Positions 1-64,000 of a stretch of DNA of 64,000 nt are shown here, one piece after another. Where the stretch lies: assembly GCA_964247055.1 (NCBI GenBank), contig OZ176056.1, forward strand, positions 3,534,001 through 3,598,000, read 5' to 3'. Each line of letters opens with the position of its first letter. Position 1 is the stretch's first letter. The stretch is from Paragordius varius. Its lineage: Eukaryota; Animalia; Nematomorpha. The position numbers and the translations under genes were made by a program. The notes beneath the pieces are model-generated. The model was not told the origin of the DNA, ran no database searches, and saw only the letters and a program-made list of their open reading frames with translations.

Positions 1-704
1 TCATTATTATCCCGGACATCATTATTCTTATAGTTTTTATAATTATTATTGTTATAATGGCTCTTGTTAAAACTTCCATGAGGTTTTACATTTCTGGATT
101 TATCCACTTTAAGCTTATTGATTTGCGAGGGAAGATTATCGGCTTCCTCAAAACTTAAAGCCATATCGACCAACATTTGTAGTGTCAGTGGTTTGTCATC
201 TAACTTACCGAGCGGATATTTTATGTGGAGTTCTCTTTCTAATCTGGGTTGATTTAATCCAATCAAAAATATATCCCTGATTTTGTTAGAAATGTCCGAA
301 TCAAATCCAGAATTGTCGGCCAAAATTTTCAAACGTTCTAAATACGAAAGAATAGATTCATTATCACCACGACGAATACGATAAAATGCACATCTATTCA
401 CCCATAGACTTTTGTCTGGGGCATAGATTTGAACTGCAATTTTATAGATTTCCGGCCATTCCAAATCTTCGATGGTATCAGGATATAGAATATTTTCAAT
501 TTTGTTCAAAATTTTAATACCACCGAAAGCTAAAAATAATTTTTTTATATTGGAATCCGTGACAGGAATATCCCTGGCCGCAAGTACCCTTTCTATGTGC
601 CTGACATAATTTTTGAAATTGTAACATTCCTCAAATGGTTCAAGAATTATTCGATTTAGAGGATTTTGTGCATTACTAAATGATGTATCTCCGGGATTTT
701 CCAT
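1..704 (-). CDS. Gag-like ORF of a Ty3/Gypsy LTR retrotransposon (K02A2.6/Mag-like), runs off the left edge
   Basis: ATG at 704 opens 234 stop-free codons to the window edge: MENPGDTSFSNAQNPLNRIILEPFEECYNF...FYRIRRGDNESILSYLERLKILADNSGFDSDISNKIRDIFLIGLNQPRLERELH. This matches the remembered gypsy gag capsid pattern (RxQxxxESxxxYxxRLxxLAxxCxF...IRDxFxxGL). Absent from the ORF track because no stop lies in the window. Confidence 0.85.
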   Translation of the reverse strand, partial: MENPGDTSFSNAQNPLNRIILEPFEECYNFKNYVRHIERVLAARDIPVTDSNIKKLFLAFGGIKILNKIENILYPDTIEDLEWPEIYKIAVQIYAPDKSLWVNRCAFYRIRRGDNESILSYLERLKILADNSGFDSDISNKIRDIFLIGLNQPRLERELHIKYPLGKLDDKPLTLQMLVDMALSFEEADNLPSQINKLKVDKSRNVKPHGSFNKSHYNNNNYKNYKNNDVRDNN

Positions 705-724
705 TAGGCAGAATAAATTTTTTT

Positions 725-734
725 CTCGTCGCCA
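725..734 (-). promoter_or_regulatory. Primer-binding-site-like motif TGGCGACGAG of the LTR element
   Basis: Plus-strand CTCGTCGCCA reads TGGCGACGAG on the minus strand, 20 nt upstream of the gag ATG; it begins with TGG, complementary to a tRNA CCA end. Confidence 0.65.
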
Positions 735-987
735 AATAATATCAGTTGGGTATAATTTATTATAACACAATAATGGGAAAACACAGTAATGCAATGGACT
801 TAAAGAAGTTGTTGTTTATATAGGTTATATTTAATTCCGAGAAATGTATACGGATCTTATTATATATTTTTATCGTGCATTAACATATACAAATTTCTGA
901 GAATGATGAGTGTGCATTTATAAAACAGTCACGTAGTCTAAAACTTGTCACGTAGTATATAACATGTCACGTTAAATATTAATAACA
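735..987 (-). mobile_element. Putative 5' LTR of the gypsy element
   Basis: Minus strand starts TGTTATT at 987, contains three ACGTGAC repeats and an AATAAA near its end, and abuts the PBS. The canonical CA 3' end is not clear and the second LTR is outside the window. Confidence 0.45.
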
Positions 988-1689
988 GAAAAGTATTATA
1001 AGTATGCATTGAATAGCAAAGTAATATATAAAATAGAGTTATGTTTTGTTGCATATTATATAACATCATATCAGTTATATAAAGGGTTCAGATAGTTTTA
1101 GTAAAAATTATAGCCTATTCTTTATCAAGCCACTGCCTAGAATCCACGCCCTGTACATGTTCCATCATTTTTAAAAAAACGTGGAAAAAGCGATTTCTCG
1201 ATGTATTTGCACTACATAAAGGCAGTTATGGTTTTGTCCATGTTATTTAGGCTATTTCTAATACAAAAGCAATATTTTAACAAGCGCTTTTTTAAATTAG
1301 CTTACAGTTAAATTTAAAAATACTCCATTATTGTATAATAACGTGCCGAATTCCGCCCAAGTAAGAAAATTATAGGTTTTTAGATTTTCCATGAATAATG
1401 GTAGTAGTGTCGTGAAGAGGGCTTTTCCTTTTTAAATACGTCAATGTATAAAATTAATTTTGTTTAAAAGCATTTATAAAAATTTATGACACCATATCTA
1501 GACAATACTTTTTAAAAGCAAAGATTTGTTTACATAAATTAATATATTATTTTTCGCTCACTGAGTGAAATTAATATTGTTGCGCTATTTAAATTTAATC
1601 AGTTTTCTAATAATAAAATTATCTTTCCTAAAAACGTGTAAACAAAACTGACTACCTTAAAAATTATTGTGTGTTCATTCTAACCTGAT

Positions 1690-2725
1690 AAAATATATAT
1701 ATATTGATAGGACAACGTATCAGGATTACCATAATGCTTTTGGTTTTGGCCCTTGAATAATATAAGAAAGTTATTCACAGTTTGTCGTAAGTGCTCCATA
1801 TCAGAAAATGGCAAATTTGAGCATGTTTTTTAAATAAAATTTTGGCGAAAGCTAAATGCTTCATTCTTAATAATATCACTAAAAAATATCATAAACTACA
1901 ATATAAAACAAAACTATATTTTTAAAAAAATTTAATTGTTAGATATGGGCTTCGAAAGTCCCAAATTTTTTTCCCTTCCAAAATTGGCTAATTCATTTAT
2001 AATAAACTCAAAGATGCCGGGATTTCATTATAAATAATGCTAAATTTTTACTTCAAAATATTTTTTAAAAATGCATCTTTTACAAAAATTTAATTTTCAA
2101 AAAATTTTGTTAAGCTTACTCGCTTCGAGGGCGGATGGAACGGCATAAAATCCTTTTATACATATTAAAAATAAAAACACTTGTTCTATATAATATAATG
2201 ATGCTAAACATTTCTATCACTCCAGAATTTAAATAAGTTGGTTTACTTTAATATTGCGTTTTTAAACGTTTCCATCATGCCTCAAAATATTATGAGGACG
2301 CTTCAACAAAATCTTGCTAAAAATTAAATTTTTTTAGTTGATATCAAAATTTAGCATTTATTTAAAATTTTATCAATCCCAACATTTTTGCGTTGTTTTG
2401 AGAGAACCAGCCTTTAAAGGAGCGAAAAAAATTGAGATTTCAGAATACTACATCTAAAAAATGAATCTTAAACATTGTTTTGCATTTTATAGGTGGTATA
2501 TGATACAGTTTGGGATTTTTAAAAATGTAGCATTTAACCTTCGCCATAAAAAATTTTTAAAAAAATGTGGACGAATTTTGACATTTTCTGATTGGAGGAT
2601 TTACGACATAACTGCATACTTTCTTATATAACTCGTAAAGGCTATATTAAAATCACTAGGATATTCCTGGTGCATTTTCCAATCTGAATATATTTTCATC
2701 AAGTATTTTTTTGTGGAAACTCTGT
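1690..2725. mobile_element. Foldback/MITE-type element with long imperfect inverted arms (family FB-A)
   Basis: Left arm (...gtaagtgctccatatcagaaaatggcaaattt...ggcgaaagctaaatgct, ~1740-1860) is the degenerate reverse complement of ~2530-2660. Related arms occur at 7190-8780, 31460-32170, 45130-45620 and 49130-49250. Confidence 0.7.
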
Positions 2726-3489
2726 ACGTTGATTATAAAATTACAAAATTACCATAAGACCTCAAATACACCTTTGAACATTTCAAACTTACCTTGGATT
2801 TCAAATTGACTTTTTAACATTTCAGTTCAACCCAAATAAAAATTAGTATTTGGGGAAAACCTATATCTTTTGATATTTTAAAAAAATTTAAAATTAACTT
2901 AAAACCATAAGGAAACATCATATCAATAGAGTTAGATTATATCATTTTCCATGTGATTTGATATGTTATATTATATAACAAATTTCAAACTTGTAAAATT
3001 TAACAAAATATTCTGTGGTATTTTAGTAGAATTCGGTACAAAAATGGCCTAATAGATGAGGAAGCTATAAGAATTAAATTAATATCGTGGCCTCTTTTAA
3101 CTTTATAATTTGGAGACAAGTTGTGTTATTGTGATATTGTTACATTTCTACTAAGACAAGATAAACATTAAAATATAGTTTCGAGCAGTTTTAGATTAAT
3201 AAGGTTTTTAAGATTTTGAAGCGTTTCATCTAAGGCAAACAGTTTTCGACATTAAAAATTGTGATAATATAAAATGCGAATTACCTTATAAAATAATAAC
3301 TTTTGCGCCAATAAATTAGGTGTAAATGTTGTCTATAATAAACCTCCTTTATATAACCTGGATTTAAAATACAAAAATATTGTTGAATCTTAATAGGATT
3401 AAAATATCAGAATAGTTATAAGTCTTGACCGGTTTTTTGGTAAAACATACTTTTGAAAGAAAAATAGTTAATATATTATACTTGGGGTT

Positions 3490-4300
3490 TTATTTCGCTC
3501 AACTCTCGGTAATTAAATGCCGTGTCAGAAAAACTGATTGACTCTTGCGGAAAACCATTCGTCAAGCCGTTTTCTAAAGTCTACGAAATTATTAAAGTAC
3601 TGCTCTGCGAGGGTTTGCCCTATCGATGCAAAATTTATTAGTCAGATGGCGTCAAGTTAGGAGATTTTAGCGGATGCGAAAGAATTTTCCATAAAAATGA
3701 TATCTAGGTGCCTTTAATTAATTTCGAGCCAGGTGGAGTGTCATGTAACATAATCACTTTGCCATGCCTTTTCGATTAATTATGGTTTTTGTTGACGGGT
3801 GGTGAATTAACGTTTTTACCAGGTGAAAGACACAATATTTTGAGCCCATTTGCCAATTCTTGATCTTTTTCATTGCTCTAAATATCATTATAATTTTTCA
3901 TGCAATGTTCTGCCAATTTTTTCTGAGTTTGAGATGCTTCTTCAACCAATGACCTCTAAATCTTCGCAATCATGGAGCTATCAGAGTGTCATTCTTACAG
4001 AAATTACAACTTTTTACGTTTTAAAACCATGTTTCACATGTTCTGTACACCATATGCTTCTGACAAACGATAACTTTGAACACTCTTTTTATCCTAATAG
4101 CAATGCATGTCGCAAATATTCTTTTTCAGGCACAAAATTCGACATCATTACGGAATGAGAAGTGAACGATAGTTTTGGCGAACTCAAATGTGTGTTTGTC
4201 GTATATGCCCATGAACAAAATGGCGACTTTATCAATTTTTCGCCTGTGTACTTTTCGCTGACCTGTTTTCTTAGTTATATCGGTAACTTATCACTAAGCG
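3490..4300 (-). mobile_element. Decayed Mos1-like mariner transposon (transposase pseudogene)
   Basis: Minus-strand ATG at 4145 gives MSNFVPEKEYLRHALL (Mos1: MSSFVPNKEQ..). Later fragments KRHGKVIMLHD, HPLKSPNLTPSD and RKRLDEWFS match the DD34D catalytic motifs. Many stops, frameshifts and deletions. Confidence 0.85.
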
Positions 4301-5259
4301 TTTTTGGTTTTACGAATTAAGATCAAATGCATATATTGAATTTTTATGAAAGAGGATTATTTGCGCTTTGAATAAAGACTATTTTAAAATATTCTTGGTC
4401 CAGAGTTTATCAGATTCTAATAATATAATGTTTTGATCATAAATGTAATTATTAACAATAATCTAAATATTCAATGTGAAAATTTTTGGAATTAGTTAAA
4501 GAGTTTATAAATGTCGCCTTTAATTATAAGCTGTCAGCCGACGATATATTTAGAGCAAAGTACTTTGCATCTAAATTTTAAAAACAAATCACACGACCTG
4601 TTGGACATGGTAAATATTTTAAATGAGTTGTAAATTAAGGTTTTATAAATCTTATATGGTAGCCACCTAATTTTTATATGTCTCTTTTTGGCTTGTTTTG
4701 AAAATTGGCTAGACTTGGACAGATAACAGTAAAAACTAATATCGGCCATATACCTTAGAAAAGTTATATATATAAGAGTTCAGTAAGATGTTGTTGACTC
4801 GATTTAACATTGTCATCGTGTATAACAAAAACAATCAAAGTTTTGAGTTTATAAATTATTATTAAAAAATAGTAAACATAATTTACATAATTTTTTATGT
4901 ATATAGTATAAAGTTTATAATTATTTATCTCATCTTGAATTATCAAAATGCAGATTGTGTGGAAAAATATAATATCATGAAAGTTTGTTGCTTTTGTGTG
5001 CATCATGATTTTTTATATACAAAATCACATTTTTCTATCGTCGTTTTAGATTTTGTGCAACTCTTTAAATTTACATAATAAATTTTTTTTGGATGATACT
5101 TGCAAAAAAATAAAACGTTTGTTCGAGATAAAGCTATATATATTTGGTTTTTACTTATAAAAACCGATTAAAACCAGTTTTGTTTTTCTTTTGGTATTTT
5201 TATAATATAATTCCGCATATATAATATTCAATAATTGGTTCTACAAACTGAAAAACAAA

Positions 5260-8200
5260 ATGAAGTCAAATCTCGACAACCCCATCGATACAAATTTGAA
5301 TGAGGTAAATATAATTTCCGTTATATTTTAGCAAAAATACATATAACACAGTAGAAATTAAAGTTTTACAGACAAAACTAAAAAACAAATGTTTTTTTAA
5401 CTAAACAATTATATTTTTTAAATCTTAATTTCGCCTATTCAAACCATTTAATTAGAATTGTAAAATAATTTGTTACCAATCCATACCTCTAATTGATAAT
5501 ATGCCTAAACCGACGTTAAAAATCTATAGCTGTCATTTGAAAAAAATGTCTGTTTTTACATTTTGTCCGGAAAATTTCAATTTCTTTAAAATATCTATGT
5601 ATGAACAGAATGGTTATAAAATCAACATGCTTTTTTCCGTCAACGAAAGTGTTGGGAGCCTGGCACGCATACTTAAAATATTTGAGGTATATTCATATAA
5701 TTATTATTTTAAATTATATTTTGATTGCACTTGATATATTGAAATTATGTAAGGGTTTTTGACCATCGTTGATAAAAAAAAGTCCCCAATAAAGTTTTTT
5801 TCATGATTCATAAGCAGATTTTTGAGTTTTTGGCTCTTTCACATTATTGTTGGTCAAGTTGTAATACAATAGACAGGAATCGTCGTTAAACTTGTATAGC
5901 AAGATTAACAAATGATTATCACGAAAAAACAAAAGAATATCCAAAAAATAATTACATGGTTAAAAAATATCTAATATTACACTATATACTACCCCTGAAG
6001 AATCCTTTCTGTTGTATCAATTTACAAATTTAATATATTTTTTAACCATGTATTAATCATCTTTTTCAGTTAAATATTCATTAATTTTAACGTGATATTC
6101 ATTAATGTTACTTAATATGATCTTATCAAGTGTTTCAAAATTCTTTTAAAAAAATATTAGTTAAGATAGTTAAAATATATATCTGAAAAATATTAAACTA
6201 TTTAATTTACGGTAGATATCAGTTTTGTATTGTACATAAAAAGTTGTAAAAGTAGTTGTGTTGAAAACAATAGTTTTATAGCCACCTTTTTTTGTTTTAT
6301 CATACGCAACTGTAATTTATATTATTTTTTTATATTATTGTGTAAAATTGAATTTATTTTTTAATATCAAAAAAGGGACCTTACGTCCAGTGTAAAATTC
6401 CTAACTTGAGCCCGTGTTAAAACTTTTTTGATATATTAAATTTCGCTAGTTCTTTATAGCATTATATAACGCTTTTACTACCATTCAAATTGCAAATAAA
6501 AAATATATTTTTGGTATTAACTATTTCTGTATTCTGTTAGAAACACAATATAACGCTGAGTCACTTGGAATCACGCCCAAACAAACAGAATCGAAATTTG
6601 TATGATTTCTTGGTAGAATTTACGACTAAAACACATCCCAACATTATGCAACATAAGGATTTGCCAGAACAAACTCCAAACAATCTTAATTATAGCAGCG
6701 ATGAAACTTTTAAGGAAAGTTTTAGATCCTCATATAATAAATCACCATCTACACCAACACAAAGCGAAGAAGAAAATATTAAAGGACTAATCTTTGACTT
6801 AAAAAGGAAAACGGCCAATCTGAAAATACTTTCGTGTCAGCATGAGGAAGGAAAAAATGAAATAACTAACGGAGACTTCGGCACTAAAATTGATAATAAT
6901 CTTGTAAATGGAATAACAAATGATAAAACTTTTCAAAAAATAATGGATGTAAATTATCTAAATAGTTTGGCTGAAAAGGGGGACTTAACTACCGGAAATA
7001 CTGCAGCAAAGAAGGACTCCACAAGTTCTGCCATAAACAGTGAATTAGGTATTATTTATTTAAACTATTATTTTCACTTGACTGAATTTTAATGGTAACA
7101 TATGTTGATTTGACATTTACATTGCGTCAAAAATCGGGGTGTATAAAATAATAACTTTATATATTCCGATGACAAAATGTTTCAAAAATTATTATGGTGC
7201 TTTGGTTTTGGCCTTAACGAGTGATAAAAAAAATTATTTTCACTTTTGTGGTAAATGCTCCATATCCGAAACAGAGGCGTAGCTTGCATTTCTGGCGCTC
7301 GGTTCATGAATCCGTATTGGTGCCCCATCCCCTTCCATGCGATCCCTTGCTTTTTTTAAAAAATATCAATTTAAACCGTGGTTATGACCAGTCATAAATG
7401 GGTGATTTTTTAACTTATTATATATAATGATCTTTCATATTTTTTTGAAATAAAATTTTTATAAAATCGGGCGCCTCTTTGATGTTGGTGTCCGGTGAAT
7501 CAGCCCCCTTTCTCGAGCTATGCCAAATGCGAGAAATTTGACATTTTTTTAAATAAATTTTTTGGCGTAAGCTAAATGCTTCATTCCAAAAATATCACTA
7601 AGGTATATCTCACTCTTCATATAAAGTCAATATATTTTAAAAAATATAATTATTGCATGTGGGTTTCTATAGTCGCTCTTCTAAAATAGGCTAGTTTTAT
7701 TAAAAGCGCAAAACTGCTGATTGCGAGTTAAAAATCTTAAATATATTCTACATCATATCAACTAAAAATATTTTTAAACAAATGCATACTTTTTCAAAAA
7801 TTAAATTTTTAGCAAATTTTTGTTGAAACATAGCTATATTTGAAGCATGATGAATACGTACATGATGATGAACATTTCTATTGCTTTAGAATTTTAATTA
7901 ACCGTTCGTTTACTTTCAAATTTTTAAATTTTTATAAAAAACACAGTTTATATATAACGTTTACAATTCAAATTCACCCTCGAGCAATTCAAATTCACCC
8001 TTGAACAATTCAAATTCCTCCTAATAAAATTTATATGTTTTTGAATTAATATAACTTATTAATATATATCTTTATGACATAGTATTATTGAGTATTGTTT
8101 TAATTTACAAAATTTTATTTTTTAAAATTATATAAAAATTAGGGAAATTAATCTTAAAAAAATATAATTTATTTAAGGATGAATTTGAATTGTTCGAGAG

Positions 8201-11200
8201 TGTTGAATTTTAGGTTGAATTTACATTGTTTAAGGGTGAATTATTGTAACTGATATAACATAAAAGACGAACAATTATTTAATCGAAATTCTAAAATAAT
8301 TAATTTTTAGTATCATCCAATTATATAGAGAATGTGTTTTTATATTATAAGTTACGTTTTTATACCGTTTTTATGCCTCAAAATAGTATAAAGTACGCTT
8401 CAACAAAATTTTGCGATAAATTAATTTTTGAAAAAATATTTTTAGTTGATTTGCGCAATCCCGCCTAGCACTTTTTAGAAGAGCGAAAAAATTTGGAACT
8501 TTCAGAACCCACATCTAAAAATAATTTTTAAAAAATTGTTTACATTTTTACAGGTAGTTTATGGTATAAGTGATTTTTTTGGAATGGAGCATTTATCTTT
8601 CACCAAAAAAATAATTTATTTAAAAAGGCGCGATGTTGCCATGTTCTCATATGGTGTAGATACCACAAAAGTGTAAATAACTTTCTTATATCACTCGTAA
8701 GGGCTAAAACCTAAAGCACTATAACAATCCTAATACATTCTCTCAAAATATATATTTTAGAATATTTTTTGTGGACAATGTGTTAACAAAATTGTAATTC
8801 AACGGTTTTTGTATCTTATTTTATATGGAGTTAGAATATTAACTTTTTAACTAATGTGAATATATCTGTCCATTTTGTTTAATTTTAATTCTAAATATTA
8901 TTTATAATGTATCGTATAATTGTGATAAAAATACTTGAAAAATATTTTACAATTTAAGTGTAAAAAATATTTGTATAGGTATTCCTTGGTTTCCGTTAAA
9001 AATTCGGGATTTGGACAAAATCGCAAATAAAGTTTTGTCTTATGGCTCAGAGCTTGATTCCGATCATCCTGTATGCTATTTATGTTTAAAGTTTTATCAA
9101 ACTGTTAATATTCGGTTAAAATAATGTAGCATATAATAAAGCATGTTTGCATGATTTTCCATATTTTTTATTGTGCATATTCTGATAGGGTTTCAAAGAT
9201 CAAGCTTACAGAAATCGTCGAAAAGAAATTGCGCAAATAGCTATGAATTATAAACAGTAATTAAAATTAAATTTTGTTTGCATTGATATTAAAAATCTAA
9301 AATATACAGACAAAACGAAAAAAACTAAAAGACAAGTATTTTTTTTAAAAAAAGATAATCTAACCTCTGCAAATGATGATTTTTTCCAAATATAATTGTT
9401 TAACTGATTAACAATTTAAATCCCCATTCCCTATACTCAAATTGATAAAAAAATTACAGTAAAAATTAAAATTATACGGACAAAACGCAAAAATATCAAG
9501 ACAAATATTCGTTTCTAAAATACCATAGTTTTTAAACCTAAATTAATTTAGTAAAATATAACAAGCCTAAAATATATAATTGATTACACTAGACAACAAA
9601 TTTTAACTTTTTTTAACTGCCATTCTTGTAAATTTAAAATTTATTTCATTAAAGTACATAATTAGTATATCTGAAAAGAAAATTGGTCTAGCATGGAAGA
9701 ATTTTTTTATATTAGAGTTTATCGATAATTTTTGGCCCCGATTTAATATTAAACTCGAAATTTCGAAAATTAAAAGTTTTAGATATGAAGCCATGTATTT
9801 TATATCATTCGAAAGAGCGCAAAAAACTGCATCTTTTAAATGGTAGTAAGTCATTTAAATCAATCGGATGTAAAAGTTATTTGGATTTAAATGGTCGAAA
9901 TTTTCAATCCTTTAATAAGTCAAGAATTTGCACAGACAAACTAATTTGAAAATCATATAAATTATTTTAATATAATTATTAGGGTTATATTAGTATTTAA
10001 TTTAAAAAAAATGTTTGAAAAAGCTTTTGACTTGCTTTTTAATAAAAATTATTATTATCATAAATATTTTACCTAGTGGATACTAAAATGCATAGTTATA
10101 ACTGGAAATTTATTCCATAATGGCTATAAAAGATCAAAAATACCTTATTATCTTTAAAATTTCGAAATTATCAGCATTATAAAGAAAATAAATTAATATT
10201 GATGAGATGGTAGTTTTTAAAAAACAAAAAACCTAAAAATGGCTGTTTTGAGTGACATAAAAGCAATAAAAAAATGTTTTAATCAAAAAAACTTTTTTGT
10301 GTTATCTTTTTTGGACATTCATCACCATCTAAACAAAGTTTGAGCTATTTTCATCCATTAGTTTTAAAAATATAATAATTAAATAAAATGCTCTCGCTTC
10401 GCGCGTTTGTCGCTCTTTGTGTCCAATATTAAGTGTCGATGTAATACATATTAGTATGCATTTTATAGAGTTTTTATTACTCTTTCGAATGATATATTAC
10501 AAATGGGCATTACTTGTATATTTTGAAAGAAAAATATATTTTAGTAAAATTTTGATAAAGAGGGCGCATAATCAAAAAAATCAAATTATACAAATTTCTT
10601 CCAACGAGTTATAATTTTTTTTTCAGATTTTCTGTTAAAATGATACAAAAATATCAGAAAATTCAAAAAACTCGAATGGCAGAAAAATTTGTTGTCCAGT
10701 GTTATTATACCAATATACATCTCTATTTTTATACTTTGGAATTTAAAACAATGAGTTGAATTCAAATTAATCAAGATGTTAAAAGTATGGTTGTCTTTTA
10801 GAAAAAAAATATTTGTCTTTATATTTTTACGTTTTGTCCTTATAATTTCAATTTTAACTATAATCTTTTTTTTAGTATCTATGTTTTGTCGGTATAATTT
10901 ATTTTAATTGTAGTTCTCAAAAATTATAAACATTTTATTTATTATTTAGTGGTGAACCAATTCCACGCGTCGAATATACAGAGGAAGAAATAGAAACTTG
11001 GTAAAATTTCAGTTCATATTTCAATTTGTTTAATTTTAAAAGTAATCTTTTTATAATAAAAATATGTACGTTAAAAATATTTTATGCGTAATTTTATATT
11101 AGGACCACAATATTTAAAAATTTAACAAAGCTGTATCCAACTCATGCTTGCCGCGAATATAACTACATGTTACCACTCCTGATAGATAACTGCGGATATC

Positions 11201-13818
11201 GTGAAGGCAACATACCACAACTTGAAGATGTGTCAAGATTTTTACATGGTAACCAAGCATATTTTTTAAAAAAATATATTCTGAATAAGATTATAATTTT
11301 TAAACAAAACATAAATAAAATATTTTTCAGATTGTACTGGTTTCACTTTACGTCCAGTTTCTGGGTTACTTTCTAGTCGTGATTTTTTGGCCGGACTGGC
11401 TTTTAGAGTATTTAATTGCACGCAATACATTCGCCATCATTCTGTACCAACATATACACCAGAACCGTAAGATTTAATTTTAAATTTGCAAGCTACAAAT
11501 ATAATGTTTTGAAGTCATTTTTCCATACGTTAAAAAATATATATTGATTTTTTATGTAGCAAGGATTATCAAAGCCTTTTTTATCACGGCATAATTTTAA
11601 TGCTGATTTTTGTTTCATTAAAAAACGGTATGAACAAAATTGTTTCGGATTATTTATTTTTCGATTCTAATTTTATAATTATAAAAATTTAACATATTTT
11701 TTTTACAATGTGCTAATCATCATTTTTTCATTTGGATATTCATTTGTTTTTTTAGATAGTCATTTATTAATCTTACTGTATATATTGCAAAATACTGTAT
11801 ATTACAATGCTAAATTTATTCAATACAAATTGTTGCATAAAAAAAGGTAGCAAATAAGATATAGAAATATAAAAATGGACTCCCTAGTTTGTTCAAAAAA
11901 GCTTGTTTTCGATTCTATGGTTTTAATCCCGATCCTAGTTAAACATTTTAAGCGATCTTCATACAATATAATTTAGAGGATAAAATTCGATATATTTTTA
12001 CAAAACATATATATTTTTTAGAGACGTGTGTCACGAGTTATTGGGACATGTGCCGTTGTTTGCTGACCCCAATTTTGCCCAATTTTCGCAAGAAATTGGA
12101 TTGGCTTCTTTGGGTGTTTCCGATGAATACATTACACGCCTGTCAACTGTAAGTAATTAAATGGCTAATATAAAATTTTTAAATTTATATATTTATATTT
12201 GGAAAATGTATTTTAACGTTGAGTCTAAAATAGTAGACATCTGTATTTCGATATGCTTTAATTATCTAGTGTTATTGGTTTACAGTGGAATTTGGCATAT
12301 GTCGTCAAAACGGTTTAATGAAGGCATATGGAGCGGGAATTTTATCTTCTACAGGAGAATTGCAAGTTATAAATCTTTTTCAATAAAGAATCTACAAAAA
12401 AAAGTCGATTTAAAATCCAATTTTAATTTATAAGCATCGAGCTTTCAAAAAGAAGCTTCTTTTTCAGAGTTTTACTGCGTAATTTAGCCTATTTTTTTGA
12501 TCTACAAATTTTTTTATATTACTTTCTCGTCCTTTAAACCACCAAAGTATTATATATATACTCTTTCCAAACATAATAAGATTTTTTTATATTAGTATGC
12601 CTTGTCTGAGAAACCAGAAATACGCCCCTTCGAGCCAATAAATACAGCTGTTCAGCCATATCCCATAACATCGTATCAACCTGTTTATTATTATACGGAA
12701 AGTTTCCAAGATGCCAAGGAAAAACTTGTGTAATTATTTCCGCAATAATTGAAAATTATTTGGTTTTATTTAAATAAACTCCTATAAATACAAAAATTAT
12801 TATACAAACAATATTTAAAACATAAGGACAAGTTTATTTAGGCAACTATACTTTTCAAAACTTAATTTTATTAAATATGACTTATCTTTTTGGGTTGCAG
12901 AATAACGAATAGAAACATAAATTGGTCCACTCAATTAGACATTCAAAATAGGAATTAAATAGTTTATGTGGATCAAGGTTTAAATAATAGAGAGTTTTTA
13001 CATTTTGTCAGTATAATTTTTCTTTTACAACCATACTTTTCCATTTTTTTAATATAGTGCTTATGCGGCTTCAATACCGAGAGATTTTAGCGTACGCTAC
13101 AATCCCTACACCCAAAACATTGAAATTTTAAACAATACCGATAACCTTAACGCCTTGATAAATGATATAAAATGTAATTTGCAATTATTTTTTAATTTAC
13201 AAGTAATCATCAAGATTGTATAAAAGTTTGTATCCAATCAAATCACTTTTCATCCCTATTGTGTGGTCTTATGAAAATTTTAAGCTTTAGTCCGGTACTA
13301 CAAATAATAAGTCCTAAATTATATTTGGCCTTTTATTATAAGCTTAGTGGTAACATCAATTACATGTATTTACGAGATGTCCTTATTTAAATATACCGAT
13401 TAGCAGCTTGTAATTATATTTAATTGGTGATACCAACAAGACTATATTTCTTAACAATTTGCCATTATAAATAATTCTTGGAACTTGTAATTCAGTATTT
13501 AATATAATATAGAAGGTAATAGGATAGTGGTTCATAGTGTATATATTTCACAATTTTTTCCATCACCACTGTAAAATTTGACCAGGCATGGTTAAAATTT
13601 CATGGCTCAAAAGTCTTAAATTAATCGAAATCGTGCCTTATTGTTATAGTAAAACACATTTCGTTCAATATAAATTTTATCAAAAAATTGCATTAAAAAA
13701 TATAAATAATATGGAAATTGATAGACCAAAGATTTTTTACCATACTTTGTAATCATTGATATTTTTTATTTTAGGGGAATTGCAAACATTACAACATGCC
13801 TTGCCCAATTTGGTGTAA
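5260..13818 (+). CDS. PAH: Phenylalanine 4-hydroxylase (biopterin-dependent aromatic amino acid hydroxylase, Henna/PAH type), 13 coding exons, ~546 aa
   Basis: Exons 5260-5304, 5609-5686, 6541-7048, 8979-9070, 9189-9256, 10950-11000, 11103-11248, 11331-11466, 12022-12148, 12270-12365, 12596-12729, 13058-13173, 13775-13818; all GT-AG, 1641 nt, in frame. Motifs: ACT domain ([31 protein letters not shown]), [41 protein letters not shown] (Fe-binding His), [23 protein letters not shown] rather than YFF argues against TPH; no Asp at the TH D425-equivalent site argues against TH. Most intron positions and phases match human PAH. Exon 1 is the least certain; an in-frame ATG at 5597 is an alternative start. 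Confidence 0.95.
5340..5590. mobile_element. Small MITE-like inverted-repeat element in PAH intron 1
   Basis: cagacaaaactaaaaaacaaatg (~5358) and gtctgtttttacattttgtccggaaaatttc (~5550) are inverted and resemble the arms at 9300-9530 and 10790-10900. Confidence 0.45.
7272..7529. mobile_element. Nested short MITE with CAGAGGCGTAGCT...AGCTATGCCA terminal inverted repeats
   Basis: GC-richer 258-bp insert that splits a motif contiguous in other FB-A copies (ctccatatcagaa|aatggcaaattt). Confidence 0.6.
7950..8260. mobile_element. MITE with inverted arms of 21-bp tandem repeats (CAATTCAAATTCACCCTTGAA)
   Basis: Direct repeats at ~7965-8020 and inverted copies at ~8175-8250. The same family is at 51155-51492 and, as a left arm only, at 52295-52370. 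Confidence 0.7.
9610..10760 (+). mobile_element. ~1.1 kb non-autonomous interspersed repeat in PAH intron 5 (copy 1), flanked by nested inverted arms at ~9300-9540 and ~10785-10900
   Basis: Colinear degenerate direct copy at 22985-23995; shared blocks include ccattcttgta..., ttcgcgcgtttgtcgct and tgataaagagggcgcataatcaaaaaa. Confidence 0.75.
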
Positions 13819-13994
13819 TCAGCCGTTTTTAAAACTGCAATTTATAAATATTTATTTATATAATTTATACAATTTACAATTTATATTAGTAAAATATTAA
13901 TAAATATTATTCTTTTTGTAATTATGCATGAGTTGGTATTGCTAAAATATTTAGTAAAATAAGTAACTGAACATCTTCAAAAAATAATTTGATC

Positions 13995-14252
13995 TATGAC
14001 CCTGTAGCAGCCGCACTTTTGACTCAAAATATCGTCGGGCCATAAGCCCTTTAATTATATTATTGCATTTCAAACATAAGACTGTAAAATTTAAACACAA
14101 TATTACAATTTTTTTAAGTTAGTAGCCAAATAGACTAAATCAGAAAATTTGATTAAGAAATATTAATCTAAAGTTTTATAAGCATATTTTCGCAAATTAT
14201 GGATAGTGAGCCACATATAATATATCGGCGGGCCGCAAGTTGGACACACCTG
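13995..14252. mobile_element. hAT-type (Charlie/Buster-like) MITE just downstream of PAH
   Basis: Right end GCGGGCCGCAAGTTGGACACACCTG is the typical CAGGGGTGTCCAACTTGCGGCCCG terminus reversed; left end degraded. Relatives at 25935-26215, 30368-30627, ~34470, 52570-52740, 54760-54990 and 57090-57310. Confidence 0.6.
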
Positions 14253-16329
14253 TCTTATAGCGTATTAATGTTTGTGCCTAAAAAATGGATCTGACTAATT
14301 TATTTAAACGGTTATCTCTTTAAGATCAGGATTCATGCTCTAAAATGCATTCGACAGCATAAAACAATCAAAATTTTTGAGGATACAACTCGAAAAATAT
14401 GAAAAATGGTGTAAAATATAACATAATTCCATTCATTTGGCTCCTACCATTGATCTTGTGCCTTGCTTTTCATATAAGGCCCTAATTTTTGAATTATAAA
14501 AGGGATTATATACCCTCGCTCTCTTAATCCAAAATTAAAAAAATTAAATTATAAAAAATTTAATACATATATTTTTTTAAAAAAGGGCTATGATGCACAT
14601 GATGACCTATAGATATTTCCTACAATAGGGATTATTATGGGGAGATGGGTCTTTGTAAAAAAAAGCGAGTACAAAATTAGTATTAATGCAATATACACTT
14701 CAACTTTCCAGAAACTTTGGCTCATTTAAATTGTAAAATGTAAAAATTTTAAATTATAAATAATGGGGCTGTCGACAACTTTTTTAAATTAACCCCTCAA
14801 TTAAGTTCTAATGTATTTATATTACTTAAAAAAATGTACTGTGACATGTTCCAAAATTATAGATATATTTTGAATCTTATTTTTATTCATTTTTAATAAT
14901 TAAAAGCATGCTTTTATTATATAATATAAGGATTCAAAACCTAGCTCATAAATTATCGCAATTAATTAAAGAATAGGTATTCTTGTAATAATCATCAAAA
15001 TTATGAACAATCAGAGTAAATTTACGGTATTATAGCTTTTCCAAATTGAAAGTTTTTCGAACCAGATCCATTGTTTTTTTGTTCATTTTTATTAGATATA
15101 TCTACCAAAAAATTTTGATAATAATACCGAATATTTTTAGGCTATTTTTAATGCTAACGTATATATATATATACTTTTAAATCCATTTAAGATTGCGGTT
15201 TCTGTTTTTGAACGCTTCTTCAAATTTTGATTTTTTTAAACTTCAACTTCAAAAATCGATATACAGCTTCGAGGATTAATAGTCTAAATTTTTATGTCAA
15301 TTAAAGGTTTAAAAAATAATTATATACATAGACTCTAAGTATATTTAAAAAATGATGCTATTTTGCCATACAATAGTATTGATACCAGCATTTATTTAAG
15401 AAATTTAGGTTTTTTATTTGGTTGGGCCATATGTCTAAATGGCGGCTTATTCAGGAATTTCTCTCTTTGATGTTAGTATATCTAATTTTCTAAAATAATT
15501 AATCAATTTTATATACAAAACAAACACTAAATAACTCACATATGCCTCTTTATCAAGCTAATTTATCATTGATAAGACCTTTTAAATACTAAAATAAAAA
15601 TTATTAAAGTTAAAAATTGCATAAAAATTTTATCATATGATCTTCTATATATTCCATTTTATAAGATCAAGTTACCTAACCAATCTTTTAACAAAGTGTG
15701 TCACATGTCTAATTGTATTTTAACTTGTGTGCATTTTATGAGGTCAAAATGAAATCCCTAAAATATTATTTAAGGTGTTTCCGGAAAAATAAAATTCATT
15801 AAAATAAAATTCTTAACAAAAATTTAACGGTTTTTTAAATGCCTTAATAAATATTGTTTTATATACTTAACTAATTTTTTTAATTTATTAGCTAATAAAA
15901 TTTTTTAATTAACAGATGGGCTGTGGATTCTGATTGTTAATATAAATTAAATCCTTCATTATCCAAAATTATTTAATTATATATATATATCGTAATTAGC
16001 GGCACAATGACCTAATTTAACTGTAAAGACCTTCTGTGAACCACAATGCATATAAAATACCAAATTTTAGCTTTAAAACCACTAAATATAAAGAATTCTT
16101 ATGGATCTGTCAAGAGAAGGTATCTTCAAATCCGGCGGGCTGCTCGAAAAATATAATTGGATTAAAAGCTATTTATTAGATTTCAAACGATAAACTGTTA
16201 AAAAATATACCAGCATGTTGTAAATGCTATTTATTTCACCATCCATTTGTACTAGTTCGTTACCAAAATTTGTAAAAACGTTATTTAGAATTAAATATGT
16301 TTTACAAATATCAAATTTAAAAACGTTGC

Positions 16330-17420
16330 TTAATTTTTGCAATTTTTCCGCAAACAGTCTTGTTATTACCGGTTTAACTAAAAGGAGACGTCAAAGAAAA
16401 GTATGCAGACGATTGATACATATCCCATTTTATTTATCTGATTTTAAACGAAGTTGGATTCTTATTTTTGCAATAATTATGTCAAATATGCCTGAAAAAA
16501 GAACATTTGGAGTAAGCATTGCCATCAGAAGGAAAAGGCTGTTGAAAGTTATCGTTTGCATTGGCAAAACATATACAGAACATGCTCTATCGATCGACAC
16601 ATGAAAAACAGGGTTTCGATACATTAAAAGTTGAGATGTTTTCATGTAAAAAATGTAGGTTTAACAACTTCAATAAGGAAAAGAACAAGAATTAGATGAT
16701 GATTCAACTCCAACTTAACAACAATTGGCCTAAGCATTGTATGTATCACCAAAAGCAATCAAAGGATGGCTACAAGCAATTGAAAAGACCAACAAATACG
16801 CTAAATGGGTAAAATCGGATAGTCACTAATCCTGCTTTAACGTGAAAAATATTATTTTTGCATGTGAGAAATGATATTAAATCCAACAAGAAAATCTTGG
16901 TTTTCTGGTCAATTCTAAATCCCAATCGTTTCTGCAAGAAGACAATGCTCTGCATCTGGTAATACCAGAGCGATAGAGTAATATGAACTTTTGAAACCAG
17001 AAATGAAACCGTTGTTAAACGCTAGTGCCAATAAATGATTAATTTAAACAATTGATTAATCGAAAAACGATGGAATCGGTCTAAGGTAAAGCGATTTTGA
17101 TACGTGACAATTACCCATCTCACAACAGCAAAACCAGTCAAGAAAATAAATCACTATGGGAATTTCTTTGACATACGCTTACGCTATACTCTCCCCACCT
17201 GACATTTGACTAAAACTTCGCATTGATCGGGCATATCCTGGCAGATCAGCACTTAAATAATTTCAAAGACGTTGGAAAGTGGATTCATCAGTTTCTCTGG
17301 CACGGCATTGATATATTACCTCAGAGGTGTGCGAGAATTTAGAATAAAAACATAAAATATCCTTTTAAAACTGTATGTTTTTATCAAAAAACCGACAAAA
17401 ATTTAAGACTACACATGCTA
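16330..17420 (+). mobile_element. Decayed Mos1-like mariner transposon
   Basis: ATG 16479 MSNMPEK..; fragments PNRFCKKTMLCIW..YELLKP match Mos1 PNRFGKKTMLCVWWDQSGVIYYELLKP. 3' TIR-like aaaccgacaaaaatttaagactacacatgcta at ~17390-17420. Many stops. Confidence 0.85.
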
Positions 17421-18157
17421 TAACGTCTCCTAAGAATCTTTAAAAAACTTTTGCATAATGCTGGTCAAATGAGATTTTAAATAAAGATTTTAAATATATT
17501 TCTCAAGTCCCTAATATAAAACGCCTTTGAATTAATTCCTCACAATGGAAATTTCTATTTTAATATATTTTTTAATAAAGTTTAAAATTACCAACACTTT
17601 AAATGAAAATAAATTGCTGTTAAAGTGTGTCAGATGTGTATATATATAAAATGCATTATTTTCGAGACGCCAGATTAAATTTCATATTTTTAGGTATTTT
17701 ATAATTTCCGGACAAACTATGTATATATAAATAAAAAATATATTAATTTATTATATTAATAATAATACAATATTATTAAATTAAACACGCATTTGATATC
17801 AATGGCAATATAAATGTTTGTGTAAAAGACATTTTAACGTACATTTCAAAATAAAGGTAAAACATAATAAATAAAAAATAGGGATCTATTGATTGATTAT
17901 TAATTAATTTAAAAAACAAAAATTTGAATTTTCTAACTCTCAAACCTATTGCGTAAATTAGGTAAAAAAAACTTTAAATAAAAAATATTTGGCTAAAATA
18001 CAAACTAATATATTCATAAACATTGCAAACATTTGTTGTCAAATAGAAATACATTCTTCTAATATAAAGAAAAGATTCTAATAATGTACAAAAGTGACTA
18101 TATTTTCCAAATATAAATAATTCAAATATTTGGGCTGCCATATATCGTTTGTTTTAT

Positions 18158-20769
18158 TTAAGTAGGCGGAGGAACCGTACAATCCATCATCAAAGAATTC
18201 AATTTGTTTTCAAGTGTTGCTTTTCCAGAACATTCCATAAAATTCTCTAAGGTCTGTTTGCTATTAATAAAGGAGGTTTGGGGTTGACAAAGGTTGTGAA
18301 AGGACATCAGTTTGGCATTTTCTAATGTATGAGGGCGAAACATTGAAGATTTTTTGATTGGAAAGAAATCTATAAGGTGGAAAAAATAGAAAATATTAAT
18401 TATAATTAAATAAAAGTAAGTGTGATTCATATGTCACTTAAAACTAAATTTATAATAAACATAAACTCTAACTCATATATAAGGAGGTTAAAATACTATT
18501 AATCGTTACTAATTATAACTATTGATTAATTCTATTAACACTACATTTAATGGTTCCAACACTACTCCTCAAATTTAAGAGTTAATATATAAAGGAATAA
18601 TTTCGGTAATTAAATATGTATATACACATATAAAATAATAATTAATAATCATAAAATTTTATGATCCATAAAATATTATATATATATACATTAATAAAAA
18701 TTGATTTTACAGGTTTAAAAGGAACAAAGAAAGGTGCGTGTGATGTGAACATAGATATTCCCATATATATAATTATTTTTATAATAAAAAAGGGAGGACA
18801 TTCAAACATTTTATATAAGTCAGAGTCAAATATATAATTATAATGAGAACGTTTGTTAAAAAAATCATTAAAATTAATTACATCGTTTAGGCGCGTATAC
18901 TTGTTTGATGGGAAAATTTGAAAATCGATTTCTGAGAAAATACATTTTCTTCAAACACATAGTGTATAATTATAATTATGTTTAAGGTATTATCAATGAA
19001 AGTAATAAGGGTTTATTGAAGCAAAAAAACCTTATAAAATTAATAGATTAAAGGGTATGTATCCCTTTATAAAAATGTAATTAATTTAGGGCTCTAAAAG
19101 AATATATATATATATATATATATATAATTCCGAAATGCCATTTCTCTGCGTTGGTAAGAATATTTATTATTTTTACTTTTTTAATTGGATATTAACAGGT
19201 AATTAAATTGGAATAGGTGAATGCACACTTGCATGTGAAATATTGTAAGGCTTTGAAAAAATATATTTCGCATTTTTTGCAAAAACAAAAATGGTTTAAA
19301 AGGGTTCACTAAAGTTTTTAATTGTGTGTTAGGGGAGCCTTAAAGAATTATAAGCGCACTGATAATCCAACAAAATGCGAGTTATAACTTATATACTAAT
19401 AAATTTGTTTTGAATATTTTAATAACTGGAAGTATAACGTTAAGAGGTAAATGGCCCTTGTATATATAAACTTAGCAAAACTACAAACATAAATTTGGTA
19501 TATAATGTATGTACTTAAACTAATTTTTTTATCCTGTAAAAAATATATCATAAATATAAAGTTTATGAAAATGCACTAAAAATATGATGAATGATAGTGT
19601 AACTGTTTAGCATAAAAAACACACTCACACACGAGGTGAAAAAATATAACAAAGGATGAGAGTTGAGTTACGATGCAAAGTAGAGTTGGTTATATTGAAC
19701 TTTTTTTTAATATAAAATACATATATATATCTTATCTAGTTTTAACAATAACAATTAAAAATGTCATCAAGTTAAATGGCGCATCAAATATGTGCATAAT
19801 TTTATCTTTAAACAACGTTTTAAGTAATTGTATAATTATTAACATTAATTAGTACTTTTTGTATTTAATGAAAAAAATGAAATTATAAGTGAAAAGAACA
19901 TTCAAATAAAAACCTGTTATTTTGGATTGATAGGTGGTAGTTAAATTAGTTTTGTCAGCATTGATGTCATCACATTTTTCGCATTTCAAATTAAAACAAG
20001 GCATTCCTTCCAAGTGTTCCAATAAATTATCGGGTTTTGGGTCCAAATTTTTTCGATCGACCATAAGTAAATCGTCTGATAATTCAGCACGTGATTGCAA
20101 AGCAGACAATATTCTGCTATCTCCATTTTGAATATTTAAAGGCGTAGCAGGCTTACTTGAAAGTATTTGCGTATCATTATTTATAGAATTTAAATTCAAT
20201 CTGAGTAAAGAATTAAATCTATCAGTGGATTCAGCTATATGAAGAGGTGAGACATTTCTTCGAAAAGTTTTGCGTGGGGATGATGTTACAGTATTCGAAA
20301 TAATATTGTCAAATGTATTACTGTTGTTAATATGTAGGTTCACTCCAAACTTCCGTTTTACACAACGTTGCCATTGATAGGGACCAGGAAGAGGTTGTTC
20401 ACGCCGAAAATCAAAATTCCATTTATCACATTGAACCCTATTGAGTTGTTTAAACCGTAATAAAATCTCCTTTCTAAAATCTATGGAGGCTTTTAACGGA
20501 TTTTTCGGGTTCTGTTCGGTGTATAAATTAACTTTATTCGTAGATATGTTTGACACGTCTAAGGGCACTTCCTTCCCACCACCATGCGGGTTATCAAAAA
20601 GGAGTCGTCTTGCAGTTGAAGGTTTACTCGTGTACATTATGGGCGAAGCGTGATTTTTACCATTTTGTATTCCTAAATTATGGTATGGAGGATTGAATGT
20701 CATTGTATTGGTAGCTTCAGGATTTATCATAAAAAACATGGTTGAATGCTGAATTTTGATTCCATTCAT
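18158..20769 (-). CDS. Cip/Kip-family cyclin-dependent kinase inhibitor (p21/p27/Dacapo-like), 2 exons, ~355 aa
   Basis: Exon 1 20769-19914 (first ATG in the TTG-started ORF) has the cyclin-binding ARRLLFD and CDK-binding KWNFDFRREQPLPGPYQW motifs. A phase-1 GT-AG intron joins it to exon 2 18369-18158 (the 18158..18430 ORF), giving YQSKIT-D-FFPIKKSS. Confidence 0.9.
19103..19126. repeat. (TA)12 microsatellite in the CDK inhibitor intron
   Basis: Perfect TA dinucleotide run. Confidence 0.95.
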
Positions 20770-22984
20770 ATGGGCAATAATCAAAAAGAGAATACTTATA
20801 TATTATAGGATTATATGGATGATATTTGATCACTGAGCAGATTTTCGATAAAGGATAAATTTGAATTATAGTTTAGTGTACTTGTGCCTTCTTAGCCTAG
20901 ATTAAGTTACAAAATATAGTATAGGATGTAGTTTAATTTAAAACAGATATTGAAATTCAAATTTATGATAATTTTATAAAAATTTTACTATATGTGGATA
21001 CAATACGATCCATATGCATATAAAATAATCGTTATATGTGTACAATGTCTCATCAAAAAACGTTTTTTTTAAAACATAGACTTGAAAAAAAAGGTATATT
21101 TATTTAACCTTTATAATCCTGATTGTCCCTTTTGAGATTATAAAATAAAAATTATAGTAATACAACATAACGTCGTATAAAGTCTTGAAAAAAATCAATA
21201 TCGTTGGAAGTTGGTGTCAGAAAATACAATTTTCTTATCTTGTCCTTGCATCAAATATTAAAAATGACAAATATATAAGAAATTATTTTTTTCATAAAAC
21301 ATTCCCCAAAAAGCCGTTATAATATAAATATAAGTAAGATGTGTGTCCAAAATGAACTTTTAAATCATAAAAGCAAGTATTAATAATAAGGATAATTTCT
21401 GTTGCAAAAAAGGCATGTGCACATCCCTTCAATGTGTTTCTAATATATGTACAACAAAAAACCAAGCACAAATGAAATCAATACAACATGTTTCTCCTAA
21501 ATATAAATATATATTTTATAGCGTCCTTTTTTCCAATGCCCCCTTAAAATAAAAACAAATTATAAACGTAATGAAACAATGTATAAATTAGATGAATAAA
21601 TACCATAGGAAATTGGAATATATTATAGCTTGTGTCGTCCGTCCGTTAAATGATTAAAATTCCACAAATGTAAACTATGTATATATTATTATAGTTTGGG
21701 CCTTTTCCAAAAATATTCAAACGCGTTTTTAGATGATAATTAAAAAAAATGTGATGACGTAGACAACATTTATAAAATAAGATGCTTGAATAAACGCGTT
21801 TTAAAATTTGGGATTTTTGTCCATTTTTTTTTAAAATCGAATTATAATTAGGAATAATTAAAATTTTCTGGTTTCGAATAGTTTTTGACCGACAAAACTT
21901 GGGATTAATTTTCTTTGATTTGTTATTGCTTTAATGATTTATTATTTTGTTTGTTTTATAAATTAGACAAATTTGTAGTAAAAATATATTTGTATAAATA
22001 TAAGTTTTTACAAAAAATATATATGTATAGTAAAAAAAACTATAGAATTTACGTCAAAGTTTTGGAGTAATAATTTTAAGGCAAAAAAAATAAAATAACG
22101 TAAATAAAAACTATGGCTGCGATGTAATAATATGTTAAAAAATAAATATACTAATATCGTAAAAACAGCATGAATGCTTATGCGCATGTGCATAAGTAGA
22201 GTAACTGAAAAAAATTCTTGGAAAACTTTTTTACATTATTTTTAATCATTTTGTTCTCAAATAGAATTTATTTTTTTTATTTCTGTGAGTGTATAATTTT
22301 TGTTAAAAATTTATTGTTTTAAAATTAGGATTATCTGCTATAATTGAATGAATTTAATAAAGTGAATTATTTTTAATTACATGCAAAATCATTATATTTA
22401 AACGACCCTTGTAACTAACTTTGAACTTTCACATGTCTGTCCTGTGACTAGACACTTTTTTAAAAATATTACCTTATTTTTAAAATTAATAACACAATAC
22501 CTCTACCTTGTATAGAAATTTTAATTAATGTGTTAAATATAATTTCAAAATAACGGAAATATAAATTTGCGAAAGGATAATTATGAAAAACAAACAAAAT
22601 GAAATTTCTATCAGGAAGGAAGAACACATTTACCCAATCAACAATAATTGATTTGATTTGAAAAAATAATTAAAATACGTGAGAATATTTTATTATACCT
22701 TTATTCATCATTAATCTTAAGGTATCTTATCAATATTATACCCCCAACATTTTGATTCAAGTAAAAAGGAACGATATACTATGTAATTAACTATCAAGGG
22801 AATTCACATGCACTGAGATTAATTCATCTTTTAAATGATTAAACGGAATAGTGTAAATTGATATTTCAAAATCAAATAATTTTAATTATTAAAAAAGTAA
22901 TCAATTAGTTGTAACGCCCTAGTATATTATCTATCTATGAAGAATTTTAAGAATTTATACATTTCACTGGACAGACTTTTTTTG

Positions 22985-23995
22985 CCATTCTTGTATTTTT
23001 AAAATTAATTTCATTAAAGAACATATATAGTATAACTGAAAAAAATTGGTCTAACACCAATTTCTATTAGGGTTTATTGAAAAATTTTGACCCCGATTTA
23101 ACATGAAACTCGAAATTTTCAAAATTAAAAGTTTTAGATAAAGAACTACATATTTTATATCATTCGGAGCGCAAAAAATAAATCTTTTGAATGTAGTTAG
23201 TTCTTTAAAGCAATCTTATGTAAAGTTATTTCAGTTTATATGGTCAAAATTTTCGATCCCTAAATCAAAAATTTTCACAGGCCACCTAATTTAAAAATCA
23301 TATTAATTATTTTAATATAAATATGAGGGTAACAGAAGCAAAAATTCAAAATTTGAAAAATATTTTGGTTTTTTTGATAAATAGTATTACTTAAATGCAT
23401 AGTTATAATTGTAAATTTACATGATTATTGAAAAGATCAAATATACCTTAAACTTTGTTAGTCTTTGAAATCTTGAAATTCTAAGCTCCCTCAAGAAAAT
23501 AAATTAATATTGATGAGATGGTAATTTTCAAAAAACAAAAAACTTAAAAACTTAAAATAGCCGTTTTGAATGAGATAAAGCAATAATTAAGTGTTTAAAT
23601 TAAAAAAATATTATCTTTTTTGGACATTCATTGTCGTCTAGACGAAGTTTTAGCTATTTTCATCCATTAGTTTAAAAATATATTGATTAAAAAAACGCCC
23701 TTCGCGCGTTTGTCGCTTCCTGTGTCCTATACTAACTATCGAAGTAAAACATATTATATGCATTTTATAGAGTTTTTATTACTCTATCAAATGAATATTA
23801 CAAATGAGCATTTGTAATATATCAAAGAAAAACATTCTCTAGTAAAATTTTGATAAAGAGGGCACATAATCAAAAAAACATTATTTAAAATTCTTAGGTG
23901 GAATTATAATTTTTATTTCAGATTTACTGTTAAAGATAGTAACATCAGAAGATGCAAAAATGAGTGGCAGAAAAATTTGTGGTCTAGTGTTATTT
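22985..23995 (+). mobile_element. ~1 kb non-autonomous interspersed repeat (copy 2 of 9610-10760)
   Basis: Colinear similarity to the PAH intron 5 copy along its whole length. Confidence 0.75.
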
Positions 23996-24225
23996 TTGTA
24001 ATCTGAAATTTATCTTCATGAGACATACGTGAATAACTATTATTGAATTAATTTCATTAATAATTTTCCATATTTTGACTTTTTACGCATTATAAAAAAT
24101 ATCAACATAGATGCATTCAAGTTTACGGATTTTAAATTTTAAAACTTTATGTATCAAACAAAAATCATCTATTTAAAACTCTAGCACATTCATTGTGATT
24201 AAAAGATTTTATAATCTACGACAGT

Positions 24226-26790
24226 TATACCATTTCCCAGTCTAAATAAACGTTTTCCCAGTCAATCGAAACATTTTCCCAGAAACGTTTTCCCAGTCAA
24301 TCGAAACATTTTCCCAGGCAATATAAAAACATTTTCCCAATCAATAAAAGCGTTTTCCCAGTCAATAAAAACGGTTTTATTTTTGATGATAAATATCAAA
24401 ACAAGAAAATCAAAACAACTTTTAACCATTATTAGCATAATATTAGGATAATCTATATATTTATAAAAATGGAAAATTCTGGCTTTGTGATCTGGTACAG
24501 GAAAACCGGTAGACCCATTCAAATCCAAACTTCGAAAAAATATAATCATTAATGAATGCCCCGACAATAGCTTCGCCCTTTTTTGAAATAGGCCGCCAGT
24601 TCGGGTCCACCCCGTGTGAAAAACGGTTTTTTTTGAAAGAAGTCCACAAAAATCGTGTCTTTGAGACAATTTTCCGGATAACGTGTTGGACCATTCAATA
24701 AATATGATTTTTATTTAGTTATTTTCGATTGCGCCGAACATAGTCGTCTCGCTTTTTTGATTTAGGCCCGCTTTTTACCCGCTCCCCCTGTAAAATGCCA
24801 TTTTTCAAAAAACAAAGACCACAAAAATATATTTTTAAATCGATATTTTGCCCAAGGTATGAGACCGTAAAAATTCAATATGAATTCCTATTCTGGCAAA
24901 AATTTTAGTCAGGCGTTTCTTTGATGATAGCTGCTGGGTAAGGAGCTACCCGCTAAAAACTGATTCTTCATGTAACTTTGTGATCTGTTTCCGGAAAACC
25001 GGTGAACCCATTCAAATCCAAATATCTATAATCATAAATAAATGTACAGACAATAGCTTCGCCCTTTTCGGAATTAGGTCCCCAGTTCGGGCCCACCCCG
25101 TGTAAAAAATGGGTTAGTCAATTTTCCGGAGAACGTGTTGGACCATTCAATTTCAAATATGATTTTTATTTAGTTATTTTCGATTGCGCCGAACATAGTC
25201 GTCTCGCTTTTTTAATTTAGGCCCGCTTTTTACCCGCTCCCCCCGTAAAATGCCACCTTTTTCAAAAAACAAAGTCCACAAAAATAATTTTTTAAATCGA
25301 TTTTTTGCCCAAGGTATGAGACCGTAAAAATTCAATATGGATTCCACGTATTCCCTGTTGAAAGGCAAAAACTTTAGTCAAGCGTTTTTTTGATGATAGC
25401 TGCTGAGTAAGGAGTTTCTATCATATGTATAAATATTTCTTTAAATCTATTTTTCCCCCAAGTAAACTAAAATGTATGAATGCACCGTTGTAAAATTCCT
25501 ATGAGATCATAGCTATTAAATAATGTTTCGAAATAATCCACATATGTAGATCATTTTATTGTCCCTTTTTTCAACTAACCCCCCCCCCCCCTCCAGAAGT
25601 CTGAAGGACTTCCTCGGGCTGCGCACCAGATTTACGCTAAAATTTATTATAAAAACACAATTACTGAATGACAATTTTTCCAAGTATATTCTAGTGCACA
25701 ATCATTAATGACTTATTCTTTAAATGTTATATTTTTGGAATTTGAGTGAAGATAATATTTTTCATTTTATCGATGGTTCGCATTGATATATGCGGCTAAC
25801 TTAAAAAATCTATAGTTAAGGAATTAATAAAATTTATAAAAATATACCATTTTTATCTCAAAGGTCATTTAACACTTTATATTGGATCTTAAACATAAAT
25901 TTTACGCTAATTTTATAATATTTAACATTTGGTTGGGGGCCTAAGGCGGCCTTCCGAGGATCTTTGTGCGGGCCGCAAAAAATTTGAAAATCCATATGAA
26001 AAAATATGCCCACAAAATCTTAGTAATATTCATATTTATTACGCAATTATTATGAATCTATTAAATTGGTAATGATTAAAAAAAATTGTTATATTGTGTT
26101 TGTATTTTACAGTCTTATTAATCGAAAAATTATGTGAATGCCCGTATATATTTCGAATGGGGAGCCGTGTGCTTTTTGAGTTAAAAATGCGGCCCGCGAA
26201 AGTTGGACACCCTTGTTTTAGTCAAATATTCTTTTTATTAAATAATTTTAAATCAAAAACATTTTTAGCAAAAATTCCGTTTAGATATTTTTTCCGACAG
26301 TATTTTTATTGACAAACCTGACATATTTAAAAACTGTTGTGAAGCGTTCCGCAAATATTAATGCGAACCATCGATAAAATAAAAAATATCTTAACTCAAA
26401 TTCCAATAATAAAACATTTAAAGAATAAGTCATTAATGATGCACTAGAATATACTTGGAAAAATTGTCATTCAATAATTGTGTTTTTAATTTAAAATTAT
26501 CTCCATATATTACGCTGATAATGGTTAAAAGTTGTTTTTACATTCTTATTTTGCTATTTATCATCAAAAATAAAACCGTTTTTATTGACTGGGAAAACGT
26601 TATGATTAGGAAAATGTTTTTATAGACTGGGAAAAGGTTTCGATCGACTGGGAAAACGTTTCGATTGACTGGGAAAATGTTTCGATTGACTGGGAAAACG
26701 TTTCAATTGACTGGGAAAACGTTTCGATTGATTGGGAAAATGTCTCGATTGACTGGGAAAACGTTTATTTGACTGGGAAATGGTATATAT
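24226..26790. mobile_element. Foldback element with arms of 21-bp tandem repeats (GTTTTCCCAGTCAATCGAAAC) carrying nested insertions
   Basis: Left arm tataccatttcccag... (24226-24450) and right arm ...ctgggaaatggtatata (26500-26790) are inverted. Nested inside: element-A fragments 24455-25420, an hAT MITE 25935-26215 and inner inverted arms 25640-25730 / 26410-26500. Confidence 0.8.
24455..25420 (-). mobile_element. Two tandem partial copies of the terminal part of repeat family A
   Basis: Blocks ccccgtgtaaaa, gattgcgccgaacatagtcgtctcgc and tttacccgctcccc occur twice and match 29950-30290 (inverted) and 35490-35950 (direct). Confidence 0.8.
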
Positions 26791-27599
26791 ACCACGAATG
26801 TACTCAATTATCTCGACAACCGTTTTGCGCCAAATATTTAGGTTTTCTATTGGATAAAAACAATGAAATGATAAGATTTCATAAAATTTCATTTGTTTTT
26901 GAAAAGAGAAATTTAATTCATTTTAAATAATGGAAGGACAACCTACGATATGATTAAAAATTAGTGGTAAATATATCGGGAAAACGATTTCTGTTGTATT
27001 TTCATCGGTTTTACAGTAAATATTTAAATTTTTAAGGCACAACGTAAGACAAGGTTTTTAAAACAGTTGTGTACATACAATTGGGTCAATAAATCTTCTT
27101 TTACCTGAACATAGGCTTTATTATATAAAAAAGATGAGTTTAAAAAAATCATAACTGTTTTTAAAATGATATTTGTCTTTCTTTATTTATGTATCAAGGT
27201 GTATCAAGAAAAGGGTGTGGCAGACCCACGTCGCCACTGTCCACAAAAAACGTCCCTTGCTGCCCTTCCATACACCAGTCAATGGTGGTTCAGTGACAGC
27301 CGTCTAGTTGCGTTAGGGGTCGGGTTGACTTCTAGGGATATAATGATAAGTTTTATATAAAGACATGTATAAATTAAATGTAGATATATTTGGCAATTAC
27401 AGATAAATATTTCCTATCAACTATTTCCTAAATTTTTAATGTTTAATAGTTTTAATATTTTATAAATATTCTACTATAGTATAACTAAATGATTTATTAT
27501 ATTGTAACATTGGTCGTTGTCCTTTGAATTAAATATATTATTCGTCTTTACTTATATTGTCATCAGATCCTTTAAGTGCTCATTAAAGTGTGATCTATT

Positions 27600-30290
27600 C
27601 TAAATTATTTGCCCTTTCGAGACAATAATGTATTGTTGAAACCATTAGTTCTTAATGGTCTTAAATAATTTATATAATGTTTTGTTTTATTAATTTCAAT
27701 ATAAATATCTGCAAATGTGTCTAACGGCTATGAAATTTTTTTCGGTATTATATGGTGTAGGGCCATTAAGACAAGATAAATATTTTTCGCAGCCCTTTGA
27801 AAATTTTTGGTGACATGGTTTAAATAAAAGACACTTTTGATATACCATTAACAATCCAAATTGACCTTAAAAGTGTGTTTTTGGTCTAATATAACTCATT
27901 ATTAGAGATATTGATCGCATATTTCTAAAATACCTATGAAAACTTAATTTTTGATTTATTCTATAATTATAACAAACTAGCTGCCCTGTGACGCTTTACT
28001 GTGATGTAATCTCACCGATAATTATACGATTTGCAATATATTGATGGAGATAAAATAATATAAAACGTATTTAATAAAAAATGTCTTTAATTTTCTTTTA
28101 CCGGTTTTTGCATAGGCTCAAATATTGTTTACTTTAAATTAACCATACTTAAACTATTAGAGTTAATATTCTATCATCGGATTAAATTTTAGATTTTCGT
28201 TTTACGATATCATGGTTGTGTTGACACAGCTGGGATCAAGGAATATAAAAAATAACTCATTTGTAAAAGGTAAGAATGTAGGAATTTCCCCGAAATGTGT
28301 TTAACTGAACTCGTATGGCTCATAAGTTTCTTAAATATTAGGCTCCAAAACCAAGCCATTTTTGTATGGCGTCTCAGTTTTAAACCGATAGACTTCTACC
28401 CATAGACCTATATTGAAACAGCGTTGAGTTAAATTCTTTACCTTTATAGGGCAAATATTTGGAATCATCTTTGATATCATCGTCTCATGGTCTATTTGAA
28501 AAATATTTCAACACTATATAAACGTTTGATGGCGTATTTTTAGGGCATAAAGGCCCTAAATTAACTGCGAATAAACGGCTGACCTTTTTTGCCTAATTAC
28601 AGGTAACAAGCTTTTATGAGCTTTTATGGCTTCTTGATTTTTCTGTAAATTAGCTCCAAAACAACGCAATTTATATAAGTAACGCAATTTTTGGCGGTTA
28701 ACTCCTTACATAGGGGCAGGTATAAAAAAAGCGTTAGATTTTTTCTTTACATGGGGAATATATGGAATTATCATGGATTTCATATCTGATTAAACTCATA
28801 GGTTTTTTAAAATTTGGCTCCAAAGGCATGCTGTATCTATGGACGCAGTTTTATGCGGGTAGTCCCCTAACCAGGGGCGAAAAAAAGCGTTCGATTATAA
28901 TTTTTACCTTTCGGGTAATACCTGGTAATTCCATAGGGTCTCGTGGGATTTTCGAAAAATTGCCTCAAATCAATAAGTCATTCTATGGTGGAACATTTTT
29001 CAGGGCAAGGGTTGGGGTAATTTAATAAAACCACTCTACTTAAATTTTTGCCTTTTTACGGGTAATATTTCAAGCCCTTATTGAACTCATTGGCCTGATA
29101 AGTTTTCTAAATTTTGCATCCAAAGTCACGCTGTATCGATATGGTGGCGCAGATATAGACGGATAGCCCTCTACCCAGAGGGTAATATAAAAAAGACGTT
29201 CGATAAAAAATGTTGCCTTTACATGGAAATACCTAAAATCATCATTCATTCCATATGTTCTTATTAGTTTTTGTATTGGCTTTAAAACTAAATAATAACT
29301 AAATGATAGCGCATTTTTAGGGCGTAAAGGGCCTAATTAACAGTTAATTTAAAAAACCACTCGACTTAAATTTTTCTTTTTACGTGTTATATAAGGCGCT
29401 TATTAAACTTATATGGCCTGATAAGTTTTATTAAAATTTACTCCTAACCCACTCAATTTCGATATGGTAACGCAGTTTTAGGCGGGTAGCTCCCTACCCA
29501 GAGGCTGATACCAAAAAAGCGATGGATTAAAATGTTTGCCTTTTTACGGATAATACCTGGAATCATGATTGATTCTATATGCTCTCATCAGTTTTTGGAA
29601 AAGTTGCTCAAAATTAAAAAATCATTCTATGGTGGCGCTTTTTCATGGCGTGAAGGGCCTAATTAACGGCTAATTCAAAAAACCGCTCGATATAAATTTT
29701 TGCCTTGTTACGGGTAATTTAAGCAGCTATTGAACACATATGGCCTGATAAATTTTCTAAATTTGCCCTTAAGTCAGGCTGTATCGATATGACGGGAGTT
29801 TTTAGCGGGTACTCCTTACCGAGCAGCCAATATAAAAAACGCTCGACGTAAATTTTTGCCTTTTAATAGGGAATATCTGGAATCCGTATTTGGCCGAAAA
29901 ATTGATTCAAAAAATTATTTTTGTGAACTTAATTTATTTAAAAAAATGGCATTTTGCGAGGGGAGCGGGTAAAAAGAGGGCCTAAATTAAAAAGGCTAGC
30001 TGACAATGTTCGGCGCAATCTAAGAAGTAAGTAAAAATCATATTTGAAATTGAATGGTCCAACACATTTTCGGTAAAATTGTCTCAAAGATACAATTTTT
30101 TAAGACTTTTTTCAAAAAAACCCGTTTTTTACACGGGGTGGGCGCGAACTGGGGGCCTAATTCAAAAAAGGGCGAATGTCGGGGCATTCAATAATTATAT
30201 TTTTTCGACATTTGAATTTGAATGGATTTACTGGTGTTCCGGAAACAGTTCACAAAGCTACCACTTTCCATTTTTATAAATTAGATTAAC
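27600..30290 (+). mobile_element. Repeat family A, forward copy, with internal ~325-bp tandem units; left arm of a large inverted repeat
   Basis: The (t/at)tggcctgataa motif recurs at ~29091, 29413 and 29740. The whole segment is the degenerate reverse complement of 35490-38580. Confidence 0.8.
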
Positions 30291-30905
30291 AATTAACAAA
30301 CTTAAAAAAAATCCGGCGATCGATTTGTAAACAATAGCGGAAGTATGTTTAAAGCAGAGATTAAACCAATGGCTTCGCGGGTCGCATTTTTGGATGAAAA
30401 ATCCGACGAGCCGCATTTGCTGAATATATGGTAATTAACAAATATTATATTAGATTTTATACATAAAACTTTACTATTTATTTTAACAATCTACTATTTA
30501 TTTTAACAATTACCAATTCATTGCCAAGATTGAGAAGACTTAATCGGAAAATTTGTTTAAAATTAACTATATTTAGCTTACTGAAATGTTTTATTTATTT
30601 CTCGCCCGGCATGTTGAACACCTCTGGTCTTATAAAAATTTCCAAGGAATTTTGATGACCAAAATTACAAAGTCTGGAAAAAATTTGGATTTTAAAATAA
30701 TTCCAGGATTGTCGGTGTGTAAGGATAAACACCAATTTCTATGCATTTTACTTAAATAGTGTCTTTATAAACTTCAAGTTGTCTTTGAATAATTTAATCA
30801 GATATGCTGTTTTTCACAATACTGAATTTTTGACAAAAACAGCGCCTGTGTTGCGCTGACTTTTGTACTCCTTGGTGAAATTTAAAGTAAATAATTTATA
30901 CACAA

Positions 30906-30914
<9 letters not shown>

Positions 30915-30962
<48 letters not shown>
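30915..30962. repeat. (TA)24 microsatellite
   Basis: Perfect TA run; it produces the YIYIYI stretch in spurious ORF 30814..31029. Confidence 0.95.
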
Positions 30963-30964
<2 letters not shown>

Positions 30965-31059
30965 TTTCCTTTAATTATATAAAAAATTATTGTAGAATTG
31001 AATAAAGCACTCTTTAAGAATATTTCCAATTTATAAAAATTAAATGGTTCTTTGTTTGG

Positions 31060-31340
31060 TAAAAATATTGGCCTATTTAATGGTTATTATTATTTTCTGC
31101 TCGAACTATAAACGGAATTACGTTTTGGATTAGTCATACCGCTTATCAATGCAGTCATTAGCGCAGTGGCTGCTCTATAAATCTCAGACTCCACCGCAAA
31201 AGCTAATGACCCTTTCAATCAAATTTAAAATCAACACAAAATTAATTTATGAATTAGTATATATTTTATCAAGTTTAAAAAGTTCCATTTTTGTTTTAAT
31301 TAAGTTTCAGTTTATTAAAGTTTTATTTAGTTTACACCTA
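31060..31340 (+). repeat. Interspersed repeat, second copy at ~44420-44680
   Basis: Shared ttggcct..attttctgctcgaa.tata..ttttggat..gtca..aaatttaaaat.aaca.aattaatttatg. Confidence 0.6.
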
Positions 31341-32689
31341 ATTATCAAACGGTAAATATTTTATAAAATTTTATTTCCCTAATTATATAATCATATATCA
31401 CTGCGTCCCAAAGTCGGGGAGTATAAACAAATACACAGAGGAAATATATATATATAAATTCTTAAAGGAAAATGTATCAGGATAATTATTTTTGGTTTTG
31501 GACTTTACAATTCCTTTAGAAAATTTTTTATCACTTTTGTAAAAATTGCTCCATATCAGAACTACGCACATTTAATTATATCAAATTTAACTTATTATAG
31601 CTAGATGCTTCATTCCAAAAATTACAAATGCCAAGATTCGCTATAATTTTATAATTTATTTTAATTCATATGAGAAATATGTTTATTGCATATTTTGAAG
31701 AAATTATTACGAGTAAGGACAGTATTTATGTATCTTAGAGGGTGAAAAGGTAGAAAAAACTTTAAGATATTTTAAATACACTTTTTATATATCGATGCCG
31801 AAATATCCATCATCATAAAATATTTATTAAAAGATGTATTTGTTCGTCTTCAAATTTAAGTTAAATATAAAATGTTACTAGAATTAAATTAAAAGTTGAA
31901 CAAATGTTAAATCAAAATGTTGAGGTGACAGAAATGTTAAACGTCAAGTTATATAAGTTTTTTTGCCTATTTCACTACTCTAAATGTTTAAATATATTTT
32001 GAACAATATATGTATTTATTTTTAAAAAATGTATGTCATAATCTATAATTATATTAAAATTTATAAAGGCGAAATCTCTGAATTTTGCATTTCAATAAAA
32101 CTACCCAATTTCAGCTGCTGACAAAAATGTAATTTAGGACTCCACATCTAAAAATTAAAATTTTGTGGATGTATTGCTATGATTTTTATACATGAATTAT
32201 GCTGTATTACGATTATATATTTTGGATTTAAGCATCATTCACAAAAATGTTTTTAATCTTGCATCTGCTTTTGCGATTTTCCGATATGTTGCCACAAAAG
32301 TATTATTAGTTTTTTTAATCCATCGTAAGACCCAAAAGCATCATAAAAATCTTGATACATTTATTTATCAGAATATATTATTTCATCAATATATTGTTCG
32401 CACTGTGTAAGAAACATTTAAAGATTAAAGTCAAAGTCACGTCATTAGTGCATTTTAAAGAGTGTGTGCAGCCCTACTTGGCAGCTAATTGAAAAAATAC
32501 CTGACAAAAATTTTAGCAACTATACGGGGAGCGCTTAATATAATTACTGATTTTATATTTACCTGAGCGAAAAATAATCTTCTTATTTTTACATAAATAC
32601 AGATTTCAATGAGAGTAAAGTTCTACCAAGGGGCAATGAAAAAAGCAAACCTAAAATATTTGCAGTTATGCAGAAAATACCAGAAACCT

Positions 32690-33540
32690 TTATTGATATC
32701 ATATCTTTAATGGGTTTTCAGAAAACGTGCTTCACTACATGGTGTTGCCTTTATATGCTATTTGAGAAAGCGCTCGACATAAATCTTTGCCTTTATACAG
32801 GTGCCTTATATTGAGTTTGAATATTATGACTTCAAAGCCACGTTCAATTCGTATAGTGGCGCATCGTAAAGTAGCTCCCTAACCAGATATTGATATAAAA
32901 AAGCGCTCTACTAAAATTTTTGCCTTAATACTAGGAATTCCTGAATCCATTATTGATTTTATATGGTTCATTTATCTTTTGAACCCGTGCCTCAAAACCA
33001 AATTTTTATATGGTGATTCTTTTACAGAATGAAGGTGTCCCAGTGACTATTTAAAAAATGTTTATCAAATATTTGGTCTTTATATAGAAATCATATGAAT
33101 ATAATATTGATTCCTTCTCGCTAGTTGAAAATTGCTTCAAAGTTAAATAATATTTCTATGGTTCATGGCTTCCTGAGCAGCGACCAAAAAGAAACCGGCT
33201 TATTGATTTTATAGGAAATGTTTCAAGCTTTTACTCCATATAATCTCATAAGTTTTCTAAAATTCGCTTCCAAGCCATTAATTATTTATATGGGCGCATC
33301 AGCAAAGGGACGCATTCATACTGGGTGTTAAAAAAAGCTATCATCTTTGTCTTCTTATAGATACCTGAAACCATTATTATTTATAAATATAGTTAAATTT
33401 GGGCGAAAAAAGGTTATGACATTTTACCGGAGGAGCGGGTAAAGTTTTTAAAAAAGTTGGTTAACTATAGTTGGGAAAATTGTACCTAGATAAAAATTTA
33501 TCATTGAATTGACCGGTCTCCCGTTATCCGGGCCTAAAAG
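32690..33540 (+). mobile_element. Older degenerate copy of repeat family A
   Basis: Contains gtagctccctaaccag, ctaaaatttttgcct and ggagcgggtaaa motifs as in 28800-30000. Confidence 0.55.
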
Positions 33541-35489
33541 TGTCTTATAATAACCTTATGTTATTTAAAATATTATAAAATTTCCAATATTGTTTTTAAA
33601 TGAGCGCACATGTTTTCTGTACTTTTTTAAACACATCATTACTCCTTTTTATAAATATTGCGAATTTTTATATTAGCGGTTGAAGTATTATGTATACCAC
33701 CGTGTCTCCATTGATTAGATTATATAAAGTTAAATCGGTTAGATAAGGTAAGATAACATTAAAATTTTGAAGCTTTACATCCAAATTTCTTTAAACATAA
33801 ACCATATATATAAACACAGAGTTTTTGATTGAGTATTCTCTTAAGTTCATGTTTTGTTACAATTGTTGGCGTTTATGGTATTTTTTATTTTAAATTTGAA
33901 GCGTTTTAAAAAATATTGTAAACGAAAAATGTGTATTAAATTGTTAGGTTAACAATGTATGCAAACAGTGTTTTTTTTATTTAAATAATTATCGGTATCT
34001 GACAATTATTTAAAATAACCAATATTTTCAGGAATGATTTCAATATAATGTGATATATAAGTTTGAGAAATACTCAAAATTTAATTATTGGGATTCTTTA
34101 CTTTTTACCTGTTAACCCAGAACTTTAAATTTTTTCTTTGCTGAGTTTATAAACTACTTCATTTTTGAAAAAACAACAGCTGTTTTTAGATTATGATTCT
34201 ATAATTTGAAGATATAATGTGATAACTCAAAAAATTTTCAGTTATATTATTTATTCATATTATAAAAGATAAACGATTTAACACTGTACCATTTTGGAGG
34301 CGCAAAGTTTGAGATAATTTTTTAAAATTTTACATAGTACAATTATTGTAAAATGCGCTAAAAACCGATAGAATGCATATTTTTGCCAAACATTATAAAC
34401 ACATTAAGAAATACTTTTTAGAAGATAAAACTACAAAAAAAGAAAATAAATCTGGTTATCTAGTTTAAAACAGGGTTGTCCAACACGCTGACCGATTTGC
34501 AAAAAATTAGCTAAAATATGATCACCGAAGCTTGGCAAAAATGATATATCAAACATTTTTTTCTGAATAGGTCCATTCCATCAACAACGAACTTAAAAAA
34601 ATTGTTATATTGTGATTTATATTTTATAGTATTATGTTTGAAATTTAGTAAGATATAGAAAAAATTTGTGGTGTTAACAATCTATGTTCCGTTTGACTGC
34701 ATATGTAAGGATTTAGACCGTTAAAACGGTTCAAAATCTATTCCTAATTGATTCAAATACTAACGTATTCACTAATTAGCTGTATTATCCTTTCCCTTGT
34801 TAAAATTTTTGTTTACAATTTAAACAACTTAATGTCAAAATGAATAGAATATCTTAAAATTATTTATGTAATAGGAGTTGTGAGATATTTAGGCATTTTT
34901 TGTTTAATAATAATTGGTAAGTGTTATGCAATTCTGAAAGATATACTTTGTTTTTATATCATAATTTTCTGTGTTACATGCAAATGTGAAATACATACCT
35001 TGGTTGTATATCATAACTTTCACCGTTATTTGAATTGTATTATTTTCTATATTTTTTGTGTACTATGTAAATATTATATCCTTTGTTACTTGAAATTTTA
35101 TCGATATAATGCAAATTATGTACAACTAAAATTAGTATATATAAACCCTAAAAAACCGAATAAATTCATTTCACATTTCTTATATTATCTCCTCATCTTT
35201 ACAAGATAACAGTAAGTAAAAACATACACATTAAAAAATCAAATTTAAAATCGAAAACATCATTTTATATAATGTAAACAAGCTAATAGATATAAACAAA
35301 ATTATAAATGTTTTTATATATATTAATAATTTATGAATAAACACTAATAACTTGTTTCACGATCAAAAACTATGAGTTTAAATTTTTATAGATAGAGGAC
35401 ATAAAAACTAATATTATCAAAATACCTTTTGAAGTTATAGAAACTCCAAAGATCATATATTAATTGCTTAATTTGGAAGCTGATGAAGT

Positions 35490-38400
35490 CTAATCTATAT
35501 ATTTATAAAGATGGAAAATGCTGGTTTTGTGATCTGTTTCCGGAAAACCGGTAGACCATTTAAATTCAAATGTCGAAAAAATATAATCATTAATGAATGC
35601 CTGACAATAGCTTCGCCCTTTCTTAAATTAGGTCCCAGTTCGGGGCCTCCCCGTGTAAAAACAGGTTTTTTAAAAAATGAAAGCCCATAAAAATCGTGTC
35701 TTTGAGACAATTTTTCGTAAAACGTGTTGAACCATTCGATTATTATGATTTTCTTTATTTATTTTTGATTGCGCTGAACATAGTCGCCTCGCATTTATAA
35801 TTTTGGCCATCTTTTTACCCGCTCCCCCCGTAAAATGCCATTTTTTCCAAAAAGACTAAGTCCGCCCAGGGTATGAGAACGTAAAATTTCAACGGGGAGT
35901 CCAGGTATTCCCTCTTAAAGGCAAAAAATTTAGTCTCGCGTTTTTTTATATTGGCTGCTGGGTAAGGAGATACACGCTAAAAACTGCCTCGTCATATCGA
36001 AATGGCGTGCCTTTGAGGCTAAATTTCAGAAATCCTATCAGGCCATATGAGTACAATAGGTGCTTAAAATATTACCCGTAGCAAGGCAAAAATTAAGGTC
36101 GTGCGGTTTTTAAAATTAGCCGTCAATTAGGCCCCCTACGCCCAGAAAAATGCGCCACCATAGAATGATTTTTTAATTAGGCAATTTTTCCAAAAACTAA
36201 TGAGAGCATATATCAATCATGATTTCAAGTATTCTCCGTAAAAAGGCAAAAATTTTAATCAAGAGCTTTTTTGTATCAGCCTCTTGGTAGTGAGCTACCC
36301 GCCTAAACTGCGCTATCATATCGCAATTGCGTTGTTTAGGAGTTAATTTTCAGAATATTTATTAGGCCACATAAGTTTTATAAGGGCCTGAAATATTACC
36401 CGTAAAAAGGCAAAAAGTCGAGCGGTCATTTTAAATTAGCCGTTAATTAGGCCCTTTATATTCTAGAAAATGCGCTATCATTGAACTATTATTTTGTTTT
36501 TAAGCCTTCCAAAAACTATTAAGAACATAAGGCATGAATGATGATTCCAGGTATTCCCCTATATAGGCAAATTTTTTTTATTTAACGTCTATATTAGCCT
36601 CTGGGTAGGGGTTGCCTAACAACTGCTCCACCATATCAATACAGCGTGACTTTGGAGGCAAAAACATATCAGGCCATATGAGTTCAATAAGGGCTTGAAA
36701 TACTATCCGTTAAAAGGCAAAAATTTAAGTAGAGATGTTTTATTAAATTACCCCTTAATTATGCCCTGAAAAATGCGCCACATAGAATGACTTATTTGAT
36801 TTTGAGGCAATTTTTCGAAAATCCCACGAGAGCATATGGAATCAATAATGATTCCAGGTATTACCTGAATTAAGTCAAAAAATTTTAATCGAGCGTTTGT
36901 TTCGCCCCTGGTTAGGGGGCTACCTGCATAAAACTGCGTCACCATATAGATACAGCATGCCTTTGGAGCCAAATTATAGAAAACCTATGAGACTAATTAT
37001 ATGGAATCCATGATAAACCCCCAAAGGCAAAAATTTTGCCCAACGCTTTTTTATACCTTGCCCCTGGGTAAGGAGCTATCCGTCAAAAACTGCGCCACTA
37101 TATAAAAATTGTGTTGTTTTGGAGCTAATTTACAGAAAATTTATAAAGCCATATGAGCTCATTAAAAGTTTGAGATATTACCTGTAACTAGGTCAAAATG
37201 GTCAGGCGTTTTTTTATTAGCTCTTAATTTGGGGCCTTTATGCCCTAAATATACGCCATCTAACGTTTATATAGTGTTGTGGTATTTTTTCGAATAACCC
37301 CTGAGACGATGGCATTAAAGAGGATTTCAAATATTTGCCCTATAACAAAGAATTTAACTCAGCGCTTTTTCTATATAGGTCTATAGGTAGGGCGTGGTTT
37401 GAAGCCAATTTCAAAAAAACTTAAGAAGCCATACGAGTTTAGTTAAACACATTTCGGGGGAAATATCATTCTTTCCTTTAAAAAGGGACCACAAGCTTTT
37501 TATATCCCTTGATCCCAGGTATGTAAACACAATTTCAAAATAAAACTTTTAACCATGATTTCGTAAAACTCAAATCTTAAAATAAATCCAATAATAGTTG
37601 AATATAAACTTTAATAAGGGACAGGTTAAATATGGTCGATTTCGAGTAAACAATATTTGAGTCTCTGCAAAAACCCGTAAAAGAATAAAAGACATTATTT
37701 CTAATATGGTTTTTATTATTTTTTTATCTCCATTACCTCTGTATTTATTGAAAATTATGAAAAATTATCGGTGAGACTACGTCACATCGAAGAGTATAAA
37801 TATAATTCTCTTAAATTAGGCAAATTAAATAAGTGTAATATATAAATTATGTTTTGCGTATATCCATTTTATGTTTATACACAGAAAGGAGTTATGTATC
37901 CGCTCATCCGATGATTGCGAATAGTTTATCAAAAATTATGGTGTTTTATTTTAATATATTAAGTTTTAATTAACGTCGTTTCGACTCAAAATAAGTATAT
38001 CTCTCCTAATTATTAACTAAAAGGCAAATCAAACCACGTGTCCTATAAATTTTTTTAAATATACAAGTTATTGACCAAAAAAAATTCTTATTAATTAGCT
38101 ATATTTTAAATCATAGCCAATCTCTATTTTCAGAATATAATAAATTAGCTATATTCATGGATAAAATATATTAAATTTCATAATGATGTTTGAAAATATT
38201 TATACCAATGGTACTCACTGAATTATTAAGGCTCTAAAAAATTTATTTCTTGTTTTAAGGGCCATAATATATACAAAATATTTCATAGCTCCTTATTACA
38301 TTTGCAGATATTTATAATTTAATTAAGTGCATTAAAAATCTATAAATAATTCAGGGAATATGCTGCATGCGGCCCGTGAGGGTTAAAATACCATTAATTT

Positions 38401-38590
38401 ATACCAATAGTACTCACCAAAAAAATTTATTTTAAAGGGCCAAAAAAATATTTTTATTGTCTCAAGGACGATAATACCAAAAAAATATCATAGCGCCTTG
38501 ACACATTTGCAGACATTTATACTTCGAACAATTAAATTAAAAAATATTATAAATAATTTAGGGCCAGAAAAGGGCTTTTAAGGCCCCGGT
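35490..38590 (-). mobile_element. Repeat family A, reverse copy; right arm of the large inverted repeat
   Basis: Reverse complement of 27600-30290 with the same internal units. The outer end is locally duplicated and includes GAGGG-TTAA at 38378-38386. Confidence 0.8.
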
Positions 38591-39169
38591 TTAATCCCTG
38601 ATGTGTACGATCAAAGTTTTATCAAGTGAATTTTAAACAGTTATCTAAATTTTGACAATAAGTGGCATATGGTGTAAATTAAATATTTGGGTTATATAAT
38701 TTATATTATCTTCTGAAATTACATTTCAAATTTATAACCCCTATAATAAGATATTCCGTGACAAATTGCAGGCAATTTCTGCCATATTGTTGCAGAAGTC
38801 TTACAATGATAACATATATTTTTTATAATTAGTAAATATTTATAAATAAAAACTTTGGCATGACAATTGGGGGTTTTCATAGAGAGGTATATTTATTATC
38901 CTTACAGAGAACCCAAAACAGGTTTATAATATCTCATAAATGAATACAGTACCCATTATTGATGGTGAGAATTAGCAATACAGTAGAGTATGATATAAAC
39001 AAATTTTGTCCATAATTAATTAAACAAAATTAATTTTGGAATATAGAAACAAAATTGTTTTGTATTGCCATTGGCTAAAAAATAAAGTGACCAACAATAA
39101 AGTTTGTACTGTATATAATAAAACTAGTCATTTAACAACTAACCGGGTATATAAATCCTTACTTGTTAA

Positions 39170-39960
39170 AAGAAGATAATACGTCAATGAAAAATACACG
39201 TCCAATTAATTTGACACAGACGTCATTTTGTTTATCTGACATTAAATGACAAATACACGCAAGTTGAATGCGTCAAAAATAGCGTCTTATTTGTATCATT
39301 TCGCAGTCATGTCGAATTTTGAGCTTGAAAAGTACATTTAAAGCACGCATCGCTTTTCCTATTCCATCAGAAAAAAGGCTGCTGGAAGTCATCTTTCCTG
39401 GTAAAAACATATGGTGAAGATGTAAAACATGGTGTCTAAATATAAATTGTGATTTATGAGTAAGAGAGTTAGCGATCTGGATGATTACATAACTGCCGAG
39501 ATGATATAGTGCAAGAGTTAATGTTTGTTGACTTAAGTCAAATTCAACGGCGTTTGAGAAGCATTACGCGTATCACAAAAAATAATCAGTAAACGGGAAC
39601 CAAAAATTTCATAAATCGGTACTACACAATTTATATCTTGGTCAAATCGATAATCGCAAAATGATTTGTGAATTCCTGCTCCAAAGCGTGAAAAAATCAT
39701 TTTTGGATTGTACGGGTGACTTCCAAAGAAAAGGGTATTTTTTGCCATACCAAACCGGCCCATCTGCACTAAGGCAAAATCGCTTCTGCAGACCATGTTC
39801 AGAGGAGTATTGTGGAAAAATACCGGTAAAACCGTTAAAACATAACAATTGTTATTTTAAAACAGGCATAATCAAAACGACCGGAATAGCCCAGTGACAA
39901 AATGATTTTTCTACATGATAATGCTTTGTCTATCACAAAACAGAAAAGGTGGTTTGATAA
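39170..39960 (+). mobile_element. Decayed Mos1-like mariner transposon
   Basis: ATG 39309 MSNFELEK; MICEFLLQSVKKSFLDCTGD matches Mos1 TCEILLSRYKRKSFLHRIVTGD; KRPE..KMIFLHDNA matches the second catalytic Asp motif. Frameshifted and truncated. Confidence 0.85.
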
Positions 39961-40044
39961 TTTTAGAGAGATTTTGTGCAATTAGCATACATCAAAACAT
40001 CATACCATATCTATAATTTAAAGCAAAGTTATGCGTTTGTTTAA

Positions 40045-40593
40045 CTCTTCGATTCAAATTGGGGTATCTAAATACCCCAGACTAATTTTAAATTAATATT
40101 TTTAAAAAAACTACTGATTGAAACGGTCCCAATTTAAATTTATGCTTCTATCCCAATATAAATTATATAATATGCCAAAATATCTTAATAAAATTTTGTT
40201 TTGACAAAAAAGTTCCATGTCAAACTACTTTGACGCCATTTTTATTTTACAAAATTTTTGCAAAATATCGTCTTCATTATATTAAGGGTAAAATGAAAGC
40301 TAATTTTTTATTTAAATTACATCTAACATTGATAGAAATAGAAAAAGCGGTTTACTTTGTATTATTTTTCAATTTTACCATTTCACACATGTCACGTTGA
40401 CGAAATTTTTACCTTTCGGTTTTAGCTTGAAATAAGTAATATCAAGTATTTTTGAATAAATTTTTTTATATATTTCGGTTTATTAACGTTGTATAAGTGC
40501 ATAATTTTGCCATGGTTTCGATTCCATCCATATTTTTAAAGTATTTAATTTTAACAGGCCTGGGGTCCAACTACCCCAATTTGAATCGAAGGA
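40045..40593. mobile_element. MITE with ~22-bp TIRs and a TTAA-like flank (piggyBac-like)
   Basis: TTAA-CTCTTCGATTCAAATTGGGGTA (40041-40066) versus TACCCCAATTTGAATCGAAGGA-CTAA (40572-40597). Confidence 0.65.
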
Positions 40594-41811
40594 CTAAAAT
40601 GAGTGTGTTGTATCCAAGTGTTAAAAAATTGTTTTGAATTCATAATTTTGTTTTTATTAGTTTTTTTTATCTCGCATTGGCTTTTTGCATATATTTTAAG
40701 ATATTTAGCCCATTTTAGAAGCGTCAACAAATAATATCTGAATTAATAATTAAAAATTAGAATTTAATAAAAATATTGTTATGCCTTGTAAATATAGCTA
40801 AAATATATTTTTATGGTTTTTTGGACTCAAGTTGATGGACTTCAAAAAATTACGCTAATTTTGCGATTTTTGATACATAAAAATATAACTCCTATCAAAC
40901 CTAATGGCATCATAAGAAAATTGATACATTTTCTTAAATATGTTCATTAGTTCCTTCCCCCTCATTTTATTTATAAAGCGAGATGAAATAATTAACGTAT
41001 TAGAAGGTAAAAAACCACGTTTGTTAAAAAATAATTTTTACAAGAAACCTATTAATTATCTTTATTATAAATAATTTATTATACATAAAACTGATAAACC
41101 AAGCCTCAAAAACTTTAAAAATTTATTGTTAAATTGAGTATGATAAATGATTTAATCTTGATATGATAGTGTAAATTTGATGGTAAAAATGATATTTAAT
41201 CACTTTATACCGTTTCAAGATTGTTAATTTGCTAATAATTGGTAGATAGCAGTTATGGAATGATTTTGCGTTAAAACTTAAGTTACATTTTATTTAATAT
41301 CCATAATAAATTATTTATTAGTATACCTAATTTTTTCGACTCTGCAACAAAGTATATACCTTTTAGTGCCTACCTATATGTATACTTTCAAAAATTTACG
41401 TCAATGATAGAGTAAGTTTTATTATCAAATAAATTATTTATTTGTTCAGTTTGCATGTAAAAAAACTGTTTTTCCCAAATCTATATCTGCTAAAAAACAG
41501 CAAAATAAATTTAAAATCACTTAAATATTGTTTTTGTACAACTACAACCTAGAAAGAAGCATTTTAAAATGGGATTTTTATTTATTTATTCCCTAAATTT
41601 TTTATCATGTGTTAGATTATTGACCCTTTATTTTTCAAAATATTGAAATTAACAAATGTACCTACCCATGGCATCTCAAGCAAAAAAGTACCGAAAAATA
41701 ATAAATATGCCAGTATAACCAAATTTTAATTTTAAACAAATCCTTCGAATATTAAGAAGTAATCGTTTATAAAAGGTTTAATACACAAACATATAATATA
41801 AAATTTCGAGG

Positions 41812-43908
41812 ATGGATACGGTTACCGTCTGCCCCTTCAAAGATCCCGAGTGCGACAATTTTTTCCCATTTTACTGGTATATGTCGATACCTCCGATCCT
41901 AATCTGTATTGGATTAATTGGGAATGGCCTAAGTTTACCCATTTTGTTTCGTTTGAACGCCAGGATAACGGGAAATTATTTTGCGCTACGGAGTGCTTGT
42001 TTATGTAATCTACTACTTAATGTCTTTTTCATGGTTTGGCCATGCCTTTGCACTTATCTGCATTTCAGAAGCAGTTTTAAACACAAACAACTTATTTCTC
42101 AGTTCCCACATATCTTTGGTCCGGGAACGAATGGTAGTGTGTATGATAATTTTAATTTTAACTATAGCCAAACACCTATCGCAACTTCGGTCAATAATAG
42201 ATGTCATTACCGTACTTCTCTAGATCAAACCGTCCTAAAATTTATAAGTCAGCGCGTAAACATAAGTTTGAATGGAAATATGCTTAAAAAAATTATTAGC
42301 CCATCTCTTTTTTCGTACCCGACATCAGGAATTATGAACCTAAATCTAACGTATCATTGGAACTTTTACACAGCCATTTTTAATGCAATCATATTGAATA
42401 CGTTATCACGGACCGCAATAATTTTTATTATACTTTTCTTGTGTGACCGGTATATAGCATTAGTTTTTCCCCATTATTACTTTAGCTATTCAGGCTCGTC
42501 ATCTGTTCTACCCGGATACACTTTTCGCCGTAGGAGCAAAAATGGGCAGAAAAATGAACAAAATAATTACAATATGAATAATAGTAGAGAAAATGGTCAA
42601 ACAATCTTTCCCGATGTTTGCGACAAACTTTTGAAAGCTTTAATGCAATGTGTTTCATCAAAAATAAAATCAATCGAATCCAATACATCATGCATGAAAA
42701 ATGCAATTAGTCCCCATAATCATGATAAATCCATAGAACCAATTGGTAAAAATGTTACTAAAACGACAAATGGAGATGACTCAGCACTAACTGAATCTGC
42801 TGTCGGTATAACTAAAAATACGAAAGAGGCGACAATTTCGATTACAGTGGTTGAAACTAAAAATTTGAAGGCGGGTAAGGCTGTGTTTGTGTCATGTTTG
42901 CGCAATTCTCAAATCATAAAATGTTCCCCGTTTGTCCTGGCACTCATAAGTTGTTGCATGAACATTTACACATATCAATGGTCTGAGATTCGGCCATGTG
43001 TCGATATTTTAGGCAGTTTAAGTTTTTCCAGGGACCTAGAAAGAGTGTTTATTGGTTATACCGTGCATAAAAAAACATGGGATGGATCAGTGTGGTGGAC
43101 CCCGTTATTCATTATGGATATTTTAGAGGAGCTCGTTTTGGCCATTTTGCCGACAATATTTATTGGCTACTTAATTACAAAAATGATGCATCGCATTAAA
43201 TCGTTCAATAGATTACGACGCTCCCGGTCACATCCAAATCAAAATGTATCTCAAGTGGGTAAAAATCGCTCTTGCAAGCCACCATACTATGATGACAACA
43301 ATGTCAAAGATTATAAGAATGATATTATGAAACATAAAGGAATTAATAGGATATCGGTAATACAGAAAAAAGAGCAAACATGTCAACCTTCAATCAAAGC
43401 TTGTTCCTACCCTAGAGCCATACGATTCCCTAATCAAGTGAATAATAATTTGACATCTACAAAGTATTTGGAACCGACTTATGGCAGAAATGCGCTATAC
43501 ATCAAAGATACGTCCAATGCTACCGAAAACATAAAACATGTTTTAAACAAAACTCGCTTTGTATTTAATAAAAAAGCCACATGCCTACTACCCAAAATGA
43601 GATTGGAAACAAAATTTACTTTAGTGATGGGCGTTTATTTTGCATGTATTATACCTAATTCTGTCATGACTATACTCAAAACAACATATGCAAAAGATTG
43701 TCAACTGTCAAACTGCATTTTATATGATTATTTTGAACCTATCCTAAACACGATTGAAATGTTATCGTACACCTTCTTTTTTTATGCTTATTGGTTTTTG
43801 GATCGAAACTTTCGACGTGATTTTAAAATTTTCTATAGGGGTAAGTTGATGAACACAGTGACACGATATTTTGCTGCAATCCGTTCCAAATTTGCTAAAA
43901 TTTATTAA
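41812..43908 (+). CDS. Class A (rhodopsin-like) peptide-type GPCR, FMRFamide/sex-peptide-receptor/Srw-like, single exon, 698 aa
   Basis: Seven hydrophobic segments. TM1 GLIGN, TM3 CDRYIALVFP, TM5 Pro (LAILP), TM6 FACIIP, TM7 FFFYAY followed by helix-8 FRRDF. The ligand cannot be assigned from sequence. Confidence 0.85.
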   Translation: MDTVTVCPFKDPECDNFFPFYWYMSIPPILICIGLIGNGLSLPILFRLNARITGNYFALRSACLCNLLLNVFFMVWPCLCTYLHFRSSFKHKQLISQFPHIFGPGTNGSVYDNFNFNYSQTPIATSVNNRCHYRTSLDQTVLKFISQRVNISLNGNMLKKIISPSLFSYPTSGIMNLNLTYHWNFYTAIFNAIILNTLSRTAIIFIILFLCDRYIALVFPHYYFSYSGSSSVLPGYTFRRRSKNGQKNEQNNYNMNNSRENGQTIFPDVCDKLLKALMQCVSSKIKSIESNTSCMKNAISPHNHDKSIEPIGKNVTKTTNGDDSALTESAVGITKNTKEATISITVVETKNLKAGKAVFVSCLRNSQIIKCSPFVLALISCCMNIYTYQWSEIRPCVDILGSLSFSRDLERVFIGYTVHKKTWDGSVWWTPLFIMDILEELVLAILPTIFIGYLITKMMHRIKSFNRLRRSRSHPNQNVSQVGKNRSCKPPYYDDNNVKDYKNDIMKHKGINRISVIQKKEQTCQPSIKACSYPRAIRFPNQVNNNLTSTKYLEPTYGRNALYIKDTSNATENIKHVLNKTRFVFNKKATCLLPKMRLETKFTLVMGVYFACIIPNSVMTILKTTYAKDCQLSNCILYDYFEPILNTIEMLSYTFFFYAYWFLDRNFRRDFKIFYRGKLMNTVTRYFAAIRSKFAKIY

Positions 43909-45719
43909 TATTTTCTATAATAATTAGTGCATTTTTATTACAAATTTATATATTTATTATTACAGAGATATTTAAATATAAAATTTATAGTTATTTGTTA
44001 ATTAACTTATCTGCTATGCCCAAAAATTTCTATTCAGTCCGTAAATTACAAAATATAAATAAATGTTGGATGTTATAAAATATATACGAAGTCTCATTTT
44101 CTCTCAGCCGGTTCCACATATTTTTGAAAAAGCGTTTGTGATATATTAATTCGTATTTAGGTTTAGAGTCTATGCTGGTGTATTGAATAATGTGACCAGA
44201 TAGGCTGTTTTTCGCAGTACAGTACTGGATTTTCAGAAGAAAACTGCGACTGTACTGCGCCCACTTTTGTACTGCTTTTTGAAACTAAAATAAATTTAAA
44301 TTTTTATAAAAATATATTAATTACCTTTTATTTATTCAAATTTTTTTTTAGAATTTGATATAGTACCCTCTGTAAAAATAACCCCATAATTGGCAAAGAA
44401 ATGGTATATTGGGGTAAAACAAAGATTGGCCTGTTTTTAATTGGTTAATATTTTATTTTCTGCTCGAATTATACATAAAATTGGATTTTGGATCGGTCAA
44501 CCTCTTATGATCGCAGCCCTTCGCGCAATGGCGAAACAATAAATCAGCTAATGGCTCTTTCATTCAGGGCTTCCGCAAAAAGCGATGCCTCAAAATTTAA
44601 AATTAACAAAATTAATTTATGATATTTTAATAAATGTTTGATTAAGTTTAAAAAGTTTATTTTTTATCCAACGGATAATTATGGAGAAAATTGTTATTCC
44701 CGTAACATTTTAAAATTTATATATGACATATAATTTTAAAAAACCAAGAACGTTATACTCATTAAGTGGGAGGTATGATATTTCTTAATTTTTTTCCTAA
44801 ACTTTAATTTTTATTAGTTTCTTTATTTTTTGTATAAACAAATTTGAGATATTTTGTTGCAACGTACTTCAAACTATTTTGAAGCATGATGTAAACGGTA
44901 CAACGCTTTAAGATATAATAAAACCCTTTTTCTAAATATTTCGATTAATTGAACATTACTATAGGTTGAGTTTTAATTTAAAGGTTTGTTTGCCTGAAAA
45001 CTTTGGTGAATTTTTGTAAAAACACAATTTTTAGTTAACATAAATATTAAAACAAGGTAAAAATATTGAGTGAGATAAATGTTTAGTATTATTGTATTAT
45101 ATTTATAAATGGCATAACATCTCAACCGTTTACATCGTTTCCATTATGCTCAAAATAGTATGAAGTACGCTTCATTAAAATTTTGATAAAAATTAAATTT
45201 TGAAAGTATGCATTTTTTTAAAAATGTATTTAGTCGATGTCAAAATATAGCATATATTTAAAATTATTGAACAATGTAGGAATTTTGCGTTTATTTTAAG
45301 AGAACACTCCGTAAAAGAGCCAAAAAATAAGGAAGCCCCCATCTAAAAATTTAAAATTTTTAATATTGTTTTGCTTTTCAAATGTAGTTTATATTATATT
45401 TTAATGATATTTGTTTTAATAAAGCATTTAGTTTTCACCAAAATATATATTTAAAAAAAATTGCGCGCCTTTTGCAATTTTATGCGAAGCACTTACCACT
45501 AAAGTGTAAATAACTTTCTTTATAACTCGTAAGGTTAAAACCAAAAGCACCATCTTAATTCTGATATTTTTCTATCAGAATATATATATTTCGTCAGGAT
45601 AATTTTTTGTGGATACTGTGTAATATACCACACAGAGGGTGTAAAAACAGCCATATGTTTTAGTTTTTTACTGCGTCAAAGTTCAAAATATCTGGTCACA
45701 TTACAATAGAGATAAAAAT

Positions 45720-46897
45720 AATATATCCCTATGTGCAAAAAAATTTAACAATTTTTTTCCTTATATAGCTTATGACCAGCAAATTCATTTCCCGCAAAAA
45801 TTTTTATTTGTTAATGACCTAGTTTTTGATATGAGAAAATCAAATTGGTCAAAAAGTGAAAACTAAGGATAATTACAAAAATAGTAAAAAACTTGAAATA
45901 TTATGGTTTATTAACATTTTAGCAGATATTTACAATTTTTAAATAACATAAAATCATATAGTTAGGGTTTGTATAATAACTAAGTTCAAAAAATAGCGTT
46001 TCTTTTTAAACGACAAATTTTTTTTTAAGAAATATTAAAATAATTTTTTTTAATTAAGCTAAACTCACTATTAAAATCTTAACATTCATATTTTATTCAG
46101 TAAAAACTTATATATCAAAATAAAACTTAAAATATTGCTTTTTGTTTTTATTTTTTTGTCATCTGGTTTATGAGTGTATAAAAAATTTACTGTTTAATTT
46201 TGGAACCTACATGAGCGGGAATTATACAGTATATAAATTATTCAAAATAGTGGAATAAACCAAAAATCCATACATATCCCAGTAAAAATATTAATTTGTT
46301 TTAAAACAAACCTGTTACAGGGATTTGTATGGCTTGTTGGTTGATAGTCCATTACTTTTAGATTCTATTTTGCATAAATTATATTTCATAATTACCACTT
46401 ATGTAAGATTCCAAAATAAAACAGAATAAATATTTTTTACACTCACAAAATGAAAAAAAATCAAAAAATTAAAAACAATATTTTTTTAGTTTTATTATGA
46501 TATATAAGTTTTTTACTGATTAAAATATGAAAGAAGATTTTAATAGTAAATTCAAATAAATTAATATAGTTTTTATAAAAAAAATTGTCATTTAAATATG
46601 TTAAAAGAAAAACGCGTTTTGATCTGAGGTTTATTAGACGCCTTAACTAAATGATTTTAGGCTATTTATATATTGAAAATATATGCTAATATAATAATAA
46701 ACCATAGTATCTCAAGTTTGATTATTATTTTTGAATTATCCTTAATTTTCACTTTTTGACCAATTTTGAATTCCTCATATTAAAATTAGGTCGTCAACAA
46801 ATAAAATTTTTGCGGCAGATGAATTAGCTGGCCATAAGCTATCTCATAAGAGAATTTTTTTAAAAAAAATTAACCCTCTTTTTTGCACACAGTGTAT
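45720..46897. mobile_element. Foldback/Tc1-like MITE with ~230-bp inverted arms
   Basis: 45725-45950 (tgtgcaaaaaaa..agcttatgaccagc.aattcat..ccgcaaaaattt..) is the reverse complement of ~46670-46895, which ends ..ttttgcacacagtgTA. Confidence 0.8.
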
Positions 46898-47229
46898 ATA
46901 AATATATATTAACTTCCTTTGGTTTTGAAACAAATTATTTGATCTAATGTGCACATTAGACACTTAATTTAAATATGAGATGATATAAAATTTTTAAATT
47001 ATTATTCTATTACATATGCAAAATTTAATACTATCTTTCTCAGTAAGGTATCAAACGCTCTTTGGATTAAATGTTAAAGTTTAACTATTAAAAATAGATA
47101 ATTTGTGATGAAAATTTGAATTTGTCAAATCTCACAATTCAAACAAAAACACTGCAATCGGGCAAAGGTGAATATTTTGACATTAGAAAACAAAAAATTT
47201 ATTTTAGTCTATATACCGAAAGCTTAAAC

Positions 47230-47830
47230 AGTTTTAGATATACTTGCACTTCAATAGTATCTGAACACTTTGAGTTGGTCCTAAAACCCTTTAGGTTGGT
47301 CATTCAACACTTAAAGCTGGTCCTTCAAAATTTTTATTTCGTTTTTAAATTCATCAATCAAATCATAAAGCATTCATTTATTTTAAAATTTTGACCTTTT
47401 AAAATAATATCAAATTTTAATCATTCAAAAACCGTAATCCTTTATTAATTATATAAAAAATATTTTAATATTAATAAAATTATAACATATAATTAAAAAA
47501 TATAAGTTTTTGGGCTATTAATTATAATTCTACGCTAAATACATTTATTAGTATTGTTGAGTTAAAAAAAATTTTTTGAAACAAAAAAGTGGTTTTTGAA
47601 TGAGGAATATTTTTAAATGTATATGTAAAATAAATAAATAAAATAATAAAATAAATGCATGAATTGTAGTTAAATTCAAATTTAAAAAGTCTAAGGGCCA
47701 ACTTGAAATGTTTAAACACCAACTTGAAGTGTTAAAGGACAAACAAGTGAAGATCCATTAAGTGTTTAAGGACGAACTAGATATGTTCAAGGAAATTTTA
47801 GAAGTGCAAATGGCAAATGTTACCACATAA
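47230..47830. mobile_element. Degenerate foldback element with ~21-bp periodic arms
   Basis: aacactttgagttggtcct/aacacttaaagctggtcct (47260-47330) inverted against ggccaacttgaaatgttt/caccaacttgaagtgtt (47695-47800). A related arm is at ~2760-2830. Confidence 0.55.
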
Positions 47831-48554
47831 ACCCAATTTAACATTCTCTAATTAAAATGATAAATTTATTAAAATAGTTTTAGTAAAGTATGCATCATTT
47901 CAAAATATCCATTAAGATAAAATTTTAAATATTGCGTGAAATCTCCTTAAATGGGTTTGGGTTTATTTTGCTTAGAAGTAACCCACTATTCTTTTTGTTA
48001 AAGTCTGGTGATATCCAAAACATTAAAAGCATAAAGGTACATATTTATCAAAAATGCGGGTCTTATTCAAAGCTGCAAAAAAATTATACTTAAATATTTT
48101 ATATTTTTTAACAATTTAAATAATATAGTTTTTTAACCTATTACCGATACTCAAAATGCTAATTGATTATTGGGAATCCCAAAAACTTAAATTTCAAATT
48201 TACTAATGAATAGTTTACATAATATAACATTTCCTTTTTATGCCATAAATTGAACCCGTAATAGAAAATAAAAATCCCCTTATTTTAAAGCTATCCTTGT
48301 TTGTACCGTATGGATGTTTTGTTTAGTTAGTTTACAAGATAATAAGCTTATAATCAAAGTTTTTGAATAACACCACCTAGCTGGTTTTTGAATTGAACTT
48401 TATTGTATGTTTGTTTTCAACATCAAAATTTATACTGTTACCTTTAACCTTGTATATCTTGTAAAAATGAACAAAGTACAGATTTTTACATATATATAAA
48501 ATATATATGATTAGGAGAATATTTTTATTTTCTTAAAGATTACATTTAAAAACC

Positions 48555-51500
48555 ATGCCCAAAATAATATATTTGATGGCACTTAGCATATGCCTATTTC
48601 AATCTGTGACATGTACGCCACGTTTTCGAGACATGGATAAAGATAAACATCAAGATCGTAATTATTATACATATTGTCAAATGTTTGATCCAAAAATTTT
48701 TGCATATTATATTTGAAATTTGCAATTCATATAGCGAAATATTCCAAATACGCACATCCGAACGGTAAGTCAATATATATTGACAAACTATAAATAAATA
48801 TTAGAATTTGAAAACTCTCAAGGTAATTTTACATTAAACTTCTTTTAAAACAATTTAACCTCTTTTTGTGGGGTAAATGTACCCAAAATTATTAAATTGT
48901 CGACTTCGGTTACTTTGTCAATACACTGACGCTAAAAAATGTGTATTTATTTTTTTAATCTTAAATAATTTAAATTAATTGCATGGATAAAAATAAAATC
49001 GAACGATTTTTATCCTATGTAACTGTTTGATAAAAGTGTCCTTATGTGTATAATTCTATACTTGTATATTATTAATATTAATGAAATGTATAATTAAAAA
49101 GTGTTAGATTCATGATATTTTAATTAGGCTTTACAAGTGATTAATAATATTTCCACCTTTGTGGTAATGATCCCATATCTAAAATTCGCAAAATTTGCCC
49201 TTATGTTAATAAATATTTTGGCAAAAGCTAAATGCTTTATAGATTATAAATATATATCATAAACTATATTAAAACTATATTTATTTAAATTCCAATTTTA
49301 TGCATTGTATTTATTAGGCAACAAATGAGTTTATATATAATAAAAAAGTCATAATGGCATTCATAACAAAAAAAAGGTTAAATCACCAAAAATATCCGTA
49401 TGAAAACGTCCAAGCTTATTATAATTTTAATATATTGGATATACTTTGTAGATGTAAAACAAAAATCTACAATTCCTCAACCGAAAAGAATCGAAAGTGA
49501 GTTATTATATTTCAAATATATAATATTAAAAAAAACACTTGATAATTTTTAATATCTATAGTGATTTGACTTATGAAAAATTATAAAATTTATTAAAGTC
49601 TTGAGGTTGAAATGACATTATACTCGAAACTTTTGGACAATGATTATTTTATTTTAAATAATATTATATGGCCCAATTTTATGTAAAATCATAATTCCTT
49701 AATATTTTTCGTAAAATGACTCAAAATCAGAAAATATTGAATTTTAGATTTTATATTATTTGCTCTAAGATTATTACGTAGAAAAGGACATAATAATTTT
49801 TGCTTGTTTTTGGCTACAACTGTTAAATATGAATTGGATGCCCTTAAATTTTCATGGCTTAAAAATAGTGTTCAAGTATTCATAATAAAAATCATTTACA
49901 CACAGGAAATTAGGAGTAATCGCATTTATTCGAAGAAAAAACAAAGCTGTTATATTTAAAAATGATCAATTATTTTTTGAATTAGTTTTTTCACCTTGAA
50001 ATATAAAAAACTATGATATTGGGCCAAATTTAAAATTTGCATTATATGTCCTTTTAGGCGCATTACAAAAAACATCATTTTTAAAATTATAAACAGAAAA
50101 ATAATTTTCACCTCAAAGTTCCGCCTTTTTTTAATAAATTAATGTATGTATTAAAATCCAGTTAAATTTGATTCAAAAGTCATTTTTCATTTTTGCCAAC
50201 AATTTTTTTGGAAAACAAGGACTTTAATTACTGTTAAGCTACTAAAACACCTTTGCATATAATTGAATTTAGATTTGTTCATAGTTAATATGGTATACAA
50301 AAAAAATCTTTTATTATTTTATTGATTACACTTTAAGTTTTACTTAATAATATATACAAATTTATTTATATAGATGATACTCCGGGTAATTAAATTAAAA
50401 TATTTTTACTTTTATATGGTTGTCTTGTTTGCAAATTAAGAAATCCTGTACTTAAACTCTAAAATTTAAACTCAAAAATTCAGACTGTAATTCTATTTAA
50501 ACCAATATTTTTAGTGAGCAACACGGCCTTGGCTGCTGGTATGATTAAAAAAATATTTGTTAAAATTTGAAATTATCCCAATATATTTAAATAGTTGCGG
50601 TTGGAGTTGGCGTAGGTTAAATACTATTCTAACAAAATTATAAAAATAAATTTGTTTAAATATTTCTATCAATATATATATATTATAGGAGTCTTTGGAG
50701 CCGTGGGCATTGCAGGTATTTGTATTTAAGGGCATCAACATTAAAACGCAGTTTTAACAACAGAATAAGAATTTTGGTAAAAAGTTATTTTTACTATTAA
50801 TAATATTAAAAGACCATTTCTAAGCACACGAAATCGTGGATTTTTTCGATATATGCGATATACAAAAACTAATATTATACTTTTTTCAGTAATTTTCGGT
50901 TAATATACACCCCATTGGATAATAGCCTAATAACAGTTATATTAATTAAAGCTTCAAAACATAAAAACCCGTTTATAAGGAGTATCATTTAAGTGTATTA
51001 AAAAATACCATTTTTAAAATTAAAAAAGCTTACCATAAACTATTTATATAATTTAAGCAGACCACAATTAATTTTAATTTTTATGTATTTAAAATATAAA
51101 ATATTTGGGAAAAAATTAAAGGGAAACATTTTTTTTATAGTTAAATGCAAACATATATACCATTTACAGTTCAAATTCACCCTTAAACAATACAAAGACA
51201 CCCTTGAACAATTCGAATTCACCCTTGAACAATTCAAATTCACTCTTGAACAATTCAAATTCACCTTAAAATAAATTATGTGTTTTTTAAGATTAAAAAT
51301 TAGCTATATTTTTTTATTTTTAAAAAAAAGAAATTTTGTTTAAAATTAAAATAATACTGAAAAATTAATAAACTATGCCATAAAAATATATTTAATTTTA
51401 ATGATGAGGAATTGTTCAAGAGTGAATTTAAATTGTTCAAGGGTGATGAATTTGAATTGATCAAGGGTGAATTTGAATTGTAAATGATATATAATGTGTA

Positions 51501-54500
51501 TAGTTCCTCAAGTTACTGGAGCCTTGGCTGGAGGTGCCGCGGCTTCACAAGAGGTCGCCTCTGTCGCTGGACAATTGGTAACAGGCACTCAAGATGCTTC
51601 ATTAGCCCAACCAGGTAGATAAATGTCAAAAACTACATTTTAGGTTCAAATTATGATAAATTTGACGGTTCCCTAATTGTTTTATCGGTTATTTTTAAAT
51701 AACACCTTATCTAACAATTATGTATATATAATATTTAAATTTTAAAATAAAAAGTCATGCTTCAAATTTACTAAGCAAAAATATTAATGATGTAAACAGT
51801 AATTTTTGAATTCAATGACTGGTAATGACAGTGAATTACCGGAATTTAAAAATGGATTTCAGCTCCACTTTTTGCGGTTCCGAATTTCAATCCCAAAACT
51901 CAAAAATCACTAAGATATTATTATTATTATTATTATATTTACAAATAAAATATAAAAGCATACTTAAAATATATTTTTGAAAGGTATATCCGCATCAACT
52001 AGCGAAGTCACCCATCCTGAATGTATGAAATTATTTTCTACATTATTTATTTTCTATATTAATTATATATTTAGTGGTTTCTCCAACCCAGGGGGATTCT
52101 GTTGCAAGTAAAAAAGCTAAAATTAGTTGAAAACGAATCTATCATTACATAGGTCCTGATGTCGAACCTTCAACACCTCAATCTCAAGGTAATATATAAA
52201 TATTTAATAAACTTATATATACAACCATTGGCTGAATTTTAAAGCATATACCATAATCCTAAGTGCTCACAATCACCCGCCATTTGAAATATACTATTTA
52301 CAGTTAAAATTCACCCTTTAACAATTCAAATTTACCCTTGAACAATTCAAATTCACCCTCGAATTCATATATACCCCAAAATAAATTAGGTGTTTTTTAA
52401 GATTAAAAAAATATTTTATTTTATAATATTTTTAAAATATGAAATTCTGTCTAAACTTAATATAATGTTGAAACAATAATAATATGTCGTAAAAATATAA
52501 TTCATATTAATGATGAGTTATTTTATCCCGAAAACACCATAAAATGGTATATATTTGAGGAATATTTTATTAGAGTTAAGGCTGTAAAATGCGAACACAA
52601 TGTAAGAGTTTTTCCAGTTTTCCATATGAGTAGACATAATCAGAAAACTTGTTTAAGAAATATTAAATTTCCTATGATTTTGTTGAGTATATTTAAAAAA
52701 AATTCAGATTTCCAAGAGCCGTATGTTGCACACTCCTTCCTTAAACCATAAGAATCAAGGCACCATTTATATAGTGTAATGTTTAGGGTCAAAAATGTAG
52801 TTTTAGTAAGTGGGATGCAAGCTTTTTGAGTAAAATTTGGAGCAAAACATATTTGGAGATTGTAATAAAAGGTTTAATAATGTTTTTTATGAAATCATAT
52901 ATTTATATTTCTCCATCTTGAGGATCTAGGAATAGAAAAAGATAGCTTGAGAAACTAATAAGTGTAACTATTATTATAGTTAAGTTTACATCTCCCCCTT
53001 ATAGTTGCATAAAAGACAAATAAACTTAAAAAACGGATTTTAGCAGTGGGATGTTTTAACGAATTTATGTATGAATCAAAATTTTACACACTGCAAGCAT
53101 TTTTAAGTAAAATTTGGGGCAAAACATATTTCGAGTTTATTTGTAGTAAAAGTTTTAATAATGTTTTTTATGAATGCATATATTTATATTTCATCACGAG
53201 GATCTAGGAATAGAAAAACATAGATTGAGAAACTAAGTGTAAATATTACTTATAATTAAGTTTAGATCTCCCCTTTATAAATGCCGAAGCTTATTGAAAC
53301 ACAAACTTATAAATGCATATTAATATTATCTATTGATATGCGTTGATAATTTAATAATTTTAGAGCAAATATTGAAAAATAATTTAAAATAATTTTTTAC
53401 ACCATAAAAGGAATTCATTTTTTTATTTTTTGAATATTCAATGGATCTAAATATAAGATTTTAATGTTTGGTTTTTCAATTAAATAAGTTTATGATCTAA
53501 TTTAGGAGAAAAAATGCACTTTTTTCATTCAAAATTATATGTTAACATTGAATAACAATTGTCTTTGTAGACTCAAAACCGGTGGTACTCACCAAAAAAA
53601 ATTTGACGGGCCAAATAAAATATATTTTTTTTCGTGGGCCATGAACCTATAATAAAAATTCTATAGCTATTTGACACATATGCACATATTTATACTCTAA
53701 ATAGCACAATGTGCGGATCGCATCTAAATCCCAACTCGTTTTGCATTATTTAGCTTAAAAAATCAATTTTTTTTGATAACAACATTTATTTTGATATTAA
53801 CCATTATTGACAAATTTGGTTTGGCCTCATGATAGGCCAATCTTAATACGTGGTCCATATAATTATCGGCTAAGCGATTTCGGTTGTGTTCTTGAACTTC
53901 ATTTTTGAATATGCTCTCACACGTGTAAGTTGAGGGAAAAAAGGACAACCTGAGCACGTTTTTTATATTTTCATATTTATTTGGCACATCTTGCCAAAAC
54001 TCTACATATCTTTCTACTCTACGATTCTCCTTGAATATAGCCTCCAAATTGAAATCATTTTTAAAATTTAAGTTCAATGATATGCGCCTGATCAAAATAA
54101 AAATGCTCTAGTTGCCTAATATTGGATATATCTATATGCCATGAATTTTTAATCTCAGCGGTAAATTACATATTATCTTCATGATTCGTTTTAAGTGTGG
54201 GGAAAAATAGGAGTGTTTTATTTATAAAATCTTTTTTATATCAAAAGAATATTAGATTAGCAAATTAGATTATTATCTTCCTTAAAGACTTGTATTAAAA
54301 ATACTAAGTTTACAAGTAATGTCGCAAAGGTAGGCTAATAAAACCCACCATTTGTCACTATTAATTTTCTCGTCAAACTATATGTTATCTTTTATAAATA
54401 ATACTATTTCATGTCTAAAAACAGAAAATTTAGGATCTTATTGTTATTATATTAATAAAATATTAAAACAATACTTAAAATATATTTTTAATAGGTCCAT

Positions 54501-57500
54501 CCGCATCAACTAGCGAAGGCACCCATTCTGAATGTATGAAATTATTTTCTATATAAATTATATTCTTAGTACTTTCTCCAACCCAGGGGGATGCTGTTGC
54601 AAGTAAAAAGGCTAAAATTAGTTGAAAACATATCTATCATTACATAGGTCCTGATGTCGAACCTTCAACACCTCAATCTCAAGGTAACATAAAAATTTAT
54701 GATAAACTTAATTAATAATACATATATTGGCTGAATTTTTAAAGCTTATAATTTGAGCTAGGGTGTCAAACACAAATTTGTCATGCCGATTAAAATATAT
54801 ATGAGCAATATTTTATTACAATTAAGACTGTAAAATGCAAATATAGTTCGTTCGAGTGTGTTTCCATATGAGTGGACGTAATCAGAAAACTTGTTAAAGA
54901 ATACAAATTTACTAAGATTTAGTTGAGTATATTTAAGGAAATTTCGGATTTCCAATTTTTTGCGAGCCGGATGTTGAACACTCCTTCTTTAAACCATCAG
55001 ATATATAACATCAAGGCATAATTATTATATAGTGTAAAGTTTAGGGTCAAAAATGTAGTTTTAGCAGTGGGATGCAAGCTTTTTGAGTAAAATTTGGAGC
55101 AAAGCATATTTCGAGTTTAATTGTAATAAAAGTTTTTAAATTTTTTTAATGAAATCATATATTTATATTTATCCATCTTGAGGATCTAGGAATATAAATA
55201 GTAGGAACTAATTAGTGTAAGTGTAATTATTATTATAGTTAAATTTACATCCCCCATTATAGTTGCATAAAAGACAAATAAACTTAAAAAACTGATTTTA
55301 GCAGTGGGATGTTTTAACAAATGTATGAATCAAAATTTTTACACATTGCAAGCATTTTTAAGTAAAATTTGGGGCAAAACATATTTCGAGTTTATTTATA
55401 GTAAAAGTTTTAATAATGTTTTTTTATGAATGCATATATTTATATTTCACCATCACGAGGATCTAGGAAAGGAAGATAGCTTGAGAAACTAAGTGTAAAT
55501 ATTACTAATTAAGTTTATATCTCCCCTTTATAAATGCCCAAGATTATTGAAACACAAACTTATAAATGCAATTTAATATTATCTATTGATGTGCCTTGAT
55601 AATTTAATAAATTTAGAGCGAATATTGTAAAATAATTGACTGATTAAAATAATTTTTTTACACCATGAAAGTATTTTATTTTTTTTATTTTTTGAATATT
55701 CAATGGATCTAAATATAAGATTTTAATGTTTGGTTTTCAATTCCAATTTAGGAGAAAAATTCACTTTTTCCATTCAAAATTATATGTTAACAATGAATAA
55801 CAATTGAGCTCTCTGTAGACTAAACCCCGGTGGTACTCACCAAAAAAATTTGACGGGCCAAATAAAATATATATATTTTTCGAGGGCCATGAACCTATAA
55901 TGAAAATTCTATAGCTATTTGACACATATGCACATATTTATACTCTAAATAGCACAATGTGCGGATCGCATCTAAATCCCAACTCGTTTTGCACCAATTA
56001 GTTTAAAAAATCAATTTTTTTTGATAACAACATTTATTTTGATATTAACCATTATTGACAAATTTGGTTTGGCCTCATGATAGGCCAATCTTAATACGTG
56101 GTCCATATAATTATCGGCTAAGCGATTTCGGTTGTGTTCTTGAACTTAATTTTTGAATATCACACGGTAAGTTGGGGGAAAAAAGGACAACTTGAGCACG
56201 TTTTTTATATTTTCATATTTATTTGGCACATCTTGCCAAAACTCTACATTTCTTCTCTACGATTCTCCTTGAATATAGCCTCCAAATTGGAATCATTTTT
56301 AAAATTTAAGTTCAATGATATGCGCCTGATCAAAATAAAAATGCTCTAGTTGCCTAATATTGGATATATCCATATGCCATGAATTTTCAACGAGTTATAA
56401 CCTAAATATTTCTTAATTCTTGAAATCTAAATTTCATCTCATTAGATAAAAATGTTAAATGATTCTCTATTATTAAATTAATCTCAGCGTAAATTACATA
56501 TTTTCTTCACGATTCGTTTTAAGTGTTGGAATAAGAGTGTTTTATTTATAAAATCTTTTATATATCAAAAGATTATTAGATTAGCAAATTAGATTATTAT
56601 TTTGCTCCCTTAAAGACTTGTATTAAAAATATTAAGTTTACAAGTTATGTCGCAAAGGTAGGCTATTAAAACCCACCATTTGTCACTATTAATTTTCTCG
56701 TCAAACTATATGTTGTTATCTTTTATAAATAATAGAATTTCATGTCTAAAAAAAAAATTTAAGATAATATTGTTATTATATTTACAAATAAAATATAAAA
56801 CCATACTTAAAATATATTTTTAATAGGTCCATCCGCATCAACTAGCGAAGGCACCCATTCTGAATGTATGAAATTATTTTCTATATAAATTATATTCTTA
56901 GTACTTTCTCCAACCCAGGGGGATGCTGTTGCAAGTAAAAAGGCTAAAATTAGTTGAAAACATATCTATCATTACATAGGTCCTGATGTCGAACCTTCAA
57001 CACCTCAATCTCAAGGTAACATAAAAATATTTGATAAACTTAACTTAATATTACATACATTGGCTTTTTTAATGCTTATAATTTGAACTATAGTGTCGAA
57101 CACAAATTTTTCATGCCGATTAAAATATATATGAGCATTATTTTATTAGAATTAAGACTGTAAAATGCGAACACAATGTAAAAGTTTTTTCCAGTGTGTT
57201 TCCATATGAGTAGACATAATTGGAAAACTTTGAGAAACATTAAATTATCCAAGCTTGTGAGCATAATTTAGGATTTCCAATTTTTTGCGAGCCGCATGTT
57301 GGACACTCCTTCTTAAACCATAAGATTTATAACATCAAAGCATAAGTTATATAGTGTAAAGTTTAGAGTCAAAAGTGTAGTTTTTTAATATGTTTTTTTG
57401 AATGGAGACACTCTTCAGCTTTCATGGTGCGAAAATTTGGGGTCACTTTGCATAAAAGACAAATAAGCTTAAAACATTGATTTTAGCGGTGGTATGTTTT

Positions 57501-60500
57501 AAAGAATTTATATATGAATCAAAATTTTTACACACTGCAAGCTTTTTGAGTAAAATTTAGAGCAAAACATATTTCGAGTTTATTTGTAATAAAAGTTTTA
57601 ATAATGTTTTTTAAACGATGATCTAACCGGTAGATTACATGTTTTGAATAGAATAAAAAGTAGCTAGAAAATTTAAGCCTAACTATTACTATAGTTAAGT
57701 TTACATTTTCCCTTTATAAATGCCGAACCTTATTGAAACACAAATCTGAAATGTATGTTATTTAATATTATCTATTGATGTGTCTTATTAATGATTTTAG
57801 GAGGGAATATGGAAAAATAATTGACTGATTTAAATTTACAGCAGGAAAATCATTTTTCTATTTTTTTTGAATAGTCAATGGATTAAATAAGTTATTATTT
57901 TGTTTTCCAATAAATAAGTTTATCATCCAATTTAGGAGAAAAAATGCACTTTTTTCATTCAAAATTATATGTTAGCATTGTGTAAAAACAATTGAGCTTT
58001 CTGTAGACTCCAAACTGTCAAAACGATTTTATCAAAACTATATTTACTATAATTATTCTTAAACGGAACGATTACGTTCGGAGTTAAAAGGAAAATTTAT
58101 AGGTGGAAGCTAAAGCTGAAAAATACAAAGAATTAGGAATTGCCCCAACCAATTCCTGTATTAATCATCGAAAATTGTTATGTTTAACTACTCTATGATG
58201 TTAATGATTTAAGTTCGAAACCCAACACAGAAAGTTTTGGGGTAATTTTAAAATATATATAATTCTCCAAAATATATCAGCACAGCTGAAATCTCAGTTA
58301 ACCTAATGCAACGTAATCCCTATGTTCGGCTTCCAAAAGTTAAGCCTTTCTAACTTCAAATTTTAGATATAAGGCATTTTTTAATTCAAATTAGTAATGT
58401 AGGCATAAAAGCATTTAGAAAAATTTCTATATATTTGAGATTTTTTGATAATATGCGGGACTTATTCATATTTTTTTAAAATATTTGATACATAGACGCT
58501 CTTTCTCCCTCTATGGAAGATATATCAGAGCCAGGAGGTTTTAAAAATTTTAACCATGTATATTATGTTTTAAAGTAGATATAAGACCAGGTAATACAAA
58601 ATATATTATTATAAAAAAAATATTTTATATACATATGGAGTGATCACTATCAAAGTTTAAAACAGATATGGGAACATATATTGTGGTTTCCCGGTAGAGA
58701 ATGGATATGCAATGCAATATATTCTAATTATCATCACTCGATATAACCTAAATATTTAAAATACGGGTTTATGTTGGAGACATATGTAAAAGTTAATCAA
58801 ACTGTCATAAAATTTTTTGTATATAATTTTTGAGTTTCTAAAAACCTATAAAATACCTATTATGAGACCAAAATAATAGCAGAACACATTATCATTCTTT
58901 GATTTAGAAGAATTTAATTATGCTGTGGATTTATAACTATATCCAATCATTGCTAAACCAAAATGTGTTTCCGAGTTCTGTTTTAACCATATAAAGGCTT
59001 AAGTTAAGACACAAATAAATTTATAAACCATTTATATTAGGATCTGAAGTTAGTCAAGGTAAGTACACTTTTTCTTAATATAATAATCCACATATATTGA
59101 GAAAATGTGGATTTATATATTTTAATATCCTATTAAGCTGGTCCATCGACATCCAACGCAGAAGGTTTAAGAAACCAAGTTTTTGCATCCTCATACTTTA
59201 TAGATACAGTAATTGTTATTTTTTAATATCAAGAATTTTTTTTAATCTATGTGGCATTTTTTTATCCCTTGAAAAGTTGTTTTACAAGCATATAAAAAAT
59301 AACATTTACATATAAATTTAAATGTACTTACATGTCCCTTTTCGGTACACATATATGAGAGATACATTACATTGCAATATGTTCCCCTTCTCGCTACATA
59401 TCCTATTAGAGAAATGGTAACATTGCATATGTGTGTGCCTACTTCGATAAAAAATTAGGTTTGATATATCATTTTTTTATAAAATTAGGTATTAATCGGT
59501 ATGTTATGTGTTCTGCATACTTTAGGTGATATAGTGTTTTCAAAAAAACTCAGCAAAATCAAATCAATATTTAAATTTGTATAATACAAGTTTTATTACG
59601 CACATAAGCGATTTATATGTTAATTTCAAAAATATTTTTTTATAGTCTTATATGATATCAGTTATGATTTTCTGAAATATTTTTTAATTAATTGATAAAA
59701 ACTTAATTTTTTATAAAAAAATATATATAAAACCTAAAAAATTATTTAATATCACCTAAAATTAGTTAAACTAAGAAATGTCGACGAAAAATGGTAAAAT
59801 AATATCATTTATAATTATTTTACAAGTGGTAATTTATTTAAGCAAATATTTTTGACAATTTTTTTGGTGTGCTCATAATACTTAAGAAAATGAATGTGCT
59901 GAATATATCAAAAATTTGAGTTAAATCAATTCTTCCACATTGAAATGGCATCTTGCCTGACTTTTTTTGATCTCTGGAGTCTGGGTTATTAATGTGTTCC
60001 CATAGTTTGAATCTAATGTAGATGGCAAACTTACATCTATATTAAATTGATAAAAACTTAATATTTTATACAAAAAATTATATATCAAACTTATAAATTA
60101 ATAATCAAAGTATGCAGAACACATAACATACTGATTAATACCTAATTTTATAAAAAAATGATATATCAAACCTAATTTTTTATCGAAGTAGGCACAACAC
60201 ATATGCAATGTTACCATTTCTCTAATAGGATATGTAGCGAGAAGGGGAACATATTGCAATGTAATGTATCTCTCATATATGGGTACCGAAAAGGGACTTG
60301 TAAGTACATTTAAATATATATGTAAATGTTATTTTTTATATGCTTGTAAAACAACTTTTCAAGGGATAAAAAAATGCCACACAGATTAAAAAAAAAATTC
60401 TTGATATTAAAAAATAACAATTACTGTAATTAAATGGATTAAAAATGGTCATAACTAAATATAAGTTTTAAACTGTCAAATGCATAACATGTACTTTTAA

Positions 60501-62918
60501 AAGAGGAATATAGATGCGACCAAAAAGTGATAAACAGCTGGTTTTAATTCAAATATGGAATAAAAGAATAAGATTATCTTCAAAAGCTCTTATAAAAAAT
60601 ATTGATAAAAGTCTTTTTTGGGCTAAATCTTAACAGGATATTATTTCTAAAGTAACCATTAAAAAAACTTAAACTGTTGATCTGCCTTTTTTATATATAT
60701 GTTTGACCATTTTTTCAAACATAGAAAAATGGTGTATAGTAATTTTCGATATAAATTTAATATGATATAATGATTTTTGAATTAACAATTTTTTATATTA
60801 ATTTATACATTACCAATTAATATAAAAGCTGATACCGTTAATCCAATCGAAGGCACAGAAACACAAAATTTTCAAGGAATCCGAAGTATGTTTCTTAAGA
60901 TTTTTTTGAATTGGATATGGATAACTTTAAATTATAACTTGCTTAGGTGAATTGGGGACAACAGGTTGATAAACGATTTTATTTATAAATTAAAAAACTT
61001 ATATATATTATATATATATACAGTCAGAAGCTTGGCTAGATATCGTAATTTTAATTTAAATTTCCATTCAAAAACCATGATATTATTATATATAATATTA
61101 TTCAGAGGGAAGAACTCTGAGTTTTGGTATATTTCAATATCTTTAATATCTTGATAGCAGAGATTGGAAACGCTTTATTTATTTTTTCAAAATGCGGCCC
61201 ACAAAGTTATTTGTGTTGAGCAGTCCTGAATTATTTATATAAAATAAAATAAGGTTCTACATTGTATATTAAAGCTTACAAAATTCTTTTTTTTTTGGAA
61301 CCGTGTTAGAACCGCAACTCCATTTTCAATTTTAACTGAAACTATTATATTTGAATATTTGGGGTCAAAAAACTCCCCATATATCGTTTCCAATTTTATG
61401 CTATTAACAATAAAATTTTTTAATAAATGTATTTATTTATACGTATTCATTTTTATTTAGGAGCCCAAATACTTCATGAATGTAAATTTTAGAGTTTTAA
61501 CTTTTAATGCTTCCTTTTTCTTTCTATAGCTGCCGAAAATATTGAAACATGTAAATATTATTAACTTTTATATGGCAATATTTGTATTTAATAAATTATT
61601 TTAGCAATTCACAGCATTCGTGGAGGTATTTAGCCTTTTTAATCAGTATATTATATTTATAGTCCTTAACACAAGTATAATATATAAAATCAATCGTTAT
61701 TAATCATTTTTTTAATTAAATTTAAATTAAATATGATAGGAGGCACATCATTACAAATCGCTGCAAGTTAAATGATATTTAATTAACAAAAAAATAATTT
61801 TAACTATTTTCTAGGAGCTAGAGGTATATTTATAATGTAAAGCAAAAACTCTCATAGGCTTTATACCCAGTAGAATTAGAAAATTAAACTTTAGATTTGA
61901 AAAGCGATATCCAGGAAGCGATGAATCATTTACAAGGTGGTTGCTAAATTTAAAAACTATTTTTAAATGACATTTTTAAATTTGTTTTAATTTCAATTTG
62001 TGTTTTACGATGAAAAAAACAATAGATTTACAAAATGAAGTCGAAAGTATGGTCATTTTTTATGAAATTTAACAAAATTATTTTTCAAAAAGGAATGGAA
62101 TTTCGCTTGAATGGTATTCCATTTTATTAACCTCTTTTATATATGCAAATATCTGTAAATTTTATAATTAGCATCGTTTAGATAAGAGCCATATTAATAG
62201 TTTAAAAGTTTTTTACAGGTTAATAGCAAAAAAATTTTTTTGCTTCTGGACTAAATTATATTTGTTTTGCATAATTTAAGCAGGATTCACAAATTTATTG
62301 ATCAATAGAATTAATCCGTTATTAAAACTGTTCAAAGGCAGTGATACTTTAATAATAAAACAACTTAAGACTTGCATTAATATTGATATAACAATTTCAA
62401 ACGATAAAATATCAAATGTAAATTTACTATATTATACAGTATCTGTTTATTTTTATATAATATAGATTTAAGTAGAGTTGATATAAGTAATATTTTCCAT
62501 CATCGCAATATAATTTGATTATTGACTATCAAATTTTATTTATATATATAATTTCTACATAGTGTCAAACCAAGAGTTGCAAGGTATTTTGGGCTTTTAC
62601 TAAAAGATATTAAAATAAAATAAATTGAATTTTTAACATTGTAAGCTCTTTATTTCATTTGAAACACACTTAAAAAAGGGATCGGGATTAAGCATGAATG
62701 TATTACAGGTCTAAGGGGTCATATGAAGATGTTTAATTACATAATCGCAATGGTTTACCTTTTTATATTACGACTCATGAAAAAAATTACAGTTTAAACA
62801 CTTTATAAATGATGTCATAAAAAAGGCATTCTACCTTATATAGATTAAAATGTCATTTTTTTATTGAAATTTATAGGAGCTCTTTCGGATGCCATCCTAG
62901 ATACCGAAGTGGAAACTG
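48555..62918 (+). CDS. Putative secreted or surface protein encoded by a micro-exon gene (signal-peptide exon plus ~31 symmetric phase-1 exons), at least ~362 aa, no recognised homology
   Basis: Exons: 48555-48657 (MPKIIYLMALSICLFQSVTC-TPRFRDMDKDKHQD), 48735-48764, 48805-48822, 49452-49496, 50374-50385, 50515-50538, 50595-50615, 50689-50715, 51504-51614, 51984-52022, 52075-52107, 52153-52188, 54495-54533, 54570-54602, 54648-54683, 56827-56865, 56902-56934, 56980-57015, 58496-58537, 58579-58590, 59041-59058, 60829-60885, 60947-60964, 61024-61044, 61461-61481, 61530-61550, 61605-61625, 61740-61766, 61815-61823, 61895-61936, 62563-62583, 62877-62918. Each is AG..GT-bounded, GC-richer than its flanks, a multiple of 3 nt and stop-free in phase 1. 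Possible extra exons 58286-58312 and 61663-61674. Candidate terminal exon 62968-62984 (DRVEY*) or from 63003. Confidence 0.75.
51155..51492. mobile_element. MITE with 21-bp tandem-repeat arms, ending ~11 nt before a micro-exon acceptor
   Basis: TATATACCATTTACAG..(CACCCTTGAACAATTCAAATT)n at left; inverted copies ending ..GTAAATGATATATA at right. Confidence 0.8.
53750..54140 (-). pseudogene. hAT (SPIN/GTF2IRD2-like) transposase C-terminal dimerisation-domain relic
   Basis: ORF 53763..54095: EFWQDVPNKYENIKNVLRLSFFPSTYTCESIF..RNRLADNYMDHVLRLA matches the hAT C-terminal FW..KYP.L...STY.CE..FS..R.RL.D..L...LRL pattern. Confidence 0.8.
55980..56380 (-). pseudogene. Second copy of the hAT transposase relic, created by the tandem duplication and further deleted
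   Basis: Near-identical to 53750-54140 with small deletions (gctctcacacgtgtaag versus cacacggtaag). Confidence 0.8.
59207..60426. mobile_element. Young Tc1/mariner-type non-autonomous element with ~320-bp near-perfect TIRs and TA flanks
   Basis: TA-CAGTAATTGTTATTTTTTAATATCAAG... and ...CTTGATATTAAAAAATAACAATTACTG-TA. Arms ~59207-59523 and ~60107-60426 differ at only a handful of positions by eye. Confidence 0.9.
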
Positions 62919-64000
62919 GTACATAAAATTAATATTTTTGCATTCTAGAAAAAATTTTTTGTTTAGATAGGGTTGAATATTAAATATTGGATTGCTTTAT
63001 AGCAATGCTTATAAGAAAAGGAAAAAATAACCGTGTTTCATATTGAATGGTGAACTGATCATTCTACAAATACAATTATACATATATTTAAGTGTGTCAA
63101 ATTTAGGGGGTACCTCCTGAATAATAAGACTTAATTTTTTTAGAATCAGGCTTTGAGAATCAGTAATAATTGGAGAAGCACCATATAAGACAATAAATGA
63201 GCAAAAATCAGATGCTTTCACTATTTGGGCTATAATTTTTTATCTAAAATAAACGCTGATATACAGTAAAATTTGAAATTATACGGATAAAATATAAAAT
63301 TTTCGAAAAAACAACCATACTCTTTAACTTATATTTTTTAATTATAACTCATGTTTCAAATTGCAAAGTATGAAACAGAGATGTATATCGGTAACACAAT
63401 CATATTTATAATTAACAGTGAATATAGGTTTAAGAAAGTGTCTTTTGACAAAAAATATTTGTCTTTATATTTTCCGTTTGTCCATATAATTTTTTGTATT
63501 AACACTTCATATATGATTAAAATTAACAGCGTTTTAATTTATGCTCAAAATATTGAATATAGCCATATTTACTTGATTTTTACCATTTTCATATATGGCC
63601 TTTGAGACAACAGATGCCCCTATATTTGACATATTATATATAATATTATTATTAATTTTGTGAATTTTCATTATTCGCACCATTTTTAAGTAAATATTTT
63701 AAAGTATATCTTAACTAAAAATAAAATAATTTTGCGCAGAGAAGCCTTATCATTTTTATGTCGTTAGGGGAAATGTTTTTGTGCGGTTTTTTTTCAAAAA
63801 GAAGTTTGGCGGGGTGTAATAGAATTTTTTACAACATTAATGCGATCTTATTGTACTGTCCGTTTTGCTATAAGACTGCATTCTGTTGCACTGAGTATTA
63901 TAATTAAATATTAATCTATTATTTGTTATAATACGAGATTTTTGAAACCTATTGATCTCAACGAAATAGAAGTCTATACCTAAAAATTTAAGCCTTTCAA

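Follow-up and report, generated by a model that had tools for sequence, protein, structure and literature searches.

The stretch of DNA analysed here (the window) comprises 64,000 nucleotides of the Paragordius varius genome (GenBank assembly GCA_964247055.1, contig OZ176056.1, positions 3,534,001 to 3,598,000), and all positions below refer to its numbering. Its plus strand carries, between 48555 and 63120, a chain of very small candidate exons, which we regard, with a probability of approx. 0.75, as a real gene that is specific to its lineage, has about 29 exons and codes for a mucin-like protein, either secreted or attached to the surface and probably O-glycosylated. In the gene model the 29 exons are distributed over 14.6 kb, of which about 7% is coding, from the ATG at 48555 to the stop codon at 63118-63120, and the predicted product of the joined exons is about 327 amino acids long. 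The lengths of all 27 internal exons are multiples of three (3n; 9-111 nt, median 27 nt), while the introns are all of the GT-AG type, each interrupts a codon after the first base (phase 1), and their sizes fall into a short class of 36-79 nt and a long one of 114-2306 nt. The exons are free of stop codons in one frame only, the one with two leading bases. The splice dinucleotides of the modelled exons are all intact; the splice sites as such are weak and rich in A and T, and a length below 30 nt is common among the exons.

The first exon (103 nt, 48555-48657) contains the ATG, a signal-peptide-like segment of 20 residues, a short basic segment and a GC island (48578-48636). The ATG begins a 46-codon open reading frame, and the GTAATT donor after base 103 of the exon (48657) gives phase 1, which agrees with what had been proposed for this exon from the sequence alone. 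Downstream of it lie a 30-nt exon of high confidence (48735-48764; score 13.1, AG and GTAAGT borders, open in phase 1, neutral in the leave-one-out frame test) and a 12-nt exon of medium confidence (50374-50385; score 11.1, phase-1 margin +2.5). A trio of 24-, 21- and 27-nt exons (50515-50538, 50595-50615 and 50689-50715; scores 18.2, 15.6 and 19.9, all phase 1), separated by introns of 56 and 73 nt, codes for most of a Gly/Ala/Val hydrophobic stretch. The largest exon, of 111 nt with 36 full codons (51504-51614; score 37.0), was identified both by a composition island and by the frame test.

Beyond the repeated cassette described below, the same two kinds of evidence gave high confidence to exons of 42 nt (58496-58537; score 14.3), 27 nt (59138-59164; 16.7), 27 nt (61740-61766; 13.2) and 42 nt (62877-62918; 17.2). 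The exons of 57 nt (60829-60885; 10.4) and 18 nt (60947-60964; 16.6) are also of high confidence by the frame test, and that of 21 nt (61605-61625; 14.7) by its splice sites and composition, the frame test being neutral in this case. Medium confidence was assigned to exons of 15 nt (58576-58590; score 8.9, margin +3.7), 18 nt (59041-59058; 11.4, donor GTAAGT, margin +4.3) and 9 nt (61815-61823; 9.5, margin +2.1) and to two of 21 nt (61461-61481 and 61530-61550; scores 8.1 and 7.0, margins +1.8 and +6.8). The proposed terminal coding segment (63107-63120) contributes four codons followed by TGA; it coincides with a GC island (63106-63119) which begins at AG and finishes at the stop, and an AATAAA motif lies 73 nt after 63119. 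The 3' end of the model at this TGA is tentative. The 1664-nt intron of the gene harbours an inverted-repeat (TIR/foldback) element (59236-60395), whose arms, I1 and I2, are approx. 290 nt long, 98-99% complementary and separated by a loop of 583 nt.

Between the 111-nt exon and the distal exons a cassette of three exons (39, 33 and 36 nt; together 108 nt, 36 amino acids) is present in three copies, which derive from a tandem duplication of 2.3-2.5 kb at the DNA level. The exons of copy 1 lie at 51984-52022, 52075-52107 and 52153-52188 (introns of 52 and 45 nt), those of copy 2 at 54495-54533, 54570-54602 and 54648-54683 (introns of 36 and 45 nt), and those of copy 3, identical to copy 2 in the exons, at 56827-56865, 56902-56934 and 56980-57015. 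The duplicated region extends from 51940 to 58015 on the plus strand, with unit starts about 2495 and 2332 nt apart, a truncated third unit and the repeat families D1 and D3-D14. Copy 2 differs from copy 1 by seven exonic substitutions and no indels. Since six of these replace an amino acid and one is silent, purifying selection on the residues is not apparent from the comparison of the cassette copies. The exon lengths 39/33/36 remained unchanged across the copies, while the first cassette intron went from 52 to 36 nt. The locus displays growth under way, by triplication of a three-exon cassette with its exon lengths conserved.

The exon structure was assessed by procedures blind to exon length. 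GC islands within 48500-63000 were picked by composition alone, and the minus strand of the same interval and the rest of the window were used as controls. On the plus strand 20 of the 65 islands were bounded by AG and GT, and 19 of these 20 were 3n. The corresponding numbers were 4 of 65 on the minus strand (two 3n and one of each other length class) and 45 of 514, 17 of them 3n, in the rest of the window, so that 19 of the 49 bounded islands in the pooled controls were 3n (Fisher test against the controls: p = 1e-5 for 3n, p = 2e-6 for AG..GT boundedness). When candidates were scored by a splice-site weight matrix (PWM) together with composition, 21 of 21 at a score of at least 12 and 26 of 27 at a score of at least 10 were 3n, an enrichment that was absent in the controls. 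The joined unique exons show clear codon periodicity (chi2 = 100, p = 2e-19), with 41% G at codon position 1 and GC1/GC2/GC3 values of 0.60/0.53/0.31, and they contain no stops in the chosen frame vs 8 and 11 in the remaining frames. In the leave-one-out frame test 13 of 15 unique exons were classed as phase 1 (P = 3e-5). With the confident exons masked, additional 3n, phase-1-open candidates were 4-5 times denser in the introns of the gene than in the controls. Four sequence tests, largely independent of one another, support the predicted combination of phase-1 micro-exons, a signal peptide and an orphan protein rich in S/T/P/Q/E/G/A.

These results bear on a sequence-only reading of the locus, which had described AG- and GT-bounded GC islands of 3n length sharing one open frame and had suggested a null count of such islands; the description holds, and the islands are far rarer in control DNA. 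Its list of about 31 exons needed correction: each listed length does exist as a segment between AG and GT, but about five of the tiny exons are doubtful. The 18-nt (48805-48822), 45-nt (49452-49496), 21-nt (61024-61044) and 42-nt (61895-61936) exons were dropped for poor splice or composition scores and/or the wrong periodicity, and the 12-nt exon from 58579, which scored 2.5, was replaced by the 15-nt version given above. A 21-nt candidate (62563-62583) is uncertain, for its splice sites are good (splice score 12.0) but the periodicity prefers another frame (margin -4.5). The strong 27-nt exon at 59138-59164 and the terminal stop exon had been missed. The joined protein retains the open frame and the composition ascribed to it, at about 327 instead of about 362 residues. 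Overall, the earlier interpretation as a locus resembling the micro-exon genes (MEGs) of schistosomes is partly supported.

Since the exons are uniformly 1-1 symmetric, each exon or cassette could be duplicated, lost or skipped with the frame kept, and alternative splicing, which such symmetry permits, could putatively use it in the same way. The strongest competing view goes further and assumes a MEG-like variation system, in which skipping of the symmetric micro-exons yields a secreted protein in a ladder of isoforms, located at the body interface or at that between parasite and host. The internal exons, all 3n and phase 1-1, would make any skip frame-neutral, the start of the protein is signal-peptide-like, the weak, AT-rich splice sites and the many exons below 30 nt fit as well, and the six amino-acid-changing differences out of seven between the cassettes point to fast evolution, as described for schistosome MEGs (PMC4350168). 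However, growth by duplicating exons downstream of a phase-1 intron that follows the signal peptide would produce the frame symmetry as well (PMC8001218), and constitutively important structural genes show it too. We consider a variation system of this kind possible, but clearly the minority view.

The mucin-like reading is based on the predicted protein. Judged by rules, its start resembles a signal peptide (Lys in the n-region, a hydrophobic core of 12 residues, and small residues at -3 and -1, Val and Cys), and such a peptide, about 20 residues long, would be cleaved off. Next would come a short basic segment and then a Gly/Ala/Val stretch of 20-40 residues, encoded by three or four micro-exons. 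The tail of about 250 residues, presumably disordered, is predicted to be acidic (pI about 4.2), free of Cys and rich in Ser, Thr, Pro, Gln and Glu. The mature protein has no Cys, two Tyr and four lysines (1.3%), and combines an S+T+P content of 32%, a percentage below that of classical mucin domains, with a 36-residue repeat present three times. On our reading, the product is secreted or attached to the surface, probably O-glycosylated and mucin-like, and would belong to the body surface or the extracellular matrix.

A rather unlikely alternative is a type I membrane protein, in which the Gly/Ala/Val stretch is a transmembrane helix with about 30 residues outside. If the stretch spans the membrane after a cleaved signal peptide, the acidic Ser/Thr/Pro-rich tail would be cytoplasmic, e.g. 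a disordered scaffold or a phospho-regulated tail, instead of mucin-like. The hydrophobic stretch (residues about 48-85) peaks on the Kyte-Doolittle scale at residues 48-63, its 19-residue mean reaches 2.3 at 53-55 downstream of the signal-peptide-like start, and GxxxG-like spacing occurs in it. Its summed biological-scale value, approx. +0.9, is only borderline for a membrane segment because of the five glycines, the positive charges N-terminal of the stretch are on the wrong side for this topology, and the tail, by its composition and tandem 36-residue repeats, resembles extracellular mucin-type sequence.

A homologue search had also been suggested, and its outcome agrees with the orphan status: phmmer with the 36-residue translation of an exon as query gave no matches among 1.84 billion representatives, and the Atlas and Pfam searches returned no match. 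The RNA-labelled runs of the species are small and contain almost none of the sampled words, those of the 111-nt exon included; in favour of the gene, a run of a related organism contains 0.78 of the sampled words of the 111-nt exon vs 0.33 for the whole 9.9 kb. The scarcity of words in the species' own runs, the failure of the phmmer query to find a homologue and the neutrality-like divergence of the cassette residues would all suit a gene that is dead or close to it, its chain of exons being a relic that has lost its expression. This is improbable. About 327 codons are free of stops over 29 pieces while the other frames hold 8 and 11, the splice dinucleotides are all intact, and exon lengths were held while the adjoining introns gained or lost bases; moreover, GC1 and GC2 lie well above GC3 and the intron background, and neutral decay in a genome of 26% GC would erase this gap. 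The view that the AG-(3n)-GT islands arose by chance in non-coding, AT-rich DNA and were merely selected by eye, a concern since the earlier reader admitted preferring symmetric lengths and a few listed tiny exons score at background level, is refuted by the length-blind tests (3n in 19/20 and 21/21 vs about one third to 40% in the controls) and by periodicity and frame tests that do not depend on selection by eye.

A phase-1 micro-exon architecture behind a signal peptide appears to be undescribed in hairworms so far. ORF tracks do not show micro-exon genes, and standard gene finders usually overlook them; among the secreted molecules of flukes and aphids, those of greatest importance at the interface with the host are encoded by such genes. 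For hairworms, genomes with unusually low numbers of annotated genes have been reported (10,320 for Gordionus montsenyensis); an un-annotated class of micro-exon secreted proteins would enlarge this repertoire and would offer candidate molecules for the surface of the worm, its cuticle or host manipulation. It is a doubtful, speculative step from here to the proposal that hairworms independently evolved a MEG-like gene class and, during the parasitic phase, vary their secreted or surface proteins by skipping exons and duplicating cassettes. If true, the architecture would have originated independently for a third time among parasites, blood flukes and gall- or sap-feeding aphids being the two earlier cases, and parasite lineages would be seen once more to converge on frame-neutral micro-exons as a means of building disordered secreted proteins and changing their size.

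The architecture had been said to define schistosome MEGs, which is too narrow: it is found in the aphid bicycle genes (PMC9168663) and in tropoelastin (10.1101/2024.12.03.626628) as well. The likeness to MEGs comprises a signal peptide, predicted here, ahead of coding sequence that consists almost wholly of very small symmetric exons, a mixture of short and kb-sized introns, orphan, fast-evolving and little-structured products that gene finders overlook, and a family grown by duplication. The hairworm gene is larger, with about 29 exons and about 327 residues vs the 10-20 exons and mostly small proteins of typical MEGs (summarised in PMC4350168 and bioRxiv 10.1101/2023.06.21.545858), and it belongs to another lineage, MEGs being said to "appear to be restricted to platyhelminths" (PMC4350168). 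Sequence similarity is lacking for the 36-residue exon query. The MEG concept of schistosomes centres on exon skipping and on expression in glands or epithelia, features that the present gene might share. Since the 36-residue exon query matched no protein, the gene is, as far as its sequence indicates, an analogue of MEGs and not a member.

In the bicycle and megacycle genes of aphids the internal exons start at codon position 2, i.e. the introns are in phase 1 (Korgaonkar et al. 2021; Stern & Han 2022, PMC9168663). As here, many micro-exons lie behind a signal peptide (a predicted one in the present gene), nearly all internal exons begin at codon position 2, protein length grows with exon number and sequence similarity fails to detect the genes. 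They are, however, Hemiptera-specific and expressed in the salivary gland, and their proteins carry paired Cys-Tyr-Cys (CYC) motifs, whereas the mature protein here has no Cys and two Tyr. Tropoelastin (ELN), whose exon borders are entirely phase 1:1 (10.1101/2024.12.03.626628), starts with a signal peptide, as is predicted here, is coding in about 6% of the gene (about 7% here), and shares small exons, short introns in replicated regions, Gly/Val/Ala-rich hydrophobic sequence and exons that can be gained or lost cassette-wise. It occurs in vertebrates only and alternates hydrophobic and Lys-Ala cross-linking domains throughout, whereas the present protein has a single hydrophobic stretch, 1.3% Lys, no KA/KP motifs and a long acidic Ser/Thr/Pro-rich tail. 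The class 1-1 modules (Patthy; PMC8001218) are folded domains of 40-100 or more residues (EGF, Ig, FN3), unlike the 3-37-residue pieces of a disordered chain seen here. An excess of phase-1 introns downstream of signal peptides is general (PMC8001218), and with these modules the gene has in common the phase-1 intron after the (here predicted) signal peptide, symmetric 1-1 exons that multiply by intronic recombination, and junction codons that are mostly G-first, as AG/G proto-splice sites predict.

GC-rich islands were located from base composition only, with no regard to splice sites, length or frame. On the plus strand between positions 48,500 and 63,000, the region of the micro-exon gene (48555-63120, plus strand), 20 of the 65 islands were bounded by AG and GT, and in 19 of these 20 the length was a multiple of three. 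The other 48 kb of the window served as control together with the opposite strand; there 26 of 257 islands were bounded on the plus strand (8 multiples of three) and 19 of 257 on the minus strand (9 multiples of three). A reading of the gene region on its minus strand was rejected on the same composition scan, as only 4 of its 65 islands were bounded and 2 of them were multiples of three. Compared with the pooled controls, the gene-strand islands differed both in the excess of multiples of three (Fisher p = 1.1e-5) and in boundedness (p = 1.9e-6). Such a null count had been proposed as a check in the sequence-only reading, and its outcome upheld the observation. In a second scan, candidates of any length between 6 and 150 nt were scored by composition together with a rough splice-site matrix. 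Lengths on the gene strand were multiples of three in 21 of 21 candidates at a score of at least 12 and in 26 of 27 at a score of at least 10, and no enrichment of this kind was found in the control partitions. The confident exons had served to train the matrix, so that the second scan depends in part on the first; the first is independent.

The confident internal exons numbered 21, namely 15 unique exons and six copies belonging to the cassette, a trio of 39-, 33- and 36-nt exons. Only one frame was stop-free in all the confident exons; in it the introns are in phase 1, so that each exon begins on the second base of a codon. When 18 non-redundant exons were joined (730 nt), this frame held no stop, versus 8 and 11 in the alternative phases, both rejected on account of these stops. 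The joined exons showed a clear three-base periodicity (41% G at codon position 1; chi2 = 100, p = 2e-19) and their GC content fell across the three codon positions (0.60, 0.53 and 0.31), the third position having drifted toward the genome background. In a leave-one-out procedure a position-specific model was trained on all exons but one and the preferred frame of the omitted exon was scored; phase 1 was preferred by 13 of the 15 unique internal exons (P = 3e-5). Periodicity and frame preference are traits of sequence that is translated, and no selection for them had been made, either by the earlier reader or in the present analysis. The claim of a single stop-free frame made of symmetric phase-1 exons was borne out.

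The ATG at 48555 lies in the context AAAACCATG and opens an ORF of 46 codons. Among its first 20 residues the third is Lys, 12 form a hydrophobic core, and the end is polar, Val occupying -3 and Cys -1; the exon 1 donor (GTAATT after base 103) leaves phase 1, matching what the chain needs. With the confident exons masked, extra candidates with acceptable splice sites, a length divisible by three and an open phase 1 were counted; their density was 0.70-0.84 per kb in the introns of the gene versus 0.14-0.19 in the controls, and thus about 8 further tiny exons are expected to be real. Six of consistent periodicity were entered in the model, at 50374, 58576, 59041, 61461, 61530 and 61815. The stop codon was missing from the original model; we propose a terminal coding segment at 63107-63120, a GC island with AG at its start and TGA exactly at its end (63118-63120), followed by AATAAA 73 nt downstream. 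The gene model then comprises 29 exons and about 327 codons at a coding density of 6.7%, and its introns (48658-63106) fall into two size groups, 36-79 nt (n=14) and 114-2306 nt (n=14), with none in the 21-29-nt range. A 55-nt exon at 58103-58157 was rejected, as its length is not a multiple of three and it has phase-1 stops.

Every exon length listed in the sequence-only reading, which had picked about 31 exons by eye, does occur as a segment between AG and GT. Its picks at 49452 (45 nt), 48805 (18 nt), 61024 (21 nt), 61895 (42 nt) and 58579 (12 nt) are doubtful, since their splice and composition scores did not exceed the background; those at 61024 and 61895 had the wrong periodicity as well. 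The pick at 62563 has good splice sites and the wrong periodicity, and a strong 27-nt exon at 59138-59164 had been overlooked. Since all these lengths are multiples of three, the corrections leave the frame unaffected. The original observation is confirmed with minor corrections, and it is highly probable that the gene is real.

The cassette is present in a tandem array (copy 1 at 51984-52188, copy 2 at 54495-54683, copy 3 at 56827-57015) whose units follow one another, start to start, at 2495 and 2332 nt. The exons of copies 2 and 3 are identical. Between copies 1 and 2 there are seven substitutions, six of them amino acid changing and one silent, and no exon indel; the intron between the first two cassette exons measures 52 nt in copy 1 versus 36 nt in copy 2, and the identity of the flanks is just 81-85%. 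Thus length and frame were kept and the residues were not. This is the pattern expected of a disordered spacer or of a fast-evolving interface protein, though seven changes carry no statistical weight. A tblastn search within the window detected no paralogue of the joined protein outside the gene.

Several elements were seen in the introns. One is a near-perfect inverted repeat, whose arms at 59236-59523 and 60107-60395 measure about 290 nt each, are 98-99% complementary and enclose a loop of 583 nt; it resembles a TIR or foldback transposon of recent insertion. A 21-nt unit resembling TTCACCCTTGAACAATTCAAA is repeated in tandem at 51155-51470 and 52268-52384, in two introns 1.1 kb apart; the first copy is followed about 130 nt on by its own reverse complement (51405-51470), forming a MITE or foldback-like element. 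In the duplicated intron a 110-aa ORF on the minus strand (53766-54095, second copy near 56010-56340) gave a sub-threshold match to PF05699, the hAT transposase C-terminal dimerisation domain (E = 0.01), and is probably a hAT remnant brought along by the tandem duplication. Beside it, the islands at 53705 and 55953, multiples of three that are part of this duplicated intron, were rejected because of phase-1 stops.

After the signal-peptide-like start the predicted product continues with a segment of about 25 residues in which Lys, Arg and Asp are frequent. Next comes a Gly/Ala/Val stretch, encoded by three exons of 24, 21 and 27 nt together with the beginning of the 111-nt exon (51504-51614, the largest internal one). 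The C-terminal part of about 250 residues lacks Cys and Trp, has 32% S+T+P and a pI of about 4.2, and holds three copies of the 36-residue unit encoded by the cassette. The product is probably a secreted or surface-bound, disordered and O-glycosylated chain. A less likely rival would be a type I membrane protein whose tail lies in the cytoplasm, for which the Gly/Ala/Val stretch would have to span the membrane. The Kyte-Doolittle 19-residue mean of the stretch reaches 2.3, but its summed biological-scale value of about +0.9 is borderline for insertion.

The 36 residues of the 111-nt exon gave no match in a phmmer search against 1.84 billion representatives; therefore an assembled transcript or annotation of the gene or of a close relative is absent from that library. 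In the protein Atlas, exon 1 and the 36-aa exon found sub-threshold look-alikes only, and Pfam gave no match. Sequencing runs that include the region contained 0.69-0.78 of the sampled words, and since these are mostly intronic, the runs appear to be DNA. In the small RNA-labelled runs of the species about 0.00 of the sampled words were found, those of the 111-nt exon included. The run of a related organism contained 0.33 of the words of a 9.9-kb region versus 0.78 of those of the 111-nt exon, which suggests, from a tiny sample (7 of 9 words), stronger conservation of this exon than of the sequence around it.

The GC content of the window is 22-34% throughout and long ORFs are nearly absent. 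The published genome of Gordionus montsenyensis has 26.93% GC and 64% repeats with DNA transposons dominant, and the GC and repeat content of the window fits these values, as consistency and nothing more. The two largest neighbouring ORFs are a 311-aa ORF with a metazoan-type cyclin-dependent kinase inhibitor domain (19852-20784, minus strand; PF02234, E = 1.2e-10) and an intron-less 698-aa GPCR-like ORF (41812-43908, plus strand) with several hydrophobic segments and a 'DRY'-like CDRYIALV motif. Among 5.8 billion proteins neither had a homologue, the PF02234 domain of the former aside, and both were absent from the contig collection; the latter had no Pfam match. A minisatellite at 26609-26892 has a 21-nt unit that would translate on either strand into a repeat of 7 residues (TFSQSIE.. 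/ GKTFRLT..).

Schistosome micro-exon genes (MEGs) are defined by exons that are small and symmetric, by a signal peptide and by isoforms made through exon skipping (PMC4350168; bioRxiv 10.1101/2023.06.21.545858) and 'appear to be restricted to platyhelminths' (PMC4350168). They resemble the hairworm gene in structure, but homology was not found; the MEG-like reading is structurally apt, while membership fails on the phmmer result for the 36-aa exon. [quoted passage not shown] Tropoelastin is entirely phase 1:1 and about 6% coding, and its Gly/Val-rich hydrophobic domains alternate with Lys cross-linking domains (10.1101/2024.12.03.626628), the latter being absent from the hairworm product. 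No paper was found in the literature joining micro-exon genes with hairworms. Signal-peptide boundaries are in general enriched in phase-1 introns, and recombination within introns multiplies exons of the symmetric 1-1 type (PMC8001218), thus the architecture can originate repeatedly without common descent. On its sequence features the gene would be best filed as a convergent variant of the 'micro-exon secreted-protein gene' kind, new for a phylum without described cases, and by analogy with the MEGs combinatorial splicing and a role at the host interface are its candidate functions.
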